Source: an uncultured archaeon (GTDB lineage Archaea > Asgardarchaeota > Lokiarchaeia > Sigyniarchaeales > SOKP01). Taken from it: a stretch of DNA of 64,000 bases. Position 1 is the stretch's first letter, and each line of letters opens with the position of its first letter. Positions 1-64,000 of the stretch are shown piece after piece. The notes beneath the pieces are model-generated. The model saw nothing but the letters and a program-made list of their open reading frames with translations, searched no databases and had not been told where the DNA came from. Where the stretch lies: positions 32,001-96,000 of the forward strand of contig CAZALK010000016.1 in assembly GCA_964486045.1 (NCBI GenBank). Direction: 5' to 3'. The translations under genes and the position numbers were made by a program.

Positions 1-507
1 GGTTTATTCCCACAATTAAACTTGAATGATTATAGACGGAATAATTATCGGCCCCCATGGAGTTTGTCCAAATTAGATTGAACCTCCCATCACCATCCGG
101 ACTTCCAGCATCAGTGGATAATGTAAAACTAATAGGTGGTGCATTTGGATCTATTACTGTTAAAGAACGTGATAATGTTCCAACGACATTGCATACGGAT
201 GTAACTTGAATTGTCGTAGCATGTCCTGCTGTAATGCTATAAAAATACATAAAAGTGCTTGTAGTGGGTTGACTTGTATAAGTCGTTTCATTAACTATCG
301 ATCCATTCACTATTATGGATACAGTTTCAATATAATGGGTACTTGGGTGGAAACTCCATGAGTAATGGTGACCGTTAGCTCTTGTGCATTAAAATCATAA
401 GCTAAATTCATAATATTTGCCTGATGTGCCCTTACTTTAGGTGAGTTCAGAAATAAAATAAAAAAGTTTATGAAAATCAGACAAGATATGAGGTTTCGTT
501 TTTTCAT
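1..507 (-). pseudogene. Frameshifted secreted protein: His/Cys-containing N-terminal domain plus a Lokiarchaeia-type extracellular domain; runs off the window edge
   Basis: Signal peptide MKKRNLISCLIF...VRA-H. After ...THGVS (~349) a 1-nt shift gives an open frame to base 1: (D)PSTHYIETVSIIVNG...TSVCNVVGTL...FTLSTDAGSPDGDGRFNLIWTNSMGADNYSVY. Either a real frameshift or an assembly error. Confidence 0.7.
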
Positions 508-673
508 TATTAGAGAGAAATGATGTTTTTTCAGATACTAATATTTCGACATAATTGATATAAAAAAATTCTGATTAAAATTTAAAGGACATTTTGAGAA
601 ATTCTTGAGCTCGATCCCGCATTAACGAGATCTACAGCAAATTTTTTGTAATAATAAAGATTAGAATTGATTT

Positions 674-1150
674 CTAGTGGATAATAAAGTGTTTTTTCCT
701 TTTTTCTTCATATTGCTGGTGGTATTCTTCTGCTTCCCAAAAATCAGAGGCGGGAACTATTAGAGTCACAATTGGTTTTTTAAAGCGTTTAGATAAATCA
801 AGCCTGGCTTTTGAGTTTATTGCTTTTTCTTTTTGTAACGAGTTAAGGTAGAAAATAGCAGATCGATATTGTGGACCAACATCAGGACCTTGACGATTCA
901 ATGTTGTCGGATTGTGGATCGTCCAAAATACATCTAATAATTCATCGTACGATACTTTAGATGGATCAAATGTAATTTCGATGGCTTCCGCATGACCAGT
1001 TTTATGAGAACATACATCTTTATACGTTGGTTTGGTGAATTTACCTCCAGTATATCCCACTCGTGCAGAGATAACACCCGAAACTTTTCTGAATTTTGCT
1101 TCTACACCCCAGAAACAACCTGCAGCAAAAATCGCTTTTTGAGTCACCAT
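674..1150 (-). CDS. msrA: Peptide-methionine (S)-S-oxide reductase
   Basis: GCFWG active site, GHAE, QYRSAIF and AEEYHQQY motifs. Confidence 0.97.
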   Translation of the reverse strand: MVTQKAIFAAGCFWGVEAKFRKVSGVISARVGYTGGKFTKPTYKDVCSHKTGHAEAIEITFDPSKVSYDELLDVFWTIHNPTTLNRQGPDVGPQYRSAIFYLNSLQKEKAINSKARLDLSKRFKKPIVTLIVPASDFWEAEEYHQQYEEKRKKHFIIH

Positions 1151-1301
1151 ACTATTTTCTTAAATTTCTGAAAGTTAAACCTAAGCCTAATTTTGTATAA
1201 ATTTAGAATAGAAATTAGATTTTTCAAATAAGTAGGTAGAAAAAATAAATTTACTGGTTATAAGGCATTACTTATAATAGGAGAAACATCTTGTTAGTTC
1301 T

Positions 1302-1700
1302 ATGGAGTCGAAAATGTCGAAAGATAAATGGAAAAAGAAATTAACGAAAAAACAATACCATGTTCTCCGTGAGAAAGGAACAGAACTCGCCTTTACCGGA
1401 AAATATTATAGTCATCATGAAAAAGGTACTTATAATTGTGCAGGTTGTGGAGCACCTCTATTTTCTTCTGATGAAAAGTTTGATTCTGGAACTGGATGGC
1501 CAAGTTTTGAAAGACCATATGATGAGGCTAATGTCGATGAAAAACTAGATGAAAGCTATGGTATGAAACGCACGGAAGTTCTCTGTAGTAACTGTGGAGG
1601 GCATTTGGGACATGTTTTTAACGACAATCCAAACCCTACACACTGTCGATATTGTATTAATTCAATTTCCTTAGATTTTCAGCCCGTTAAGAAGGAATAA
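1302..1700 (+). CDS. msrB: Peptide-methionine (R)-S-oxide reductase (Zn-type)
   Basis: GTE, CAGC/CSNC zinc ligands, GTGWPSF, HLGHVF, RYCINS; divergent from msrA. Confidence 0.97.
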
Positions 1701-1840
1701 TAGATTAAACTAATTTTTATAAATTAAACGTATAATTATTTATATGTGGATATCATCTTATTAACACATATAAAAGATTGATGTAGTAGTGATAGAAAAC
1801 GATCGTTCTATTATCTTTTTTTCACACAAGAATAGGTCCA

Positions 1841-2593
1841 TTGATATTTCATTCTTATCCCCCAAATCAAGTAGGGGTGGAAATTTCAGATAGGCTGTAT
1901 GATGTAATGACTCAACAGAAGGGGGAAGAATTCTTCATGCATTCTTTTGAAGAACTTAAATTTTTTAATTATTACTTTCAAATCCCCTCAGATTGGGCTC
2001 GGGGTTTCAGAGAAATGTTGATGGTGTCAATAATTATTTATCACCAAATAACTCCGGAAATTGAGGAAAGTATAGCATATTTATGCAGAAAATTTGCTGA
2101 AATGATGCTTTCAAATGAAGATGTGTATACAGGGTTTTATATAAATGAATTAAATAATTATGATGACATTGATAAAGAGAAAATAAAAAGAAATGAGCGA
2201 TTAATTAAAGATGAGATAAGAGAATTATATTGGGAAACTATAGAGGAAATGCGAAAGAAATCGGAGGAACAGAAATTAACACAGTTAGAAAACGACAGAT
2301 ATATTTTCGAATCCTTAGAACAGATGTCGAGTGAATTAAAAATAATAAGCAAAGAGATTGAAAGTAGTGAGAATAGCCTTAAAACGAACCCTAATGTAAA
2401 AGGTTCGATTTCCAATTTAAATAAAATTATAAATGATTTATATGGAGGCTTTATAGAAAAAATGACTATACTAGACTTTGAAGAGGAAAATGATTTATTA
2501 GCTACAAACGATGAATTAGAAATCGATAATCAAGAAAGAAGAAAAGAGTTATTGAAACTCTTAGAGGGAGAAGTCTCAGAAGAAAAAGAATAA
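1841..2593 (+). CDS. uDENN/longin-like N-terminal domain plus acidic coiled coil
   Basis: The frame is open upstream of the TTG as IVLLSFFHTRIGPLIFHSYP, resembling the FHxxxGP start of uDENN domains. The true start is probably earlier: ATC 1802, or GTG 1789 with one extra A. Confidence 0.6.
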   Translation: MIFHSYPPNQVGVEISDRLYDVMTQQKGEEFFMHSFEELKFFNYYFQIPSDWARGFREMLMVSIIIYHQITPEIEESIAYLCRKFAEMMLSNEDVYTGFYINELNNYDDIDKEKIKRNERLIKDEIRELYWETIEEMRKKSEEQKLTQLENDRYIFESLEQMSSELKIISKEIESSENSLKTNPNVKGSISNLNKIINDLYGGFIEKMTILDFEEENDLLATNDELEIDNQERRKELLKLLEGEVSEEKE

Positions 2594-2600
2594 AATAAAA

Positions 2601-3032
2601 ATGAAAACAAATACTATAAAAATGTCAGAGGAAGAACTTAGAGCACAAGAGCTTAGGGATAAAATTAATAGGATCGCTATTAAAATAGAAAATTTAGAAG
2701 AAACCGCGAAGAAAAAGAATTCCTATATCGAAGACCTAATAAATAAGGAATTTAATCCAAAAATTAGAGAAGTTGAAATAAAATTGCAGAAACAACAAGC
2801 TAAATTAGATGATTTTGTTAGTAAGATCGATGATTTTACCTCAAAAAAGAAAGAATTAATTCCTATTATAAAAAAATTAGAGCAAGAGTATAATCTTTTA
2901 AAGAAAAATAACAAGAAATCTATAAAAGAGAATTTTAGGTCAATCGCTAAAGAAAAGAGAACTAAAACGAAAGAAATCGACCGAGATATTAAATTGTTAG
3001 AACGAGAGTTAAAATCAGAGCAGAGTAAATAA
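2601..3032 (+). CDS. Coiled-coil hypothetical protein
   Basis: K/E-rich heptads; 7 nt downstream of the previous gene. Confidence 0.75.
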   Translation: MKTNTIKMSEEELRAQELRDKINRIAIKIENLEETAKKKNSYIEDLINKEFNPKIREVEIKLQKQQAKLDDFVSKIDDFTSKKKELIPIIKKLEQEYNLLKKNNKKSIKENFRSIAKEKRTKTKEIDRDIKLLERELKSEQSK

Positions 3033-3044
3033 ATTTATCTTATT

Positions 3045-3443
3045 TTATTTTTCCAGTAGTTCTTTTAACGGCTCCCAATAATATGTATTCCACCCTTCTT
3101 TTACTGATTCAATTGCCCCTTCAGGAACATCGACATGCGTAAAGTTTATTGACGTTCCCTCATCTGTTGGTTCTAGAATTAGAGTAATCGTGGAATAATA
3201 CCCTTTTGGCCAATTTTCACCTTCACTTCTCCATGTTTGCACTATTTTTTGATCTTGAATTAATTCAACATTTTTCCCATTTATAGATCCCTCAAAAACG
3301 GAAAAGGATCCACCAATATCACGGCTTATTTTTGCTTTACCTTCTGTAAATTTAGAATGTATCTTTGAACTCATGAAGGCTTCATAAAGTTCGTGGGGTG
3401 TGCATTTAATTGTTAAATCTTGTTTAATAACTAACTTTTTTAT
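3045..3443 (-). CDS. SRPBCC / Aha1 (AHSA1)-like domain protein
   Basis: GGSFSVFEGSING, KIVQTWR, GWNTYYWEPLK. The frame extends 23 codons upstream of ATG 3374 to ATA 3443 (IKKLVIKQDLTIKCTPHELYEAF). Confidence 0.88.
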   Translation of the reverse strand: MKKLVIKQDLTIKCTPHELYEAFMSSKIHSKFTEGKAKISRDIGGSFSVFEGSINGKNVELIQDQKIVQTWRSEGENWPKGYYSTITLILEPTDEGTSINFTHVDVPEGAIESVKEGWNTYYWEPLKELLEK

Positions 3444-3932
3444 AGTTTATCACTTCTGTATTCATTCTAGAAGAGATTAATTCTTTCCTCATTAAAACAT
3501 TTTGTTATAAAATAATCATTTTTGAAAGTTGTGAGATAAAAAACTAATAATCGGTTAATTTTCTCTACTAATTTTAACTTAAATTATTGTTGTTACTCAT
3601 CGAAAAAGCGATGAAATATATCTTGTTTGATTTATTTGATATATTGAAAAAAGAGTGGAACAGGATAAAGTTCGATATTTCTTTATTGAATGATTTATCT
3701 GAGAGTTTTGATTAGTTAAATTTATGTTTTCATCAATTATAATGAGAATAACAAAGTTTAAATAGTTCTTTAGATATCTAGATTATACATCTATCTTTAA
3801 AAGTAATGGTAAAAAATTGGACGGCAAAGGACAGCGTTTAAAGAAAATTAAATTAAACCTCTTTGTCTTTTCATTGAAGAAAAATCATAACAAGAAGTTT
3901 GAGGGGTGGCTAATTCGATATGACGGATTAGC

Positions 3933-4124
3933 ATGTCAATTTTATATCAAAGGAAAAGAAGAAAAAAAACAAAATATCCACGCAGTAGAGTTAGCAGAAA
4001 GGTAATTCACAGGCAAAGGATAAAAAAAAAAATCCTTAAATCTCGTGGATGGAAATTAAATTATCCAGACTTGTATGAACTAATTGAAATATACCCATAT
4101 ATAGTTAAAAAAGGGGAGAAATAA
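3933..4124 (+). CDS. Small, highly basic hypothetical protein
   Basis: ATG start, R/K-rich, followed by a T-rich tract; no recognisable family. Confidence 0.4.
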   Translation: MSILYQRKRRKKTKYPRSRVSRKVIHRQRIKKKILKSRGWKLNYPDLYELIEIYPYIVKKGEK

Positions 4125-4334
4125 AAGCTAAAACCCTAATTTTTTTTTAAATTTACTTAAAATTAATTCCTTTTAGTTATATGAAAATATTGAAAAGATT
4201 TGATAAATGTCTTTTAAGTCATGTGAAAAAAGGACAAAACTGTAAGATTTATATTCTTAGATTAACTCTTAAAATCTGAGGTAATAGGTAGATAAAATAG
4301 GCAATTTAATTTTATTAAGAATGCATTTATAGCA

Positions 4335-4928
4335 ATGAAGAGAGTCTCAAAATTATTGAATATTTGGAATAAGATATTATCGCGAAAAAGAAGGAAGGTT
4401 ATCTTTAAACCACCCTATAGTTATGATCATACATTTAAAATTATGCTTTTGGGGGAACCGGGAGTAGAAAATACATCCTTAGCTCAAAGATATTGCTTAG
4501 ACATTTTTAGCCCATCAAAGAGGTCAACTGTGGGAGTGGATTTTTATGTTAAAACAATAGAATTACAAGAAAAGAAAATAAAATTACAAATTTGGGATAT
4601 AGGAGGTGAGGAAAGATTCAGATTCCTCATACCAACATACTGTAATGGAGCAAATGCAGCCATTATCATACTGGACATTACTAATTCTAAATCTTTGAAT
4701 AAAATTTCAGAGCTGACTAAAATTTTAAAGGAAAAAGAAAGTGAGATTCCAATTATGTTAATTGGTGATAAGTTAGATTTAGAAGAATTTCGTGAGTTGA
4801 ATAGAGAAGAAGGGATTAGAATCGCTAAAAAATATAATTTATCTAGTTATAGCGAAATTTCAATAAAAACTGGTCAAAATATAGAAAAAATATTTGAAAA
4901 TCTTACAGAAGTTCTGCTAAATCAATGA
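4335..4928 (+). CDS. Rab-like small GTPase with degenerate nucleotide-binding motifs
   Basis: STVGVDF, IKLQIWDIGGEERFR and YCNGA are Rab-like; G1 is GEPGVENT, G4 is GDKLD, G5 is SIK. Confidence 0.85.
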   Translation: MKRVSKLLNIWNKILSRKRRKVIFKPPYSYDHTFKIMLLGEPGVENTSLAQRYCLDIFSPSKRSTVGVDFYVKTIELQEKKIKLQIWDIGGEERFRFLIPTYCNGANAAIIILDITNSKSLNKISELTKILKEKESEIPIMLIGDKLDLEEFRELNREEGIRIAKKYNLSSYSEISIKTGQNIEKIFENLTEVLLNQ

Positions 4929-5059
4929 AATGGATTAACAATTCATAAAAATTCTATATTATTTATATCTTTTTTTGAGTTATAATTATAATCACACGTT
5001 TTCCTTATTTTCATTTCAATAAAATATAAAAACGTGTCTTCCCTTCTAAACAGTTAACT

Positions 5060-5692
5060 ATGGACCAAAAAAAGTTAAAAGTAATAGTTTACTCGGATTA
5101 TATCTGTCCTTTTTGTTATATTGGTTTCCACCGGATTGAGAAACTCAAAGAACAATTCAATCTCGAAGTAGAATGGGAACCATTTGAACTTCACCCAGAG
5201 ACCCCGAAGGAGGGGTTTAAGATGGAAGGGATATCTATTCCTCCAGAATATTTAAAGATGGTAATGTTAAATGTGAAGAGATTAGCTGATGAAGATGGGC
5301 TTAATATTAAATTTTCTGGAAAGTTACCAAATTCACGATTAGCCCTATTTATCTCTGAATTTGCAAGAAAGGAGGGAAAATTTGACGAGTTTCATAAATT
5401 AGTATTTGAAAAGTATTGGAAAGAGGGAAAAGACATTGGAGATCTTCCTATACTCCTAGATCTAGCAGATTCAATCGGATTAAATAGAGAGGAAATATTA
5501 AACTATATTGAAAGTGATGAACCAATCAACAGGTTGAATAAAAATATGTTTGAATTAGGAAGGCGTGGGATTAATGGCGTTCCAACTTTTTTAATAGGCA
5601 ATCAATTCGTAATCGGTGCTCAGCCATACGAAGTTTTTGAAAATGTCATTGACAATAACTTAATTATGATGAAAAGAATTAAATCAAATTAA
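5060..5692 (+). CDS. DsbA/FrnE-family thiol oxidoreductase
   Basis: YSDYICPFCYIG, PFELHP, GINGVPTF, GAQPYE. Confidence 0.92.
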   Translation: MDQKKLKVIVYSDYICPFCYIGFHRIEKLKEQFNLEVEWEPFELHPETPKEGFKMEGISIPPEYLKMVMLNVKRLADEDGLNIKFSGKLPNSRLALFISEFARKEGKFDEFHKLVFEKYWKEGKDIGDLPILLDLADSIGLNREEILNYIESDEPINRLNKNMFELGRRGINGVPTFLIGNQFVIGAQPYEVFENVIDNNLIMMKRIKSN

Positions 5693-5904
5693 CTTTTGAA
5701 GTCAGCAAATGACTAAGTATTTTCATCACTGTATTCAGAATATTTATAGATAATTATGTTTTTCATCCACCTTGTCAATTATAAAAAAGAAAGCATATTA
5801 AAGAATTATAAAGCAAAAGACCAATTATTATATTTTCAAAATGGTTCGATCAATTAAGCATATGTTATATATTAAAACTTAATAGAACTGAAAAAGGGAT
5901 AAAA

Positions 5905-6360
5905 ATGCATCAAAAAGTTGTTCCATCTAGAAGAAAACCTAAGGATGATAAGGGATATTTTGAACTTTTGAGTAAAGCAGTTTTTAATGCAGGATTTTCT
6001 TATCAAGTTGTGAGGAATAAATGGGAGGGTATCAAAGAAATCTTTCAGGAGTTTGAACCGGAGATACTCTCAAATTGGACTATTGATGAAATTTCAGTAG
6101 CACTAGAATCTCCAAAAATAATTCGAAATTCAAGAAAAGTCACCGCAATTGTGTCAAACGCTAATGTGTTCTTAGAAATAGTAAAGACATTTGGTTCATT
6201 CGATAACTATCTGAAATCAATTCAAGATAAAACCTATGAAGAAAAACAGACGATATTATCAAAGCAATTTAAATGGTTAGGACCAACCGGAGCGTATTTC
6301 TTTTTATGGTCGATTGGAGAAGATGCACCTCTGTCTGGAGAGGATATCAAAAGACACTAA
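5905..6360 (+). CDS. tag: DNA-3-methyladenine glycosylase I family (short form)
   Basis: DDKGYFELLSKAVFNAGFSY, IIRNSRKV, FKWLGPTGAYFFLWSIG. Confidence 0.85.
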   Translation: MHQKVVPSRRKPKDDKGYFELLSKAVFNAGFSYQVVRNKWEGIKEIFQEFEPEILSNWTIDEISVALESPKIIRNSRKVTAIVSNANVFLEIVKTFGSFDNYLKSIQDKTYEEKQTILSKQFKWLGPTGAYFFLWSIGEDAPLSGEDIKRH

Positions 6361-6783
6361 ATCTCTCAGTCATATTCAATCACAATTCTTAATTTTTCAA
6401 ATTTACTACTATTTTCTAGAATTTGATAAGATAGATTCATCTAAATAGTGATTACTTATCCTATATTAACAAATTAAACGATAACTAACAAGGTATAGTA
6501 TAATAGAGAAAACTCCTATTAATTACTAATTTGTTATGCATCTTTTAATGGATGTGAGAGAATTAATCTTGTTTCCTCATTCAACAAATAAATCTAAGCA
6601 CTTCGAAATAATTTGTAAGTAACTAATTTTCATTAAATCACAAATTAAAGTGGAATCGGGAAGATATAAGAATTCTTCCTTGCCTTAAAAATTTAGGAGG
6701 AAATTAAAGAATCCACAGATAAAAATAAGGTATTATAAATGATAAACCATTCAGAAGGAATAAGACACTGAAAAAAATAAACA

Positions 6784-6936
6784 ATGCCTGTTTGCGAAAA
6801 CTGTGGAAAAGAAATCGTGAATAATAAGTGGAAAAAAGAGTATCACCACATCAATATAGCTCAAAAACCAGAAAAGCATTTTTTCTGTTCCAGTAAATGT
6901 AAAGTAAGGTGGATTTTTAATCTTACGGCTAATTGA
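6784..6936 (+). CDS. Small TRASH/zf-FCS-type metal-binding protein (50 aa, not in ORF track)
   Basis: MPVCENCGKEI...HFFCSSKCKVRWIFN: CxxC...FCSxxC. Confidence 0.75.
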   Translation: MPVCENCGKEIVNNKWKKEYHHINIAQKPEKHFFCSSKCKVRWIFNLTAN

Positions 6937-6993
6937 TTATAATCAATTAATAAGTGCTTGTAACATAGTAAAATATCCTGAGATAGAATTTTT

Positions 6994-7226
6994 ATGAATA
7001 CTACAATCCATTATTTTACAGGTACGGGAAATTCATTACAAATTGCGAAAATATTCGTAATAAGTTAGTGGACTGTAAGCTAATACCTATTGCTAAAGTG
7101 TGGCAAATTAAAGATCTTAAGGCGACAAGCGAAAAAGTGGGATTTGTCTTTCCATTATACTGGTCGGAATTACCAAAGTATCATCCTGATGTTAAACTTC
7201 AAGATATAGTAAACCAGAAAGAATAA
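6994..7226 (+). pseudogene. EFR1-family flavodoxin/ferredoxin relic, frameshifted and internally deleted
   Basis: MNTTIHYFTGTGNSLQIAK, frameshift in the A-run near 7050, then ...VGFVFPLYWSELPK joined directly to a family-like C-terminus YHPDVKLQDIVNQKE. Confidence 0.75.
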
Positions 7227-7235
7227 TAAATTACA

Positions 7236-7928
7236 TTATGAAACTATAAATTCTTCCATCATTAATGTCATATAACCTTCATATTCAGGACAATTAAGCA
7301 TTTTTATTGATTTTCCTTTGAAGCAACAATAATCTGGGATATCTGTCATGAATAAATTTTGAATGAGTATTAAAAGATTAAGATATTCTTGTTTTGAGAC
7401 ATCTTTTAATAACTTTTCAGTGATTTCAATAATTAGTTTATGGATCCATGTTTGGTTCTCATAGTTTCCAGATGAGGATGTATTATAAATTTCAAGAATT
7501 TCGTCATAGTAATTAGTTTTAAGTCTTAACACGCTTTTAATAGTAGTTATAATATCCTGAATTTTAAAAGGTTTTTCCAGAAAATTAACAGCCCCAACCA
7601 TTATAGCTTCTTCTCTTATATGAGGATCTGCACTTATAAAAATGATTTTAGCGCTTGCATTAAGTTGTAAAATTTCCTTAGTGGCCTCTATTCCGTTTTT
7701 TATTGGCATCCTGTGATCCATTAAAATTATATCGGGGATTTCACCAGAATTTTTAAAAAAAGCTTTAAACTTATTCACAGCTTCTTTACCATTTTCTGCA
7801 GAATCTAATACCTTAAAACCTTGCATTTCAAGAAAGCCTGTATAAAGAGCAATTGCTGCTATGTCATCATCGACAATGAATACGGTAGGTTTTAGATTCC
7901 CTATAATTTTTTGTGCTTTAATTACCAT
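7236..7928 (-). CDS. Response regulator receiver protein with unknown C-terminal domain
   Basis: IVDDD, ILMDHRMP (phospho-Asp), FISA, LEKPF. Confidence 0.9.
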   Translation of the reverse strand: MVIKAQKIIGNLKPTVFIVDDDIAAIALYTGFLEMQGFKVLDSAENGKEAVNKFKAFFKNSGEIPDIILMDHRMPIKNGIEATKEILQLNASAKIIFISADPHIREEAIMVGAVNFLEKPFKIQDIITTIKSVLRLKTNYYDEILEIYNTSSSGNYENQTWIHKLIIEITEKLLKDVSKQEYLNLLILIQNLFMTDIPDYCCFKGKSIKMLNCPEYEGYMTLMMEEFIVS

Positions 7929-8193
7929 ACGTCCTCTTTAGATTATTTTAAAAAGTATACGCCTTTAAGCACAAATACTTAATATGCATCCGAATTCTTT
8001 AAATAAAGATTTAAAGCACTGTTTCCAACTTTTTTGATTGTACATTTTGATAATTTCCTTTAGAATATTCTGATTTTATCATTAATTCTTTAAAATCTAC
8101 CATTATTTTTCATGATGCAAATTTTTATGACATATATTGAAAATTTTGTTTTATATTTCTATAATATTTTTTTTTCATATTTAAATTTATCCC

Positions 8194-8307
8194 TTTCCAA
8201 ATTTGAAAAAATGATAATGTTACCTTTTAAACCACCATTTCTAAAATTTCCTTAATTTAGGATGATGATTTTTCAAAATTTAAATTTTCGTTTTCCAAAA
8301 ATGAAAA
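8194..8307 (+). promoter_or_regulatory. Two copies of an imperfect palindrome TTTCCAAAWWTGAAAA (candidate operators)
   Basis: TTTCCAAATTTGAAAA at 8194-8209 and TTTCCAAAAATGAAAA at 8292-8307; the second abuts a TATA-like TTTATTTA upstream of the wHTH gene. Confidence 0.4.
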
Positions 8308-8338
8308 ATTTATTTACTTAAATAACTATTAATTTTAT

Positions 8339-9337
8339 ATGGAAGATAAAGTTAAGTTCGGGGGTGATAAGACTTTTAATGAAAAAATTATGACCTATTC
8401 AATAGCTGATTTTATAGATCTTTCTTTGGTTGAAGTGTTGACGTTACAATTACTTTTAAGACATAAAGAACCCGTTGTAAGACACACATTATTTTTAGAG
8501 GTTACTCAATTTCTTCAAAGTGAGAGATCTTCATTCGATTCTTTTGATTCACCAAATTTATCCTCGAGTGAAAAACGGTATCTTCAATTTCTCAAGAATA
8601 AGAAAAAGCTTTCTACTTCAAGCTTTTATAATAACATTAAAATTTTAGAAAAAATGGGCCTTATTTCATGTAAACATAATGTTAAAGGCAAGGTTGAAGC
8701 TATAGAAACAACAGATTTAACGGGACCTTTTATGAATGTAACTCTTCAACATTTTATTAATTTTGGAGTGAGAGCTGAAGAATCTGTCATGCATTCAATG
8801 AAGAAAGCTATAATGGAGAAAATTAAGAAGACAAACTTTGAAAGTATCCTTGTTATTTGGCTCAATGAATTTTTCAATCTTCAAATAATTCGAATAGCTT
8901 ATGAAATGTCTGAATCATTGTTTATTCTATCCAGAAATGATTTTTCTAAAGATTTAATAAATAGAGGGTTAAAAAATGTTAACTTTTCTTCAATATATAA
9001 TCGGAAGATTAGGGAACCGAATGAGGCATTTGATGTGGTTTTTTTTCCTTTTTATTATAAAAATTCAAAGACATTTGGTTTAAGTAAAATAGATCTTCTT
9101 AAAGAAGCGAGAAGGGTTTTAAAAAAGACGGGTGTAGTTATAATTACTGTTCAAAGTAAACTCCCAAAAGTTGAGGGATATATTGCCAGTAAGATTTTAG
9201 AGTTATATGAAAGATCAAATTACCATACAATATATGAAATCGATGAGTTAGAAAGAGATTTTAACGAAGCAAATTTCTCAAAATGGGAAATATTCGAAGA
9301 TTTTGGGGATCTTATCGGAATTGGATGGGTAAATTAA
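8339..9337 (+). CDS. Winged-helix regulator fused to a methyltransferase-like domain
   Basis: N-terminal LSTSSFYNNIKILEKMGLI recognition helix; C-terminal PNEAFDVV...LKEARRVLKKTGVVII class I MTase elements without a GxGxG motif I. Confidence 0.7.
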   Translation: MEDKVKFGGDKTFNEKIMTYSIADFIDLSLVEVLTLQLLLRHKEPVVRHTLFLEVTQFLQSERSSFDSFDSPNLSSSEKRYLQFLKNKKKLSTSSFYNNIKILEKMGLISCKHNVKGKVEAIETTDLTGPFMNVTLQHFINFGVRAEESVMHSMKKAIMEKIKKTNFESILVIWLNEFFNLQIIRIAYEMSESLFILSRNDFSKDLINRGLKNVNFSSIYNRKIREPNEAFDVVFFPFYYKNSKTFGLSKIDLLKEARRVLKKTGVVIITVQSKLPKVEGYIASKILELYERSNYHTIYEIDELERDFNEANFSKWEIFEDFGDLIGIGWVN

Positions 9338-9437
9338 GTTTAGCTCACTCCATATCACCACAATGAATATATATTTAAAAAAACTAATATATTGATAATA
9401 ATTAGATAAAACAAAATTCCTAACAAAATCAATACAA

Positions 9438-10139
9438 ATGCCATTATTTCAAGTTGATATTAGCAGAATATTATTCGTTTATGTCGTGGGTGTGGTAATC
9501 ATTTTTGTTTCAACAGTTCTAATTTATAAAACTCTTAAAAAAGGTAGAAACAAGCCCAATCTCTTGATTTGTGGATTTTTCATATGTTTTGTTATATCCA
9601 TTTCCTTAAATGTAATCTATGCCCCTATTTTTCTCACGGATATAAGGGAAGTTTTGTATAGAGTAAATATCTTTTTTCTCTTTTTCGGCTTATATTTCGC
9701 ATTGCTTTTTACTTTATATTTGTATAAAGAAAATGAAATAAAGAATAAATATCTATTAATCACTAGTGTTCTTTATGGGACATTATTGATAATATTACTT
9801 TACCATCCGGATAACATTACCATTAATGTATCAACAAATTGGAATCCTATATGGAAATTGAGCATAATGATTTCCATAATTCTTATATCATTAGTTTATT
9901 GTTTCATTCCAACAATTACATTATCTATAATAATATACAGAAGATTTCAAATAAAAATTTTAAAGCAAAAATTCAAGTATTTTATTATTGGTATAACGGG
10001 TGCATATATGACATTATTTGGAGCTATACTAACATATTCTACGAATAACCCTACAATTATTCTTATATTTAGCTTTACATCAATGGTAAATATCGTTTGG
10101 ACCCTTTTTATCTATTATGGGATGACAAGCAATTTATAG
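9438..10139 (+). CDS. Seven-TM membrane protein, hypothetical (sensor-like)
   Basis: About 7 hydrophobic segments; no cytoplasmic output domain. Confidence 0.75.
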   Translation: MPLFQVDISRILFVYVVGVVIIFVSTVLIYKTLKKGRNKPNLLICGFFICFVISISLNVIYAPIFLTDIREVLYRVNIFFLFFGLYFALLFTLYLYKENEIKNKYLLITSVLYGTLLIILLYHPDNITINVSTNWNPIWKLSIMISIILISLVYCFIPTITLSIIIYRRFQIKILKQKFKYFIIGITGAYMTLFGAILTYSTNNPTIILIFSFTSMVNIVWTLFIYYGMTSNL

Positions 10140-10180
10140 AAATTTAGTATTTAATTTTCTCAATCAAAATTATAGTTTCA

Positions 10181-10210
10181 GACCTCGTCTTCTAAAGAAG
10201 GAGGATGTCA
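10181..10210 (+). mobile_element. Possible relic IS200/IS605-type right end
   Basis: GACCTCGTCTTC-TAAA-GAAGGAGG-ATGTCA: a GC-rich hairpin ending in GATGTCA, within AT-rich intergenic DNA; no transposase nearby. Confidence 0.4.
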
Positions 10211-10377
10211 TTAGCATTTCATTCTACTGAAGTTATCTCTCTTTTTATCTTTTTATAATTATTGTCTACAAAAATTAATGGTAAGGTTTTCTGAAACATG
10301 TTCACCAATAAAGTTATATGAACTCAAATTCTGTTCTAAATTAAGTATAATGAATTTGAAACATAGGTGAAAATAAA

Positions 10378-11160
10378 ATGAGTGTGGAAGTTTACCTTAA
10401 TAAAAACATAAAAGAAATTATCACAGAATTTCCTAAGGTTGAAGAGATTTTAGAAGAATATAGTATAGGTTGTGGTACATGCGGAGAGGGGTTATGCGAA
10501 TTGAAAGACATATTGGAAATTCATTATTTAGAAGAAGACTTAGAGAATGAATTAATGGCAAGGATTTCACAAGCTATATATCCAGATAAGAAAGTTGAGT
10601 TTCCAAAAAGGAAAAGGAAATCGAAGGATCAGAAAGAAATTAAATATTCACCTCCCATGAAAAAGATGGTTGATGAGCATGTACTAATAAAGAGATGGTT
10701 AGTTCTCATCCCTAAAGTAATTGAAAATCTTGATTTAGATACTGAAGAAGGTTTACTTCTCATCAATAATGGAATTGACTTTATACGAAATTATGCCGAT
10801 AAATACCACCATGCAAAGGAAGAGGATGAAACGTTCAAATATTTTGATGAAAACTTAGACATATTAAAAGTGATAAAGAACGATCATAAAAAGGTGCGAA
10901 ATCATGTGAAGGCCATGCTTCAAGCTGTAAAGGATAAAGATAAAAATTCACTTGCAGAGCACTTGAAAGCTTACAGTGAGATATTGCCAGAGCATATAAA
11001 AAAAGAAGATGATATCTTATACCCTTGGATGGACAGAAACCTTTCTACAAAAGAAATTGGGCAATTGTATGCAAAGTTTAATGTAATTGACGAGGAATAT
11101 GGAGATGCACCTAGAAAGCACAGAAATTTTATCGAAGAATTAGAATACAACTTTAATTAA
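10378..11160 (+). CDS. Hemerythrin (HHE) domain protein with DUF1858-like Cys-rich N-terminus
   Basis: GCGTCGEGLC; DEH, YHHAKEE, DH, HIKKEDDILYP; AGGTGA SD. Confidence 0.88.
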   Translation: MSVEVYLNKNIKEIITEFPKVEEILEEYSIGCGTCGEGLCELKDILEIHYLEEDLENELMARISQAIYPDKKVEFPKRKRKSKDQKEIKYSPPMKKMVDEHVLIKRWLVLIPKVIENLDLDTEEGLLLINNGIDFIRNYADKYHHAKEEDETFKYFDENLDILKVIKNDHKKVRNHVKAMLQAVKDKDKNSLAEHLKAYSEILPEHIKKEDDILYPWMDRNLSTKEIGQLYAKFNVIDEEYGDAPRKHRNFIEELEYNFN

Positions 11161-11268
11161 AGCTTAGGTATTCGATTCATACCCTATATCCAATTTTTAC
11201 GTTGGATATCAACTAATTCTTTATGTGAAATACTATTAGCTATAAAAAAAAGTAATAAGTCAAAATTA

Positions 11269-11670
11269 TTAATCAATAGATTTTAAAAAGGAGAGAAATA
11301 TTTCCTGAGATGCTTCCGGCATCTCTTCAACTTGTTTTTTCACTTTTTCTTTAAATTCTTCTTTTGATCTAGCGTCCTTTAATATATAATTGTCGATATC
11401 TCTAAATTTGTTAGTAATTTTTTCATAAGCATGAGTAATTGCATCAAGATGTTTACTTACTTCTAATTTCCATTCTTGATCAACGGGATATTTATCTTTA
11501 TCTTTCTTTTCTTTATCCTTTTCTTTTTTCTTATCCTTCTCCTTATCTTTATCTTTATCCTTCTTATCTTTGTCTTTCTTATCTTTGTCTTTCTTATCTT
11601 TGTCTTTATCTTTTTTATCTTTATCTTTTCCCATAAAATCTCCTCTGTTTAAAAAGTCATCTAAACTCAA
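11269..11670 (-). CDS. Hypothetical protein with a Lys/Asp low-complexity N-terminus and helical C-terminus
   Basis: (KD)n/DKK repeats. Alternative start at ATG 11634, preceded by GAGGAG. Confidence 0.7.
   Translation of the reverse strand: MSLDDFLNRGDFMGKDKDKKDKDKDKKDKDKKDKDKKDKDKDKEKDKKKEKDKEKKDKDKYPVDQEWKLEVSKHLDAITHAYEKITNKFRDIDNYILKDARSKEEFKEKVKKQVEEMPEASQEIFLSFLKSID
11561..11605. repeat. Three exact 15-bp tandem repeats (TTCTTATCTTTGTCT) encoding DKDKK
   Basis: Copies at 11561, 11576 and 11591, with degenerate copies on both sides. Confidence 0.9.
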
Positions 11671-11819
11671 AAAAATACTCCAATTATTTAAAATTTTGGA
11701 GTTTACTCATAACTATTTCAAAAATTATTTCTAAATGTATGTGATAAAACCAAGATTAAAAGGAAGAACTCTATTAATTATATAAATCGAAATAAACACA
11801 ATTAAGAATTTCAAAAAAA

Positions 11820-12203
11820 ATGATACTATCGGTACTTGTTTGCGATACCACTGGTTATCCATTCTATTCACGGAAAATAGATTCAAGCATAGGTGAAATG
11901 GATCCGGCAATTTTTAGCGGTTTAATATCTGCTATTGGAGCTATTGGGAAAGAGTTATTTAAAGAAGAGATCGCGACAATTTCTTATGGTGAAAATTATG
12001 AAATCATCATAATAACAAAAGAATTGTTTGGTGATAAGAAGTCTATTTATTTCGTATTCTTAATTGAGGGAGAACCAGATCTTCCTCTTATGAAAAAGCT
12101 AAGCACTAATATTTTCATCGAAACCAAGCACGTACTTAAAGATCCTTCATCGGCAAAGTTGGATATCAAGGAAAAAGTTGATAAAATAATAGATAATTTA
12201 TAA
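11820..12203 (+). CDS. Longin/roadblock-like domain protein (eukaryotic signature protein)
   Basis: ILSVLVCDTTGYPFYSR...DPAIFSGLISAI...GKELF pattern typical of Asgard longins. Confidence 0.75.
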   Translation: MILSVLVCDTTGYPFYSRKIDSSIGEMDPAIFSGLISAIGAIGKELFKEEIATISYGENYEIIIITKELFGDKKSIYFVFLIEGEPDLPLMKKLSTNIFIETKHVLKDPSSAKLDIKEKVDKIIDNL

Positions 12204-12330
12204 GAAACATAAAGTCACACTTTTTTTCACCTAAAAAGGTAAACAATCGATATTAAGGTAAGATTTTTACTCTATAAAGATAAGCTTTTTAAAATATTTT
12301 AAGAGTTAAAACTTAACAACAAATAACTAG

Positions 12331-12708
12331 GTGTTTAAAATATCAAGAATTATTCATTTTGAACTCAATGTTAAAGACGTAGAGAAAACCAAAAAATTTT
12401 ATGAAAATGTGTTTGGATGGAAAATAGAAAAATGGGAAGGACCTATTGACTATTGGCTCATCACGACGGGAGAAGAAGGAGAACCGGGCATCGATGGAGG
12501 ATTAGGGAGTGAGGAAGAAGGGTTCCCAAGAGTTGTAAATACCATCGGTGTTGAAGATGTTGATGAGGTTATTAAAAAGATTGAAAGCAATGGTGGTGAA
12601 ATAGTGCGACCAAAACATGCTGTTCCGGGAGTTGGTTGGATGGCTTACTTTAAAGATTCTGAAGGAATTATAACAGGAGTAATGCAAGAAGATCCTGAAG
12701 CTAAATAA
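12331..12708 (+). CDS. VOC/glyoxalase family protein
   Basis: IIHFEL, FYENVFGW, PGIDGG, VPGVGWMAYFKDSEG; probable true start ATA 12340. Confidence 0.92.
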   Translation: MFKISRIIHFELNVKDVEKTKKFYENVFGWKIEKWEGPIDYWLITTGEEGEPGIDGGLGSEEEGFPRVVNTIGVEDVDEVIKKIESNGGEIVRPKHAVPGVGWMAYFKDSEGIITGVMQEDPEAK

Positions 12709-12865
12709 TTGCTTTTTCCTGTATTTTAACCTAACTCCTAATTTTTTTAAAATGTTTTAAACTAAAATCATTAAATTATTAATTCTTTAAATTTAGTATA
12801 AATACAATAAAGTTGTCTAATATCCTAAATGAGAATAATATATCATCATAAAAAAGGAGTTTAAA

Positions 12866-13021
12866 ATGAATTGTCCTAATTGTAGAACAGTACTTAATGA
12901 TAGTAATCAGAAATTTTGTGAAACATGTGGTTTTGAACTAAATAAAGAAGCTGAGGAAAAAGTTGAAATAATAAAACCACGCAGTAAATTTAAAGTATTT
13001 TCACGTCGAAAATGTTGTTAA
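12866..13021 (+). CDS. Small zinc-ribbon protein ending in RRKCC (51 aa, not in ORF track)
   Basis: AGGAG SD; MNCPNCRTVLNDSNQKFCETCGFEL...FSRRKCC*. Confidence 0.8.
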   Translation: MNCPNCRTVLNDSNQKFCETCGFELNKEAEEKVEIIKPRSKFKVFSRRKCC

Positions 13022-13077
13022 ATTCTGTTTAGTAAGACAGCATGTTATTAAATTGAATATCACAGGTTGAATATCAA

Positions 13078-14322
13078 ATTACACAATATATTATAATTGG
13101 TGGGGGTCCGGCTGGTGCTACAGCAGCCCTAGAAATAAAAGGATTAGATCCAGAAGGAAAAATAATCTTAATCTCTAATGAAGATTATCAATTCTATAAA
13201 AGGAGTAAAATAATTAATCTTGTTTCAGTTAGTTGTTCTGAAGATGATCTCTTTCTAAAGGGAAAAACACTCTATGATGACCACAACATAAGGTTTATTT
13301 ATGGTCAAGTAGAAAAAGTTCTAGCAAACGAAAAACAAATTTTAATGAAAAGTGGTAAAACTATAAACTATGATTTTCTTCTAGTAGCTTCTGGGGGTAG
13401 TCCTTTAGTATTACCATGGAAAGGTGTAGGTTTAAAGGGAATTTCTACCTTGTATACCCTTGACGATGCAAAAAAAGTAGCTGATCAAGCTTGTGATGCT
13501 AAACATGTAGTTGTCATAGGAGGTGGGTCGATTGCTATGAAAGCTATCCAAAATTTCAAGAAACTTGATTTAAATATCTCAATTATTGAGAAAGCTTCTC
13601 ATCTATGGCCTATCGGTTTTGATAGGAAGATTTCTCGAATCGTTGAAAAAAGAATTAAAGAAAAGGGTATTCAAATATTTCTGAATGAAGAGGTAGTTGA
13701 ATTTAGGGGTAATGAAGAAAGGTTGACACATGTAATATTAAAGAGCGGACGTGAGATTCCCGCGGATATAGCAATCATAACAATTGGGACTAAACCTAAC
13801 GTGGATTTTCTAGATGATACTACCGTTAAATTTGACCAAGGAGTAATCGTAGATAGTAATCTGAGATCAACTATACCTACTATATTCGCCGCGGGGGATG
13901 TTGCTCAAATTTATGACCCGCTCTATAATATTCCGATGCTTCACACTACCTGGGGAAATGCAAAAAAACAAGGTAGAATTGCTGCGATAAACATGACTGG
14001 TGGCAATATGATTTACAAGGGAGTAATTCCCATTCAAAGTATAAAAATATTTGGATTTAAAGCCATTGCAGTAGGTATCACTCACTCTAAGGAAAACTAT
14101 GATGAAATATCTTGGGTTTCATTTGAAAAAGAGCAATGTAGGAAATTTGTTTTAAGAAATAATAAGCTTGTTGGAGCATTAGTTTTAGGAAAGGATATCG
14201 ATAAGAAAACTCTAAAACCCTTATTAAAAAAAATTGTTTCTAAACAAGTAGAGATTGACCATTATGGTCCCCTCCTTTTGGAAGAAAATCTCGATTTTGA
14301 GACCTTGTTTAATGAAATATAA
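13078..14322 (+). CDS. NAD(P)/FAD-dependent oxidoreductase (rubredoxin-reductase/nitrite-reductase flavoprotein family)
   Basis: The FAD motif YIIIGGGPAG lies 5' of the track start, in frame from ATT 13078; LVASGG, VIGGGSI, IFAAGD. Confidence 0.9.
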   Translation: MTQYIIIGGGPAGATAALEIKGLDPEGKIILISNEDYQFYKRSKIINLVSVSCSEDDLFLKGKTLYDDHNIRFIYGQVEKVLANEKQILMKSGKTINYDFLLVASGGSPLVLPWKGVGLKGISTLYTLDDAKKVADQACDAKHVVVIGGGSIAMKAIQNFKKLDLNISIIEKASHLWPIGFDRKISRIVEKRIKEKGIQIFLNEEVVEFRGNEERLTHVILKSGREIPADIAIITIGTKPNVDFLDDTTVKFDQGVIVDSNLRSTIPTIFAAGDVAQIYDPLYNIPMLHTTWGNAKKQGRIAAINMTGGNMIYKGVIPIQSIKIFGFKAIAVGITHSKENYDEISWVSFEKEQCRKFVLRNNKLVGALVLGKDIDKKTLKPLLKKIVSKQVEIDHYGPLLLEENLDFETLFNEI

Positions 14323-14588
14323 ATTTTTGAGATTGCTTTCTCGTCTCCTTCGATAACTAAAATTTCTTTATCGATATCATCGAAATCTTTTTAAGTTTTT
14401 TCAATTAACGCTTCTTATTGTTGAATTTTTAATCATGGAGTATCACTGTGAGAACATATGAGAATCATCCTTAAATTTGAATTGATTTAGATAAATAGAA
14501 TATTATCACGAAAAAATAATCCCATATATTTAAAATGGTTGAGTTTATGGTAATCATTATTTGACAAAAAAATAAAAAGCAAGTTTAG

Positions 14589-17405
14589 ATGCTGTCAAGA
14601 AGAATTACATCTATAATTTTAATCCTATCAATTTTTTCTTCACATATTGTATTTATTGTTTTAGGAACTAACCAAATTATGCCTAATGGTAAAAAAATAG
14701 ACTTAAAAGGAGATAAAATACAAATTTCCGCCAATATTATAAAATACTGGATAGTTTCCCCTGAAACTAAAATTAGTCCGGATTCAAATCCACCTTCAGG
14801 ATTAATGGGAATCAATAATTTAACGCTTTTTTTAGCAAAAAATGAAGATGAATTCTTCCATCTTGTACTAGAGGGTCCGTTGGATGATGTCGATATAGCG
14901 TTACCTGACAATTTTACAAGCGCAACAAATATTTTTCCTTCACAAAATATAGAGTTGTTTAGAGAAGAATTTATAGGAATAACCAGTTCAGAATGGGATA
15001 CGCTTGAAGGAAATTATCCACCTTACTTACCCTCTGGGAAAGAATATGCAGATGGAATGGTACCTTTTGTTGATCCATATAATGCTTCAAATCAACCGGG
15101 TCGCAATTTTTCAATACCATCAAATGAGGTAAAAGCTATAATTGTAAAGTTTAAAGCTAACACGACACAAGCTCCTGGGATGTTTAAAGGTAATTTGACT
15201 CTTAGTGCGGCTGGAAAAATCCCTACGAATATCCAAATTTCATTGTACGTATGGAATTTTACGCTACCTAACGATGCTATCATAACTAATTATGGTATTG
15301 AAACAGGATATCATTCAATTTGGGATTTAGAAGGAATATCTGAAACATCTCCTGATCTCCCACAATTAAGGCAAAGATACTATGAATTACTAGCTGAATC
15401 CAAATTATTTCCAACAGCAATACAACCAAGACCTGGTTTTGATCCCATTACCGGTGTATTAGATATGACTGTACTTGGTCCAATAATCGATAATTTAATT
15501 TCATATGGATTGAGTGCATTTGAAATCCCTAGTTATTATGATGATTTTAATGAAATGTATCCTGATGGGAGTATAACCGCAAATTTCAATTCAGCAACTT
15601 GGAATGCTTCAGCTATTAAATGGTATCAATCATGGTCTAACTGGTTGGACACCCGTGGAATCTTGGATAATAGCTATGCATTTGTAGTTGATGAGACAGA
15701 ATGGGTAAGCGACGAACCCTACCATTTAGGACCATTAGGATATGAACGTGCGTGGCAATGGGCCCACCTTATTCACCAGGCTGACCCCGATTTACAATTT
15801 ATAATGGCAGATAATATATTATCTCTCTCCATTGAATCTAATTATATGGATTTAAGAAAAACTAATCTTCCAATAATATGGGACGTTTATACTGCAGATA
15901 TTGATAGTGTTGGTTTAGATGTTCAAATTAAAACATTAAAAAGCAAAGGGTTTGATTTTTGGTTAGTGCCCAATGATCATTATGACTTTATTGATTTTTC
16001 AGGAATTCATCCAAGAGCAATAGGAGCTTATTCCTATTTTCATGATTTAACTGGTATTGAAATTTGGGATACTATTTCATGGCCACAATCGGTTATCGAT
16101 CCGTGGTCACAAAATCCTTCTCACGAGTATGGTAATGGGGGGGGAGCAATAATTTACCCTGGAAAAAAGTGGGGTGTTCAAGGACCTTTGCCTAGTTTAA
16201 GATTGGAGTTAAATAGAGAAGCTATAGAAGATTTTTCATATTTCAAACTTGCTTCTGATTTAGGGGCTTCAAACTTTGCTAAAAATCTTGCTAATAATAT
16301 CATTCCATCCGATTTCTACGGACTTGATTCTAATGAGATTAATTCTTCTCACTTCTTAAATGCAAAACTCGCACTGGCTGGAGAGATTCTCAGGAGAGGT
16401 AATCCTTCACAGCTATTAGATGCAAATTTAACTAACATAGAAGCTCTTTTACCCAAAGGTTTTGGACAGATTCCATCAGTTGTGAGTGGACAAATTAAAT
16501 TTAATGAAAGTTCTTCTGGTATTTGGGGTATTCAGGTAACAGATGGATTATCCATGACAACAAGTAATTTTACTGGTCATTATACATTATCTACTCTTCC
16601 GGGTAATAGAACCTTACGATCTTTTAGAGCTATTAGGAATAACTTAGTTTATAACAATTCTTTAATTGATGTTGAACCAAGTGTTAAAAATTTTTCTGTA
16701 ATAGCTGGACAAAGCCTGACAGGAGTTGATCTATCAATGTCGGATTCAAATCGCTTTCAAAGTTTATTAGATTCATTCGAATATGAAGATCAAGAGAAAT
16801 TACACTGGAATATAGGAGGAGGAGGCACAATGGATATAAAAACGAGCTTCCCAAGTGGTATCTATAGTACCGAAAATAGTTCGATGTTAGAAGTTAATTT
16901 TGATAGAAGCGGAGATTCAGAACTTTATACCTACTTCAATTTTAGTGGTGATGCTGGGAAAAATCGCGAAGACGAATTATGGATAGATTTTTACACAGTT
17001 TCAGGATCAATTTATACAATTCTTGAAATTGCAATTGGAGAACAATGGGAATTTTATAGAACTTTTATCCTTGGTCCTGGTGGTCCATTTACAATTACTA
17101 TTCCACTGAAGATGGTCGATGATTTAATCAGTGGCGGTCTATCTTCAGCACTTATATCCCTGACTATTGTTGCGGATGTTACCTTAGGAAGTGATAACCA
17201 ATTTCAAACTGGAGAAAGAACTGTTTTTATGGATAATATACGTATCTTACTTAAAAACAATGCATCTGTAAATTTAGTAGCTGACGGTGGTAACAATGAT
17301 GGAATTTCAATATCGGGATCAGATGTTAGCATGATATTAACTGCTGTTATTATTGGAATTAGCTCGATTTTAATAATTTGGCGCAGAAGGAAATATATTT
17401 CATAG
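14589..17405 (+). CDS. Secreted, C-terminally anchored glycoside hydrolase (GH123/DUF4091-like)
   Basis: Signal peptide; LYVWNFTLP; VVDE acid pair; GNGGGAIIYPG...PLPSLRLELNREAIEDFSY; C-terminal TM plus RRRK. Confidence 0.75.
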   Translation: MLSRRITSIILILSIFSSHIVFIVLGTNQIMPNGKKIDLKGDKIQISANIIKYWIVSPETKISPDSNPPSGLMGINNLTLFLAKNEDEFFHLVLEGPLDDVDIALPDNFTSATNIFPSQNIELFREEFIGITSSEWDTLEGNYPPYLPSGKEYADGMVPFVDPYNASNQPGRNFSIPSNEVKAIIVKFKANTTQAPGMFKGNLTLSAAGKIPTNIQISLYVWNFTLPNDAIITNYGIETGYHSIWDLEGISETSPDLPQLRQRYYELLAESKLFPTAIQPRPGFDPITGVLDMTVLGPIIDNLISYGLSAFEIPSYYDDFNEMYPDGSITANFNSATWNASAIKWYQSWSNWLDTRGILDNSYAFVVDETEWVSDEPYHLGPLGYERAWQWAHLIHQADPDLQFIMADNILSLSIESNYMDLRKTNLPIIWDVYTADIDSVGLDVQIKTLKSKGFDFWLVPNDHYDFIDFSGIHPRAIGAYSYFHDLTGIEIWDTISWPQSVIDPWSQNPSHEYGNGGGAIIYPGKKWGVQGPLPSLRLELNREAIEDFSYFKLASDLGASNFAKNLANNIIPSDFYGLDSNEINSSHFLNAKLALAGEILRRGNPSQLLDANLTNIEALLPKGFGQIPSVVSGQIKFNESSSGIWGIQVTDGLSMTTSNFTGHYTLSTLPGNRTLRSFRAIRNNLVYNNSLIDVEPSVKNFSVIAGQSLTGVDLSMSDSNRFQSLLDSFEYEDQEKLHWNIGGGGTMDIKTSFPSGIYSTENSSMLEVNFDRSGDSELYTYFNFSGDAGKNREDELWIDFYTVSGSIYTILEIAIGEQWEFYRTFILGPGGPFTITIPLKMVDDLISGGLSSALISLTIVADVTLGSDNQFQTGERTVFMDNIRILLKNNASVNLVADGGNNDGISISGSDVSMILTAVIIGISSILIIWRRRKYIS

Positions 17406-17781
17406 AAAATAAAGTAAATATGAAGATATAAGGTATTTAAACAAGACCTTAATTTATCAAAATGAATTAAACAATTACCTTATTTCATAGTAACATATGC
17501 AATCATAATTGTATTCTTTTTTTTCAATTAAAGAAGTTATTTTCTTTAACCCAATTTTTATAAATTAATTCAATTATAATAGTGGTGTTAGAACAATTAA
17601 CGTATAAAATTCACACTTAAAAGAGAAGTAAATCATGTCATTTGTTAGTGTAGAACACCCAGTAGAAAAATTAAAAGAAATTTTCTCAAAAGAGCAAAAA
17701 TTAACATTTCTAGTAATTAATTTTAAAAATAAAATAATTTAAAATATAAATGTAGAAATCTTATTTACCATAATCAAGTTA

Positions 17782-18639
17782 TTACCATTTATCATATTTT
17801 GACTCTCTTTTTTCGAGGGTCGCAAAAACGCCTTCAAGTGCATCTTCTGCCTGAATACAAATGACTTGAGTTCTATTTTCCAGTTTTGTAGCAGAATTGA
17901 GCGAGGGAGCGTCTACATTCATATTTAGAGCATCTTTCGTGAATCTTACACCGATTGGACTTTTTCTTAAAATCTGTTTTGCTATGTTAAGTGCTTCATT
18001 TAGGACTTCATTATCAGGTACGACTTTGGATACAAAACCAATTTTATCCGCCTCTTGAGCATTCCAAACTCTTCCTGTATACATAAATTCTGCTGCTCTT
18101 GAGAATCCAATGAGTCTGGGTAGCCAATAAGAGCTTCCACAATCGGCACCTGAAAGTCCAATGTTAATATATGCATTACAAAATTTAGCACTTTCTCCCG
18201 CAATCCTAATATCGGATGCTAAAGCAAACGAAAGACCTCCCCCATATGCTGCTCCTTTTATTGCTGCGATTACCGGTTGAGGGATTATCCTTAGAGTTAC
18301 CATCAATTGAGATATTAATTTCTGTACTATTACAGCTCTTTTAACCTTATCTTTATTTTGAAGGTATTCGAATTTCTGGAGTTCTTCTGGTACTCTTTTT
18401 TTAAAGATAATTTGACTATCTTTTAAATCCAGCCCAGAACAAAATGCTCTACCTTCACCAGTTAATACTACTACCCGTATATTAAGGTTGTTTTCTAAAG
18501 TGTTAAGATAATTTTGCAAATCTTCAACAAATTGGAAATTAATTGCATTTAACCTATCTGGTCGGTTAAAACTTATAATGGAAATACCATCTTCCCTTTC
18601 TTGAACATTTATAGTCTCATATTCTGTTATTTTACACAC
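17782..18639 (-). CDS. Enoyl-CoA hydratase/isomerase family protein
   Basis: NRPDRLNAI, LTGEGRAFCSGLDL, PVIAAIKGAAYGGG; probable start ATA 18630. Confidence 0.92.
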   Translation of the reverse strand: MCKITEYETINVQEREDGISIISFNRPDRLNAINFQFVEDLQNYLNTLENNLNIRVVVLTGEGRAFCSGLDLKDSQIIFKKRVPEELQKFEYLQNKDKVKRAVIVQKLISQLMVTLRIIPQPVIAAIKGAAYGGGLSFALASDIRIAGESAKFCNAYINIGLSGADCGSSYWLPRLIGFSRAAEFMYTGRVWNAQEADKIGFVSKVVPDNEVLNEALNIAKQILRKSPIGVRFTKDALNMNVDAPSLNSATKLENRTQVICIQAEDALEGVFATLEKRESKYDKW

Positions 18640-18818
18640 CAGTTATGTATTAAATTTAACTTTTAATTTTGTTTTAATTTAGTTTTATAGTTTGCTTTTA
18701 TTAATATTTACCTCATAAATCTTCTGCTGAACAAGCAAAATGAATTCTATAAGTTTAAAATAAGGGAGTTTCATAACATAATAAGAAAAATTCCTTTTTA
18801 CAGAAGTCTTGAGAAGAA

Positions 18819-19751
18819 ATGTTTGAATATCACGAATTTATGGTTTTTGAGGTTGGAGACTCTGGGGATAAAAATCAGATAAATATTGAGAAGGAAGAAT
18901 TAAATTTTTATCTACATCCTGAAAAAGCCTTGATAATTGTCAGAGAAGATTTAAGAAGAATTTATCTCTGGAAAGGAGCAAGATCTAATGTTCGAAAACG
19001 ATTTTTAGGTTCTCGAACTGCTACAGAAATACAGGGTGAAATAATGAAACAAGGATATCATAGATGTAAAGTAATATCGGTTGATCAGGGAGATGAAGTC
19101 GAAGAATTTTTAAATGTTTTTGGTTTAGAATCAATGAAAGTATCCGAAAAGCTTGAAGATAAAGTGATTCTTCGGAATAGTGAGCGAGATCGTTTAGAGC
19201 AGCAAAAAATACTTGATACAAAAATCGAGACATCTGAATCTTCGAAACTCGATGAGATTAAGAAGTTTTTAGACGGTGATGAAAGCATGATTTGGATTAA
19301 AAGTACTACATTGAAGATAACGAAGGATTGGCTAAATTCACTAGTAAAAAATAAAAAATATAAAAATAGAATGAAAAAATTAGGAAAGTTAGATGATATA
19401 GGAGAGGAAACATTTGAGAAAAGAGAAGTAATAACGAATAAAAGACTTCTCACTAACAATAAGATCAATGAATTTTATGATTTTTCGGGGATATCGGAGA
19501 GTAATTTCCAATTACAGGGAAATGTCGCCGCTTTAAACTTGAAAGGGCTTAGAGCTTTCGATATAGAGGAATCGAAAGGGATATACAATATTTGGTTTCA
19601 TGCTGAACCAGAAAATGAAGGTGATTACGCGTTTCTTTTTGAAGGTCTTACAACCGAAGAATATTATAAAATTATTAATATTTTTACAACCTCATATATA
19701 GCAGAGATACCAAAACAAGCGGGAAAATTAACGTATATTCAGAAAAGTTAA
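18819..19751 (+). CDS. Gelsolin-like domain protein with a PH-like C-terminal region
   Basis: RRIYLWKG...VDQGDEVEEFLNVF gelsolin signature; C-terminal LDGDESMIW...VITNKRLL. Confidence 0.75.
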   Translation: MFEYHEFMVFEVGDSGDKNQINIEKEELNFYLHPEKALIIVREDLRRIYLWKGARSNVRKRFLGSRTATEIQGEIMKQGYHRCKVISVDQGDEVEEFLNVFGLESMKVSEKLEDKVILRNSERDRLEQQKILDTKIETSESSKLDEIKKFLDGDESMIWIKSTTLKITKDWLNSLVKNKKYKNRMKKLGKLDDIGEETFEKREVITNKRLLTNNKINEFYDFSGISESNFQLQGNVAALNLKGLRAFDIEESKGIYNIWFHAEPENEGDYAFLFEGLTTEEYYKIINIFTTSYIAEIPKQAGKLTYIQKS

Positions 19752-19895
19752 TTTTAACAGAGTTAATATTAGTTCATAATGAAGAACCGTGAATAGATTT
19801 TTGATTTAAAACTCAATAAACAAATTTAACAAACAAAATCAATTAAATTGATTTACTATCATTATTTACATTCTTAATTTTCCGTTGATTAATTG

Positions 19896-20729
19896 TTAAT
19901 TATTTTGCTCATCCATTTGTTTTATTTCTTTTGAGACCTTTTTAAAACTTCTTATCAATTTCATTATCGAAAATCCTCTAAAAGACTTACCATTATCTTT
20001 ACATGTAGGTAACGCATATGGGATGACAGTACTACAACTTTTTTCAACATCAGTCATCACGTATTTTCTAAGTATTTCCAATTCACGGTTGTACGTTTCC
20101 TTGTCCTTCCAAGCTTCAATAACATTGGAATTTTTACTTAAATTTGTGTCAATCATACCTGGGTTAAATATGTTTATTTTTATATTGTTTTCGTCTTTTT
20201 CAAATTCCTTTGCCAAGCACTTAGAAAACGCAAGAACCCCTCCTTTAGATGCTGAATATATCGTCATATGTTCTATTGGCCTGTCAGCACCTCCACCAGA
20301 GAGTGTAATTATCCTACCGTATCCTTGGCTGATCATGTGAGGCAATACAGTTGCTACTGAATTAATGATTCCAATTAAATTAATTCCAATGACAGCTTTA
20401 GCATCAACATTCACTTTTTCTAATGGGATATATTCAAAGGGACCATATGTTAGGTTAATACCTGCATTAGCTACTAAAATCCGAATTGAACCGAAAGAGT
20501 TAACAGTTTTATCAACGAGTGATTTTACAGAATCGGGATCTGAAACATCACAGGTCATACCAATAACTGAATCCCCAAACTCTTCTTTGAATTCTGAAAG
20601 AGTTTGGTTTACACTATCTTCATTTCGGGAGCAAATCATAACCTTACATCCTTCTCTTAGGAATAATTCTGCTGTTTTTTTCCCAATACCACTCGTGGAA
20701 CCCGTTATAAGCGCGGTTTCGTTTTTCAT
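19896..20729 (-). CDS. Short-chain dehydrogenase/reductase
   Basis: ITGSTSGIG, VANAG, YSASK, NPGMIDT. Confidence 0.93.
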   Translation of the reverse strand: MKNETALITGSTSGIGKKTAELFLREGCKVMICSRNEDSVNQTLSEFKEEFGDSVIGMTCDVSDPDSVKSLVDKTVNSFGSIRILVANAGINLTYGPFEYIPLEKVNVDAKAVIGINLIGIINSVATVLPHMISQGYGRIITLSGGGADRPIEHMTIYSASKGGVLAFSKCLAKEFEKDENNIKINIFNPGMIDTNLSKNSNVIEAWKDKETYNRELEILRKYVMTDVEKSCSTVIPYALPTCKDNGKSFRGFSIMKLIRSFKKVSKEIKQMDEQNN

Positions 20730-20863
20730 TCTCACTTTTCAATCACTTTTTCTCAAAATTCTTTTAATTAGTTTAGTTATCTAAATAATCTAAATGTTTT
20801 AGTATAAAAATGAAAATTAATTACTTAATCCAACAATCTAAAAAAATCATTAGATGATAAGAA

Positions 20864-21463
20864 ATGATAAAAAATAAGATACGTCCTGGTTCATATTTAT
20901 TTCCTACTCCTACTGTACTCATAGGAGCAAATGTAAACGGTAAGGCTAATTTTAATGCGATAGGATGGGTGAGCGGTCTTGAATTTGGCCCTCCTTTGAT
21001 ATCGATTTCGTCAAATCAACAACATCATAATAATGTTGGAATAAAAGAAAATCAGACTTTTAGTGTTAACACACCTTCAGCTGATATGGTTGAAATTACC
21101 GATTATTGTGGAATACAATCAGGGAAAAGAGAGGATAAATCGGAGATTTTTGATGTATTTTATGGTGAATTGAAAACAGCCCCTATGATTAAAGAAGCCC
21201 CCCTAAACTTGGAATGCAAAGTGATTCATACTGTTGATACTAGTGAAATTGCCAACGCGAAGAATGGTCATGATATTTTCATTGGAGAAGTAGTACAAGC
21301 CTATTCTGAAGAAAAATATTTAACAAATGGAACACCAGATATAGAAAAAATTCAACCACTGGTATTATCAGGTTCAAGGGGTAAATATAGATATTACAAA
21401 ATTGGTGAAGAACTCGGAACAGCTTGGAATATCGGACTTAACTATAAAAAGAATAAGAAATAA
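20864..21463 (+). CDS. Flavin reductase family protein
   Basis: GANVNGKAN, FSVN, DYCGIQSG, APMIKEAPLNLEC, HDIFIGEV. Confidence 0.92.
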   Translation: MIKNKIRPGSYLFPTPTVLIGANVNGKANFNAIGWVSGLEFGPPLISISSNQQHHNNVGIKENQTFSVNTPSADMVEITDYCGIQSGKREDKSEIFDVFYGELKTAPMIKEAPLNLECKVIHTVDTSEIANAKNGHDIFIGEVVQAYSEEKYLTNGTPDIEKIQPLVLSGSRGKYRYYKIGEELGTAWNIGLNYKKNKK

Positions 21464-21543
21464 TTCACCACCTATTTTTAATTTATCAGTTGGTGTCTAG
21501 AAAGCATGAAATAATTCAGGTGATAATCAAAATCTGATTTAAT

Positions 21544-22137
21544 ATGGCAGGACTTACTCTTACTACAGCAGAATTTAATACTATAATCACAATGTTAGGT
21601 TGTTTGTGTGCAACAGTTCAGACCGTAACAGGAATGTACGCCGCATATTATAAGAAAAAAATTTCTTTACTAAAGACAAACGACAAATTATTTAGAACTC
21701 ATAGGGCTTTTGGTAGTTTCGCAACTATATTCTATTTTCTTGGACTATTTGCGGGAACTATTGGTTTTATAGGTGGAATATTTTTCGGAGACCCACCATT
21801 TGAAGTCCAAAGCTATAGCTACAATTTTCATGTATAGCCTAGCTTTGCGGTTGCAGTAATTATTATATGGAAAACATATATTTCATACTTCAAAAAACCC
21901 TCAATATACAAAAAAGGTAAATGGTTAGGAGTTGCTACTTTTACCGCTTGGTCTTACACTTGGATTAGTGCTTCAATATCTTATTATTTAAGAACATTAC
22001 CCTCCAATCCTCAACATCCCCCTCCTACCTTTTTATTACCATTTGAATTATTATGGCTTCAAATTCTCATTCCTTTTCTACTAGGAATTTTAATAGGTTT
22101 TTTCTTAGTACGATCACCAGATAAGTTAGAGAAATGA
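21544..22137 (+). pseudogene. Multi-pass membrane protein (cytochrome b-like His pattern) interrupted by an in-frame TAG
   Basis: The frame continues 99 codons past TAG 21835-21837 (PSFAVAVIIIWK...RSPDKLEK*); His in LFRTHRAFG and NFHV. Confidence 0.75.
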
Positions 22138-22202
22138 ATAAAATATGATTTAAATTGATAAGTTTTTAATAAAAAAAAAAAAATTCAAATTAAAAAAATA
22201 GA

Positions 22203-23240
22203 TTAGATTGCGTATCTTTGACTAATATTGGTTTGAAATTGAATTTCCGAATGCGATTCCTCTTGATATCCCCCTCTTTTTGAAACCAAATAGAATTGAA
22301 CTAAATTTTCCTCATGAACTAAGGTAATTCCCCGCCATTTATTATCTTTAGATGTAAATTCAACAACATTTCCAAGACCAGCTCCTTCTCTTGTAGTGTA
22401 TTCTAAAGATAATTCATGCAATAATTGTAGAAATACATCATGAGAATCGGATGTTTCATTTTTACGAGGTTCGTCCTTAAATCTTAAAGCTTCAATTGAA
22501 AAAGCTTTAAGGATATCTTTGCTCATAGTCTTCCATGCAATTGGATTTGCATAAAATTCGATTCCAATAAATTCACCATTAATGAACACTGCTACCCCAC
22601 ATTGATTATTTACATTCTCGAAGTTTTTAATCATCTTATCCGTTTGTTTTTCAGTGTTTTTAGTCATTTCAAGATAACTTTGAGTCGGAGCAACACCAGC
22701 GGCATATTTCATTTCTGATCTGTGAGCCTGGATTTCCCCCCAGACTGCACCTTGACCAGCCGCAGACATAGACTCAAAAGCAACATTAGGATGCAACCTC
22801 ATATTTGTGGATTTAAATCCACGCTTCCCTGTGTAATCCCATCTTGATTGCTCTATACATTTAGCAGGGATACTATATTTTTGACTTCCGGTTTCATATT
22901 TATCTTTGAATACATTTTGTTTTCCCCCCACTGGCAATAATATCGGTTCCCAAATTGTTCTATCTTGTTTTCCACCATGAACTGTCATTCCGAATGGTAT
23001 TAGTACTTGTTTATCACTCTTATTTACGACTTCTAATTGGTTTACTGTTTCCGTTTCTACAATCTCAATTAATTCCAATTCTTCGGCTTCTTTTATGGTT
23101 ATAAACTCAATAAATTTATCATCATGAACAATGATAGGGATAAGTGTTATATTCTCATAAACTTGAGGTGTGCCTAAATTAAGAAAATTTAAGGGATTCT
23201 CAAATACTGATTTTACAACTTGAATACTTTTATCTTTCAT
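22203..23240 (-). CDS. ARPP-1 / DUF6569 family protein
   Basis: YENITLIPI, VNQLEVVN, GGKQDR, CIEQSRW, QGAVWGEI, GVAVFING. Confidence 0.8.
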   Translation of the reverse strand: MKDKSIQVVKSVFENPLNFLNLGTPQVYENITLIPIIVHDDKFIEFITIKEAEELELIEIVETETVNQLEVVNKSDKQVLIPFGMTVHGGKQDRTIWEPILLPVGGKQNVFKDKYETGSQKYSIPAKCIEQSRWDYTGKRGFKSTNMRLHPNVAFESMSAAGQGAVWGEIQAHRSEMKYAAGVAPTQSYLEMTKNTEKQTDKMIKNFENVNNQCGVAVFINGEFIGIEFYANPIAWKTMSKDILKAFSIEALRFKDEPRKNETSDSHDVFLQLLHELSLEYTTREGAGLGNVVEFTSKDNKWRGITLVHEENLVQFYLVSKRGGYQEESHSEIQFQTNISQRYAI

Positions 23241-23244
23241 ATTT

Positions 23245-23655
23245 TTATTCCTCCTTTTTGTTTTTTTTTATATCTTCTTCTTTCTCTCCACTTTCTTCTT
23301 CATAAAGTGGATCAATATATTGATTTACTACATTTTTACCATTTTTTGTAAGCTCAACCCCATAAGAAACTTGGATTTTCCCTCCTGCCCCAATTCCATT
23401 AATTCTTGTTCCTCTTTCTTTAGGTATTTCTTCTTCTGACAATTCTTCAGTATGAGATTTGATAAGCCCTCCTTTTTTGAGAGCATTTAAATGATAATTT
23501 AGACTCTGTTTTTGGATACCAATATTTTCTGCAATCTTTTTAGGCCTTTGAGGACTTTCTGAGAGTTCCCTCATTATATCTGCTCTTACTGGGTTTCTAA
23601 ACACAATACCAACCTTCTCAAATATAGCTTTCTTCTTTTTTTTTTTCTTTGTCAT
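23245..23655 (-). CDS. ArsR-like winged-helix transcriptional regulator
   Basis: NPVRADIMREL...IAENIGIQKQSLNYHLNALKKGGLI. Confidence 0.88.
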   Translation of the reverse strand: MTKKKKKKKAIFEKVGIVFRNPVRADIMRELSESPQRPKKIAENIGIQKQSLNYHLNALKKGGLIKSHTEELSEEEIPKERGTRINGIGAGGKIQVSYGVELTKNGKNVVNQYIDPLYEEESGEKEEDIKKNKKEE

Positions 23656-23678
23656 TATTAATCAAGTCAAGATTCTTT

Positions 23679-23705
23679 TTATGGTAAAAACTCTTTTTAC
23701 TGTAA
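23679..23705. promoter_or_regulatory. 12-3-12 imperfect inverted repeat, candidate ArsR-type operator
   Basis: TTATGGTAAAAA-CTC-TTTTTACTGTAA (10/12 match), 24-50 nt upstream of the regulator ATG. Confidence 0.55.
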
Positions 23706-24416
23706 GAAAAATAAAATCATTTTCTTATTTAAATGTTTGTGTTGAATTTAATATAATTTGGTTTGAACTGTCCGTGTGAATCCGCAAGATTTACCATCTC
23801 GCTAATAAAAGTTTTACATGACTCAATTAATGTTGTAAAGGCCGATTCAATGTTATTGCTATATTTGGGAAATCTAAAGATATTGTTAATATTTGTTCTA
23901 ATGATTTTTGAAAGTACATCTACATCACCCATTTCAGTTTTTTAGGTTTACCCCTTCTCATAACTTTCTTTATTTTATGGCGCAATAGCATTGTTTTGAA
24001 AAAACTTTCTAAAATATTTCTACGTTCACCAAAGGCATTATTAAAATCTCTTTTTGAGATAAGAAAACCACTTTAGCGAAGATTTTATCTTTAAAAATTA
24101 ATTTAGTAGTCTAATTTATAATTAGGTTCCTTGATAAAATAAGAATATTGGTTTTAGCCCACTATATTGACCAATCTATTCTTTTTATCTCAATAATTAA
24201 TTTATTTCATCGCTGAATTCTAGAGCCTATATATTATTCCCCCATCTATGTCGATCTAATCAAATTTTAAGGCACATTTCAATTATTAGATAGATTATTT
24301 TTGCCAAATAAGCCGCAAATATATATATTATTATACTTTATTGTTATTTTAATTTCGATTTTTTTAAACAATTCGAAATTCAAAAAATAAAATTTAACAA
24401 AAAAAAAGTGTAAAAA

Positions 24417-27400
24417 ATGTTTAAGATGAAAAAAAAATCGATTAAAATTAGTGCATTGCTTTTTTTCGGATTACTTTTTCTTTCAAATGTCTACGGGGTA
24501 ATTGGTGCGATTCCTTCTGAATCATCAGAGGAAACTAATAGTAGTGCAGAAGAACTTATAGATACAGAAGTACCAATCTATGATGATAATACAAACGTTG
24601 TTGCTGGGTTAGAACCAATAGATTTTACTGGAGAGGAATTTAGTGAACCCGTTAACTATGATCGGGACGCTATAGAATGGCGTCCGATTGAAGAATCTTT
24701 GAGAAATTATGAATTCAATTCTGAAGTTGCTGGAGCATCTATAGCAACTGCTTCCTATAATGTCGCTACAGGAGTAGAAACAATAAAAGATCCTCAATTT
24801 TTCCCATCAGCAGAAGTTATGCCTGATCTTTCTTTTGTTGAGCCCTATGCAGGACTTCTAGCTGGTGAAAATGGAGCTGAAGCTGTTATTGGCGCAGACG
24901 ATAGATTGTGGAGGACTGATAATGATGTTTATCCTTGGAGAACAGTTGTTAAAATCTACACCTCTGCAGCAGACGGTACTAATTGGATTGGCTCTGGTGC
25001 AATGATTGATAATTATCATGTACTTACAGCGGGGCATGTTGCCTTTCTACCAGATAATGGTGGTTGGGCAAGCCAGTTAGAAATTGTTCCAGGAATGGAT
25101 ACATCTGATACTCCTCCTGATCCATACGGTCATGCTTATGCCACTCTTATGCGATCATACACTGGATGGACAGTTAGTGAAAGTTCACAACATGATTGGG
25201 CAGTAATTACTCTTGATCGTAATGTTGGTATGTATACAGGCTGGATGGGTCGTACAACCGCTGGTTCTTCAAGTTCGATTTATTCAGGTACAATGAATGT
25301 AGCAGGATATCCAGGTGATTTATTCGGTGGAAATCGAATGTATTGGGATGCCGATGCTGGAGATGGTGCTACCTCAAATAATCACTATTACTGGGCAGAC
25401 ACTGCAGGCGGTATGAGTGGTGGTCCGGTATGGAGATATGTAAGTGGTAGTCGTTATATTATGTCAGTACATGCGTATGGGCGTGGTGGAACTGATTCTA
25501 ACTTTGGAACTCGATTAAACAATGACAAATACGATAGAATTTTTACTTGGTTAGGAGCGGATTCAGCTCCTACTGATAAAGCAGATTTAGTCGATAGGGG
25601 TTCTGCCTATGATTTAATCACATCAGGAACTTGGACTGCTAGTGTTACAACTGTTACCTTAACTAATGGAATAAGGAATGTAGGTACTGCATCTTCAGGT
25701 ACTTATAACGTCCACTATTATGCTTCAACCAATGATTATATCTCAACATTTGATTATTATATAGGAACAAGTACTTCAGAATCAACTGGAGCATTCGGCA
25801 CGGATAGCGCAACATTTACTGGAACTCTTCCTGCAAATATTCCAGCTGGTGTCTATTACATCGGATGGATTATAGATAATGATGATACTGTTGATGAGTT
25901 TGATGAAACGAATAATAGAGCAGTTTATGCTTCTCAACGTACAATATTAGGCGCACCACCGCCTTCAGGATATATTGAAGTGACGGTAAGAGATAGCGTT
26001 ACATCGAGTCTCATTTCTTCTGCCTTTGTATCAGTTAAGGATAATACTGATACAGTTATTGATACTGGATGGACTGACGGTTCTGGTTTCTACAATATTA
26101 CAGGATTAGATATCGGATGGCACACTATTGACGTTTCTAAGGTGGGCTATTATGATCAACAAAAAGTCGACTATATAAACTGGGATGGTGACGATGACTA
26201 TCTCACGTTTTATATGGTAGAAATGCCGCCCGATAGCAGCTATATCGAAGTAATTGTTAGAGATTCCGTTACTTCTAGCCTTATCCCTTCTGCTTATGTG
26301 CAAGTCACGAATATGTCTTCGGGATTAGTAATCGACACGGGATATACTAATGGTGCTGGTTTCTATAATGCTACAGGGTTGTTTATAGGTTGGTATGAAA
26401 TATCAGTATCTAAAACTGGTTATAAAGACCAGACAAAGCAGAATTACATAAATTGGAACGGAGACGATGATTATCTCTGGTTTTATCTAGATAAAATGCC
26501 TATTAATAGCGGATACATTGAAGTAAGAACTTACAATGAAACAGGAGGAGTATTGTCAGGTGTTCTTGTAAGAGCATGGAACAATTCTGGTGCGACCTTG
26601 GTTAGTCAAGGATTTACTAATATCAATGGCACTTACAACATTACTGGCTTAGTTATCGGATGGTATGAGGTCAATGTGACATATCTAGCATATCAAGAAC
26701 AGTCTAAATCAGATTATATTAACTGGAATGGAGATGATGACTATTTATCTTTTTGGATGGTTCCGAACCCTCCTGATAGTGGATATATAGAAGTAAATGT
26801 GTATGACAGCGCATCATTTCTTCCAATATCTTGGGCGACAATCGAGGTTACCAATCAATCGTCTGGTTTGCTAATCCAAACAGGTTTTACTGACCCTTCA
26901 GGATTTTATAAAGTCGTGAACTTAACTATCGGTTGGTACACCGTTGAAATTAAGAAAGTAGGTTATCAATCTCAATCAAAACAAACTTATATAAATTGGG
27001 CAGGAGATGATGATTATCTCACTTTCTACATGGTAGAATTGCCACCAGATAGTGGATATATTGAAGTAACAGTAAAAGATGATGATACACTAGCACCGAT
27101 TCAAAACGTACTTGTAACTACTTATTATTCAAACGGAACCTACTTTAGCAGTGGATGGACTGATAGTCTTGGATTTTATAATGTAACTGGATTGTATATT
27201 GGCTGGTATGAGGTCGTAGTAACACATTCAAATTACGGAGGAGATTCTATAATGGATTACATTAATTGGAATGGAGACGATGACTATCTTAATTTCTATC
27301 TGGTAATAAAACCACCAGGATGGATCGAAGTGAGTGTGTATGATAGTAGATCATATATTCCGATTTCTAATGCATTAGTACGGTGTTATAATACAACAAG

Positions 27401-29174
27401 TGGAGAATTATTTGACTCAGGATATACAGACGTAAATGGTTTCTACAACATTACTGATTTATTAATTGGCTGGTGGACCGTAAATGTTTCATTACCGGGC
27501 TATGATCTATTATCTCAATTTGATTATATCAATTGGAGAGGAGATGATGATTATCTCACGTTTTACTTAGCTATGAACGTACCTGTATTCTCTGGTACAG
27601 TTGCAATCTTTCGAGATAGACTTCCATGGAATTTAAACATGACAGAACCTGTCTTAGTGAATTATGGTATTCCGTATACTCTCTATAATTCTTCTGATTT
27701 TGGTTCTGTTGATCTTTCATCATTTGATAAAGTTATTATCCCTTCTGATCAAACTCAAACTTTTTACAATAGACTTTCAGGAAATAGTTCATGGTTTGAA
27801 TCCTACGTGTCGAACGGAGGCTTTCTTGATTTACGCCTTACTGATCGAGGTTGGGCTAGTAGTAATTGGGATGGATTAGTTATGCCCGGAGGCTTGAACA
27901 AAACTTGGGTGTATCTCGAAGATGTCTCAATTAATTTGCCTTTACATCCAATATTAAATAATCCATTTTTAGTGGAGGATGTCGAGCTCGATGGATGGCT
28001 TTATTCAGCACATGGATATTTCCATCAATACCCTACCGACGCAAAGAAAATTCTCCTCTATCCTGCTGCTAATGAACCAGTCATGCTTGAATTTATGTAT
28101 GGCTCTGGTTTTATAGTCGCTACAATGCAAACAATAGAGTGGAATGAGAATAAAAATCTTACTCGGATACTTGAAAACATGATTCTTTACAATCCTGGAG
28201 ATGGTTTTGCCTCTATAAATGTCACTTCTCCTATTAACACCGATTCATGGGATATTTCCACAACTCATACAATTACTTGGGATGCCACGGGTACATTCCC
28301 TAATGTAAAGATTGATCTCTATGAGAATGGAGTGTTTGTCATGGAACTTGCGGCATCTACACCAAATGACGGAAGTTATTCATGGGATGTTCCTATAGGA
28401 CTTAGCAATTCTACGTTATATCAAATAAAAGTTTCAGATGTTGACTATCCAGCAACGACTGATTTTAGTGACAATTTCGAGATAGAAGATTTACGTTCTC
28501 TTACTGTCGTCGTGCCTGATAGTACTACAACTTGGGCATTAGGCGATATACAAGACATCACCTGGACCTCGACCGGAAGCATCGCAAACGTAAAAATCGA
28601 GCTTTATGAGAATGGTGGTCTCTTATTGGTACTTGCAGCATCAACTTCTAATGATGGTTCTTTTTCCTGGACTATTCCAATAAGTCTTAGTGAGTCCCTA
28701 TTATATCAAATAAGAGTCTCAGACGCCTTAGATACCGCGATGGAAGATTACAGTGAAAATTTTGAGATTGAAGATACTCGATCTATTACTGTCGTCGTGC
28801 CGGATAGTTCTAGCTCATGGATATTTGAAAACACTTATGATATTAGTTGGACATCTACTGGCCCTATAGCTAATGTTAAGATTGAACTATATGCAAGTTT
28901 AATCTTAGTAATGGTGATTACAGCATCCACATCAAATGATGGGTTATATTCATGGCTTGTACCTAATACGCTAGTAAATTCCACAGAATACATAATAAGA
29001 ATAAGCGACGTCTTATATCCAATAATATATGATGATAGCGATACTTTTACGATAAGTGGTCCTTCAAGTGCAATTCCTGGATATGATTTATTGATTCTAA
29101 GTAGTCTTTTAGTTGGTGTTTCAATATATCTAATCATTAGAAAACGGAAGAAATTAAGCATTCCAGATAGTTAA
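24417..29174 (+). CDS. Large surface-anchored V8/glutamyl-endopeptidase-like serine protease (propeptide, protease, CARDB-like, 6 beta-sandwich repeats, 3 Kre9/KNH-like repeats, Loki-CTERM-like tail)
   Basis: LTAGH, HDWAV, DTAGGMSGGPV, VHAYG; DEFDETNN; NDGSYSW-type x3; IPGYDLL-TM-RKRKK. Confidence 0.88.
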   Translation: MFKMKKKSIKISALLFFGLLFLSNVYGVIGAIPSESSEETNSSAEELIDTEVPIYDDNTNVVAGLEPIDFTGEEFSEPVNYDRDAIEWRPIEESLRNYEFNSEVAGASIATASYNVATGVETIKDPQFFPSAEVMPDLSFVEPYAGLLAGENGAEAVIGADDRLWRTDNDVYPWRTVVKIYTSAADGTNWIGSGAMIDNYHVLTAGHVAFLPDNGGWASQLEIVPGMDTSDTPPDPYGHAYATLMRSYTGWTVSESSQHDWAVITLDRNVGMYTGWMGRTTAGSSSSIYSGTMNVAGYPGDLFGGNRMYWDADAGDGATSNNHYYWADTAGGMSGGPVWRYVSGSRYIMSVHAYGRGGTDSNFGTRLNNDKYDRIFTWLGADSAPTDKADLVDRGSAYDLITSGTWTASVTTVTLTNGIRNVGTASSGTYNVHYYASTNDYISTFDYYIGTSTSESTGAFGTDSATFTGTLPANIPAGVYYIGWIIDNDDTVDEFDETNNRAVYASQRTILGAPPPSGYIEVTVRDSVTSSLISSAFVSVKDNTDTVIDTGWTDGSGFYNITGLDIGWHTIDVSKVGYYDQQKVDYINWDGDDDYLTFYMVEMPPDSSYIEVIVRDSVTSSLIPSAYVQVTNMSSGLVIDTGYTNGAGFYNATGLFIGWYEISVSKTGYKDQTKQNYINWNGDDDYLWFYLDKMPINSGYIEVRTYNETGGVLSGVLVRAWNNSGATLVSQGFTNINGTYNITGLVIGWYEVNVTYLAYQEQSKSDYINWNGDDDYLSFWMVPNPPDSGYIEVNVYDSASFLPISWATIEVTNQSSGLLIQTGFTDPSGFYKVVNLTIGWYTVEIKKVGYQSQSKQTYINWAGDDDYLTFYMVELPPDSGYIEVTVKDDDTLAPIQNVLVTTYYSNGTYFSSGWTDSLGFYNVTGLYIGWYEVVVTHSNYGGDSIMDYINWNGDDDYLNFYLVIKPPGWIEVSVYDSRSYIPISNALVRCYNTTSGELFDSGYTDVNGFYNITDLLIGWWTVNVSLPGYDLLSQFDYINWRGDDDYLTFYLAMNVPVFSGTVAIFRDRLPWNLNMTEPVLVNYGIPYTLYNSSDFGSVDLSSFDKVIIPSDQTQTFYNRLSGNSSWFESYVSNGGFLDLRLTDRGWASSNWDGLVMPGGLNKTWVYLEDVSINLPLHPILNNPFLVEDVELDGWLYSAHGYFHQYPTDAKKILLYPAANEPVMLEFMYGSGFIVATMQTIEWNENKNLTRILENMILYNPGDGFASINVTSPINTDSWDISTTHTITWDATGTFPNVKIDLYENGVFVMELAASTPNDGSYSWDVPIGLSNSTLYQIKVSDVDYPATTDFSDNFEIEDLRSLTVVVPDSTTTWALGDIQDITWTSTGSIANVKIELYENGGLLLVLAASTSNDGSFSWTIPISLSESLLYQIRVSDALDTAMEDYSENFEIEDTRSITVVVPDSSSSWIFENTYDISWTSTGPIANVKIELYASLILVMVITASTSNDGLYSWLVPNTLVNSTEYIIRISDVLYPIIYDDSDTFTISGPSSAIPGYDLLILSSLLVGVSIYLIIRKRKKLSIPDS
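25965..27572 (+). repeat. Six ~90-aa intragenic repeats
   Basis: Each approximates GYIEV...GxTxxxGFYNITGLxIGWY...YINWxGDDDYLxF. Confidence 0.9.
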
Positions 29175-29252
29175 TTAACGAAAACTGACGAAAATAGATT
29201 CAATATAAATAGTTTTTTTTTTATTTTTTATTCTTATTTTTCTGAAGCTTTA

Positions 29253-29612
29253 CTATTGATTAAAAAATTTAATTGACGATAGATCTGACCAAACTTGCTT
29301 TAATTCTGGTTTTTTTGGTCTATCTTCTCTTGGTTTTGTTGTAGGAATTTTTAACCTTGGGCTTATTACTGGACCAATATCTTGCATTGCTCGAGGAGGT
29401 CCAACTTTAGCTTCTTTAGTAAAAAAAACGCACAATCCATCATTATCTCTAATCCAACCGTCTTGATAAAAACCCAAATGCTTTCCTTCATAGGTGTAAA
29501 CAGAATCTTCATTGACGTATGCTAGTGGTTCTCCAGTGAATCTAAAGACATGACAATTATCTTCGGTGTAAGCTATAAGACTTCCCGTTTTATTATAAAA
29601 TATGTTTGACAT
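29253..29612 (-). CDS. 4-fold beta-flower-like protein
   Basis: Four short repeats (YNKTGSLIAY / FRFTGEPLAY / YTYEGKHLGF / RDNDGLCVFF), Pro-rich tail, WSDLS..FF. Confidence 0.7.
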   Translation of the reverse strand: MSNIFYNKTGSLIAYTEDNCHVFRFTGEPLAYVNEDSVYTYEGKHLGFYQDGWIRDNDGLCVFFTKEAKVGPPRAMQDIGPVISPRLKIPTTKPREDRPKKPELKQVWSDLSSIKFFNQ

Positions 29613-29787
29613 AAATTTTTCTCAAAAATATATTAATTTGTAAAAAACTTAAGAATTCTTTCTTATATTACATTTGGACTTATTACATTAATAATAATTT
29701 CTTTGTAATTTTCAATTGTAAGAGTTCTCTAGTTCCTTGTTGTTATCACATTGAATATATTCAAAAAGAAAAAAGTAGATAAGAAAA

Positions 29788-29935
29788 TATGAATATCGTG
29801 ATTTATTCACTATAACCGGCGAAACAAGTTCAGGAATTCCTGGATATGACTTATTAATCCTATGCGGTATTTTAATTGGAGTTTCTTTAACAATTATGAG
29901 AAAGGCGGAAGAAAATCCTTGTCCATAAAAATTAA
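29788..29935 (+). pseudogene. Orphan 3' end of a paralogous surface protein (sorting signal only)
   Basis: YEYRDLFTITGETSSGIPGYDLLILCGILIGVSLTIMRK, then with a 1-nt shift RKKILVHKN*; aligns with the tail of 24417..29174. Confidence 0.75.
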
Positions 29936-30135
29936 TAATGGGAAATTATAGTGTAAATCGAAATTCAACTAATTTTTTTTTAATTCTTTTTTTGTCGAGA
30001 TCTACTATGAATTTAATTCAAATGAATTGAAATATACTTAGATAATTTTGGTTGAAAAAATGAATTAAATCGAAATATAGTAAAATGCTTTCAAATTAAT
30101 TTATAATATCTATTTTGAGGACACAGAAAAAAATT

Positions 30136-31662
30136 ATGGCAAGAGTTCTAGCTTTTGACATAGGTGCCAGTTCGGGAAGAGCAATAGTAGGGATATTAGA
30201 AAATGGAGTATTAAAGCTTGATGAAATTTACAGGTTCAGAAATGAAGGAGTTCGCGTTAATAATTCACTCTATTGGGATGTCTTAAGAATATTTCAAAAA
30301 ATGAAAAAAAGCTTGTTAATTTATATGAAAAAATATGGACCTATTCTAGATTCTATAGGTGTAGACACATGGGGTGTAGATTTTGTGTTACTTGATGAAA
30401 ATGATGAATTAATTGGACCAATCCACCATTATCGAGATCATAGAACAGATGGAATGCTTGAAGAGCTTTTCAAAGCCATCCCAGAAGAAGAAATTTTCAA
30501 TCAAACTGGAACTATGTTTGCACAAATTAATACTAGTGTTCAACTCTTTTCATTGCTCCACAATAATTCTCCTCGAGTTTCTATTGCAAAAACTTTTCTA
30601 ATGTTACCTGATTATTTTAACTTTTTATTTTCTGGAAAAAAGTATTGTGAATCTTCAGACGTTAGCACTTCGCAGTTATATAATCCTATTAAAAAGAATT
30701 GGGCTTTTGATTTAATTAAGAAGCTTAAACTTGACTCGAATATGTTTCCTGAAATAATTCAGTCAGGAACTGTTTTAGGAACTATCCAAGATCATATTGC
30801 TGATGAAGCGGGGTTGAGTCATGAAACTAAAATCAGTCTTCCCTTAACCCATGACACTGGATCAGCTGTAGCTGCTGTTCCAGTTGATATGGATAAATAT
30901 AATCCTGGAAAATGGGCATATCTCAGCTCAGGCACTTGGGGTTTATTAGGAGTTGAATTGGATAACCCCATAATTAACCAAAAAGTATTGAAATATAATT
31001 TTACTAATGAGGTCGGATTGCATTTTACAACAAGATTCTTGAAGGGCATAACTGGTCTCTGGTTAATCCAGGAATGTAAAAAACAATGGGAAACAAAAGA
31101 TTCCAATTTAACTTGGGATAAAATAGAATTTGAAGCAGAAGGATCTCAGCAATTTCAGAATTTCATAGATATTGATGACAAAATCTTTTTTAATTCCCCA
31201 AATATGATTGATAGTATTCAGAAACGATGTAAAAAGCATAACAAAATCCCACCAAAAACAATCGGACAAATTTCAAGGGCAATTTTTGAAAATCTTGCCT
31301 TCAAATATAAAGAGATTCTTGAACAATTGGAAGAATTGATAGGGAACAAAATTGAAATTCTCCATATCATTGGGGGTGGTAGTCAAAATAAATTATTGAA
31401 TCAATTTACTTCCAATATATTGAATATTCCCGTTTTAGCAGGACCTTCAGAAGCAACAGCAATAGGGAATATTTTAACTCAGGCTTTAGCTTTGGGTGAA
31501 CTTAAAGATATAAAGGATTTAAGACGTATAGTAAGAAAATCTTTTCAGATAATTGAATATACACCAATTGATAATGACAAATGGAGTGATGCTTATAATT
31601 TATATTTATCAAATATGGATGAAGAGGAAAGAGAAAAAAAATGGATGCTCGAGAAAGAGTAA
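30136..31662 (+). CDS. rhaB: Rhamnulokinase/L-fuculokinase (FGGY family)
   Basis: LAFDIGASSGR, DTWGVD, HDTGSAV, YLSSGTW, FTNE, IIGGGSQN, GPSEATAIGN. By context it probably acts as the fuculokinase. Confidence 0.9.
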   Translation: MARVLAFDIGASSGRAIVGILENGVLKLDEIYRFRNEGVRVNNSLYWDVLRIFQKMKKSLLIYMKKYGPILDSIGVDTWGVDFVLLDENDELIGPIHHYRDHRTDGMLEELFKAIPEEEIFNQTGTMFAQINTSVQLFSLLHNNSPRVSIAKTFLMLPDYFNFLFSGKKYCESSDVSTSQLYNPIKKNWAFDLIKKLKLDSNMFPEIIQSGTVLGTIQDHIADEAGLSHETKISLPLTHDTGSAVAAVPVDMDKYNPGKWAYLSSGTWGLLGVELDNPIINQKVLKYNFTNEVGLHFTTRFLKGITGLWLIQECKKQWETKDSNLTWDKIEFEAEGSQQFQNFIDIDDKIFFNSPNMIDSIQKRCKKHNKIPPKTIGQISRAIFENLAFKYKEILEQLEELIGNKIEILHIIGGGSQNKLLNQFTSNILNIPVLAGPSEATAIGNILTQALALGELKDIKDLRRIVRKSFQIIEYTPIDNDKWSDAYNLYLSNMDEEEREKKWMLEKE

Positions 31663-32828
31663 TAAAAGCAATAAATCATGAAGAACCGGATAAGGTTCCC
31701 TCATATGAAGGTTCTATAGATAATTTAAAGGTTTTAAACCACTATGATGAACAATATGGAATGGATGGACTAGCGACAATCCAAGAAATGATTTTTAAGC
31801 AGGCTTCTGAGAACCTTGATCTCTTAAATAAACAAATGCAGGGTGCATCTTCAAATAAAACTGCTGCTAAGTCTATGGTTGAACCATCAATAAGACTTTA
31901 CAATAAAATTGGTCTTGATTTGGTACCTATAGCTTTATGCATTCACCCTTATAAATTTTTTAGAAATGGGTTTATAAGTGAATTTGGCCATAGATTTGAA
32001 TATAAAGAAAATCCTTCTGATGGCATGCATCTTCTTTATTATATGGGTGGAACAATAAATAATTTTGAGGAGTATGAGGAGTTTCCTCTTCCAGATCCGG
32101 ACAGTCCTCTTAGAGAGAATATGTTCAAATCTTCAAAAAAGATTGAAGAAGAAAGTAATGGGAAAATTTGTTGTGCACCAGGAATCACCGGGATGATGGA
32201 AATGACGTGGGAAGGATTTGGACTAGAAAATTTTAGCAGGTTACTAGCCAATAAGAAAAATGTTAAAAAAGTATTTGATGATCGCGGTAAATTTTCTGTA
32301 GAGATGGTCAAAAGAATTATAGAATGGGGGGGAACAGGGCCTATGTTAGTTTTTGATGATTATGGCTATAAAAAAGGCTTATTCATGAGCCCAAAGAATT
32401 ATCGAGAATTAGTCATACCTTGGCTAGGCATGATTTGTGAAACTGCTCACAAAGGAGGATTACAAGTAATTTTACATAGCTGTGGAGATATTTACGAAAT
32501 TTTTGAGGATATTATAAATGCAGGAGTCGATGCCATTAATCCAATTGAACCAACCACTGCAAATCCAGATTATAATATCTTCGATTTGTATAATAAATAT
32601 GGGGGCGAAATTACATTTGTAGGGAATGTATCCCCACAAGATCTAGCAGAGAAAAACCCACAAGATATAATAGACTATACTAAAAGATTGATAAAACATG
32701 TTGCTCCTGGAGGAGGACTAATCCTTAGCTCAGGACATAGTATTAATCCTGCTGTGAAGTTAGAAAACTTTTTGGCGATGAGAAACAGCTTAGAAAAATA
32801 TGGTTCATATCCCATTAAAATCAATTAA
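31641..32828 (+). CDS. UroD/MtaA-CmuA family (cobamide methyltransferase-like) protein
   Basis: RERVIKAINHEEPDKVP, DDYG..KGLFMSP, LHSCG, GNV, GGGLILSSGHS. Confidence 0.88.
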   Translation: MDARERVIKAINHEEPDKVPSYEGSIDNLKVLNHYDEQYGMDGLATIQEMIFKQASENLDLLNKQMQGASSNKTAAKSMVEPSIRLYNKIGLDLVPIALCIHPYKFFRNGFISEFGHRFEYKENPSDGMHLLYYMGGTINNFEEYEEFPLPDPDSPLRENMFKSSKKIEEESNGKICCAPGITGMMEMTWEGFGLENFSRLLANKKNVKKVFDDRGKFSVEMVKRIIEWGGTGPMLVFDDYGYKKGLFMSPKNYRELVIPWLGMICETAHKGGLQVILHSCGDIYEIFEDIINAGVDAINPIEPTTANPDYNIFDLYNKYGGEITFVGNVSPQDLAEKNPQDIIDYTKRLIKHVAPGGGLILSSGHSINPAVKLENFLAMRNSLEKYGSYPIKIN

Positions 32829-32891
32829 GATAAATGATTTTCAATTTACATTAAATAAAAGTATTTATTGAGATAGCTCGTAAAAGTAATT

Positions 32892-35591
32892 ATGATTAAT
32901 CCTCCTAATAATTTAAGATGTGAATACCTAAAAAATCCTATAAATATTGACACTTCACTTCCCCGATTTTCATGGACATTAGAACACAAGAAGAGGAATC
33001 AATATCAATCGGCTTATCAAATTATTGTTTCTTCAGATTCAGAACGTTCAACCTCAGAAACAGGAGATATTTGGAATTCTGGAAAAGTTACCTCTAAAAA
33101 ATCTAATAACATAAGGTTTCAGGGGAAATCTCTTGAGAGTTATAAGCTTTATTACTGGCGTGTAAAATGGTGGGATAAAGAAGGTTCAGAGAGTGCCTTC
33201 AGTAATGTATCAACTTTTGGAATGGCACTTTTAGAGGAATCTGATTGGAAAGCAAAGTGGATCAGTAAAGGAGAATTTGTTAACAAACGAACAAGACGAG
33301 AATTCCAATATAAATCTGGAGGAAGAGGTCTTTTTGGCAGGTTAAGAGAAGTAAATGCAATCTATTTAAGAAAAGAATTTAATTTAGAAAAACCAATTAA
33401 AACAGCTAAACTTTACATCTGTGGATTAGGCTATTACCATTTGAGGATAAATGGGGAGAGAATAGGGGATCGAATATTAGATCCCGCACAGACGGATTAT
33501 AATAAAATTGCACTCTACTCAACATATGATATTACTGATAATTTACAAGAAAATAATGCTGTTGGTGTTATATTGGGAAATGGGCGATGTGTTGAGCTTT
33601 ACGGCTATGATTTTCCTAAACTCATAGTTCAGATTCATATAAATTATAAAGACGGAACTACTGGAATTGTAAGTACTGACAAGAGTTGGAAAGTATCAAC
33701 TGGACCTATTTTGGAGAATGGAATCTATTATGGTGAGAAGTACGACGCTCGACTTGAAATACCCGGATGGGATCATCCTAATTTTGAAGATAAAGCTTGG
33801 GATAATGTAACTGTTGTCGAAGGGTATAAATTAACCTCCCAGTTAATGCAACCAATAAATATAACTAAGGTTATGAACCCTCAAAAAATGGAGAGCCCTC
33901 AACCTGGAATGTATGTTTATGATTTTGGTCAAAATTTTACGGGATTTGTTTGTTTAAAAGTTCGAGGTCCTAGAGGAGATCAGGTAACCTTAAAATTTGC
34001 TGAAAATATAAAGGAAGACGGGACATTAAATTTTGCTACTAATAGATCTGCTCCCGTAAACGAGATATATATTCTTAAAGGAGAAGGAGAAGAAATATTT
34101 CAACCTCATTTCACCTATCATGGTTTCAGATATGTTGAGTTAACAGGATTTCCAGGTGTTCCAACATTGGAAACTATCGAAGGATTATTTTTTCATAGTA
34201 ATGTACCGAAGGTAGGTAATTTCATATGCTCAAATGATTTAATTAATAAGATTCATAAAAACATTATTTGGGGGCAGCTAAGTAATTTGATGAGTATTCC
34301 AACGGATTGTCCACAGAGGGATGAAAGACATGGATGGATGGGAGATGCCCAACTTGCGGCTGAAGAGGCAATCTTAAATTTTGATATGGCACGATTCTAT
34401 TCGAAGTATTTACAAGATATAAAATTATCTCAAAGGGATGATGGGAGCATATCAGATGTAGTTCCACCATATTGGCCTATATATCCGGCTGATCCCGCGT
34501 GGGGTACGGCGTATATCACTATTGCGTGGTATTTATATTGGTATTATAATGACATCCGGGTACTTAAAGAGCATTATAAATCATTGAAATTTTATGTTGA
34601 TTTTCTTTCTAGTAATGCCCGAAACAATATTCTATCTGTAGGGGGTAAATATGGTGATTGGTGTCCTCCAATGTGTATCGTTTCAAAAAGAACACCTCTG
34701 GATTTGGTTTCTACATGGCATTATTATCATGATACACTATTATTTTCAAAAATAGCAAAAATTTTAGGCGAGGACTATGACTACAATAAATATTCTGAAA
34801 AAGGAGAGGAAATAAAGGATGCATTTAATAGAGAATATTTAATGCGTACCTATAAATATATTAAAGTTTCCTTTACTGACGGAGCGATAAGTCAAACATC
34901 AAATGTACTACCATTATATCTTAACATGGTTCCTGAAGATAAAGAAAAATCGATATTGAATAACCTTATAGAAGCTATAACCGGTCATTATGATTATCAT
35001 ATTGATACAGGGATCGTGGGAACGAGATATATTTTTGAAGTATTAACTGACAATGGATATCCTGAAATTGCATATAAGATGATAACTCAAAAAAGTTTTC
35101 CGGGGTATGGTTATATGATTAGAGAGGGAGCAACTACGTTATGGGAAAGATGGGAAAAACTGGAAAGCTCAGGGATGAATTCGCACAATCATATTATGCT
35201 AGGATCTGTAGATACATGGTTCTATAAAACTTTAGCGGGAATTTCATCTCTAGAACCAGGATGGAATACCTTACAAATAAAACCCTTTGTTCCAGATGAT
35301 ATGAATTATGCAACTGCAAGTATAGATACCATTAAAGGAAGGATATATAGTGCTTGGGAAAAAATTGAGGATAAACTAGTTATTACTCTAAAAATTCCTG
35401 TAGGATGTAAAGCAGAGACATGGATACCAATAAAAGATATCAAAAACGAAATTAAAGAGGGAGACAGAATAATTTGGAAGGATGGGGAACAACCAGAAAC
35501 AAATAGTGAAATAGAATTCAAAGAATTAAAAGCAAATTATTTGATAATAAGTATAGGTTCTGGTTATTATAAGTTTAGTGTACAATATTAA
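32892..35591 (+). CDS. Alpha-L-rhamnosidase, GH78
   Basis: LRCEY..NP, DFGQN, FTYHGFRY, PTDCPQRDERHGWMGD, GATTLWERW, SHNH; no signal peptide. Confidence 0.95.
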   Translation: MINPPNNLRCEYLKNPINIDTSLPRFSWTLEHKKRNQYQSAYQIIVSSDSERSTSETGDIWNSGKVTSKKSNNIRFQGKSLESYKLYYWRVKWWDKEGSESAFSNVSTFGMALLEESDWKAKWISKGEFVNKRTRREFQYKSGGRGLFGRLREVNAIYLRKEFNLEKPIKTAKLYICGLGYYHLRINGERIGDRILDPAQTDYNKIALYSTYDITDNLQENNAVGVILGNGRCVELYGYDFPKLIVQIHINYKDGTTGIVSTDKSWKVSTGPILENGIYYGEKYDARLEIPGWDHPNFEDKAWDNVTVVEGYKLTSQLMQPINITKVMNPQKMESPQPGMYVYDFGQNFTGFVCLKVRGPRGDQVTLKFAENIKEDGTLNFATNRSAPVNEIYILKGEGEEIFQPHFTYHGFRYVELTGFPGVPTLETIEGLFFHSNVPKVGNFICSNDLINKIHKNIIWGQLSNLMSIPTDCPQRDERHGWMGDAQLAAEEAILNFDMARFYSKYLQDIKLSQRDDGSISDVVPPYWPIYPADPAWGTAYITIAWYLYWYYNDIRVLKEHYKSLKFYVDFLSSNARNNILSVGGKYGDWCPPMCIVSKRTPLDLVSTWHYYHDTLLFSKIAKILGEDYDYNKYSEKGEEIKDAFNREYLMRTYKYIKVSFTDGAISQTSNVLPLYLNMVPEDKEKSILNNLIEAITGHYDYHIDTGIVGTRYIFEVLTDNGYPEIAYKMITQKSFPGYGYMIREGATTLWERWEKLESSGMNSHNHIMLGSVDTWFYKTLAGISSLEPGWNTLQIKPFVPDDMNYATASIDTIKGRIYSAWEKIEDKLVITLKIPVGCKAETWIPIKDIKNEIKEGDRIIWKDGEQPETNSEIEFKELKANYLIISIGSGYYKFSVQY

Positions 35592-36616
35592 ACTGCTTGA
35601 AAAAGAGCTTCAATATTTTCAGGAGAAATATCCGGAAGAATTGCTTCATGACTCGGAGATATTATTAATCCTGTAGGGAAAATTTTCTTTAATTCATGGA
35701 CTTTTGTTCTTACCTGATTAGGAGTGCCAAACACTAATAATTCTTGTGCATCAACTCCACCACAGAAAGACACTTGTTTAAAAAAAAATTCCTTCAATTT
35801 TTTGGGCTCCATATCCGTTGCCAATGCTTGAATAGGATGAATTGCATCAATATTCAGTTTTATTAATTCTGGAATAGCCTCAAATATAGAACCACAGGAA
35901 TGATAGATTACTTTTAAGCCGTAACTTTTAGCTTGATCTACTATTTTTTTGGCTCCAGGCATTGCAAATTTGTTTATAAGCTTGGGAGATAGCATTAAAC
36001 GTTTTTGACCTCCAAAATCATTTCCAATAAGAATCGCATCAAGTTTCCCTTTAGTCGCTTCATAAAATATTTTATTAGATTTTAGATAAAAATCCACAAT
36101 TTTATTATGAACTTCTATAAAAATTTCTGGTCGTTTGAGCATATTAATAAACGCTTTTTCCATTCCAAAAGCAGAATAGACATCTTGGAAATGGGCTGAC
36201 CAGAGTACACCCATTATCGCAAAATCTTCAGGCACTGCGTCTACAACCCTTCTACATTCCTCGGGATCAATATGATCTGTAGGATCAGGCCAATCAAAGG
36301 CATCAATATCATTCTTTAAAGGATCTTTATAATCTTCGAAAAAACCGGGAGCAGTTAAAGATCGATTTTCCATGGATTGTCCCCCTTTCGGGAAATTAAA
36401 TGCCATTGCGATATGATTGTTTGGAGGATCATTATATGGTATATCGATTTCCCAAATATCTGTATCTATTTTTAATTTCAACTCTTGTAGATTCTGAACA
36501 TTAAAATATTTAAATAAGTTTTCTAATGCAGCTGCTACGGGCATCCCCAGCCAACATGCGGGTCTATCTACCGGCTTGCGCTCGATTGTAGCTAAAAATC
36601 TTTCTTTATGATTCAA
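35588..36616 (-). CDS. UroD/MtaA-CmuA family protein
   Basis: KERFLATIERKPVDRP, NDFGGQ..LMLSP, YHSCG, HPIQ, GGVDAQ, ISPSHE. Confidence 0.88.
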   Translation of the reverse strand: MNHKERFLATIERKPVDRPACWLGMPVAAALENLFKYFNVQNLQELKLKIDTDIWEIDIPYNDPPNNHIAMAFNFPKGGQSMENRSLTAPGFFEDYKDPLKNDIDAFDWPDPTDHIDPEECRRVVDAVPEDFAIMGVLWSAHFQDVYSAFGMEKAFINMLKRPEIFIEVHNKIVDFYLKSNKIFYEATKGKLDAILIGNDFGGQKRLMLSPKLINKFAMPGAKKIVDQAKSYGLKVIYHSCGSIFEAIPELIKLNIDAIHPIQALATDMEPKKLKEFFFKQVSFCGGVDAQELLVFGTPNQVRTKVHELKKIFPTGLIISPSHEAILPDISPENIEALFQAV

Positions 36617-36627
36617 CTAATTCTACC

Positions 36628-37992
36628 CTAGCTCAATATTATCTTAAATGAAATTGCAGGTGAATCTTCGATTTTTTCGGGGAGTTTAATAATTAAATTA
36701 TTATCTTTCATCCTCCACTGTAGGTTTTCTTCAATTCCCAGTAGATTAACTTCTGAAATTTCTTTTATATCAAGATCTTCTATAATTATTTCATCTTTTT
36801 CTGGTTTCCCCATTACAATCACATAGAGATTCTCTTTATTATTTGTAAATCTCACGGGGATTGCTTCAGTGGTAGTTCCTTCAGCATGGTTCCAAGGTCT
36901 AGTTCTAAAAATAGCCTCTCCATTCACATCTAACCATCTACCAAGCTCTAATAGCCGTTGTTCTTGAATTTCAGGAATTTTACCATCTACCATTGGACCG
37001 ACATTTAGTAGAAGATTTCCATTTTTACTTACAATATCAACAAGTAAAAAGACTAAATCTTTAAGCGTTAAGTAATCATCTTCCGATTCAAATTGATTAT
37101 ATCCAAAAGAATTGCCGATTCCCCTGCAAACCTCCCATTTTTTCTTCTTTATTTTCTTTTCTATCTTATATTCAGGTGTGGTATAATCATAATGAATTGA
37201 TCGAAACCTCTTCTCTTTGGGAAGATATTGATTCCATCTATTATTCACAACACCTTCGGTTATATTGTTATAATAGTAAGCAAAAATTTCATACAGATCA
37301 ACCCCAGCAGGATATCCCATATCACTCCACAGAATTTCAGGTTGATATCTATCAATTAGCTCGTACCAATGATTAGTTACCCATTTTGCGTATTTTATGC
37401 TTTGCTCATAATGTTTGGTAAAGCTTGGACCATCCATTATTGGGAAAAGATTAAAGGACCAATCCCAAGCACTTGAGTAATAAAAACCCATATTCATTCC
37501 TTCTTTTTTAACGGCACTCGTCAGTTCTCCAACTATATCTCTATTAGCAATATAATTTTCTTTATTTGGATTAGGGTATTTACTTGGCCATAAAAGAAAA
37601 CCCTCGCAATGTTTTGTTGTTAGAATAACATATTTTGCTCCAATTTTCTTAAATAAACTAGCCCATTTTTTCGGATTCCATTTTTTAATTCCTTCATTGA
37701 AAAGAGGAACAAAATCATCATAAGAGAAATTCTCTCCATAATTTTTAAAATGATATTCTTGAGTTGGGCTTCCATCAACTCTTAGAGAATTTAAATACCA
37801 TTCAGCATAGGGATTATTTTTGAAATGTTCTTCTGCTCCTCTTTTCAAAGAATCTACAAGGTCTATTCCTGTTACTGCAAAAGCCGGAACAGAAAAGAGT
37901 CCCCAATGGATAAAAATACCGAGTTTGGCATCATGAAACCACTCAGGGATTTTATGCTGCTTTATTGATTCAGAAGTTGGTAGAAATTTCAT
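36628..37992 (-). CDS. Alpha-L-fucosidase, GH29
   Basis: WFHDAKLGIFIHWG, YAEWY, TKHCEGF, LWSD nucleophile, SFGYN, VSKNGNLLLNVGP. Confidence 0.96.
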   Translation of the reverse strand: MKFLPTSESIKQHKIPEWFHDAKLGIFIHWGLFSVPAFAVTGIDLVDSLKRGAEEHFKNNPYAEWYLNSLRVDGSPTQEYHFKNYGENFSYDDFVPLFNEGIKKWNPKKWASLFKKIGAKYVILTTKHCEGFLLWPSKYPNPNKENYIANRDIVGELTSAVKKEGMNMGFYYSSAWDWSFNLFPIMDGPSFTKHYEQSIKYAKWVTNHWYELIDRYQPEILWSDMGYPAGVDLYEIFAYYYNNITEGVVNNRWNQYLPKEKRFRSIHYDYTTPEYKIEKKIKKKKWEVCRGIGNSFGYNQFESEDDYLTLKDLVFLLVDIVSKNGNLLLNVGPMVDGKIPEIQEQRLLELGRWLDVNGEAIFRTRPWNHAEGTTTEAIPVRFTNNKENLYVIVMGKPEKDEIIIEDLDIKEISEVNLLGIEENLQWRMKDNNLIIKLPEKIEDSPAISFKIILS

Positions 37993-38074
37993 TTTTATTC
38001 TCTTCAGAAGTTTTTTAATCTTATAATAGGTTTTTTTGGCAAATCTAGCAAAATATGATATTTAAAAAATAAGT

Positions 38075-39436
38075 TTAAAATATTTTTAGAACATAAGCAG
38101 CAGAGTCAGATATACTTTTTGGTAAAGACATCTCAATATTTTCACCTTTTTGTTTCCATGTTAGGCTTTTTTCATTACCTAATAATTGTATTTTTTTAGA
38201 TTCTTCAATTTTAATTGATATTATCGTTAAATTTTTTTGTTGTGGTTTGTCTAACATATGTATATACAAAATTTCACCTTTCTGTGTAAATCTAAGGTCG
38301 ATATCATCTGAAGTTTTTCCCTCTGCCCTCTCCCAAGGTCGAGTTCCATATATTGCTTCCCCATTTATTTCAAGCCATTTACCAAGGCCTAGTATAGCTT
38401 TCTTTTGGAATTCTGGAATTGTACCATCTGCCATAGGTCCAACATTAAGTAAAAGATTTCCATTTTTACTTACAATATCAATAAACATAACTATTAACTC
38501 TTTGGGACTGAGATAATCTTGTTCAGTTTCCATTTGATTATACCCGAATGAATGACCGACTCCACGGGTACTTTCCCACTTATAATCTGTAATTTCGGGC
38601 ATTATCTTGTACTCTGGAGTTGCAAAGTCTCGATGTCTCACTTTAGGATGTTTAAAATTTGATTTCTGAATTTGGATCCATCTATCGTTTACTACTCCAT
38701 CAGGATGCTTATTATAAAAGTAAGCAAAAATTTCATAGACGTTGGTGTTTGGTGGATATCCTATATCGTTCCATAATATAATAGGATCGTAATCATCAAT
38801 TAATTCATACCAGTGATTATTGGCATAATTAGTATATTCTATCATGGTTGGACCATTAGTGTTAAAACTCTTACCATCGCTTATTGGTATTGGATTCCAT
38901 GACCAATCTAAAGCCCCGGAATAGTAAAATCCCATCTTTAATCCACTTCCTTTAACTGTCTTAGTAAGTTCTCCTACTATATCTCGACTTGCGTGATAAT
39001 TATCTTTATTGGGATTTGGATATTTACTCGGCCATAGCGTGAATCCATCATGATGTTTAGTTACTAAAACAACATACTTTGCTCCAGCTTTTTTAAATAA
39101 TTCAACCATTTTATCCGGATTCCACTTTTGTATCTCATCATTAAAAATAGATACAAAATCGTCATATTCAGATTCCTCACCATAATTTTCTTTTTGATAT
39201 TTTTGTGTTGGACTTCCATTAATTCGGAGTGAATTTAAATACCACTCAGCGTAAGGATTATTTTTAAAATGCTCTTCAATTCCCCTCTTCTGTGATTCAC
39301 CGAGATCAATTTTCGATTGAGCAAAAGCAGGAACAGAGAAGAGCCCCCAATGAATAAAAATACCAAGTTTAGCGTTATTAAACCAATCAGGAACCTTATG
39401 TGATTTAATTGATTCCTTATCTGGTGTATAATTCAT
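38075..39436 (-). CDS. Alpha-L-fucosidase, GH29 (tandem paralog)
   Basis: AKLGIFIHWG, YAEWY, TKHHDGF, LWND, SFGYN, NGEAIYGTRPW. Confidence 0.96.
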   Translation of the reverse strand: MNYTPDKESIKSHKVPDWFNNAKLGIFIHWGLFSVPAFAQSKIDLGESQKRGIEEHFKNNPYAEWYLNSLRINGSPTQKYQKENYGEESEYDDFVSIFNDEIQKWNPDKMVELFKKAGAKYVVLVTKHHDGFTLWPSKYPNPNKDNYHASRDIVGELTKTVKGSGLKMGFYYSGALDWSWNPIPISDGKSFNTNGPTMIEYTNYANNHWYELIDDYDPIILWNDIGYPPNTNVYEIFAYFYNKHPDGVVNDRWIQIQKSNFKHPKVRHRDFATPEYKIMPEITDYKWESTRGVGHSFGYNQMETEQDYLSPKELIVMFIDIVSKNGNLLLNVGPMADGTIPEFQKKAILGLGKWLEINGEAIYGTRPWERAEGKTSDDIDLRFTQKGEILYIHMLDKPQQKNLTIISIKIEESKKIQLLGNEKSLTWKQKGENIEMSLPKSISDSAAYVLKIF

Positions 39437-39489
39437 ATTTTACCTTTTCTTATTTTTAGATGTATTATATTAATAAAATATTACCTTTA

Positions 39490-41298
39490 TTATTTATATA
39501 ATGGTCCCAATGCCTTACATGCTCTAAAGTCTGCTCCTTCTAAGTCTTTCGTTCCATATGCACTCCATGTGCTTGGTCGAAAAATTAATTCTTCTGGAAC
39601 ATTATGCATACTTACGGGAATTCTTAATAAAGAAGTTAAAGTTAGCATTTTAGCCCCTATATGACCGTAGCATAAAGCACCATGATTTGCACCCCAGTTA
39701 TTCATAACATTATAAACTGATTTAAAAGCACCCTCTCCGGTTAATTTTGGAACGAACCACGTTGTAGGCCAAGTATTATTTGTACGATCATCTAGAATCT
39801 GGTGAATTTCTTCAGGAATATTGATTGCCCATCCTTCAGCCAATTGAAACACTAAACCAAGATCTTTTATTATATTTACTCTTGACATAGTCATGGGCAT
39901 AACCCCTTTTGTAAGGAAGTTGGAAGAAAAGCCACCACCTCGGAAATATTCATTAACGACAGAATCCCACTTAGTTGACGCAAGACATCTTTCCATTTCT
40001 TCGACAGAAATTTTCCAAAAGGGTTTCATAACGGGTTGATTATTAGATTCTTGCTGACCAGTTCCATCCATTGAAGCTGAACCAGAATTGATTAAGTGTA
40101 TCATTCCATTTTTTGCTTTTCCAGTTAATTCCATTCGAGTGACACGTTTTACAGCTTCGGGACTCCAATAAGTTCTTACATCAGCAAAAACTTGAGATGT
40201 TTGGGTTAATAGGTGTCCAAAAAGCATAGCAATTCCATTCAATGCATCATTTTCAGTCGCCATTATATAAGGTTGCCTAATTCCATTCCAATCGAATGAG
40301 CTGTTCAATATTGTTTCCATAAAATCTCCATTTGGTAAGAAATCTGTCCATTGACGTTGTCCTTGGAAACCAGCTGCGATCGCATTATGTCCTAGTGATT
40401 CTTCCCCGAATCCAAAATCTTTAAGTCTTGGATTACCTACCATTAGATCTCGACAAATCATAGTCATCTTAATAATTGTTTCCCATTCTTTATCTTTTTG
40501 CTCTCTTGTTTTTTGTACTTCAATAGGATTCGTATCTTTCCCTTCCTTACATTTCTCTCTTACCCATTTTTTAGCTTTAATGTATTCTTCCTTGTCGTAG
40601 ATTTCTTCACTAATTCTTCTAATAATTTCAGACATGTCTACGTATTCGTTTCTCATCCCTAGATAATCTTGAAAATAATTTTCTTGCACAATTGAACCAG
40701 CAATTCCCATAGAAACTCCACCAATAGATAAATATGACTTTCCTCTCATCCATGCTACAGCAAGCCCTGCTTGGGTAAATCGCAGGAGTTTTTCTTTAAC
40801 ATCTTCAGGAATACTTGTGTCATCTTCATCTTGAACATCTTTTCCATAAATACCAAAGGCAGGTAATCCTTTTTGATTGTGAGCTGCTAAAACTGCCGCA
40901 AGGTATACTGCACCAGGTCTTTCTGTCCCATTGAAACCCCATAAAGCTTTGGGTATATAGGGATCCATATCCATCGTTTCAGATCCATAACACCAACAGG
41001 GTGTAACAGTTATAGATAATCCTACGTTTTCTTTTTTGAATTTATCAGCACATAAAGCAGCTTGGGCAACTCCACCTATTGTGGAATCTGCGATAACGGA
41101 TTCAACGGGTAATCCATTTGGGTGTTTTAGGTTCTGAGATAATAAATCTGCTACAGCGTTAGCCATACCCATTGTTTGGTCTTCTAAAGATTCCCTTACA
41201 CCTTTTTCCCTACCGTCAATTGTAGGTCGGATACCTACTTTTGGAATTAATCCTCTTAATCTTCTTACTCCAACATGCCTTTCCAATTTTGACACCAT
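39490..41298 (-). CDS. fucI: L-fucose isomerase
   Basis: [49 protein letters not shown]. Confidence 0.97.
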
Positions 41299-41346
41299 TA
41301 TGAGATTTAAATTACTATATTTTAAATTTAAAATTATAAATGAGTA

Positions 41347-41958
41347 TTACCATTCTGAGAAGTATTTTTCTTTTGAATAATCCCTTTTTAATGATTTCCC
41401 TGTCATCATTGTATAATATCTTATCATGGCTGATTGTTCTGCGCCAGTAACATTTTGAAGGGCATCATATAATGTATTTCCTTTGGCAAAAACTCCATGA
41501 GCTCTTACTACAACAATCGGATAATTTTTAAGGACTTTTGGCACCTCTCTCGCAGCATCTATTGGCCCCGCGGGATTTTCTACTTCAATAACGGGTATTT
41601 TTCTATACCTATAGATACCTTCAGCATCAAGACAGGTGATTGCATCTTCTAAGAGTGATAATATTACACAGAAGGGATTGTGAGCATGAATTACAGCCAT
41701 CGCATCTGTATTTAGATAGATTTGACGATGGACATCTGTTTCTGTGCTTGACAACATAATACCAGAATCGGTCTTATAGAGATCTGTTTCAATAATATCC
41801 TCAAGCTCTAAATATCCTAACATGGCTCCCCTTCTCTTGATGAGGATTTTTCCCCCAGATCTCATACTAATGTTTCCCGAGTGGGAAGTGTTATACCGAT
41901 GATCAGTTAAAATCTTCCCTGTAATATTAAACTGCTTGTAAGTTTCAGCGTCAATCAT
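41347..41958 (-). CDS. fucA: Class II aldolase (L-fuculose-1-phosphate aldolase-like)
   Basis: SGNIS, SSTETDVH, IHAH, RAHG zinc ligands; adjacent to fucI. Confidence 0.82.
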   Translation of the reverse strand: MIDAETYKQFNITGKILTDHRYNTSHSGNISMRSGGKILIKRRGAMLGYLELEDIIETDLYKTDSGIMLSSTETDVHRQIYLNTDAMAVIHAHNPFCVILSLLEDAITCLDAEGIYRYRKIPVIEVENPAGPIDAAREVPKVLKNYPIVVVRAHGVFAKGNTLYDALQNVTGAEQSAMIRYYTMMTGKSLKRDYSKEKYFSEW

Positions 41959-42000
41959 TACATTTCTCGTTAAGATTTTATTTACTTTTAATTATAATTA

Positions 42001-43806
42001 TTAAACTAATCTTTTTATAGATAGCCTTTCAAGTAATTCTTCAGTAGGATTGCCATTTTCATCCCATTGCCTTACAGAGTAATAATCTTGTAAAAGACGT
42101 TTAAGCGGAACTACTTTTCCTTTTGAAGGTCCTTCCATTAGTGGAGTCTCCAAAAATCTACTTGGTAATGTATCATCCTTTTTTGAAAATCCCTCTCTAA
42201 TGTTATATAAGCGCTCTAAATTGTATATTCTTTCTCCTATGGTGATAAGATTAGTAATGGAAATCTCTCTGTTTAAAATAGAACTTAAAAATCTAGCCTG
42301 GAATTCGAATCCAAGGGCGTATCCTACAAATTTGCATACAATTAGAGAATCTTCGACTGCGCTCTGATTTTGTTTTAAAAATAAGAGATCAGATTTACCA
42401 TTAACTGAAAATCTATTAACAAGTTTTGGTACTCCTAGTATTTCTAAAGCAGCCAGAAAGCCTGTTAAATGACAAGCACCTCTGGAACTCACAGCATAAT
42501 TTAAAGCATGACCAAAAGCACCTCTGGGATCGTAAGCTGGAATTTCCATTCCTTTTACTTGCATTGCATAATCCAAAGCATCATGACTTCTTGAAAACCT
42601 TAAAGAACCTTCTGCAAGCTCATCTCCGATTCCATTTCTTGATGCTATTTTTTCAATAATGTTGCAAAGTATCTCTTCTTTCCCAAATTTAAGGTTAGGA
42701 TCGTTAAGAATATTATTTTTCTGAAGATCCATAGCACATGCTATTGTACCTCCCGTTGATATTGTATCTAAGCCATATTCATTACATAAATAATTTGCAT
42801 GTGTAATTTCTTTTAGGTTAAATATTCCTGTTAATGGTCCTAAGGCCCATAGAGATTCGTATTCTGGACCTTTTCCGCTCATCTCCCCCGTGTTTGTCAT
42901 TCTACCGCATTTAATTATACAATTATAACATCCTTCGTTATTTTCTAAATACATTTCTCGTAATTTTTCCCCACTTACCTTATCTATTAAATTTGTATCA
43001 GTAAAAGCTGATTGAAAATTTCTTACTGGAAACATTCCGAATAAATTTATAACTTTCACTAAAGCAGCAGTTCCAAACATTGCTAACCCTTGAGAAGTTA
43101 TTGGAACGACTCTAATCTTATCTAAGGCTATAACATTAAGTTTTCTCATATATTCCTTGTTTTTTATCGGGAATTTTTTATTCCCATTTTTCACAACGAT
43201 CGCTTTAAGGTTTTTTGAACCCATTACGGCTCCGACACCCCCACGACCAAAGGCTCGATGTGCTTGGTTTATTATAGAAGAAAATTTTACGAGGTTTTCC
43301 CCTGCTGGTCCAATACATAAAACTTGAGAGTTTTTCCCTTCTATTTCTTTAATTTTTTTAACTAAATTGGAAGTTTTTAACCCCCATAATTCTAAGGCAT
43401 CTTTTATCTCAACCTTATTATTCCCATCAATTACAATGTATCCTCTATCTTCATCTTGTAATTTATTAGAAATTATTAGGCAATCATATCCACACTTCTT
43501 AAAATAAGGTCCCCAATAACCTCCAGAATTTGAATGAAAAATTGTATTTGTTAAAGGAGATTTGGTCACTAAGGAAAACCTACCACTTGTTGGGACAGTG
43601 CTACTAGTTACAGGACCAACTGAAAAAATTAGGAGATTTTCTTTTGATAGGGGATCAATACCTCTTGGTATAAGATCTGTAAATAGCTTTACACCTAATC
43701 CTCTACCCCCCAAATAGTTTAAAAGAGTTTGACTCTCGATTTCATCAACCATCATCCTTTCAGTTGATAAATCAATATGTAAAATTTGATTATTCATTCC
43801 TTCCAT
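42001..43806 (-). CDS. aor: Aldehyde:ferredoxin oxidoreductase (W/Mo-pterin)
   Basis: YLGGRGLG, KSPLT, IGPAGEN, GRGGVGAVMGSKNLKAI, CYNCIIKC, GPEYE, DTISTG, RGACH. Confidence 0.95.
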   Translation of the reverse strand: MEGMNNQILHIDLSTERMMVDEIESQTLLNYLGGRGLGVKLFTDLIPRGIDPLSKENLLIFSVGPVTSSTVPTSGRFSLVTKSPLTNTIFHSNSGGYWGPYFKKCGYDCLIISNKLQDEDRGYIVIDGNNKVEIKDALELWGLKTSNLVKKIKEIEGKNSQVLCIGPAGENLVKFSSIINQAHRAFGRGGVGAVMGSKNLKAIVVKNGNKKFPIKNKEYMRKLNVIALDKIRVVPITSQGLAMFGTAALVKVINLFGMFPVRNFQSAFTDTNLIDKVSGEKLREMYLENNEGCYNCIIKCGRMTNTGEMSGKGPEYESLWALGPLTGIFNLKEITHANYLCNEYGLDTISTGGTIACAMDLQKNNILNDPNLKFGKEEILCNIIEKIASRNGIGDELAEGSLRFSRSHDALDYAMQVKGMEIPAYDPRGAFGHALNYAVSSRGACHLTGFLAALEILGVPKLVNRFSVNGKSDLLFLKQNQSAVEDSLIVCKFVGYALGFEFQARFLSSILNREISITNLITIGERIYNLERLYNIREGFSKKDDTLPSRFLETPLMEGPSKGKVVPLKRLLQDYYSVRQWDENGNPTEELLERLSIKRLV

Positions 43807-43910
43807 TATAAGAAAAAAGTAAAATAAAAAATTAAATTACTTAAATTATAAATTTTAATACATTCTTTAATTTTCTTATCATTTGAAAGAGATACTACCA
43901 TCTTATTACT

Positions 43911-44831
43911 ATGAAAATTGTTAATATTACATCTAATTTCCATGATATTCAATTGGATCTTAAAGGAACCAATTTTACGAGTACTTTAAGTTCATGGGCA
44001 TTTAAAGATGATAATTTGTGTTTTCTTGTAGATACTGGACCAACATCAGCTATAGATTCATTGAAAATCGCATTGGACAAAATAGGTATTAAGAAAAACG
44101 ATCTTAAGTATATTTTGATTACACACATCCACCAAGACCATGCGGGAGGAGTAGGAAAATTGATTAAATCATTTCCCCGAGCTCAAATCATCTGTCATCC
44201 AAAAGGGATCAAACACTTAATAAATCCTAAAAAGCTTTGGGAGGGAAGTTTAAAAGTCTTGGGGAAAGTAGCAGAATTATATGGAGAGATTATACCTGTG
44301 CCCGAAGAAAGAATTGGTTATCAAGAAGAGGTTGGAAATGGGAGTATAAGAGTTATTGAAACTTCAGGACATGCACCACATCATCAATCTTACCTCTTTA
44401 ATAAATATTTATTGATTGGAGAAGCAGCCGGAGTGAATATCCCCCTACCTGGGAAAATCTATATTCGTCCAGCTACACCCCCTGTTTTCAATTACGATAT
44501 TTCTAGAGCCACAATTCAAAAGTTATTAGATGAAGATTTGGGTGCGAAAAAAATATGTTTTGCACATTATGGAATTAAAGATGATGTTGAATCAATGCTT
44601 ATAATTGCCAAGGAACAACTTGCAATATGGGTACAAGTAATTAGTGAGTTAATTGATTCAAAGAATAAATCAGACTATTTTGAGAAAGTGAGAAATGAAT
44701 TAAAAAAAAATGATATTTATTTTGCGAATATAGATGTTATGGATGAAAACGCAAGAGAAAAAGAATTCTTCTTTGTTGAAAATTGTATTAGAGGTATCAC
44801 AGACTATCTTGAGAAAAGGACGAAATTATAA
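43911..44831 (+). CDS. MBL-fold metallo-hydrolase
   Basis: LVDTG, THIHQDHAGG, GHAPHH, AHYG. Confidence 0.92.
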   Translation: MKIVNITSNFHDIQLDLKGTNFTSTLSSWAFKDDNLCFLVDTGPTSAIDSLKIALDKIGIKKNDLKYILITHIHQDHAGGVGKLIKSFPRAQIICHPKGIKHLINPKKLWEGSLKVLGKVAELYGEIIPVPEERIGYQEEVGNGSIRVIETSGHAPHHQSYLFNKYLLIGEAAGVNIPLPGKIYIRPATPPVFNYDISRATIQKLLDEDLGAKKICFAHYGIKDDVESMLIIAKEQLAIWVQVISELIDSKNKSDYFEKVRNELKKNDIYFANIDVMDENAREKEFFFVENCIRGITDYLEKRTKL

Positions 44832-44855
44832 AAAATAAATTGGTTTTTTCTTTTA

Positions 44856-45059
44856 TCAAATCGCATCGAATCCCAATTGAAGAGCGACTAAATTCGCTTC
44901 CAGTGCTTTATTTGGCACAGCATTAGAAATAACTCTTCTTATTTGATCTAAACTTACAGGAAATCCTTTGAATTTGATCAAAGCCCCTAACAAAACGACA
45001 TTAGAAGTAAGTGGGTTTCCTGCTTTATTTGCTTAATCCAAGGCATTTATGATATGTAT
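44856..45059 (-). pseudogene. iorB: C-terminal fragment of an indolepyruvate/2-oxoacid:ferredoxin oxidoreductase beta/gamma subunit
   Basis: IHIINALD*ANKAGNPLTSNVVLLGAL...EANLVALQLGFDAI*; internal TAA at 45033-45035; no 5' part. Confidence 0.7.
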
Positions 45060-45265
45060 GATATATCTTATATTACTAATTTTGGCGATAGATTCATTTT
45101 TTTTTTGCTCCCATAGAGAATGATGTTGATTTGTTATTGTTCTACTTTCTGAAATAAACAAAAAAAGAAAGATTTTCAAAAAATCTTACAAAATTATTTA
45201 TATGAGAAGTAGAATCTAAAATTAAGAGATTTTATCACAAACAAAGTATTAAAAGTGGTAAACCA

Positions 45266-46891
45266 ATGAGAAAGGTTCTATTAAAAACTGCAATTTTAAG
45301 TGTAATTATATCATCCATAACTGCAGTATTAGGCTTAATTGGTTATATTCCTGGTCTTGGAGTTCTAGGCAGCATCCAAGATGAATTCATTCCAATGGCT
45401 CCAAGTACAGCTATTTCCTTCCTAATATTGAATTTGATCATTCTAATTCTTCCCCATGTAGATTGGAAGAGGCGTAATACATTAATTGGATGTTTTTTCG
45501 CAATTTTCGTTTCGCTTTTTGGAATATTGGAAACATTTGATGCTTTTTTAGGAACAGACCTAAACCTGGAGAATCTATTGATCCCAAGTGTCGGTACTCT
45601 TGGTTCCATACCTATAGCTCGTATGTCTCCATCAACGGGTTTTTTGTTCTTTATCGCGGGATTGGCTACTTTTTCGCTGATATTTCTTAGATTTAAGAAG
45701 GAAAAAAGTCCCAAACTAATGCATTTAGCAGGTGTTTTAGGGGCATTGACTATTTTAATTGCTCTGATCTTCTTTTTGGCTTACATATATGGAACTCCAT
45801 TGTTGTATGGTCAAGGCTCTCTCGTTCCTATGGCATTAACAACAGCATTTGGATTTTTAATGCTTGGAGTGGGTTTATTCGCTTCATCGGATAAGAAATC
45901 TTTTCCTTTAAGATTTATTGCTCAATCTAATACATATGCTCAACTACTTCGTATATTCTTACCTTTAAGCATTATTGCGGTCTTATCGGGTAGTGTTGTT
46001 ACAATCTTTATCCAACTCTTTTCTAATGTTAACGCAGCATTCATTTCCGCTACAATTGTGGTTTTAGTTGCAGGAGTTACTGGTTTAGTTATTAATTGGG
46101 CCTCTAAAATCATAGGTGAATCTATCGATGAAGAACAAACCAAACGGAAGAATATAGAAGTTTTGTTACAAGAAACACTATACCACACAGAATTATATAA
46201 AGACATTTTTGCTCATGATATAAATAACATCCTTCAAAATATTCTTTCAGCAAATCATGTTATTGGTACATCACTAGAAAAAGACACTCGACAAGGAAAT
46301 AAAGAAATTATAGGGATGATGAATATAATTAAAGAGCAAGTTGATAGAGGGAGAAAATTGACATCAAACGTTAGGAGACTTACTCAAATTGAAGAACAAA
46401 AGCTTTCACTTAAATCCATAGATATTCTTAAAATTCTTAAAGATTCAATTCAATTTTTACAAAATTCTAACCAAAACAAAAAAATAAATATTCTTATTGA
46501 TTCATTTCAAGATACGCTATACCTCCAAGCTAATGAATTAATACAAGACTTGTTTGAAAATATTTTAATAAACGCAATCAAGCATAATAATGACGGTATC
46601 ATTGAGATAAGTATTAAAATTTCAAAGGAAATACAAAATAAAGATAATTGTTGTAAGATAGAATTCAATGATAATGGTTTAGGAATAGAAGATGAAAGAA
46701 AGCTGACTATATTTGAGAGAGCTTCCTTTAATAAAACAACTAGAAACGGAATGGGTCTAGGATTATCACTTGTAAAAAAAATAGTGGATAGTTTTAGAGG
46801 AAAAATCTGGGTTGAGGATAGAATTAAAGGAGAATACCCGAAAGGATCAAAATTCATCATTTTACTTCCTATGAAAGGGATATCACGTTAA
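45266..46891 (+). CDS. Membrane sensor histidine kinase
   Basis: Multi-TM N-terminus with repeated PMA..TA elements; AHDINN H-box, NILINAIKH, DNGLGI, GMGLGL. Confidence 0.93.
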   Translation: MRKVLLKTAILSVIISSITAVLGLIGYIPGLGVLGSIQDEFIPMAPSTAISFLILNLIILILPHVDWKRRNTLIGCFFAIFVSLFGILETFDAFLGTDLNLENLLIPSVGTLGSIPIARMSPSTGFLFFIAGLATFSLIFLRFKKEKSPKLMHLAGVLGALTILIALIFFLAYIYGTPLLYGQGSLVPMALTTAFGFLMLGVGLFASSDKKSFPLRFIAQSNTYAQLLRIFLPLSIIAVLSGSVVTIFIQLFSNVNAAFISATIVVLVAGVTGLVINWASKIIGESIDEEQTKRKNIEVLLQETLYHTELYKDIFAHDINNILQNILSANHVIGTSLEKDTRQGNKEIIGMMNIIKEQVDRGRKLTSNVRRLTQIEEQKLSLKSIDILKILKDSIQFLQNSNQNKKINILIDSFQDTLYLQANELIQDLFENILINAIKHNNDGIIEISIKISKEIQNKDNCCKIEFNDNGLGIEDERKLTIFERASFNKTTRNGMGLGLSLVKKIVDSFRGKIWVEDRIKGEYPKGSKFIILLPMKGISR

Positions 46892-46921
46892 AATGAGGAA
46901 ACATTAAATTTACTATTTATC

Positions 46922-47680
46922 ATGGTTAAAAAAAGAAGAAAACGTTTAAGACGTGGTCATCCAGTAGCAATTCTTATTGGTTTACATGATAAAGACGCTG
47001 TATTTTGGAGAATATTCAGTGAGGCAATTAGATTTCACCTCAAAATAAATCGTGGAAGGAAGAGAAAAAATCAAAATAAAAAGCAATTATATCATTTCCA
47101 TGAAGAAATCATTAATACATTAAGACCTATAATTAACGAAGGTATCAGAAGTGTAATACTTCTCTCCCCTCAAAAACAAGAATATTCAGATGAGTTTCTT
47201 AATCACGTTAATAAACATCATTTATGGCTATTAAAAAAAGGAGATAAACAGGTTGTTTTTTCTAAGATCATAGGTCATCAGGCAAAGAATCTAAGGGATG
47301 TGTATTACCTAAAAAGACAAGAATATTTTAAAGATATAATTGATGAAACCTCAAATCAAGAGGGATTGTTGATATTAGAGGAACTGAGAGAAATTATTAA
47401 CAAAAATAAAGAATCCTCAAAGATTCTTTATGCATGGAGAGAAATTGATTATGAGTTAAGACTTATTTTGAGAAATCCTAATTTAACTAAGCCAAATTAT
47501 ATTATTCTAACTGAAGAATATCTAAAAAATCCAAAAAATAGAAATAAAACACATCGAATTTTACAAATCGCAAAAAATCTTGAAATTAAAACCAAAATCG
47601 TTAGTCAAGAATCCGAGGCGGGTGTAATCGTAGACCAATTTGGAGGATTAGTATGTTATTTTAAATCAAAGTTAAGTTAA
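46922..47680 (+). CDS. Pelota/aRF1-like protein retaining only the middle and C-terminal domains
   Basis: AILIGL...FHEEII...VILLSP...DEFLNH (domain-2-like); KIVSQESEAGVIVDQFGGLVCY (domain-3 end); no GGQ or NIKS. Confidence 0.65.
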   Translation: MVKKRRKRLRRGHPVAILIGLHDKDAVFWRIFSEAIRFHLKINRGRKRKNQNKKQLYHFHEEIINTLRPIINEGIRSVILLSPQKQEYSDEFLNHVNKHHLWLLKKGDKQVVFSKIIGHQAKNLRDVYYLKRQEYFKDIIDETSNQEGLLILEELREIINKNKESSKILYAWREIDYELRLILRNPNLTKPNYIILTEEYLKNPKNRNKTHRILQIAKNLEIKTKIVSQESEAGVIVDQFGGLVCYFKSKLS

Positions 47681-47790
47681 TTTTTTACGTACCATTTTCG
47701 TTTATAAATTAGTATCCATAGAGTTAAAATAATCTAAAATTGTTTTAAATCAATAATTTGTTAATTATATAATTAGTAGGTGTGTAAATA

Positions 47791-48084
47791 TTGGCCTCAA
47801 CTGATGAACCTCAAAAGATAAAAATTGGTGGAGCAGGGATAGCTAGTCTTTTATTAATCCCAACCATAGTTTTTATATTCTGCTTATCGATCACATATAT
47901 ATTTCCAAATGTAATACCACCCGGAAATTTGGTGTTTACACCCAAAATTGACCCTGCGTCTGGTCAACCACTAAGTTTGGACCCATTAACATCTTTAATA
48001 GTGTCTTTGACTAATGGCGCTGTTTATGCTTCTACAGTAATATTGATAGAAGTTATATATGTAGTAAGGCGACGATCTAAATAG
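47791..48084 (+). CDS. Small two-TM hypothetical protein
   Basis: AGGTG SD, TTG start, two hydrophobic helices, basic tail. Confidence 0.65.
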   Translation: MASTDEPQKIKIGGAGIASLLLIPTIVFIFCLSITYIFPNVIPPGNLVFTPKIDPASGQPLSLDPLTSLIVSLTNGAVYASTVILIEVIYVVRRRSK

Positions 48085-48087
48085 TGA

Positions 48088-49362
48088 TTACTGGAATCTT
48101 TCGTTTGTAAGTTTAGGACTTTTAACATTTCGGGATATATAGATCAAAAGTGTTAAGATAACGAGTCCAAAAATCCCAAGAAACAAGAAAATTGAATAAA
48201 TATTTATTTCAGAAACAAATCCAGCAATTATAGGAGTAAACCCGAAACCAGCCCCTATTAAAATCTCATTTATTGTTGCGTACTTTGAAGTATCCTGGGC
48301 TGTTCCATATTCAAGCATTATTTTCATAGCCGTGCCATGAATAAGACCTAAGAAAAGTCCAACAAATGCAGTTAGTATTGAAATATATATAATATTTCTT
48401 AGGAATAGAATGAGTAAGGCAAAAACAACAATAAAAAATAAGCCTGAAAATGATGCAAATTTTCTCTTGTACGTGTTCATCGAATTTATCCAGGTTAAAC
48501 CAATCAGCTGCGTTGATTGTACCCCACATTGAACTAAATAGGTTAAATACGAGGGACTATCGAAGGCTTTTATAAAAAGAGGGTAACTAAAAGCAAAACT
48601 TGATTTTGAAATTGTTAAGATTAAAATCCCAAACCATGAGAACAAAATTGGGTAGACAACCATAGGTGTATTTCGATTTACAGTTAAATCTTCTTCTATA
48701 TCTAAATGAGATAGAGGGTCTTCTGTCTGATAAATTACTTTATTTGTTGAAATATGATTTTTAGAATCTTTGCTTATGAAAAAACTTGCAGGAATTAATA
48801 GAAATGACAAACTCCAAGAGATAACCATTGCATAGTAATCACTCCAAGAGAATGCCAAAAAAAAGCCAACAATAAGACCAAAGATAAACCCAAAATTCCA
48901 AGATACATTAAATAAAGCAAAATTCTTTTTTGATTTCTCAATGCTACTTTTTTTTTGCCATTTACTTAATAAATTAAGACAATTTGGCCAAAAAAATCCC
49001 ATTGTTAATCCTAACGAAACTCTACATAAAATTAAAAACCATGCTTGTGGAAAAAATATTTGAGCACCTGTTAGTAGGGGTGTTGTAACGGAAGAAAAAA
49101 TAAGAGCTTTTCGAATTCCAAAAAATTTTTTGGTTATATATTGGCCTAAGATCGGAGCAAAAATATAACTGATAGCCCCAGCTGATGAAATAAAGCCCAG
49201 AGTGCTCTTACGAATATCTATAATAAATAATAAATAATTAGATAGGGCTCTTTCAAAAATCGCAACATAAAATAACCTAATAAATGAAAGCAAGAAGACT
49301 GGCCAGGTTCGATAACTCAAGGAAGAAAAGTCTTTAGTCGCATTTGTTTTTGAGTTCAGCAC
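48088..49362 (-). CDS. MFS transporter
   Basis: About 12 TM segments in a 6+6 arrangement with a central loop. Confidence 0.85.
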   Translation of the reverse strand: MLNSKTNATKDFSSLSYRTWPVFLLSFIRLFYVAIFERALSNYLLFIIDIRKSTLGFISSAGAISYIFAPILGQYITKKFFGIRKALIFSSVTTPLLTGAQIFFPQAWFLILCRVSLGLTMGFFWPNCLNLLSKWQKKSSIEKSKKNFALFNVSWNFGFIFGLIVGFFLAFSWSDYYAMVISWSLSFLLIPASFFISKDSKNHISTNKVIYQTEDPLSHLDIEEDLTVNRNTPMVVYPILFSWFGILILTISKSSFAFSYPLFIKAFDSPSYLTYLVQCGVQSTQLIGLTWINSMNTYKRKFASFSGLFFIVVFALLILFLRNIIYISILTAFVGLFLGLIHGTAMKIMLEYGTAQDTSKYATINEILIGAGFGFTPIIAGFVSEINIYSIFLFLGIFGLVILTLLIYISRNVKSPKLTNERFQ

Positions 49363-49467
49363 AATAATAAGCTAATAATGTATAAATTAAATTGGATAAT
49401 AGTGTGTACTTCAAATACTTTCCTAAAATCGTTCTGCGACTAATATAACTTAATTTTTACTATTTTA

Positions 49468-51708
49468 TCACGATCCTAATAGGTGATTTAATTCTTTTTC
49501 GATAGGTTTAGCGTTTTCAATGGAAGAACTTCCATTTACAAATAAAATATCTAATTCAACATCATCCAAATTTTCTTCAATAATCTTTTTATCGAGTTCT
49601 AAGTCAATAGCAATAACTGAACGCCATACAACTCCCACATGAACTTCATCAATCGTTCCTGTAATAATAATGTAATCCCTTCCATTTTCTCGAATTTTAT
49701 AAATCTTTTCAACAAATATTCCTAAAAGATAATTAAATGTCTCAATTAAATCCGCATTAATAACTTTTGATTTATTATTTTCTAGGATTTTAAATTTATA
49801 TCGAAATGGGTTATCAATTTCAGCAAATTGAAGATTATCTTTATTAATCTGAATATTAAACACCGCATTCTCTAAGGCATCCTCAAATTGTTCTAAATAA
49901 TGATACTTGAAAAATCCTCTATTCTCAGTGTTAATTTTTTTTGAAATACCGGATTTTTCTCCTTTTAATACGCTTTTCATCCTTGGCAAAATGAAATCTT
50001 CAAATTGAGAGCCACTTTCAACTCCAATCCATTTTCTGTTTAGTTTATGTGCTGTCGCGATAGTAGTTCCTGACCCTAAAAAAAAATCTAAAACAACATC
50101 TCTCTCTTTCGATCCACTTTCAATAACTCTTTGTAATAATTCTTCAGAGTTTTCGGTTGAAAATTTGTGAACTTGAGAATAACCGGGTATATCTAACCAG
50201 TCATTTCGGACTGGTTCTACATCATAAAATAATTCAGGTTTTTCATTTATGGTATTACCTAAACAATCTATATATTTTTTATCTTTATTTATTCTAACCT
50301 TTCCTTTTTGTTCGAACTGGTTGATCCTCTCTTGAGATAAACCCCATCTTCTATTTTTAGGGGGATAATATTTTTTACCTAGAACAGTTCTGGGGTTTTC
50401 ATTTGGTCTAGGAAAATCTAGGAGTTCATACCATTTAGGTTCCTTTCTTGGTAGTTCTACTTGATTGAAGTAATAATCGTTAGTAATAGAATAAAAAAAA
50501 AGACTCTCTGTTTGTTGAATAAATGGCTTTTTTCTTTGTTGTTTAGCTCTTGTTTTATTAATCACAATTTCATTTCGGAAATTAGATTTTCCAAACACCA
50601 TATCCAAGAGGAATCTGGTAAAATGGTTCCCATGATTGTCGATTCTGACAAAAATAGCTCCATGTTTGTTAAGGATGTCTTTTGCTTTGATTAAACGATT
50701 AAACATCATAACTAACCAGGAAGATCCTAGATAATCGTTTTTATAGAGGGGCTCATCCTTCCCGGTGTTGAATGGTGGATCCAAGTAGATAAGATTTACC
50801 GTTTTGTCCCATTTTTTCATAACCAAGTTTAACGCTTGAAAATTATCGCTTTTAATGAGTACGCCATCTAAAATATCATCTAAATTATTGTTTTGTGATA
50901 TTTCGCTAATTAAATCCCATTTAAACTCCTCATCAAAATATTTTGTATCAATAGGAAGTGATCTTCCTGTTATTGTAGTTAAATTATTTAATTGAATGTT
51001 AAAAATCGTGTTCCATTCTTTCAATTGTTTCTTATTACTCAAAATTTGGTTTTCAATTTTTATTAAGAAATCTACTCCGGCATATTCCTCTATTTTGTCA
51101 AGTGAAATAACGTACTCTGTTTTTAAGATAAGAGGTTTTTTATTCCATATTTTTAATTGAAAAATCTCTATTTGATTCAATAGTTCAATAATCTGATTAG
51201 CATTTTGTTTTATTTTCTTAGCCCTTTTGAAGCGAGATTGAAGAACATTAAATTCTAAACCATACATTTCAACAATATCGATGACTTCATTCCTAATAAA
51301 AAAATCTAATTCTTGTTCAAGAAATTCTTTTAGATCTTTATGAATATAATAATCATAAACAATATTCTTACCGGTAGGGTGTAGAAGATCTAAAGATTTC
51401 ACATAATACTGATCTTTATTGGCCCATTGTAATAAAATTTGTTCTCCATTATAACGATTCATCCGTTTTTCGTATTCACAAAAAATTCCATTCTTATAAT
51501 ATTTCGAAAAGAATTCTAGAAGAAAATAAAAAATCTCATTTGCTTCTTCCTCGGGGAGAATTAACGGGATTAAACCTTGGATGAGATTTTGAATTTTTTG
51601 TTTCTTAAACACCAAAATTTTATAAATGCCAGATTTAAGACCCAGGTTTTCGAATTGAAATATTTCTAAGAATTTAATTTTAAAGGTTTCTTGAGTTAAA
51701 TTGTGCAT
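49468..51708 (-). CDS. Site-specific DNA methyltransferase (N6A/N4C, type III Mod-like), no adjacent res gene
   Basis: YNGEQILLQWANKDQYY, IYLDPPFN, FRNEI, DFFLGSGTT, RKWIGVE, DLIETFNYLLG. Confidence 0.9.
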   Translation of the reverse strand: MHNLTQETFKIKFLEIFQFENLGLKSGIYKILVFKKQKIQNLIQGLIPLILPEEEANEIFYFLLEFFSKYYKNGIFCEYEKRMNRYNGEQILLQWANKDQYYVKSLDLLHPTGKNIVYDYYIHKDLKEFLEQELDFFIRNEVIDIVEMYGLEFNVLQSRFKRAKKIKQNANQIIELLNQIEIFQLKIWNKKPLILKTEYVISLDKIEEYAGVDFLIKIENQILSNKKQLKEWNTIFNIQLNNLTTITGRSLPIDTKYFDEEFKWDLISEISQNNNLDDILDGVLIKSDNFQALNLVMKKWDKTVNLIYLDPPFNTGKDEPLYKNDYLGSSWLVMMFNRLIKAKDILNKHGAIFVRIDNHGNHFTRFLLDMVFGKSNFRNEIVINKTRAKQQRKKPFIQQTESLFFYSITNDYYFNQVELPRKEPKWYELLDFPRPNENPRTVLGKKYYPPKNRRWGLSQERINQFEQKGKVRINKDKKYIDCLGNTINEKPELFYDVEPVRNDWLDIPGYSQVHKFSTENSEELLQRVIESGSKERDVVLDFFLGSGTTIATAHKLNRKWIGVESGSQFEDFILPRMKSVLKGEKSGISKKINTENRGFFKYHYLEQFEDALENAVFNIQINKDNLQFAEIDNPFRYKFKILENNKSKVINADLIETFNYLLGIFVEKIYKIRENGRDYIIITGTIDEVHVGVVWRSVIAIDLELDKKIIEENLDDVELDILFVNGSSSIENAKPIEKELNHLLGS

Positions 51709-51848
51709 TTATTCCCTACTCTTACAAACATTTATTTAGAAAATGATAGCTTATTAATTTAGTTGAAGCAAATTTTTATCTTTTTCTTGAAAGACATGCT
51801 ATTCTAAATTAAAACAAATTTCAATGTTCTGAGGAGTTTGAAAGTGTA

Positions 51849-51887
51849 TTTGGACTAGGATGAAAGCTAGATTCATCCTAGTCCAAA
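51849..51887. repeat. Perfect 16-bp inverted repeat with 7-nt loop
   Basis: TTTGGACTAGGATGAA-AGCTAGA-TTCATCCTAGTCCAAA. Confidence 0.9.
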
Positions 51888-52063
51888 AAATGGATTTTGG
51901 AACAAGTAGTGAAAATATATTTAATAACGTAAAATTTACATTATTAATATATTTATAGAAGGATTTGTATATAAATCTTAGTTTTTATGCAATTTTTGGA
52001 AATTGTGTGTTAATCCTTACTTTGAAAAATGATGCTGTTTTTTTAAAATTCGGAAAAACATGC

Positions 52064-52594
52064 TTATTTTCTGATTTTTTTATTCATTTCTAAAGCTAAC
52101 TTGGTGAAGATATCATCAACACCAGTACCTAATTTAGCACTTGTCTCGTCAAATGAACAAGCTCTAATATCTTGTTTAAGAGAATCGGATTCTTCAACAG
52201 AAATAATTTTATCATCAATTAGATCACATTTATTTCCAACTAAAACATTGGGAATATATCCGGATGTGGTTTCTACTTCTTGTTTCCAATTTTCAATATG
52301 ATTAAAAGTTTCTTTTCGAGTTAAATCAAAAACATAGATGATACCTTGTGTACCTTTGTAAAACGCACGCCTGACCCACTTGAAATGATCTTGACCGGCT
52401 AAATCCCATATTTGTAAAGAAATAAAATTATTGGTCTCAGGGATTTTCACATTTTTCACAAAAAAATTAGCCCCTATAGTAGACTCTACGTTTGACAGGA
52501 ATCGTTTCTCGAGATACTGAAAGAGTAATGTGCTTTTCCCTACTCCAAAATCTCCGACAATACATACTTTGTAATAGGGCGTCTTCAAGCTCAT
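52064..52594 (-). CDS. Rab-like small GTPase (canonical motifs)
   Basis: GDFGVGKST, STIGANF, WDLAGQ, GNKCD, TSAK; ATG 52594 preferred over TTG 52630. Confidence 0.93.
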   Translation of the reverse strand: MSLKTPYYKVCIVGDFGVGKSTLLFQYLEKRFLSNVESTIGANFFVKNVKIPETNNFISLQIWDLAGQDHFKWVRRAFYKGTQGIIYVFDLTRKETFNHIENWKQEVETTSGYIPNVLVGNKCDLIDDKIISVEESDSLKQDIRACSFDETSAKLGTGVDDIFTKLALEMNKKIRK

Positions 52595-52900
52595 TTTTTT
52601 GTATAAAGTGAGAAATATATTTTGAATCAAATTTGAAATTAAATTATAATATGTTTAAATTCATCAATTGATATCAAGATAATGTATTATTAAATCATGT
52701 ATATGGGTCATTTTTGGTTTCAGATGTGAATATCATTGTTATCATTACTTTTCAAATATAATATTGATTTCAAACTAACTCTGTTATTTATAGAAAACTA
52801 TATTACGGTGGAATTCTTAAGAATCATGATTGGTTCATTTTTTTAGAATGCCCCAATTTTGTAATGAACAAACTTTTAGGAAAGTACCAAGGTTGTATCG

Positions 52901-53155
52901 ATGGTAAAAGGAACTGTAAAATGGTTTAATAGTAAGAAAGGCTATGGGTTTATTACCCCAGATGATGGATCTCCAGATGTTTTCGTGCATTATAGTACAA
53001 TTAAAGGGGAATCAGAAGAATTTAAGATAATTTATGAAGGAGACATTGTGGAATACGAGATCACAGAAGGAAAAAAGGGCCCACAAGCCAGTGACGTCAC
53101 GGTAACTCAGAAAGGACCTCGTATGAGTTCCGGTAGCCGAAAATCATTTTATTAA
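52901..53155 (+). CDS. cspA: Cold-shock protein
   Basis: GTVKWFN, KGYGFI (RNP1), VFVHY (RNP2), GKKGPQA. Confidence 0.95.
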
Positions 53156-53382
53156 ATAAATTTATTTATTAAATAAAAAGGTTAAGTAAAGTACTAAGAA
53201 TAAGGAATTTTGCAAGATAAGAAATACATGATAAGGGTTAAGTAAGCTTCTTCTTTCGATTGTTTTACGTCTTACATATTCCATTTTTTTTTATTTCGTT
53301 TGAAGTTGAGGTTAAAATATAAAGATAATATTTTTAATTCAAGTTAGGAATAGAGAAAAAAAATAATTTCCGTATTAGATTT

Positions 53383-54531
53383 TTATTGCAACATTTGAGT
53401 GAATGTTTTGTTACCAATTAATTGCTTGTCTGGAGGTATATTGTCCCGTACTTTTTCCATTTTAAGTGCACCATCTGGGCAATTTGCAGCACAAACACCA
53501 CAACCTATACAAATTTCTTCTCTTAAAACCATCTTTTCATCAGATGAATCAGGTTCAACTGGAAATTTATGATATATGGCTTTTTGAGGACATTTTTTCA
53601 TACACGTCTCACATTTGTTACAAAGATCATAATCCCACTTAGGAGTATAATTTGATTGGTAAGCACCTCTTTCATGAAATAATCTTGGTGGATATATCAC
53701 CCCACAATGACAACCACAACAATTACAGATAAACATTGAAGATTGCTCTCCTTTATCAAAAATTGCGTTATGAACCAAGCCTGCTTTCTCTGTTTCTTTA
53801 AGAAAATTAATCGCTTCTTCCTTATTTAACAATCTCGCGCCGCGTATTTTACCATCAATGAGCATTTGGCTCGCAGGTCCTGCTATAAAACATCCCATCT
53901 CAGAAGGAGCTACTTTGCATGGTTCTCCTGACAGTTCGCCTATTAGACGACATTGACAGGTTATTACTGCAAATTGTTCATGTTTATCAATTAGATTCTT
54001 TACTGTTTCATAGGGTAAGGTTTGGGATTCAACATCAAAATCCTCATTGATTTCGATTAATTTTTCATTAGCTTCTAACGGAAGCAATGGTCGAAAAAGA
54101 CTCCATCCATTTCCCTTCCCCTTATCCGTTAAGTTACCTCGTTGAGGAACTAATTCCTTAAAGAGATCCCAATATAAGTTAGCCGCTTTTTTTATGTTTT
54201 CCTCAGTATCTCTACTCCTTTGAAAATATTTTTCAAATATTCCAGGTAGAAGAGGTTCAAGGCAATATTTTGTCCCTTTTCTAGAAATTGTACCAGTTAT
54301 AATAGGTCTTCTCAATAATTTTTTGATTTCATCCTTGGGTAAACCAGATCTCTCTGATAATTGTTTTAATGAATTATATTCGTCAGCAGGTCCAAAATGA
54401 GATATTAACTTTATTTCTTCCTCTTTCCAAAATATTTTAAGTAGTTTTTTTATTTTTCTGTGTTTGGGTGTAGTCAAAGGACCCAATGTTAATTTTTGTC
54501 TTACTAATTCATAATCATCTATTTCTGACAT
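53383..54531 (-). CDS. 4Fe-4S dicluster protein with N-terminal HTH-like region
   Basis: CQCR, GLVH, ICNCCGCHC, CNKCETCMKKCP, CIGCGVCAANCP. Confidence 0.88.
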   Translation of the reverse strand: MSEIDDYELVRQKLTLGPLTTPKHRKIKKLLKIFWKEEEIKLISHFGPADEYNSLKQLSERSGLPKDEIKKLLRRPIITGTISRKGTKYCLEPLLPGIFEKYFQRSRDTEENIKKAANLYWDLFKELVPQRGNLTDKGKGNGWSLFRPLLPLEANEKLIEINEDFDVESQTLPYETVKNLIDKHEQFAVITCQCRLIGELSGEPCKVAPSEMGCFIAGPASQMLIDGKIRGARLLNKEEAINFLKETEKAGLVHNAIFDKGEQSSMFICNCCGCHCGVIYPPRLFHERGAYQSNYTPKWDYDLCNKCETCMKKCPQKAIYHKFPVEPDSSDEKMVLREEICIGCGVCAANCPDGALKMEKVRDNIPPDKQLIGNKTFTQMLQ

Positions 54532-54673
54532 AGATCATAACAAGAGTGATAATTATAAAAATATTATCTAAGGTAATTCTATAGAAAAAAGTTCTAATCT
54601 TTTATTACATTAATCTTTAATACCCTTTTTATAATCCTCTCGAAACTCTAAGTTTAAGTGAAATAAATTCATT

Positions 54674-55258
54674 TCATTTATTCTTATAATCTTTTCCTAT
54701 ACTAAATGCCTTCCCTAAATGTTCTCCAATTTTCCAATAGTTGTTATCAATTGAGAATATGAACGGTTTTACTTTTGTAATATCTGGTATTTCGTTTTTA
54801 AGATAATAATCGTCTGCGTAAGCGTTGATCACTTTTCCAATAAATATTTCGTGACCTTTTTCAGTATCGGTCAAATCCTTTGTAGCAATACATTTCAAAA
54901 CTTTGCATTCCATATTTATAGGAGCACGGGTTATCATGGGGGCTGTCTTTAAATCTCCGTAAAAAACTTCAAAGACTTCTGATTTATCTATTGCCTTTCC
55001 GGATTTTAATCCAACATAATCAGCTACTTCAACCATCCCTTCTGATGGAATATTAATACTAAAAGTCCCGTTTTCTTTAATACCGATGTTAGTATAGTGA
55101 GTTTCATATGAAGAAATAGCAAATAAGGGAGGTTTGTATTCCACAACGTTAACCCAGGCCAAAGCCATAAAGGTAGGTTTTCCATTTACGTTTGCGCCAA
55201 TAATTGATACGGGCATAGGATACAAATAAACTCCAGGACGAATTTTATTTTTGGACAT
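54674..55258 (-). CDS. Flavin reductase family protein (paralog of 20864..21463)
   Basis: YPMPVSIIGANVNGKP, FSINIP, APMI..APINMEC, HEIFIG. Confidence 0.92.
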   Translation of the reverse strand: MSKNKIRPGVYLYPMPVSIIGANVNGKPTFMALAWVNVVEYKPPLFAISSYETHYTNIGIKENGTFSINIPSEGMVEVADYVGLKSGKAIDKSEVFEVFYGDLKTAPMITRAPINMECKVLKCIATKDLTDTEKGHEIFIGKVINAYADDYYLKNEIPDITKVKPFIFSIDNNYWKIGEHLGKAFSIGKDYKNK

Positions 55259-55377
55259 TTTATATCGTAAAACTCACTTTTATAATTTTAATAATTAAAT
55301 TACTTGAACTTAATATTTTCTATCTATTAAAGATTGGAAAATTTGGGTGGTGATTTCTCGTTAAAAAAAATTTCTAA

Positions 55378-56895
55378 TTATAATTTGTAAGTATCACCAT
55401 CTTTCATTAAGATTGCATTATCAATATTATCCTTGAACCATTCAGGATTGTCAGTGTGAACGGGAATGACAAAATCAGGATCAATTGTGTCGATTGCCCA
55501 AAGTAAATCTTTTCTTGAAGCATGTCCAGAAGCATGAAATCCCTTCATGAACTTTGGCTTTTCCTTCCCTTCTTCTTCCACGATTTCAAATCCATAAATA
55601 TCAAATCCGAAAAATTTAAGCCAGTTGTTCAATCGTACAAAATCAAATTCAGATTCTTCTGTAAAAGCTTCACTTGAAGAATAAATATAGGATCCTTTAT
55701 CCGGTTTAATATCTAATAAGTTTTTGATATCAAAAAGTGAAAAACATATCATGAAATTATCAGGATTTTTTGAGATCTCCGCAGGATCCAAATAATTTAA
55801 TTCTCTTTCTTCATTAATAAGGAAATTTTCCCACCCTTTAGAGGTTGATTTTAAACCACCGTATATCCCAATATTTTTTATCCTATCAATTGCATCAGCT
55901 TTTTCGAGTGCTTTTAGTAAGTATGCATCTTTTGGTGTGATAATAAGAGTTCTATCAATTTTTGTGGCAATAGAATCAAACATTTCCAGTCTTTCAAAAT
56001 TTCGAGCCGTGAAATCTGCTATGATAAGTCCATCTGCTTCTTCAGCAGTAGTTAAACATTTTTCATAAACAGCCTGCTCAGATTCGTATATATCTTCTCT
56101 AGCAGCCCTAGTTCCTTCGATTATTAGGATAGAGGCCATTTTAGCTTTTTGAATAAATTTTTCACTGCTTTTCCTCTTTTTACCATGGAGTCGAAAATCC
56201 CCTGAATAAGCGATAGTAAGATCACCAGAAACTATGTAAGCAGTGGCACCATAAATGGAATGATCAACCTCAAAAGCTTTAATTTCAAAATTAGAGGAAA
56301 AATCATTAAGAGATGTTAGATTCCCTTCATTCAATTTAGTCCTACTTTTAGTACTTAAGTGAAGGAACTCTTGGAATTTTTCAGAATAAGACTCTGTACA
56401 AACGAAATCTCGTCCATAATCTTTAAACTTTATTGACTTTAAAATTCGTTTATCTTTATCTGGTACCTTTAATGAAAAATAAGCTATGTCTGAACCTAGC
56501 ATTGCAGAAGAACAATCTAGCATTGATTTGAGTAACATGATAGTAGAAGGTGAGGCAATAATTGGGTAATCTGGTTTAAGTAATCCAATATTCCCACAGT
56601 GATCCATATGTGCGTGGCTAAGAAGTACAGCCTTCACATTTAAAGAAGGAAATGAGGAAAAATCGATATCTACGGGGATTAAGTCTTTTCGATATACCTT
56701 AAGTTTAGGAATTAGATTTAGGTGAATTAGATCATGAATACCTCGTGGTTTTCTAGGAGATATAAATTCTTGGAAAAAATCTCCATATTTTTTAAAATTC
56801 ATACCAAAATCAAGAAAAAGACCTTCCCCACTTTCTTCAATATAAATTTTGTTTCCTCCAATTGTATTATTACCATCATAAACAGTTACGTTCAT
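55378..56895 (-). CDS. RNase J-like MBL/beta-CASP nuclease
   Basis: IGGNKI, LSHAHMDH, VDHS, YSGDFRLHG, EGT, HASGH, PVHT. Confidence 0.87.
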   Translation of the reverse strand: MNVTVYDGNNTIGGNKIYIEESGEGLFLDFGMNFKKYGDFFQEFISPRKPRGIHDLIHLNLIPKLKVYRKDLIPVDIDFSSFPSLNVKAVLLSHAHMDHCGNIGLLKPDYPIIASPSTIMLLKSMLDCSSAMLGSDIAYFSLKVPDKDKRILKSIKFKDYGRDFVCTESYSEKFQEFLHLSTKSRTKLNEGNLTSLNDFSSNFEIKAFEVDHSIYGATAYIVSGDLTIAYSGDFRLHGKKRKSSEKFIQKAKMASILIIEGTRAAREDIYESEQAVYEKCLTTAEEADGLIIADFTARNFERLEMFDSIATKIDRTLIITPKDAYLLKALEKADAIDRIKNIGIYGGLKSTSKGWENFLINEERELNYLDPAEISKNPDNFMICFSLFDIKNLLDIKPDKGSYIYSSSEAFTEESEFDFVRLNNWLKFFGFDIYGFEIVEEEGKEKPKFMKGFHASGHASRKDLLWAIDTIDPDFVIPVHTDNPEWFKDNIDNAILMKDGDTYKL

Positions 56896-57134
56896 TTTTC
56901 TCAATTTAGCTTGATTTTACTTATTATCCTAGAAGAAGTTCTTCAATTTTAGAATACTATTTTCCCTTATTCTTAACAATTATATACACTTATATAAAAA
57001 CATGGCTTATGTAAGTTTTTAATTTAATTTTCAGAATTTATTGTCGATTATTTTGCATTTAAATTTAAAATACTAAAAGAGTTTTTTATTGTTAAAAGAT
57101 AATTATCTAAATAGACAAGAATAATAGCAGAATC

Positions 57135-58394
57135 ATGTCGATTTCTTCAAACGAGAGTATAAACGAGGATCCGAGATCTAAAAATGAAAATCGACAATCG
57201 TCAAAATTTTTAGAATTCATTATATATGTTATTTTCTTATTTGGTCCTTTAACGGGGAATATTGTTCTAGTTTTGTTCCATGTGCTATCCGCTGAATTTA
57301 GTGTATCCCCAAACGCGATACTTATTGCAATCCCTGCGTTTATGTTTCCATTTGCATTGACACAACTATTTTCTGGAGCAATTTCAGATCTAAAAGGAAG
57401 ATTTCCAGTTTTAATCACAGGTTTAATTATATTTGGAGTTGCGATGCTTTTAGCAGCACTATCAATTTCATTAGAAATGTATATAATTGCGAACATACTA
57501 AGTGGAATTGGATTTGGTCTTGTTAACCCGGTATTGATTGCTTTAATAACAGATATAACAACTCCATCGAATATCTCTAAAAAGATGGGATTTCTTGGAG
57601 CGAGTGCTAATCTTGGGGTTGGACTAGGACCATTAATAGCATCTCAGATGATTTTAATTGGATGGCAGTCAATTTACATATTGTTTATAGGAATAACCAT
57701 TTTTGGTTTAATTTATTTTATAATGTCGAATCGGCCTCCTCAGAAATTTCCAGAAGTATCAGGAATTAGTGTTTTATTTTCACAACTCTCTACAGAATTA
57801 CGTCGTTCAGTTGTAATTTTATTGTTAGTCTCCGCGTTTTTAGTTTCACATACTTATTTAGCTATAACCATCTGGACTTCGAGTTTCCTTTCTGGTATCA
57901 TAGATGAGGGTTTAGTCGGGTTAATACTAGGTATCGCTGGTGTTGGGGCAGCAATAGCAGGTGTTTTAACTGGTTCTACAATCAAGAAAAAGGGTTTGGG
58001 CATTCCCTTAATTATTGGTTCAATTTTTCTATTCACAGCGTTAATAATATTACTACTAATAGGAGATATTACCCAAACAGATAAAATTGTTTTCTTAGCA
58101 ACAGGGTGGATAATTTCAGGTCTTGCGGGAGGGACTCTCTTTCCAGCTATAGCCTATTATAGTCAAGTCATCTCACCAAAGAGACGAGGTGTTTTAGCAG
58201 GGTTACTTACTGCGTGTTACTTCATAGGAATTGCTTTAGTTCCTACAACATTAGCACCGATATCAGAATTGTTTGGGATAACTGGTATATATCTTTGCAT
58301 TTTGGGAGTATCTGTGCTTTTTGTAATAAATACATTTTTATTATATAAAATTGCTAAACGTAAAATTTTAAATCTTGAATCTGCGCTCCATTAA
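57135..58394 (+). CDS. MFS transporter (drug:H+ antiporter-like)
   Basis: Motif A GAISDLKGRFPV; GLGPLIA; about 12 TM. Confidence 0.9.
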   Translation: MSISSNESINEDPRSKNENRQSSKFLEFIIYVIFLFGPLTGNIVLVLFHVLSAEFSVSPNAILIAIPAFMFPFALTQLFSGAISDLKGRFPVLITGLIIFGVAMLLAALSISLEMYIIANILSGIGFGLVNPVLIALITDITTPSNISKKMGFLGASANLGVGLGPLIASQMILIGWQSIYILFIGITIFGLIYFIMSNRPPQKFPEVSGISVLFSQLSTELRRSVVILLLVSAFLVSHTYLAITIWTSSFLSGIIDEGLVGLILGIAGVGAAIAGVLTGSTIKKKGLGIPLIIGSIFLFTALIILLLIGDITQTDKIVFLATGWIISGLAGGTLFPAIAYYSQVISPKRRGVLAGLLTACYFIGIALVPTTLAPISELFGITGIYLCILGVSVLFVINTFLLYKIAKRKILNLESALH

Positions 58395-58431
58395 AACTAT
58401 TCCAGACCTGGGATTAAAAAATAATTCTAAA

Positions 58432-58590
58432 CTAAAACTTGAATTTCTTTTTCACTCTTTTTTCTTTCACTTCTAGGGATTTTTTCTCTTTTCTTATAAT
58501 TTTGAAAACCTTTCTTTTAGCATCACTAGATTTAAACGCTTTATCAAGTTCTTCTTCCAATTCTTCATCAGAGGTATCTTTCTGATTCAT
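58432..58590 (-). CDS. Small charged hypothetical protein (52 aa, not in ORF track)
   Basis: MNQKDTSDEELEEELDKAFK...KEKRVKKKFKF*: acidic N-half, basic C-half. Confidence 0.5.
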   Translation of the reverse strand: MNQKDTSDEELEEELDKAFKSSDAKRKVFKIIRKEKKSLEVKEKRVKKKFKF

Positions 58591-58672
58591 CAATTTTACT
58601 GAGTAAAAAGAAAATAAAAATATATGTAATTTTGTTTAATGATTATAATAATTTTACCTAAAGCATGAATCC

Positions 58673-58999
58673 TTAAGCTTTAACCATTATTAACATCATT
58701 TTAAACTTTTTCAGAGCTTTTAACGCATGAGGCTCATTAGCAGGCATCATAATCATCTGACCTTTTGTAAGAATATGGTTGTTTTGTGATATCGTAATTT
58801 CGGCTTCCCCATCAAAAACATATGCAATAGCATCAAACGGTGCGGTATGTTCACTCAACCCTTCACCTTGATCAAAAGAAAATAATGTTACTGTGCCAAC
58901 ATCCTTATTAATTAAAGCCCTACTCACAATTGAGCCTTCTTGGTAATCCAACATTTTTACTAAATCTGTAGCTTGTGCTAATTCATTTCGTTCGCTCAT
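58673..58999 (-). CDS. Cupin domain protein
   Basis: YQEGSIVSR, LFSFDQGEGLSEHTAP, PANEPHAL. Confidence 0.92.
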   Translation of the reverse strand: MSERNELAQATDLVKMLDYQEGSIVSRALINKDVGTVTLFSFDQGEGLSEHTAPFDAIAYVFDGEAEITISQNNHILTKGQMIMMPANEPHALKALKKFKMMLIMVKA

Positions 59000-59136
59000 A
59001 ATTAACTCAATTTATTATGGGTAACTAATTCTATCTTAAATAAAGATGAATTATATTTAAACATAAATTCGAACATGTTGCATGCAATAGAACGCGCTTG
59101 GTTATTAGCATCTAGTGGATAAATAAGCTAATTTTG

Positions 59137-59667
59137 TTATTCCAGAACCACTGGAACTCTCCACTCCTGCCCGCATTTTCCACACTTATATTTTTTCCCA
59201 TATATTCGTGGATAATCCATTATCATATTTGTTTTGTCAGTTTCTTCATATATGAATTTATGGTCGGTATTATCACAACTAGGGCACATCCGTCTTGAAT
59301 CACCGTCAATGATTATTTTATACTTTGAACTAAAAGGAGAATTTGGAGTTTCAAACTCAGATGAAACCTCTATATCCCTTCTCTTTGAAACTTTAGATCC
59401 TTTTGGTTTTTTTGAGGAATCTGGTACTTCTGCCTTCTTTTGTTTTTTGAATAACTTAAGGGATGTCTTTTCTTCCTTCGGAACACTAGGTTTCTTTTCT
59501 TCCCTCGGAACACTGGGTTTCTTTTCTTTAGCAGATAATTTTTCCTTTAATAGAGAGTTCTCTTTTTGTAATTTCTTTATTCGTCCTCTTAAATCTGTAT
59601 TCTCATTCTTTAATTTTTCTAATGTTTTTTCATTATCCCCTTGAGGTGGTTCTTTTATTTCTGTCAT
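59137..59667 (-). CDS. Coiled-coil protein with C-terminal zinc ribbon
   Basis: N-terminal heptads; RRMCPSC...YPRIYGKKYKCGKCGQEW. Confidence 0.8.
   Translation of the reverse strand: MTEIKEPPQGDNEKTLEKLKNENTDLRGRIKKLQKENSLLKEKLSAKEKKPSVPREEKKPSVPKEEKTSLKLFKKQKKAEVPDSSKKPKGSKVSKRRDIEVSSEFETPNSPFSSKYKIIIDGDSRRMCPSCDNTDHKFIYEETDKTNMIMDYPRIYGKKYKCGKCGQEWRVPVVLE
59467..59528. repeat. 27-bp tandem duplication (EKKPSVP[R/K]E)
   Basis: 59467-59493 and 59494-59520 match at 25/27 positions, plus a partial third copy. Confidence 0.85.
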
Positions 59668-59877
59668 TTCTTTTAACTCCCAAATCAGTTAATTTAATTA
59701 TACTATATTTTAAAAAAATCAGAACGTTTTTCTTAACAAGATAATAAACTACTTATTAAAAAACTTAAGGAAATCGATACTGGAAAACTAAAACTTCTTA
59801 TTGCAAAAAAAGATTTTTAAACTTGGAATTAATTTATTTTTATATTATAGTTTATCCATTTGAGAAAGTGTGCTAAG

Positions 59878-60732
59878 ATGCAATTATTTAAAATTAGTGA
59901 TAAAGGAGATTTAGAACCACTTAACAGGTTAAACTTCGAGGAAAATGATGTCTATCTTGTTGATGATAATCAAAATAATACAATCTATGTTTGGGTGGGA
60001 ATTCAGGTTAGTCAGGTTAAAAAAGATATCACAGCAGAGCTTGCAAGAAACTTGGATAAAAGACGTGGTGGATCTACAAAAATCCTCATTATGAAACAAA
60101 AAAGAGAATACGGGTCTTTTTTAGCCATGATGCATGATTTGGAAAAAGGTCGAATCCCAGGCGAGACAACAGAAAGAAGACCAGAGTTTGTCTTTAATGT
60201 ACCTACTGAAAGCATAGAATCTGTAAAGCTTGATGGAATTCCAGAAGAACGGGAGGATGCACTTGAAACAAGAACAAGAGCTTGGTTAGCGCAATTAAAT
60301 GAGCATAGACCATCTAAAGTAGACTCAAAACCTAGTGAGGCCACCAAAGCTGTCAAATTCATAAGACTTGAGAGGGAGACTGGGAAAATCGAACCAACTG
60401 ATAAGTCAAATGTTGAAAGAATTACAGTTACAGAACAATTTATAGAAGAAGTTGAGGAACCTGACCTTAAAACCCATGTAAGAGAGGCGGCATATTATCT
60501 TTCGTTAAAAAAATATACGTACGATCAACTCTGTTGGCTTCTGAGCGAGCAGATTCAAAAAATAAACCTAGACCTTCCTTCGATTGAGGATATTAAGAAA
60601 AAGGCCGAGGAGATCTTCCGATCAGGTTGTACTTATGATGAACTCTGCTGGCTTAATTCTGAGATGGATTTTCTAATCAAAAAGAGCTTTTTGGAAAAAA
60701 ATGTTAATAAATTTCGTTACTTAACGAAATAG
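59878..60732 (+). CDS. Gelsolin-domain protein with duplicated C-terminal helical (X/DUF2934-like) module, 1DGelX-like
   Basis: DVYLVDD...IYVWVG gelsolin core; REAAYYLS..YTYDQLCWLLSE and KKKAEEIF..CTYDELCWLNSE repeats. Confidence 0.8.
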   Translation: MQLFKISDKGDLEPLNRLNFEENDVYLVDDNQNNTIYVWVGIQVSQVKKDITAELARNLDKRRGGSTKILIMKQKREYGSFLAMMHDLEKGRIPGETTERRPEFVFNVPTESIESVKLDGIPEEREDALETRTRAWLAQLNEHRPSKVDSKPSEATKAVKFIRLERETGKIEPTDKSNVERITVTEQFIEEVEEPDLKTHVREAAYYLSLKKYTYDQLCWLLSEQIQKINLDLPSIEDIKKKAEEIFRSGCTYDELCWLNSEMDFLIKKSFLEKNVNKFRYLTK

Positions 60733-61370
60733 GTTATTATAGTAATACACCCTATACTGATAAAGATTGTAGTGGAAATTATGGTTATATATAATTTAGG
60801 GACTTTTTTAGCTATTAGAGCTCCCAAGAATACACCCATCCATGCTAAAGTTATAAGCGCTAAAAATGATCCGATCCACACTTCTATAGGAGAAGAATAA
60901 ACGGATGTAAGGGTAACGGTTAGTATTTGAGTTTTATCCCCTAATTCCATAATAAAAATAAATAAACATCCCGAGAGATATGGATTACTCTTTAACTTGG
61001 TAAGTTTAGATGTAATTATTTTCTTAGAACTAGTTTTCTCTGAATCGTCTTCAATTATTGTATTTCCAATAGTTTTATTTTGTCGTTCGTGGTAGAGTTT
61101 CTTGATTTTGGGTAGTTCTAACAAACCCATAACTAAAAAAAGAATACCGGAGAATAGAGTAATAATTGAAAGATCTACAATTTGACCAATAAACATTCCA
61201 ATAATTACCCCAAGAGAGACAATAAGGGCAAAGCCTAGCGTTGCTCCTATACCAACCTTATATGATTTATCATATTCCAAAGTTAAATTAAATACAATTA
61301 GTTGGGTTTTATCACCAAGCTCCCCAAGAAATAATATCCCATATGTAATAAAAACAATAATCCAATCCAT
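60717..61370 (-). CDS. TMEM165/GDT1 (UPF0016) Ca2+/Mn2+ transporter
   Basis: Two ELGDKTQ motifs, 6 TM segments. Confidence 0.95.
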   Translation of the reverse strand: MDWIIVFITYGILFLGELGDKTQLIVFNLTLEYDKSYKVGIGATLGFALIVSLGVIIGMFIGQIVDLSIITLFSGILFLVMGLLELPKIKKLYHERQNKTIGNTIIEDDSEKTSSKKIITSKLTKLKSNPYLSGCLFIFIMELGDKTQILTVTLTSVYSSPIEVWIGSFLALITLAWMGVFLGALIAKKVPKLYITIISTTIFISIGCITIITYFVK

Positions 61371-61509
61371 GTTTAATTAAATTTAATTTAAAATAAAAAG
61401 TGTCTGTTTAACTTACAAAAAATTTAGTTTGAATGAATTATAATGTCTAAAATTAGCAAATTGTAATTAAAATGATAAAAAAAGTAGTACGAAAAAAGAT
61501 CTAGTTATT

Positions 61510-61815
61510 TCAACCACAACAACTATCGCTCTGTGGGTTTTTTGCTCGAGAACGGGCATCATATAAACAACCGCAACCTTGACGTTCTTGTAAGAGTATT
61601 GCCATTGCGGGACAGTTTCTTTTACAAGCGCTACATTCAGTACATCTTTCTGGTTCAAGGACTTCGAATTTTCCATTATTAGTTGGTTGGGGGATCCCAA
61701 AGGGACAAATCTCGAAACAGATTCCACAACCCGTGCATAAATCTTGATCAATCGAAATTTTTGGAAGTACAATATTTATATTTATCGAAGTGGTTTTTAG
61801 GGTTATTTTTTTCAC
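61510..61815 (-). CDS. hgcB: HgcB-like 2x[4Fe-4S] ferredoxin
   Basis: CTGCGICFEICP, CTECSACKRNCP, GCGC, C-terminal SCCG; directly downstream of the hgcA-like gene. Confidence 0.75.
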   Translation of the reverse strand: MKKITLKTTSININIVLPKISIDQDLCTGCGICFEICPFGIPQPTNNGKFEVLEPERCTECSACKRNCPAMAILLQERQGCGCLYDARSRAKNPQSDSCCG

Positions 61816-61873
61816 ACCTTTTTTTCTTTCTAACTATATTAAGGGCTTAATCATATTTATGTTATTTCATAAT

Positions 61874-63547
61874 TTAAAATAAAACAATTCCACTTATTGT
61901 CAATGCTACTCCAATGATTAACAAAAGAATATGGATCTTCCTAAATGTGGGATACTCTTTCTGAATCTCACCCGGACTAGTAGCCATTGAGTATCCACTC
62001 AAACTCATAGTTGAGAAGAAGGCAACCCAGAAATAAAAGATAACATTCCAGAGAATTAGAAAAAAATTCGAATGTAATACCCATGTTAGGCCCCCCAATA
62101 GAAAGACATTAAGAATCCCAAAGAAAATACCTTTAATTATGAACTTCCGAGTGAATTCTGATAAAGGAAACAAAACGGTAATTAGAGCATTAGTTACAAT
62201 GATCCAGAGCCAAATCTCACCTATCCTCCAAAATTTACTGATCCAAAATGGTGGATGAATAAAGCTCAACCCAACGAGAAGGAGTAGCAAGACGATTGAA
62301 GGTAGAAAAAATATTTTTCGTAGTAAAAAAGTCGTATGGGTAATAAATGCTCTTAGTCGGTGAGAACTTGTAAATTTAGCGAGTTTCCATTTATCGGGTT
62401 TTTTAGCAGGACGATCTTTTAAAAACTGCGGTAAGTATTTTGCCCAGACAGGTCCGAACAGAAGATTAAAGGGGAAGCTTGGTGATTCACTAGATATCAA
62501 GGGGGCAGCTACCCCTCCTGCTGAAAGTTGGGGAAGTATTAAGGTTTTTCTAGTAGTAACATTTTCAATCCCTGAGGCTTCAACAGCCTCAATGAGTTGT
62601 TTGTTACCAAAATTATTTCCTCGTGCTGCACACCATACATTTATACCATCAGAATCTACACACAACACCCAAGAATCTATTCCCTTAAGGGCACGCATAA
62701 CTCTAATAAAAGTATAAAGATAATTCGCAGTTGCTATAACCGGTGATTTTTCATCTGGGTGTCCTGATTGATAAATTCCCGGTTCAATTGGGATATGATC
62801 TGCTTGACCTGTAAAAATACATTTATAAATTTGCATCTGGGATCGAAATCCTTTGAATTTCCGAGCTGGTGGTCTATAATATCCAGGTTCACTATCATCT
62901 CCTTTAGTAGTTTTTTGTAATTCCAATGCTCTAATAGAACCATGCTTCCAATTCTCTTCAGCCACTATCTTAAATCCTATAGGTTCAAGATAATTAATAA
63001 ACCATTTTACTCGAGATGTACTTGGAAGTCGAAGTCTTCTCAGTTTTTTCTTATACCACCATCGTTTTAAGTTAAACACTATTTTCCAAAACCCAGAGGG
63101 AACAAATTCAGCACCGATAATTAATTTTCCATTTTGGCTTAGTTTTTTCCATGCATTTCTTAGAAAAATCTGTTGTTCAAATGGTCTCAGTTCAGAAATC
63201 ATAAAAGTACTTACTATAACATCTATATAACTCTCTTCAGTGGGTATTTCTGTGATAGTTCCTATTTGATATGTTAATTTCACTTCTTTATCTGTAGGAT
63301 AATTTTTCATAGCAGTATTAATCATTTGAAAATTTTTGTCTATTGCTATTACTTCATTCCCTTTTAACGCTATATTAGCAGCAAGGACACCTGTACCACA
63401 TCCTACTTCCAGTACTGAATGAGAGGTTCCAATTTGATTTAGGATCCAATCTTTAACTTTGATATTAACCCCTTTGGTTAAAGCTGTAAATTTCTCTTCA
63501 TACGTATCTGGTTCTTCTTCTAGCTTTCGCATAAAAGTAACAGCGAT
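61874..63547 (-). CDS. hgcA: Class I SAM methyltransferase fused to an HgcA-like corrinoid protein with C-terminal TM domain
   Basis: VLEVGCGTG motif I; EPGIYQSGHPDEKSPVIATANY, GINVWCAARG, LILPQLSAGGVAA, FGPVWA; about 5 TM with SGYSMATSPGEIQKE. AGGAGGG at 63554-63560 favours ATC 63547 over ATG 63532. Confidence 0.8.
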   Translation of the reverse strand: MAVTFMRKLEEEPDTYEEKFTALTKGVNIKVKDWILNQIGTSHSVLEVGCGTGVLAANIALKGNEVIAIDKNFQMINTAMKNYPTDKEVKLTYQIGTITEIPTEESYIDVIVSTFMISELRPFEQQIFLRNAWKKLSQNGKLIIGAEFVPSGFWKIVFNLKRWWYKKKLRRLRLPSTSRVKWFINYLEPIGFKIVAEENWKHGSIRALELQKTTKGDDSEPGYYRPPARKFKGFRSQMQIYKCIFTGQADHIPIEPGIYQSGHPDEKSPVIATANYLYTFIRVMRALKGIDSWVLCVDSDGINVWCAARGNNFGNKQLIEAVEASGIENVTTRKTLILPQLSAGGVAAPLISSESPSFPFNLLFGPVWAKYLPQFLKDRPAKKPDKWKLAKFTSSHRLRAFITHTTFLLRKIFFLPSIVLLLLLVGLSFIHPPFWISKFWRIGEIWLWIIVTNALITVLFPLSEFTRKFIIKGIFFGILNVFLLGGLTWVLHSNFFLILWNVIFYFWVAFFSTMSLSGYSMATSPGEIQKEYPTFRKIHILLLIIGVALTISGIVLF

Positions 63548-63882
63548 GATAATCCCTCCTTTAACATGCTAATCATTATGATTGATAATTAAATTATGGA
63601 TATTGAAAAAAAAAATTTAATGAAAAATTAAAGTTTTTATTTTTATAAATATTCTACGTTATTTAAAAATTGTAATTAAGACTAATTAATGTCTGAATAA
63701 TTTATCCTAATTAGCATTCTGACAAAAAATCGGTCAATAGTGGCGGAAATAATTATTAATTTAGATACAAAACGTTTATATAGAACCTTTAATCCTTATA
63801 TAAATACTATTCTTTAATTTAATTTTAAAATAAAAATAAACAAAAATAGAAATAAAAAAAAAGTATTCAAAAGGTAATTTTA

Positions 63883-64000
63883 ATGAGCAATGAGGAATTA
63901 AGTGAAGAGAAATTTTGGGGTAAGAAACTAAAAGAACATTGGAAAGCTTTAGCCATTGGTATAACAGGAGCAATTGTTGCTTTTATTGGGGTATTACTAG
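63883..64000 (+). CDS. Membrane protein, 5' part only (window edge)
   Basis: AAGGT SD; MSNEELSEEKFWGKKLKEHWKALAIGITGAIVAFIGVLL... Confidence 0.65.
   Translation, partial: MSNEELSEEKFWGKKLKEHWKALAIGITGAIVAFIGVLL

Follow-up and report, generated by a model that had tools for sequence, protein, structure and literature searches.

Two UroD/MtaA-superfamily proteins in an archaeal deoxy-sugar gene cluster as candidate corrinoid-dependent demethylases of O-methylated 6-deoxy-hexoses

The cluster described here lies within a stretch of 64,000 nucleotides from an uncultured Asgard archaeon, referred to as the window. As deduced from open reading frames and Pfam/NCBIfam matches, it consists of two converging operons, which overlap by 4 nt at their 3' ends and contain the following genes:

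30115..31662, plus strand: FGGY sugar kinase, rhamnulokinase-like (Pfam FGGY_N/C; TIGR02627, 455 bits)
31641..32828, plus strand: P0001, UroD/MtaA superfamily (PF01208, 86.6 bits)
32892..35591, plus strand: GH78 alpha-L-rhamnosidase (five rhamnosidase Pfam domains)
35588..36616, minus strand: P0002, UroD/MtaA superfamily (PF01208, 81.2 bits)
36628..37992, minus strand: GH29 alpha-L-fucosidase (Alpha_L_fucos, 324 bits)
38075..39436, minus strand: GH29 alpha-L-fucosidase, second copy (Alpha_L_fucos, 309 bits)
39490..41298, minus strand: L-fucose isomerase FucI (NF008220, 1070 bits, above cut-off)
41347..41958, minus strand: class II aldolase (Aldolase_II, 100 bits; PRK08660, 186 bits)
42001..43806, minus strand: aldehyde:ferredoxin oxidoreductase, AOR (AFOR_N, 243 bits; AFOR_C, 419 bits)

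The gene order, the 22-nt overlap of the kinase and P0001 genes and the 11-nt gap between the P0002 gene and the adjacent GH29 gene are exactly as described in an earlier sequence-only reading of this DNA. The true start of the kinase is likely the ATG at 30136; its TIGR02627 score lies below the cut-off of 528 bits, and the enzyme fits a rhamnulokinase better than a fuculokinase (119 bits with the fuculokinase model). The class II aldolase scores below every NCBIfam cut-off (203 bits for PRK08660), and it is probably a fuculose- or rhamnulose-1-phosphate aldolase. Its gene is separated by 42 nt from that of the AOR on the same strand, and we infer that L-lactaldehyde, as a product of the aldolase, is the substrate oxidised by the AOR. 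The GH78 enzyme, as judged by inspection of its N-terminus, and the GH29 enzyme encoded at 36628..37992 lack signal peptides and should therefore be cytoplasmic. In the earlier description of a complete L-fucose cluster, "complete" is too strong, because neither a transporter nor a mutarotase is encoded within the cluster, the sole kinase is rhamnulokinase-like, and the only RhaA match of the genome (G000:C14:84132-85382) is interrupted by two in-frame stops.

The assignment of P0001 and P0002 to the UroD/MtaA superfamily, as distinct from HemE, was borne out. PF01208 is the sole Pfam match in both proteins and far exceeds its gathering threshold of 23.9 bits, spanning only the C-terminal half or two-thirds, whereas the hemE model TIGR01464 (cut-off 303 bits) yields 20 bits for P0001 and no match for P0002. 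Likewise, TIGR01463 gives 41.5 and 34.1 bits, respectively (cut-off 235), and the MtaA_Meth model NF040654 gives 52 and 29 bits (cut-off 400). As judged from these profile scores, neither protein is a HemE or a true MtaA. Foldseek searches with the AF2 models (pLDDT 92 for P0001 and 85 for P0002) returned UROD and MtaA structures with E values of about 1e-13, the best structural matches being MtaA (PDB 4ay7, 4ay8) with TM scores of up to 0.77; those of P0002 to UROD and MtaA were at about 0.7, accompanied by weak matches to sugar epimerases. The two proteins are unrelated branches of the superfamily.

Aligning the P0001 family profile with MtaA places HSCGD on the MtaA motif HICGN and SSGHS on PGCGI. 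The metal positions of P0001 are H279, C281, E303 and H366, and P0002 aligns with it at identical metal residues, carrying H239-S-C241-G and S-P-S-H323-E-A as invariant motifs of its family. In the family alignments the metal residues are invariant within both families: the His and the first Cys of the MtaA zinc set are kept and the last Cys is replaced by His (SSGHS, SPSHE), so that neither family has the His-Cys-Cys ligands of MtaA. Both would hold the MtaA zinc positions as His-Cys-His, a site assigned by alignment to MtaA; we know of no documented case of this ligand set in a characterised substrate:corrinoid methyltransferase (MT1). The S-methyltransferases of the superfamily are of the His-Cys-Cys type, while in the O-methyltransferases one or both Cys are replaced (PMC10418091).

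The P0001 family was found only in Asgard archaea (the phylogeny is a quick IQ-TREE run). Its profile matches CdmB (E 1.7e-8, the best sequence match) and MtaA (2e-6) with the zinc positions aligned. A corrinoid protein is encoded immediately beside the P0001-family gene in 7 of 20 Asgard loci, and MFS_2/GPH sugar transporters adjoin such genes in at least five loci; the member at locus L152, which is 59% identical to P0001 and of the HSC type, is flanked by a corrinoid protein and a full-length UroD. A RACo-type activator is present in all 30 Asgard genomes containing the family, compared with 104 of 151 overall. P0001 is therefore regarded as a candidate MT1.

The P0002 family is tightly conserved and mostly bacterial, with 79 loci from more than eight phyla; among 151 Asgard genomes sampled, just 2 were found to have it, with their copies placed within bacterial sequences. 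The loci were read from genome contigs; the closest homologues, at 75-90% identity, are metagenomic. Its profile matched no solved structure by sequence, and a protein atlas offered only generic UroD names. The expected linkage of orthologues to sugar genes is evident: a gene for L-rhamnose mutarotase (RhaM) immediately follows the UroD gene in 32 of 77 loci, fusions of the two are seen in five loci and occur in Prevotellaceae, a RhaT-like importer is encoded in 18 of 79 and GH29 in 14 of 79 (directly upstream in 11), and further neighbours include sugar ABC and SSF transporters, GH31, GH106 and GH78-like genes. MtaC-like corrinoid proteins occur in 11 of the 79 loci, RACo in 10 and either of them in 14, six of which also encode a second, full-length UroD with His-Cys-Cys (MtaA-type); in Bacteroidota and Bacillota, corrinoid protein, RACo and this MtaA-type gene share an operon with the P0002 relative. 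In the other 65 loci, no carrier or activator was found within reach. Relatives of both proteins have corrinoid, activator and sugar-transporter neighbours, with a carrier or activator in the P0002 family at those 14 loci. At the genome level, two sets of genomes with the P0002 family gave RACo in 33 of 50 and 3 of 5 cases, against a baseline of 4 of 201 in a Bacteroidota sample in which only the centre genome has a P0002 orthologue; for 17 of the 55 genomes no match was obtained, and the counts are lower bounds, because the genomes of loci L057 and L079 remained unmatched although the loci hold an open reading frame clustering with RACo. P0002 is likewise a candidate MT1.

The core genes (GH29, P0002-like, FucI and P0001-like) are found together again, in a different order, at three other Asgard loci (L043, L045, and L047, whose position coincides with that of L151), which argues that the sugar linkage is not due to chance. 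Neither the cluster nor these three loci encode a corrinoid protein, an activator or a second methyltransferase (MT2). The sequence-only reading had already noted the lack of a corrinoid protein and expected one to act in trans; indeed, a B12-binding domain is absent from the window, the nearest being encoded at G000:C16:1399-2040, and the genome search for MtaC-like proteins, RamA/RACo-type activators and Wood-Ljungdahl components found all of them. With six full-length MtaC-like corrinoid proteins and a further fragment, a single RACo, two MtrH-like proteins, a pterin-binding protein and CdhC encoded in the genome, all partners could be supplied in trans. It also contains 13 UroD paralogues in varied contexts.

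Gene content, fold, conserved metal positions, the neighbourhoods of relatives and the presence of the partner genes are shown by the analysis; for chemistry, substrate and methyl acceptor, we infer that P0001 and P0002 are the MT1s of a corrinoid-dependent O-demethylase whose substrates would be methylated 6-deoxy-hexoses, for example O-methyl-fucose or O-methyl-rhamnose, or glycosides of these sugars, a reading we hold with somewhat more confidence than doubt. Fucosylated and rhamnosylated oligosaccharides would be imported, and the two GH29 enzymes and GH78 would cleave them inside the cell. The His-Cys-His-bound metal, probably zinc, would polarise the ether oxygen of the sugar, and the methyl group would pass to the Co(I) state of a corrinoid protein encoded elsewhere, from which an MtrH-like or MtaA-like MT2 would load it onto a C1 carrier that feeds the Wood-Ljungdahl pathway, with a RACo-type activator repairing oxidised cofactor. 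The freed sugar would enter the route via FucI, kinase and aldolase, and the lactaldehyde would be oxidised by the AOR. The substrate cues differ, as RhaM suggests rhamnose, but GH29 suggests fucose. For Co(I), an aliphatic methyl ether is a more difficult target than an aryl ether, and to our knowledge no enzyme is known for this reaction; our survey of the literature found no corrinoid-dependent sugar demethylase.

The main counter-evidence comes from the Prevotellaceae with fused UroD-RhaM, which have no dedicated carrier or activator: neither a stand-alone corrinoid protein nor RACo was found in Prevotella (L056, L073, L082), Xylanibacter (L065) and one Phocaeicola (L066), and all of these except L066 carry the fusion. 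Together with the missing B12 genes at most loci, the weak epimerase matches, and the fact that the closest partners RhaM, RhaT and GH29 also handle unmethylated sugars, this would fit metal-dependent TIM-barrel enzymes catalysing a corrinoid-independent step on free 6-deoxy-hexoses, such as isomerisation, epimerisation or transfer of the methyl group directly, with no carrier protein involved. We regard this as unlikely, because it leaves unexplained both the operons of corrinoid protein, RACo and His-Cys-Cys MtaA-type genes in Bacteroidota and Bacillota and the corrinoid proteins adjoining P0001 relatives, because MtaA and CdmB, with aligned zinc positions, rank first among the structural and profile matches, and because the unmethylated pathway is already served by canonical isomerase, kinase and aldolase. 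Corrinoid methyltransferases for a non-sugar donor (methoxylated aromatics, methanol, methylated thiols or halides), placed accidentally in a sugar cluster, are suggested by the chloromethane enzyme CdmB as closest solved relative of P0001 by sequence and by the varied contexts of the 13 paralogues. This appears quite improbable in view of the overlap with the kinase gene, the short gap to GH29 and the recurrence of sugar linkage over domains and phyla in both families (GH29 pairs, RhaM fusion, RhaT, MFS_2); moreover, CdmB lacks the HxC motif, having SFQGE there. A function on the methyl-acceptor side (MT2) or as biosynthetic methyltransferases would agree with MtaA, itself an MT2, as closest fold match, yet it is very improbable given the His as third zinc ligand, in contrast to the His-Cys-Cys of S-methylating MT2s, the separate His-Cys-Cys UroD of bacterial loci, which fits the MT2 role, and the catabolic context. 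True uroporphyrinogen decarboxylases, as which the sole Pfam match and the UROD structures among the Foldseek matches might be read, were rejected as extremely improbable on account of the TIGR01464 scores, the partial Pfam coverage, the HxC motif, the 13 paralogues and the sugar-catabolism context. With regard to a split methionine synthase, the corrinoid protein gene of the bacterial loci adjoins a UroD gene of PF01208, and among the locus open reading frames scanned, a subset of the total, none clustered with or matched the labelled families PF02574 or PF00809.

Pectin, algal walls, invertebrate glycans and marine dissolved organic matter contain methylated forms of fucose, rhamnose, xylose and galactose, and the methyl group blocks ordinary catabolism of the sugar. 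The only sugar demethylases we are aware of are oxygen-requiring P450 enzymes, and we know of no described enzyme for oxygen-free removal of sugar methyl ethers. The two unrelated branches, one distributed over bacteria that degrade glycans and handed on to Asgard archaea, the other Asgard-specific, might be the first to do so. They would load the methyl group onto a B12 protein, from which it would enter the Wood-Ljungdahl pathway in the archaeon studied here, and methylated deoxy-sugars of algal or plant origin or from dissolved organic matter would supply both sugar and C1 units; we see the case for this wider proposal as evenly balanced. If correct, an anaerobic B12-dependent route would explain the use of methyl-sugars by sediment and gut anaerobes, add aliphatic ethers as a new substrate class to corrinoid methyltransferase chemistry, and tie glycan breakdown to methyl metabolism in Asgard archaea. 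The analysis thereby offers two specific proteins for testing, along with a circumscribed group of candidate partners.

P0001 and P0002 share the UroD-fold barrel with the MT1s of three-component corrinoid-dependent O-demethylases and dehalogenases (OdmB, VdmB, MtvB, MtoB, CdmB; PDB 9rui), and their relatives, like these enzymes, have a corrinoid protein, an activator of the RACo type and another methyltransferase encoded nearby. Zinc is present in some MT1s of aryl O-demethylases (PMC13222342), and CdmB homologues have been reported in the CdmB paper for Asgard archaea of the order Sigynarchaeales. However, sequence identity to the known MT1s is very low, their substrates are aryl methyl ethers or halomethanes and do not include carbohydrates, and CdmB has neither the HxC motif, present in P0001 and P0002, nor zinc. 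Unlike the known MT1 systems, the cluster itself holds no partner gene; its neighbours are glycoside hydrolases, and those of the two families include sugar transporters. The methylcobamide:coenzyme M methyltransferases MtaA and MtbA align with both proteins at the HxC motif as well as at the more C-terminal ligand, but MtaA is a thiol-methylating MT2 with Cys as third zinc ligand, whereas P0001 and P0002 have His there and no coenzyme M context. The type 1 mlp clusters contain at least two His-Cys-Cys Mlps and sulfur/selenium genes, without mention of sugars in the respective paper (PMC10418091); membership in this group was rejected, because the families studied here are His-Cys-His and sugar-linked, with only one His-Cys-Cys UroD per locus. 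The P450 demethylases of 6-O-methyl-galactose from porphyran have the same net outcome as proposed here, a sugar methyl ether being removed so that normal catabolism resumes, but they are oxygen-dependent monooxygenases of unrelated fold that release formaldehyde (PMC6292453), as opposed to the anaerobic methyl transfer to cobalt proposed here. Finally, compared with the bacterial L-fucose pathway (FucI, FucK, FucA, FucO/AldA), the cluster has an FGGY kinase, a class II aldolase and a FucI that passes the equivalog cut-off, but the kinase is rhamnulokinase-like and permease and mutarotase are missing; a tungsten- or molybdenum-containing AOR probably takes over the conversion of lactaldehyde in place of FucO/AldA.

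The fucose/rhamnose cluster of the window consists of two converging operons, each containing one gene for a protein of the UroD/MtaA superfamily (P0001 and P0002). The gene order proposed in the sequence-only reading was reproduced, as were the 22-nt overlap of the kinase and P0001 genes and the 11-nt gap between GH29 and P0002 genes; where the two operons converge, 4 nt are shared.

30115 or, more likely, ATG 30136, to 31662, plus strand, FGGY kinase (rhamnulokinase-like)
31641-32828, plus strand, UroD-like protein P0001
32892-35591, plus strand, GH78 rhamnosidase
35588-36616, minus strand, UroD-like protein P0002
36628-37992, minus strand, GH29 fucosidase
38075-39436, minus strand, second GH29 fucosidase
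39490-41298, minus strand, FucI
41347-41958, minus strand, class II aldolase
42001-43806, minus strand, aldehyde:ferredoxin oxidoreductase (AOR), heading the aldolase-FucI operon

The description of this fucose cluster as complete goes too far: no transporter or mutarotase is encoded within it, and the kinase scores as a rhamnulokinase rather than a fuculokinase (455 bits, under the cut-off). Because none of the cluster hydrolases carries a signal peptide, the pathway should be cytoplasmic. The AOR probably substitutes for FucO or AldA by converting L-lactaldehyde to lactate with ferredoxin, which, if true, would be an archaeal variation on the fucose pathway of bacteria. A secreted protein of 1585 aa with CarboxypepD_reg, CARDB and Kre9/KNH Ig-like repeats is encoded at 24417-29174 (plus strand), 940 nt before the kinase operon, and may bind glycans at the cell surface.

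P0001 and P0002 are only 24% identical. Their AF2 models are confident (pLDDT 92 and 85, respectively) and match UROD and MtaA equally (TM up to 0.77). The scores of both proteins for MtaA/CmuA stay under the family cut-offs. The P0001-family profile, which also matches the substrate-side methyltransferase (MT1) CdmB, aligns HSCGD to HICGN and SSGHS to PGCGI of MtaA, which we take to be the zinc ligands of the latter. The same residues are aligned between P0002 and P0001, and H279, C281, E303 and H366 are invariant in the P0001 family, as are H239, C241, Q263 and H323 in the P0002 family, indicating that the zinc positions of the superfamily are kept as His-Cys-His. S-methyltransferases of the superfamily contain His-Cys-Cys, whereas one or both Cys are replaced in O-methyltransferases (PMC10418091).

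The strongly conserved P0002 family (71% mean column identity) is mostly bacterial, with orthologues at 56-64% identity in Bacteroidales, Victivallales, Kiritimatiellales, Pirellulales, Verrucomicrobiota, Clostridia and other groups. It is rare in Asgard archaea (2/151 genomes sampled; absent from all four genomes of the same genus), and in a quick tree the Asgard members branch within the bacterial ones; the family likely reached Asgard by transfer from bacteria. Cultivable organisms encoding a member include Xylanibacter caecicola, Clostridium thailandense, Sunxiuqinia indica and a Paludibacter isolate. Its context was analyzed by calling and clustering the ORFs of 79 loci and annotating cluster representatives. 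MtaC-like corrinoid proteins (carriers) were found in 11 and the activator RACo in 10 of these loci, with either or both in 14, and six contain a second full-length UroD with the canonical His-Cys-Cys site. A RhaT-like importer occurs in 18 loci and GH29 in 14, being directly upstream in 11 that span Asgard, Omnitrophota, Lentisphaerota, Verrucomicrobiota and Deferrimicrobium. Further neighbours are sugar ABC and SSF transporters and GH31, GH106 and GH78-like genes. The gene for L-rhamnose mutarotase (RhaM) lies directly downstream in 32/77 loci, and five Prevotellaceae loci (Prevotella, Xylanibacter) encode a UroD-RhaM fusion in one ORF of about 455 aa:

L056:10001-11368, UroD-RhaM fusion
L065:10001-11359, UroD-RhaM fusion
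L073:10001-11368, UroD-RhaM fusion
L082:3624-4991, UroD-RhaM fusion
L112:10001-11359, UroD-RhaM fusion

Typical operons, those of Paludibacter (GH31-unknown-SSF-UroD-RhaM-RhaT-carrier-UroD(His-Cys-Cys)-RACo) and of Clostridia (LacI-ABC-UroD-RhaM-UroD(His-Cys-Cys)-AraC-carrier-RACo), represent full sets of MT1, carrier, acceptor-side methyltransferase (MT2) and activator tied to sugar uptake. A conserved protein without a Pfam match, whose gene in Phocaeicola and Paludibacter is flanked on one side by GH31 and on the other by an SSF transporter or a corrinoid protein, may be a further unrecognised component of the same system:

L179:8631-9695, minus strand, conserved 354-365-aa protein
L090:7265-8362, plus strand, conserved 354-365-aa protein

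The P0001 family is exclusively Asgard among the best 120 matches and occurs in 30/151 sampled Asgard genomes, all 30 of which encode RACo, versus 104/151 overall. In 7 of 20 loci fetched with wide flanks, a corrinoid protein directly adjoins the family member, and a GPH-type MFS_2 sugar transporter occupies the opposite flank in at least L160, L165 and L166 and is present twice in L153. In L152 (59% identical, HSC type), the neighbours include a full-length UroD as well as a corrinoid protein, and a subclade of six carrier-adjacent members shows a His-Asp-His site. A core of P0001-like, P0002-like, GH29 and FucI genes is kept in varying order in four Asgard genomes (the window cluster and the fucose loci L047, L043 and L045), none of these loci containing a carrier.

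Since two unrelated families both converge on a B12 carrier and sugar transport, corrinoid-dependent removal of sugar methyl ethers is the best explanation for P0001 and P0002, and a reasonably probable one. The substrate cues are split, GH29 pointing to fucose and RhaM, RhaT and GH78 to rhamnose. A carrier-independent sugar-modifying activity is rather unlikely. RACo was detected in 33/50 plus 3/5 P0002-family genomes versus 4/201 in a Bacteroidota sample, a contrast inflated by relatedness and anaerobic lifestyle; these counts are lower bounds, as loci L057 and L079 hold a RACo-clustering ORF without any PF14574 match genome-wide. Stand-alone corrinoid proteins were present in 11/17 further genomes (15 without a RACo match plus those of L057 and L079). 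Three Prevotella, Xylanibacter caecicola and one Phocaeicola contain no stand-alone corrinoid protein, only a long MetH-like B12 protein. The four Prevotellaceae among them carry the fused UroD-RhaM, and none of the four fusion genomes checked (L112 left out) yielded a stand-alone corrinoid protein or RACo match. These carrier-less genomes are the strongest evidence against a strict need for a dedicated carrier. A methyl donor other than a sugar appears improbable next to the recurrent sugar genes, and an MT2 or biosynthetic role, with the canonical site found in the accompanying second UroD, highly so. HemE can practically be dismissed, TIGR01464 giving 20 bits for P0001 and nothing for P0002 against a cut-off of 303 bits.

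Corrinoid-dependent demethylation would find its partners elsewhere in the host genome (G000), which encodes 13 UroD paralogues (four adjoining corrinoid proteins). Its MtaC-like proteins number six at full length (C1:109255, C3:155631, C5:100566, C7:208411, C16:1399 and C17:9380), with one further fragment, and it also has a single RACo (C1:797450), two MtrH-like proteins (C20:61417 and C22:9578), CdhC and a pterin-binding protein. A homocysteine S-methyltransferase and an MttB-like protein accompany one of the carriers, so the genome has an established capacity for corrinoid methyl transfer. The carrier nearest to the cluster shares its contig but lies beyond the window, at a distance of about 62 kb. 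A 552-aa protein with SAM-methyltransferase and CdhD-like (CO dehydrogenase/acetyl-CoA synthase delta subunit) domains is encoded at 61874-63532 (minus strand). The sole RhaA match (G000:C14:84132-85382, 578 bits), on another contig, is split into three short ORFs by one TGA and one TAG in frame, and the rhamnose branch (GH78 and rhamnulokinase-like kinase) may lack its isomerase, unless the stops are assembly errors. The assembly comprises 5.18 Mb with 7.8% estimated contamination, the four same-genus genomes about 3.5 Mb, and the fucose cluster is accessory. Its GC content (0.32-0.36) is close to that of its flanks (0.29-0.33), and homologues named Promethearchaeota or Lokiarchaeota fit with an Asgard genome. 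Gelsolin-repeat proteins are typical eukaryote-like signature proteins of Asgard archaea, and the two encoded at 18819-19751 and 59860-60732 (both plus strand) support an archaeal contig despite the bacterial-type sugar genes.

The literature searched describes P450 sugar demethylases, and MT1 systems for aryl or halomethane substrates, but no corrinoid-dependent sugar demethylase. New in this analysis are the archaeal instance, the UroD-RhaM fusion, the AOR within the operon, and a second, Asgard-specific family (P0001) directly adjoining carriers and GPH transporters.

Follow-up and report, generated by a model that had tools for sequence, protein, structure and literature searches.

The window, a 64,000-nucleotide stretch of DNA from an uncultured Asgard archaeon, encodes a protein that has the build of HgcA yet lies outside canonical HgcA, carries a CpaM-like class I SAM methyltransferase domain at its N-terminus and is followed by an HgcB-like ferredoxin. 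Fusions of this type group in an Asgard clade of their own, apart from CdhE, from canonical HgcA and from the HgcAB fusions that do not methylate. In most relatives the gene lies in or beside arsenic-resistance genes, a context which suggests that the clade probably methylates arsenic (or antimony) rather than mercury.

Architecture of the fusion protein and its ferredoxin

A single ORF (61874–63532 on the minus strand, 552 aa counted from its ATG, zero internal stops) unites a SAM methyltransferase with a corrinoid domain of HgcA type, in which the cobalt-ligating Cys is kept, and with a transmembrane domain, and the Pfam, NCBIfam and AF2 analyses all agree with the sequence-only reading in this assignment (Table 1). 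Pfam placed a class I methyltransferase at aa 40–139 and CdhD (PF03599) at aa 233–338, and NCBIfam matched CpaM (NF043040) to aa 1–205 with 127.6 bits and HgcA (NF040863) to aa 246–547 with 166.7 bits. In the AF2 model (pLDDT 82.3, pTM 0.77), a Rossmann methyltransferase and a corrinoid domain are followed by five long helices at the C-terminus, which form the membrane domain (aa 389–423, 434–454, 464–487, 490–512 and 520–551). The top Foldseek match is the deposited HgcAB model 9a0b, and the corrinoid domain matches CFeSP large subunits in the PDB with E ~1e-7. Cys301 is the equivalent of the cobalt-ligating Cys93 of HgcA and is invariant among the homologues.

The gene bounds given earlier stand for the ORF and for the ferredoxin spacing, but the start codon is the ATC at 63547, five codons 5' of the annotated ATG at 63532. 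At this position homologues have ATG, GTG or TTG, or else ATC or ATA, and same-genus relatives have ATC or ATA. Because homologues start five codons earlier and a GGAGGG sequence lies 6 nt before the ATC, the fusion protein comprises 557 aa. No Rfam element or riboswitch was found, a sigma-70 scan gave matches at chance level, and a palindrome seen upstream in relatives is missing from the window genome. Neither the fusion gene nor the ferredoxin gene has an in-frame stop that could specify selenocysteine; the TGA flagged in loci L351 and L352 merely divides two genes.

The ferredoxin gene begins 58 nt past the fusion stop codon. Its HgcB likeness, noted from the sequence at the outset, is confirmed by two CxxCxxCxxxC motifs, a GCGC motif, a terminal CC pair and a best NCBIfam match to HgcB, at 54.5 bits against a cut-off of 99 (NF040864). 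Like HgcB, it is a separate dicluster ferredoxin with the equivalent of Cys73 and a terminal Cys tail. It has CTECSAC and GCGC, whereas HgcB has C(M/I)ECGAC and GVGC, and therefore lacks the C(M/I)ECGA motif that serves as the high-stringency HgcB criterion (PMC10087281). Ferredoxins of the fusion clade, whose cap helices end in RG, have GxGC in 68/68 cases, GCGC in 67/68 and a terminal Cys in 66/68; canonical HgcB has GVGC in 80/84, GxGC in 82/84 and a terminal Cys in 78/84, whereas GxGC occurs in 0/37 HgcAB fusions.

Table 1 Features of the fusion gene and the ferredoxin gene in the window
Feature	Position	Strand	Remarks
CpaM::HgcA-like fusion gene	61874..63547	(-)	557 aa from non-canonical ATC; 552 aa from ATG at 63532
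Shine-Dalgarno-like GGAGGG	63554..63559	(-)	6 nt 5' of ATC; position matches SD-like sites in relatives
Class I SAM methyltransferase domain, CpaM-like	62912..63547	(-)	Pfam and NF043040
SAM-binding motif I	63389..63415	(-)	
Corrinoid-binding domain, HgcA/AcsC type	62408..62839	(-)	PF03599
Cap helix NVWCAARG with Cys301	62618..62647	(-)	Cys301 codon 62630-62632; RG where canonical HgcA has GK
Membrane domain, five helices, HgcA type	61877..62368	(-)	AF2 helices and hydropathy
HgcB-like 2[4Fe-4S] ferredoxin, 101 aa	61510..61815	(-)	NF040864 54.5 bits, cut-off 99
GCGC motif	61567..61578	(-)	Cys83 matches HgcB Cys73; Cys81, an additional thiol, is characteristic of the clade
C-terminal Cys-Cys pair, flexible tail	61516..61521	(-)	resembles HgcB Cys94/Cys95

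Distribution and phylogenetic position

Nearly all of the best 120 homologues listed are full-length fusions with 61–91% identity to the window protein, and their labels span Loki-, Thor-, Hod-, Heimdall- and Hermodarchaeota; the fusion is found in many Asgard archaea. It also occurs in the closed genomes of two cultivated organisms, Promethearchaeum syntrophicum (QEE17993, WP_147664869) and Ca. Lokiarchaeum ossiferum (UYP44054), where it is annotated merely as a methyltransferase; some Hodarchaeales fusions bear an automatic CpaM name. Misassembly, the objection that the first reading had raised against itself, is contradicted by these full-length homologues, including those in closed genomes. 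An HgcA-like match was found in 202/400 Asgard genomes, one of which passed the HgcA cut-off, and a plasmid collection gave zero matches.

The fusion shares with HgcA of P. mercurii ND132 (NF040863, with HgcB as NF040864) a corrinoid domain with the cap-helix Cys and a five-helix membrane domain, but it differs in its CpaM domain, its separate clade and the scores of both proteins, which fall below both cut-offs. Its cap helix reads NVWCAARG and thus lacks the GK of the high-stringency HgcA motif N[V/I]WC[A/S][A/G/S]GK (PMC10087281), and its 166.7 bits compare with an HgcA cut-off of 275. Since the motif and cut-off tests failed and the protein lies outside the canonical clade, the name HgcA that it was initially given is not supported. 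NVWCAARG is present in 159/201 MT::A fusions and GK in 0/201; among the sequences gathered here, the GK motif occurs in 0/212 CpaM-fused proteins and a fused CpaM in 0/170 GK proteins. Membership of the HgcAB-like fusion family (NF043039) is likewise not indicated, the score being 171.3 bits against 285 and the ferredoxin a separate gene.

The N-terminal domain, which the sequence-only reading likened to CpaM, matches positions 5–214 of the 216 in the CpaM profile, is placed before an HgcA-like corrinoid domain, shares the CpaM invariant residues and is by far the strongest CpaM match in the window genome; its score lies under the cut-off of 180 bits, as befits a divergent homologue. It has the class I SAM fold of ArsM (NF008823), and the two systems have ars-operon placement and proposed products in common, but the domain scores 34.3 bits against an ArsM cut-off of 263 and lacks the conserved As-binding cysteines, with no Cys conserved outside motif I, the route proposed for the fusion runs via methyl-cobamide and a ferredoxin, and true ArsM is a separate gene. 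AcsC/CdhE has a homologous corrinoid domain with a cap helix; however, the fusion scores 65.5 bits against 306 (NF003195), whereas AcsC has neither the cap Cys nor the membrane domain and takes its methyl group from methyl-THF via a TIM-barrel enzyme, and the window genome has its own separate copy.

Quick trees split the window fusion from CdhE (99), canonical HgcA (100 SH-aLRT) and the HgcAB-fusion clade (95), and the corrinoid domain groups with the HgcA family rather than with CdhD/CdhE, as first read. In a concatenated tree of the corrinoid, membrane and ferredoxin domains, the RG forms group together (97/93), canonical HgcAB is a separate clade (100/100), the fusion clade lies on the side of canonical HgcAB (99/92), an alternative placement being tolerated (p-AU 0.465), and a CpaM-fused Abyssubacteria protein adjoins canonical HgcAB (99/93). 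With CdhE as outgroup, a single clade of all CpaM-linked forms was tolerated with a better score (p-AU 0.805), and the topology tests also tolerated a sister position of the fusion clade to the HgcAB-fusion clade.

Arsenic-resistance genes beside the fusion

At the 54 RG-clade loci for which 2.5 kb or more of upstream sequence was available, ArsR with a CxC(E/D) site was found at 33, Acr3 at 24, an ArsC-like protein at 6 and ArsM at 2. In contrast, ars markers were found at 0/27 and 0/23 loci (0/50 together) of the other CpaM-linked forms, many of which are also Asgard. Canonical hgcA loci had ars markers in 11/64 cases, so that ars linkage is far commoner in the fusion clade than in canonical HgcAB; these counts include related genomes and some duplicate loci and thus overstate independence, and the markers, being Asgard sequences, are less sensitive in bacterial loci. 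Counted by species, ArsR, Acr3 or ArsC stands beside the fusion clade in 21/36 Asgard species and in 29/36 when Cys-rich MarR is included, and the remaining 7/36 have neither an ars gene nor a Cys-rich MarR beside the fusion. MarR proteins that sense As(III) via cysteines are known (10.1101/2021.08.12.456183). The Cys-rich MarR proteins beside the fusions may be of this kind; in the window genome, a homologue of them lies ahead of arsM.

Three arrangements recur. Loki-type families have arsR / acr3–fusion–ferredoxin (the slash sets arsR apart), an order also seen in P. syntrophicum and Ca. L. ossiferum; a Thorarchaeia-labelled family has arsR directly upstream; and the window's genus has a divergent arsR or Cys-rich marR. 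At locus L219 the order is arsR / DUF166, acr3, arsM, fusion, ferredoxin, with ArsM at 347 bits (cut-off 263) and Acr3 at 281.9 against 282.8. ArsM accompanies the fusion in several genomes, once within one operon, which argues that the fusion is no simple substitute for ArsM; no ArsM was detected in the P. syntrophicum MK-D1 genome. Previous work has described ars genes beside hgcAB in some canonical genomes (PMC7438021), and deletion of hgcAB in ND132 left As(III) resistance unchanged (10.1101/2022.10.17.512643).

Near the window's own copy there is neither an ars gene nor a regulator. The copy is flanked downstream by gelsolin-like, GDT1, cupin and MFS genes and upstream by genes for a membrane protein and a flavodoxin; the syntenic loci L221 and L222 lack GDT1, which was therefore excluded as a part of the system. 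The ars operon of the window genome lies on another contig and consists of arsR, acr3, a small protein gene, ydjM and HD, which is the gene order of the relatives minus the fusion and the ferredoxin. From this order, the window copy appears to have been relocated out of the ars operon. The window genome also encodes MerA, on a contig other than that of the fusion.

Linkage of CpaM to corrinoid proteins

The CpaM invariant residues are M1, L4, E5, P8, GxGxG, D65, E114 and E142, with an N-terminal M-x-x-L-E-x-x-P, and the alignments contain no conserved cysteine outside motif I, so CpaM is not ArsM-like. In search groups centred on named loci, CpaM matches were found in 29/251 Anaerolineae-class, 14/251 Desulfobacterota-phylum, 1/151 Methanosarcinia-class and 4/201 Bathyarchaeia-class genomes. 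A non-canonical corrinoid domain was fused or adjacent in 44/48 CpaM loci from these four non-Asgard lineages. Beside canonical hgcA, CpaM was found at 0/80 loci, the best score of 57 bits being at the level of unrelated methyltransferases.

All of the module joins MT::A + Fd, MT + A::Fd, MT + A + Fd and MT::A::Fd were found, and the triple fusions are scattered over several places of the tree. HgcAB-like fusions (NF043039; P. furiosus and Methanococcoides methylutens WP_048193041) with a stand-alone CpaM (NF043040), as at the M. methylutens locus (WP_048193042), contain the three modules in the same order as here, with a CpaM homologous to the window's N-terminal domain and a cap helix that is likewise non-GK. 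They are the reverse of the window system in that their ferredoxin is fused and their CpaM free, and they form a separate clade that has neither the ferredoxin thiol tail (0/37) nor ars linkage (0/23), both of which the window's clade has.

When the complex of a naturally split CpaM/HgcAB-like pair was predicted, the result was a weak pass, 0.39 against 0.00 for the best control, with at least 57% of contacts agreeing between runs and a partner pLDDT of at least 73. The mark for a pass was reached by 58/80 solved and 2/110 mismatched pairs, but just 7 of the solved pairs and both mismatches scored 0.60 or less. Weak passes of this kind are wrong more often than right unless the pairing is likely beforehand. 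That the fused CpaM loads a SAM-derived methyl group onto the cobamide in cis is a reasonable inference, which is strengthened by the near-obligate linkage of CpaM to corrinoid domains and by the repeated fusions. The main weakness of this idea is that canonical HgcAB accepts the methyl group of SAM with no methyltransferase to help it (PMC11588087), which would make the CpaM domain chemically dispensable.

Proposed mechanism and alternative explanations

In HgcAB, cobalamin is reduced to Co(I) by the ferredoxin and then methylated by SAM; the resulting methyl-Co(III) has Cys93 as its ligand and hands its methyl group on to Hg(SR)2 (PMC11588087), and Cys73 and Cys94/95 of HgcB are required and have been proposed to act as a metal shuttle (PMC7305189). 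SAM is the likely donor in both systems. With moderate confidence, we propose that the fusion is a cobamide-dependent methyltransferase, anchored in the membrane, whose substrate is a trivalent metalloid bound to thiols, likeliest As(III) or methylarsenite, possibly Sb(III), that would act independently of ArsM. By analogy with HgcAB, the ferredoxin would reduce the cobamide to Co(I), and CpaM would bind SAM and present it to Co(I), yielding Cys301-ligated methyl-Co(III) and SAH. The GCGC and CC thiols of the ferredoxin could then capture the metalloid as trithiolate-bound As(III), methylarsenite or Sb(III) and carry it to the cobalt, where a methyl carbanion or radical would displace one thiolate, as with Hg(SR)2, to give a methylated product that is not oxidised. 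As(III) binds three thiols (10.1101/2022.10.17.512643), and such three-coordinate binding fits the extra Cys in GCGC. Methylcobalamin-dependent arsenic methylation has been described as a side reaction of MtaA (PMC13262295).

The same arsenic context could also accommodate two separate chemistries, to which we assign a fairly low probability. CpaM would methylate an arsenical or small molecule by SN2, or just reactivate Co(II) as in methionine synthase, and the corrinoid protein and ferredoxin would reduce, further methylate or demethylate organoarsenicals. The co-occurrence of ArsM suggests a different step, and in Foldseek comparisons the CpaM fold resembles the small-molecule methyltransferases PmtA, Coq5 and TleD. 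In addition, we know of no class I methyltransferase shown to methylate cobalamin. However, CpaM has no conserved Cys with which to bind arsenic, the loci show no other recurring gene for a methyl donor, and CpaM is equally conserved in clades that have no ars link, which suggests that its acceptor is the shared partner, the corrinoid domain.

An organic or membrane acceptor such as a lipid, quinone or cofactor, with the ars linkage regulatory or incidental, is unlikely. It would suit the membrane anchor, the UbiE/PmtA-like fold and basic amphipathic helix of CpaM, the other CpaM-linked clades without metalloid context, and the window copy and the 7/36 species that have no ars-type neighbour. 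It does not fit the metal-binding thiols, which the HgcAB fusions lack but the clade's ferredoxins and canonical HgcB retain, nor the recurrence of three distinct arsenic-type regulatory arrangements.

We consider it quite unlikely that the fusion is a mercury methylator that has escaped notice, with a SAM loader of its own and Hg(II) as its main substrate. The equivalents of Cys93, the Trp, the five helices, Cys73 and the terminal Cys are all retained, and the concatenated tree places the fusion on canonical HgcAB's side. Nevertheless, the system fails the cap-helix and C(M/I)ECGA motifs (PMC10087281) as well as the NCBIfam cut-offs, it lies outside the canonical clade, with the tolerated alternative placement noted above, and no mer gene is among the recurring neighbours. 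The tested CpaM-linked relative, that of M. methylutens, belongs to the HgcAB-fusion class, and organisms with fused HgcAB yielded no MeHg in culture (PMC10087281; P. furiosus, PMC4646819). The fusion may have a side activity on Hg.

An assembly artefact or a degenerate CdhE/AcsC paralogue, which might be suspected from the 7.8% contamination of the window's metagenome-assembled genome and from PF03599 being the CdhD family, is already refuted by the occurrence of the fusion in closed genomes, and also conflicts with about 120 full-length homologues, a separate 485-aa CdhE-like gene in the window genome and the trees that set the fusion apart from CdhE (99).

Implications for the HgcA family

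The chemistry of HgcAB, the NCBIfam name CpaM and the presence of ars genes beside some canonical hgcAB are known already, as are fused HgcAB proteins in Asgard archaea (PMC10083202). The searchable literature, whose coverage does not include Zhang et al. 2023 on Asgard Hg methylation, yielded no paper on CpaM or on the CpaM::HgcA-like fusion, nor any report that such fusions form an Asgard clade of their own which has the HgcB-type thiol tail, that this clade has an ars-operon context or that CpaM is excluded from canonical loci. Mercury surveys run at lower stringency may include the fusion genes, which ought to be scored as methylators only once they have been tested. Methylation of cobalt by CpaM, if it takes place, would represent a new pairing of a class I methyltransferase with a corrinoid protein.

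More tentatively, the fusion may be an arsenic methyltransferase, common among Asgard archaea and dedicated to this task, that depends on cobamide but not on ArsM and whose class I methyltransferase domain methylates Co(I) directly, and may preserve an ancestral three-module design from which HgcAB arose by loss of CpaM. Such a descent would explain the use of SAM by HgcAB and its lingering ars links. Arsenic has been suspected as the native role of HgcAB from regulator context (10.1101/2022.10.17.512643), and a separate HgcA-family clade with its own SAM domain that is tied to arsenite efflux and sensing would offer a testable answer on the native function of the family. The operon is intact in P. 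syntrophicum MK-D1, where ArsM was not detected, so this cultivated organism would allow a second path to methylarsenicals to be tested directly.

Fusion gene and surrounding genes

Non-canonical ATC or ATA start codons recur in the genus of the window, both at the fusion gene itself (63545-63547) and in its same-genus orthologues, and gene callers therefore shorten the fusion protein by five residues. The gelsolin-domain and Rab-like genes of the window are eukaryotic-signature genes typical of Asgard archaea. No GDT1 gene occupies the equivalent site in the related loci L221 and L222.

Features in the window and arsenic genes elsewhere in its genome (G000; C25 and C4 are contigs)
Feature	Location	Strand	Remark
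Rab-like small GTPase gene	window 52064-52630	-	assigned by eye
Gelsolin-domain protein gene	window 59860-60732	+	
GDT1 cation antiporter gene	window 60717-61370	-	inserted after ferredoxin
arsR-acr3 operon	L345, G000:C25:36700-38900		
marR-methyltransferase-arsM cluster	L346, G000:C4:181300-184000		dsrE-like genes close by (likeness by eye)

In seven same-genus loci (L060, L221, L222, L322, L327, L330 and L337), the interval between marR and the fusion holds an uncalled peptide of ~27 residues with Cys-Cys at either end, preceded by the palindrome TAGTTAGG-NN-CCTAACTA. The palindrome is a candidate MarR operator, and the peptide is possibly a small metalloid chaperone; the window genome has neither. 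Two small conserved proteins are encoded downstream of the ferredoxin in ars-type loci (L219:9023-9803 and relatives), one with a CxC motif and the other with a GC C-terminus in some copies, and neither matched Pfam or NCBIfam. DUF166 and DUF2769 genes are likewise recurrent in L219 and its relatives.

Distribution of CpaM fusions and canonical HgcA

A CpaM::HgcA-like fusion occurs at locus L224 of a Ca. Abyssubacteria genome (GCA_054680575). Its ferredoxin carries CMECGAC, the canonical motif, and the concatenated tree places the fusion as nearest neighbour to canonical HgcAB (99/93). Anaerolineae also carry CpaM fusions, consisting of the methyltransferase and HgcA-like domains with a short ferredoxin lacking the thiol tail, and triple CpaM fusions were found in Desulfobacterota and Asgard archaea. 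No ars context was observed at the loci of the Anaerolineae or triple fusions (L141-L165, L183, P0146, P0156). A divergent Anaerolineae fusion (L163-L165, L209), with the cap helix NVWCATD and no ferredoxin seen adjoining it, forms a long branch at the family base.

Among 400 Asgard genomes, canonical HgcA occurred only at L011 (G397); the sequences closest to it come from Anaerolineales (77%), which suggests that it was transferred or mis-binned. P. syntrophicum MK-D1 (L353) has a second system comprising a stand-alone CpaM and the HgcAB-like fusion QEE16896, and a single cultivated organism thus harbours both variants.
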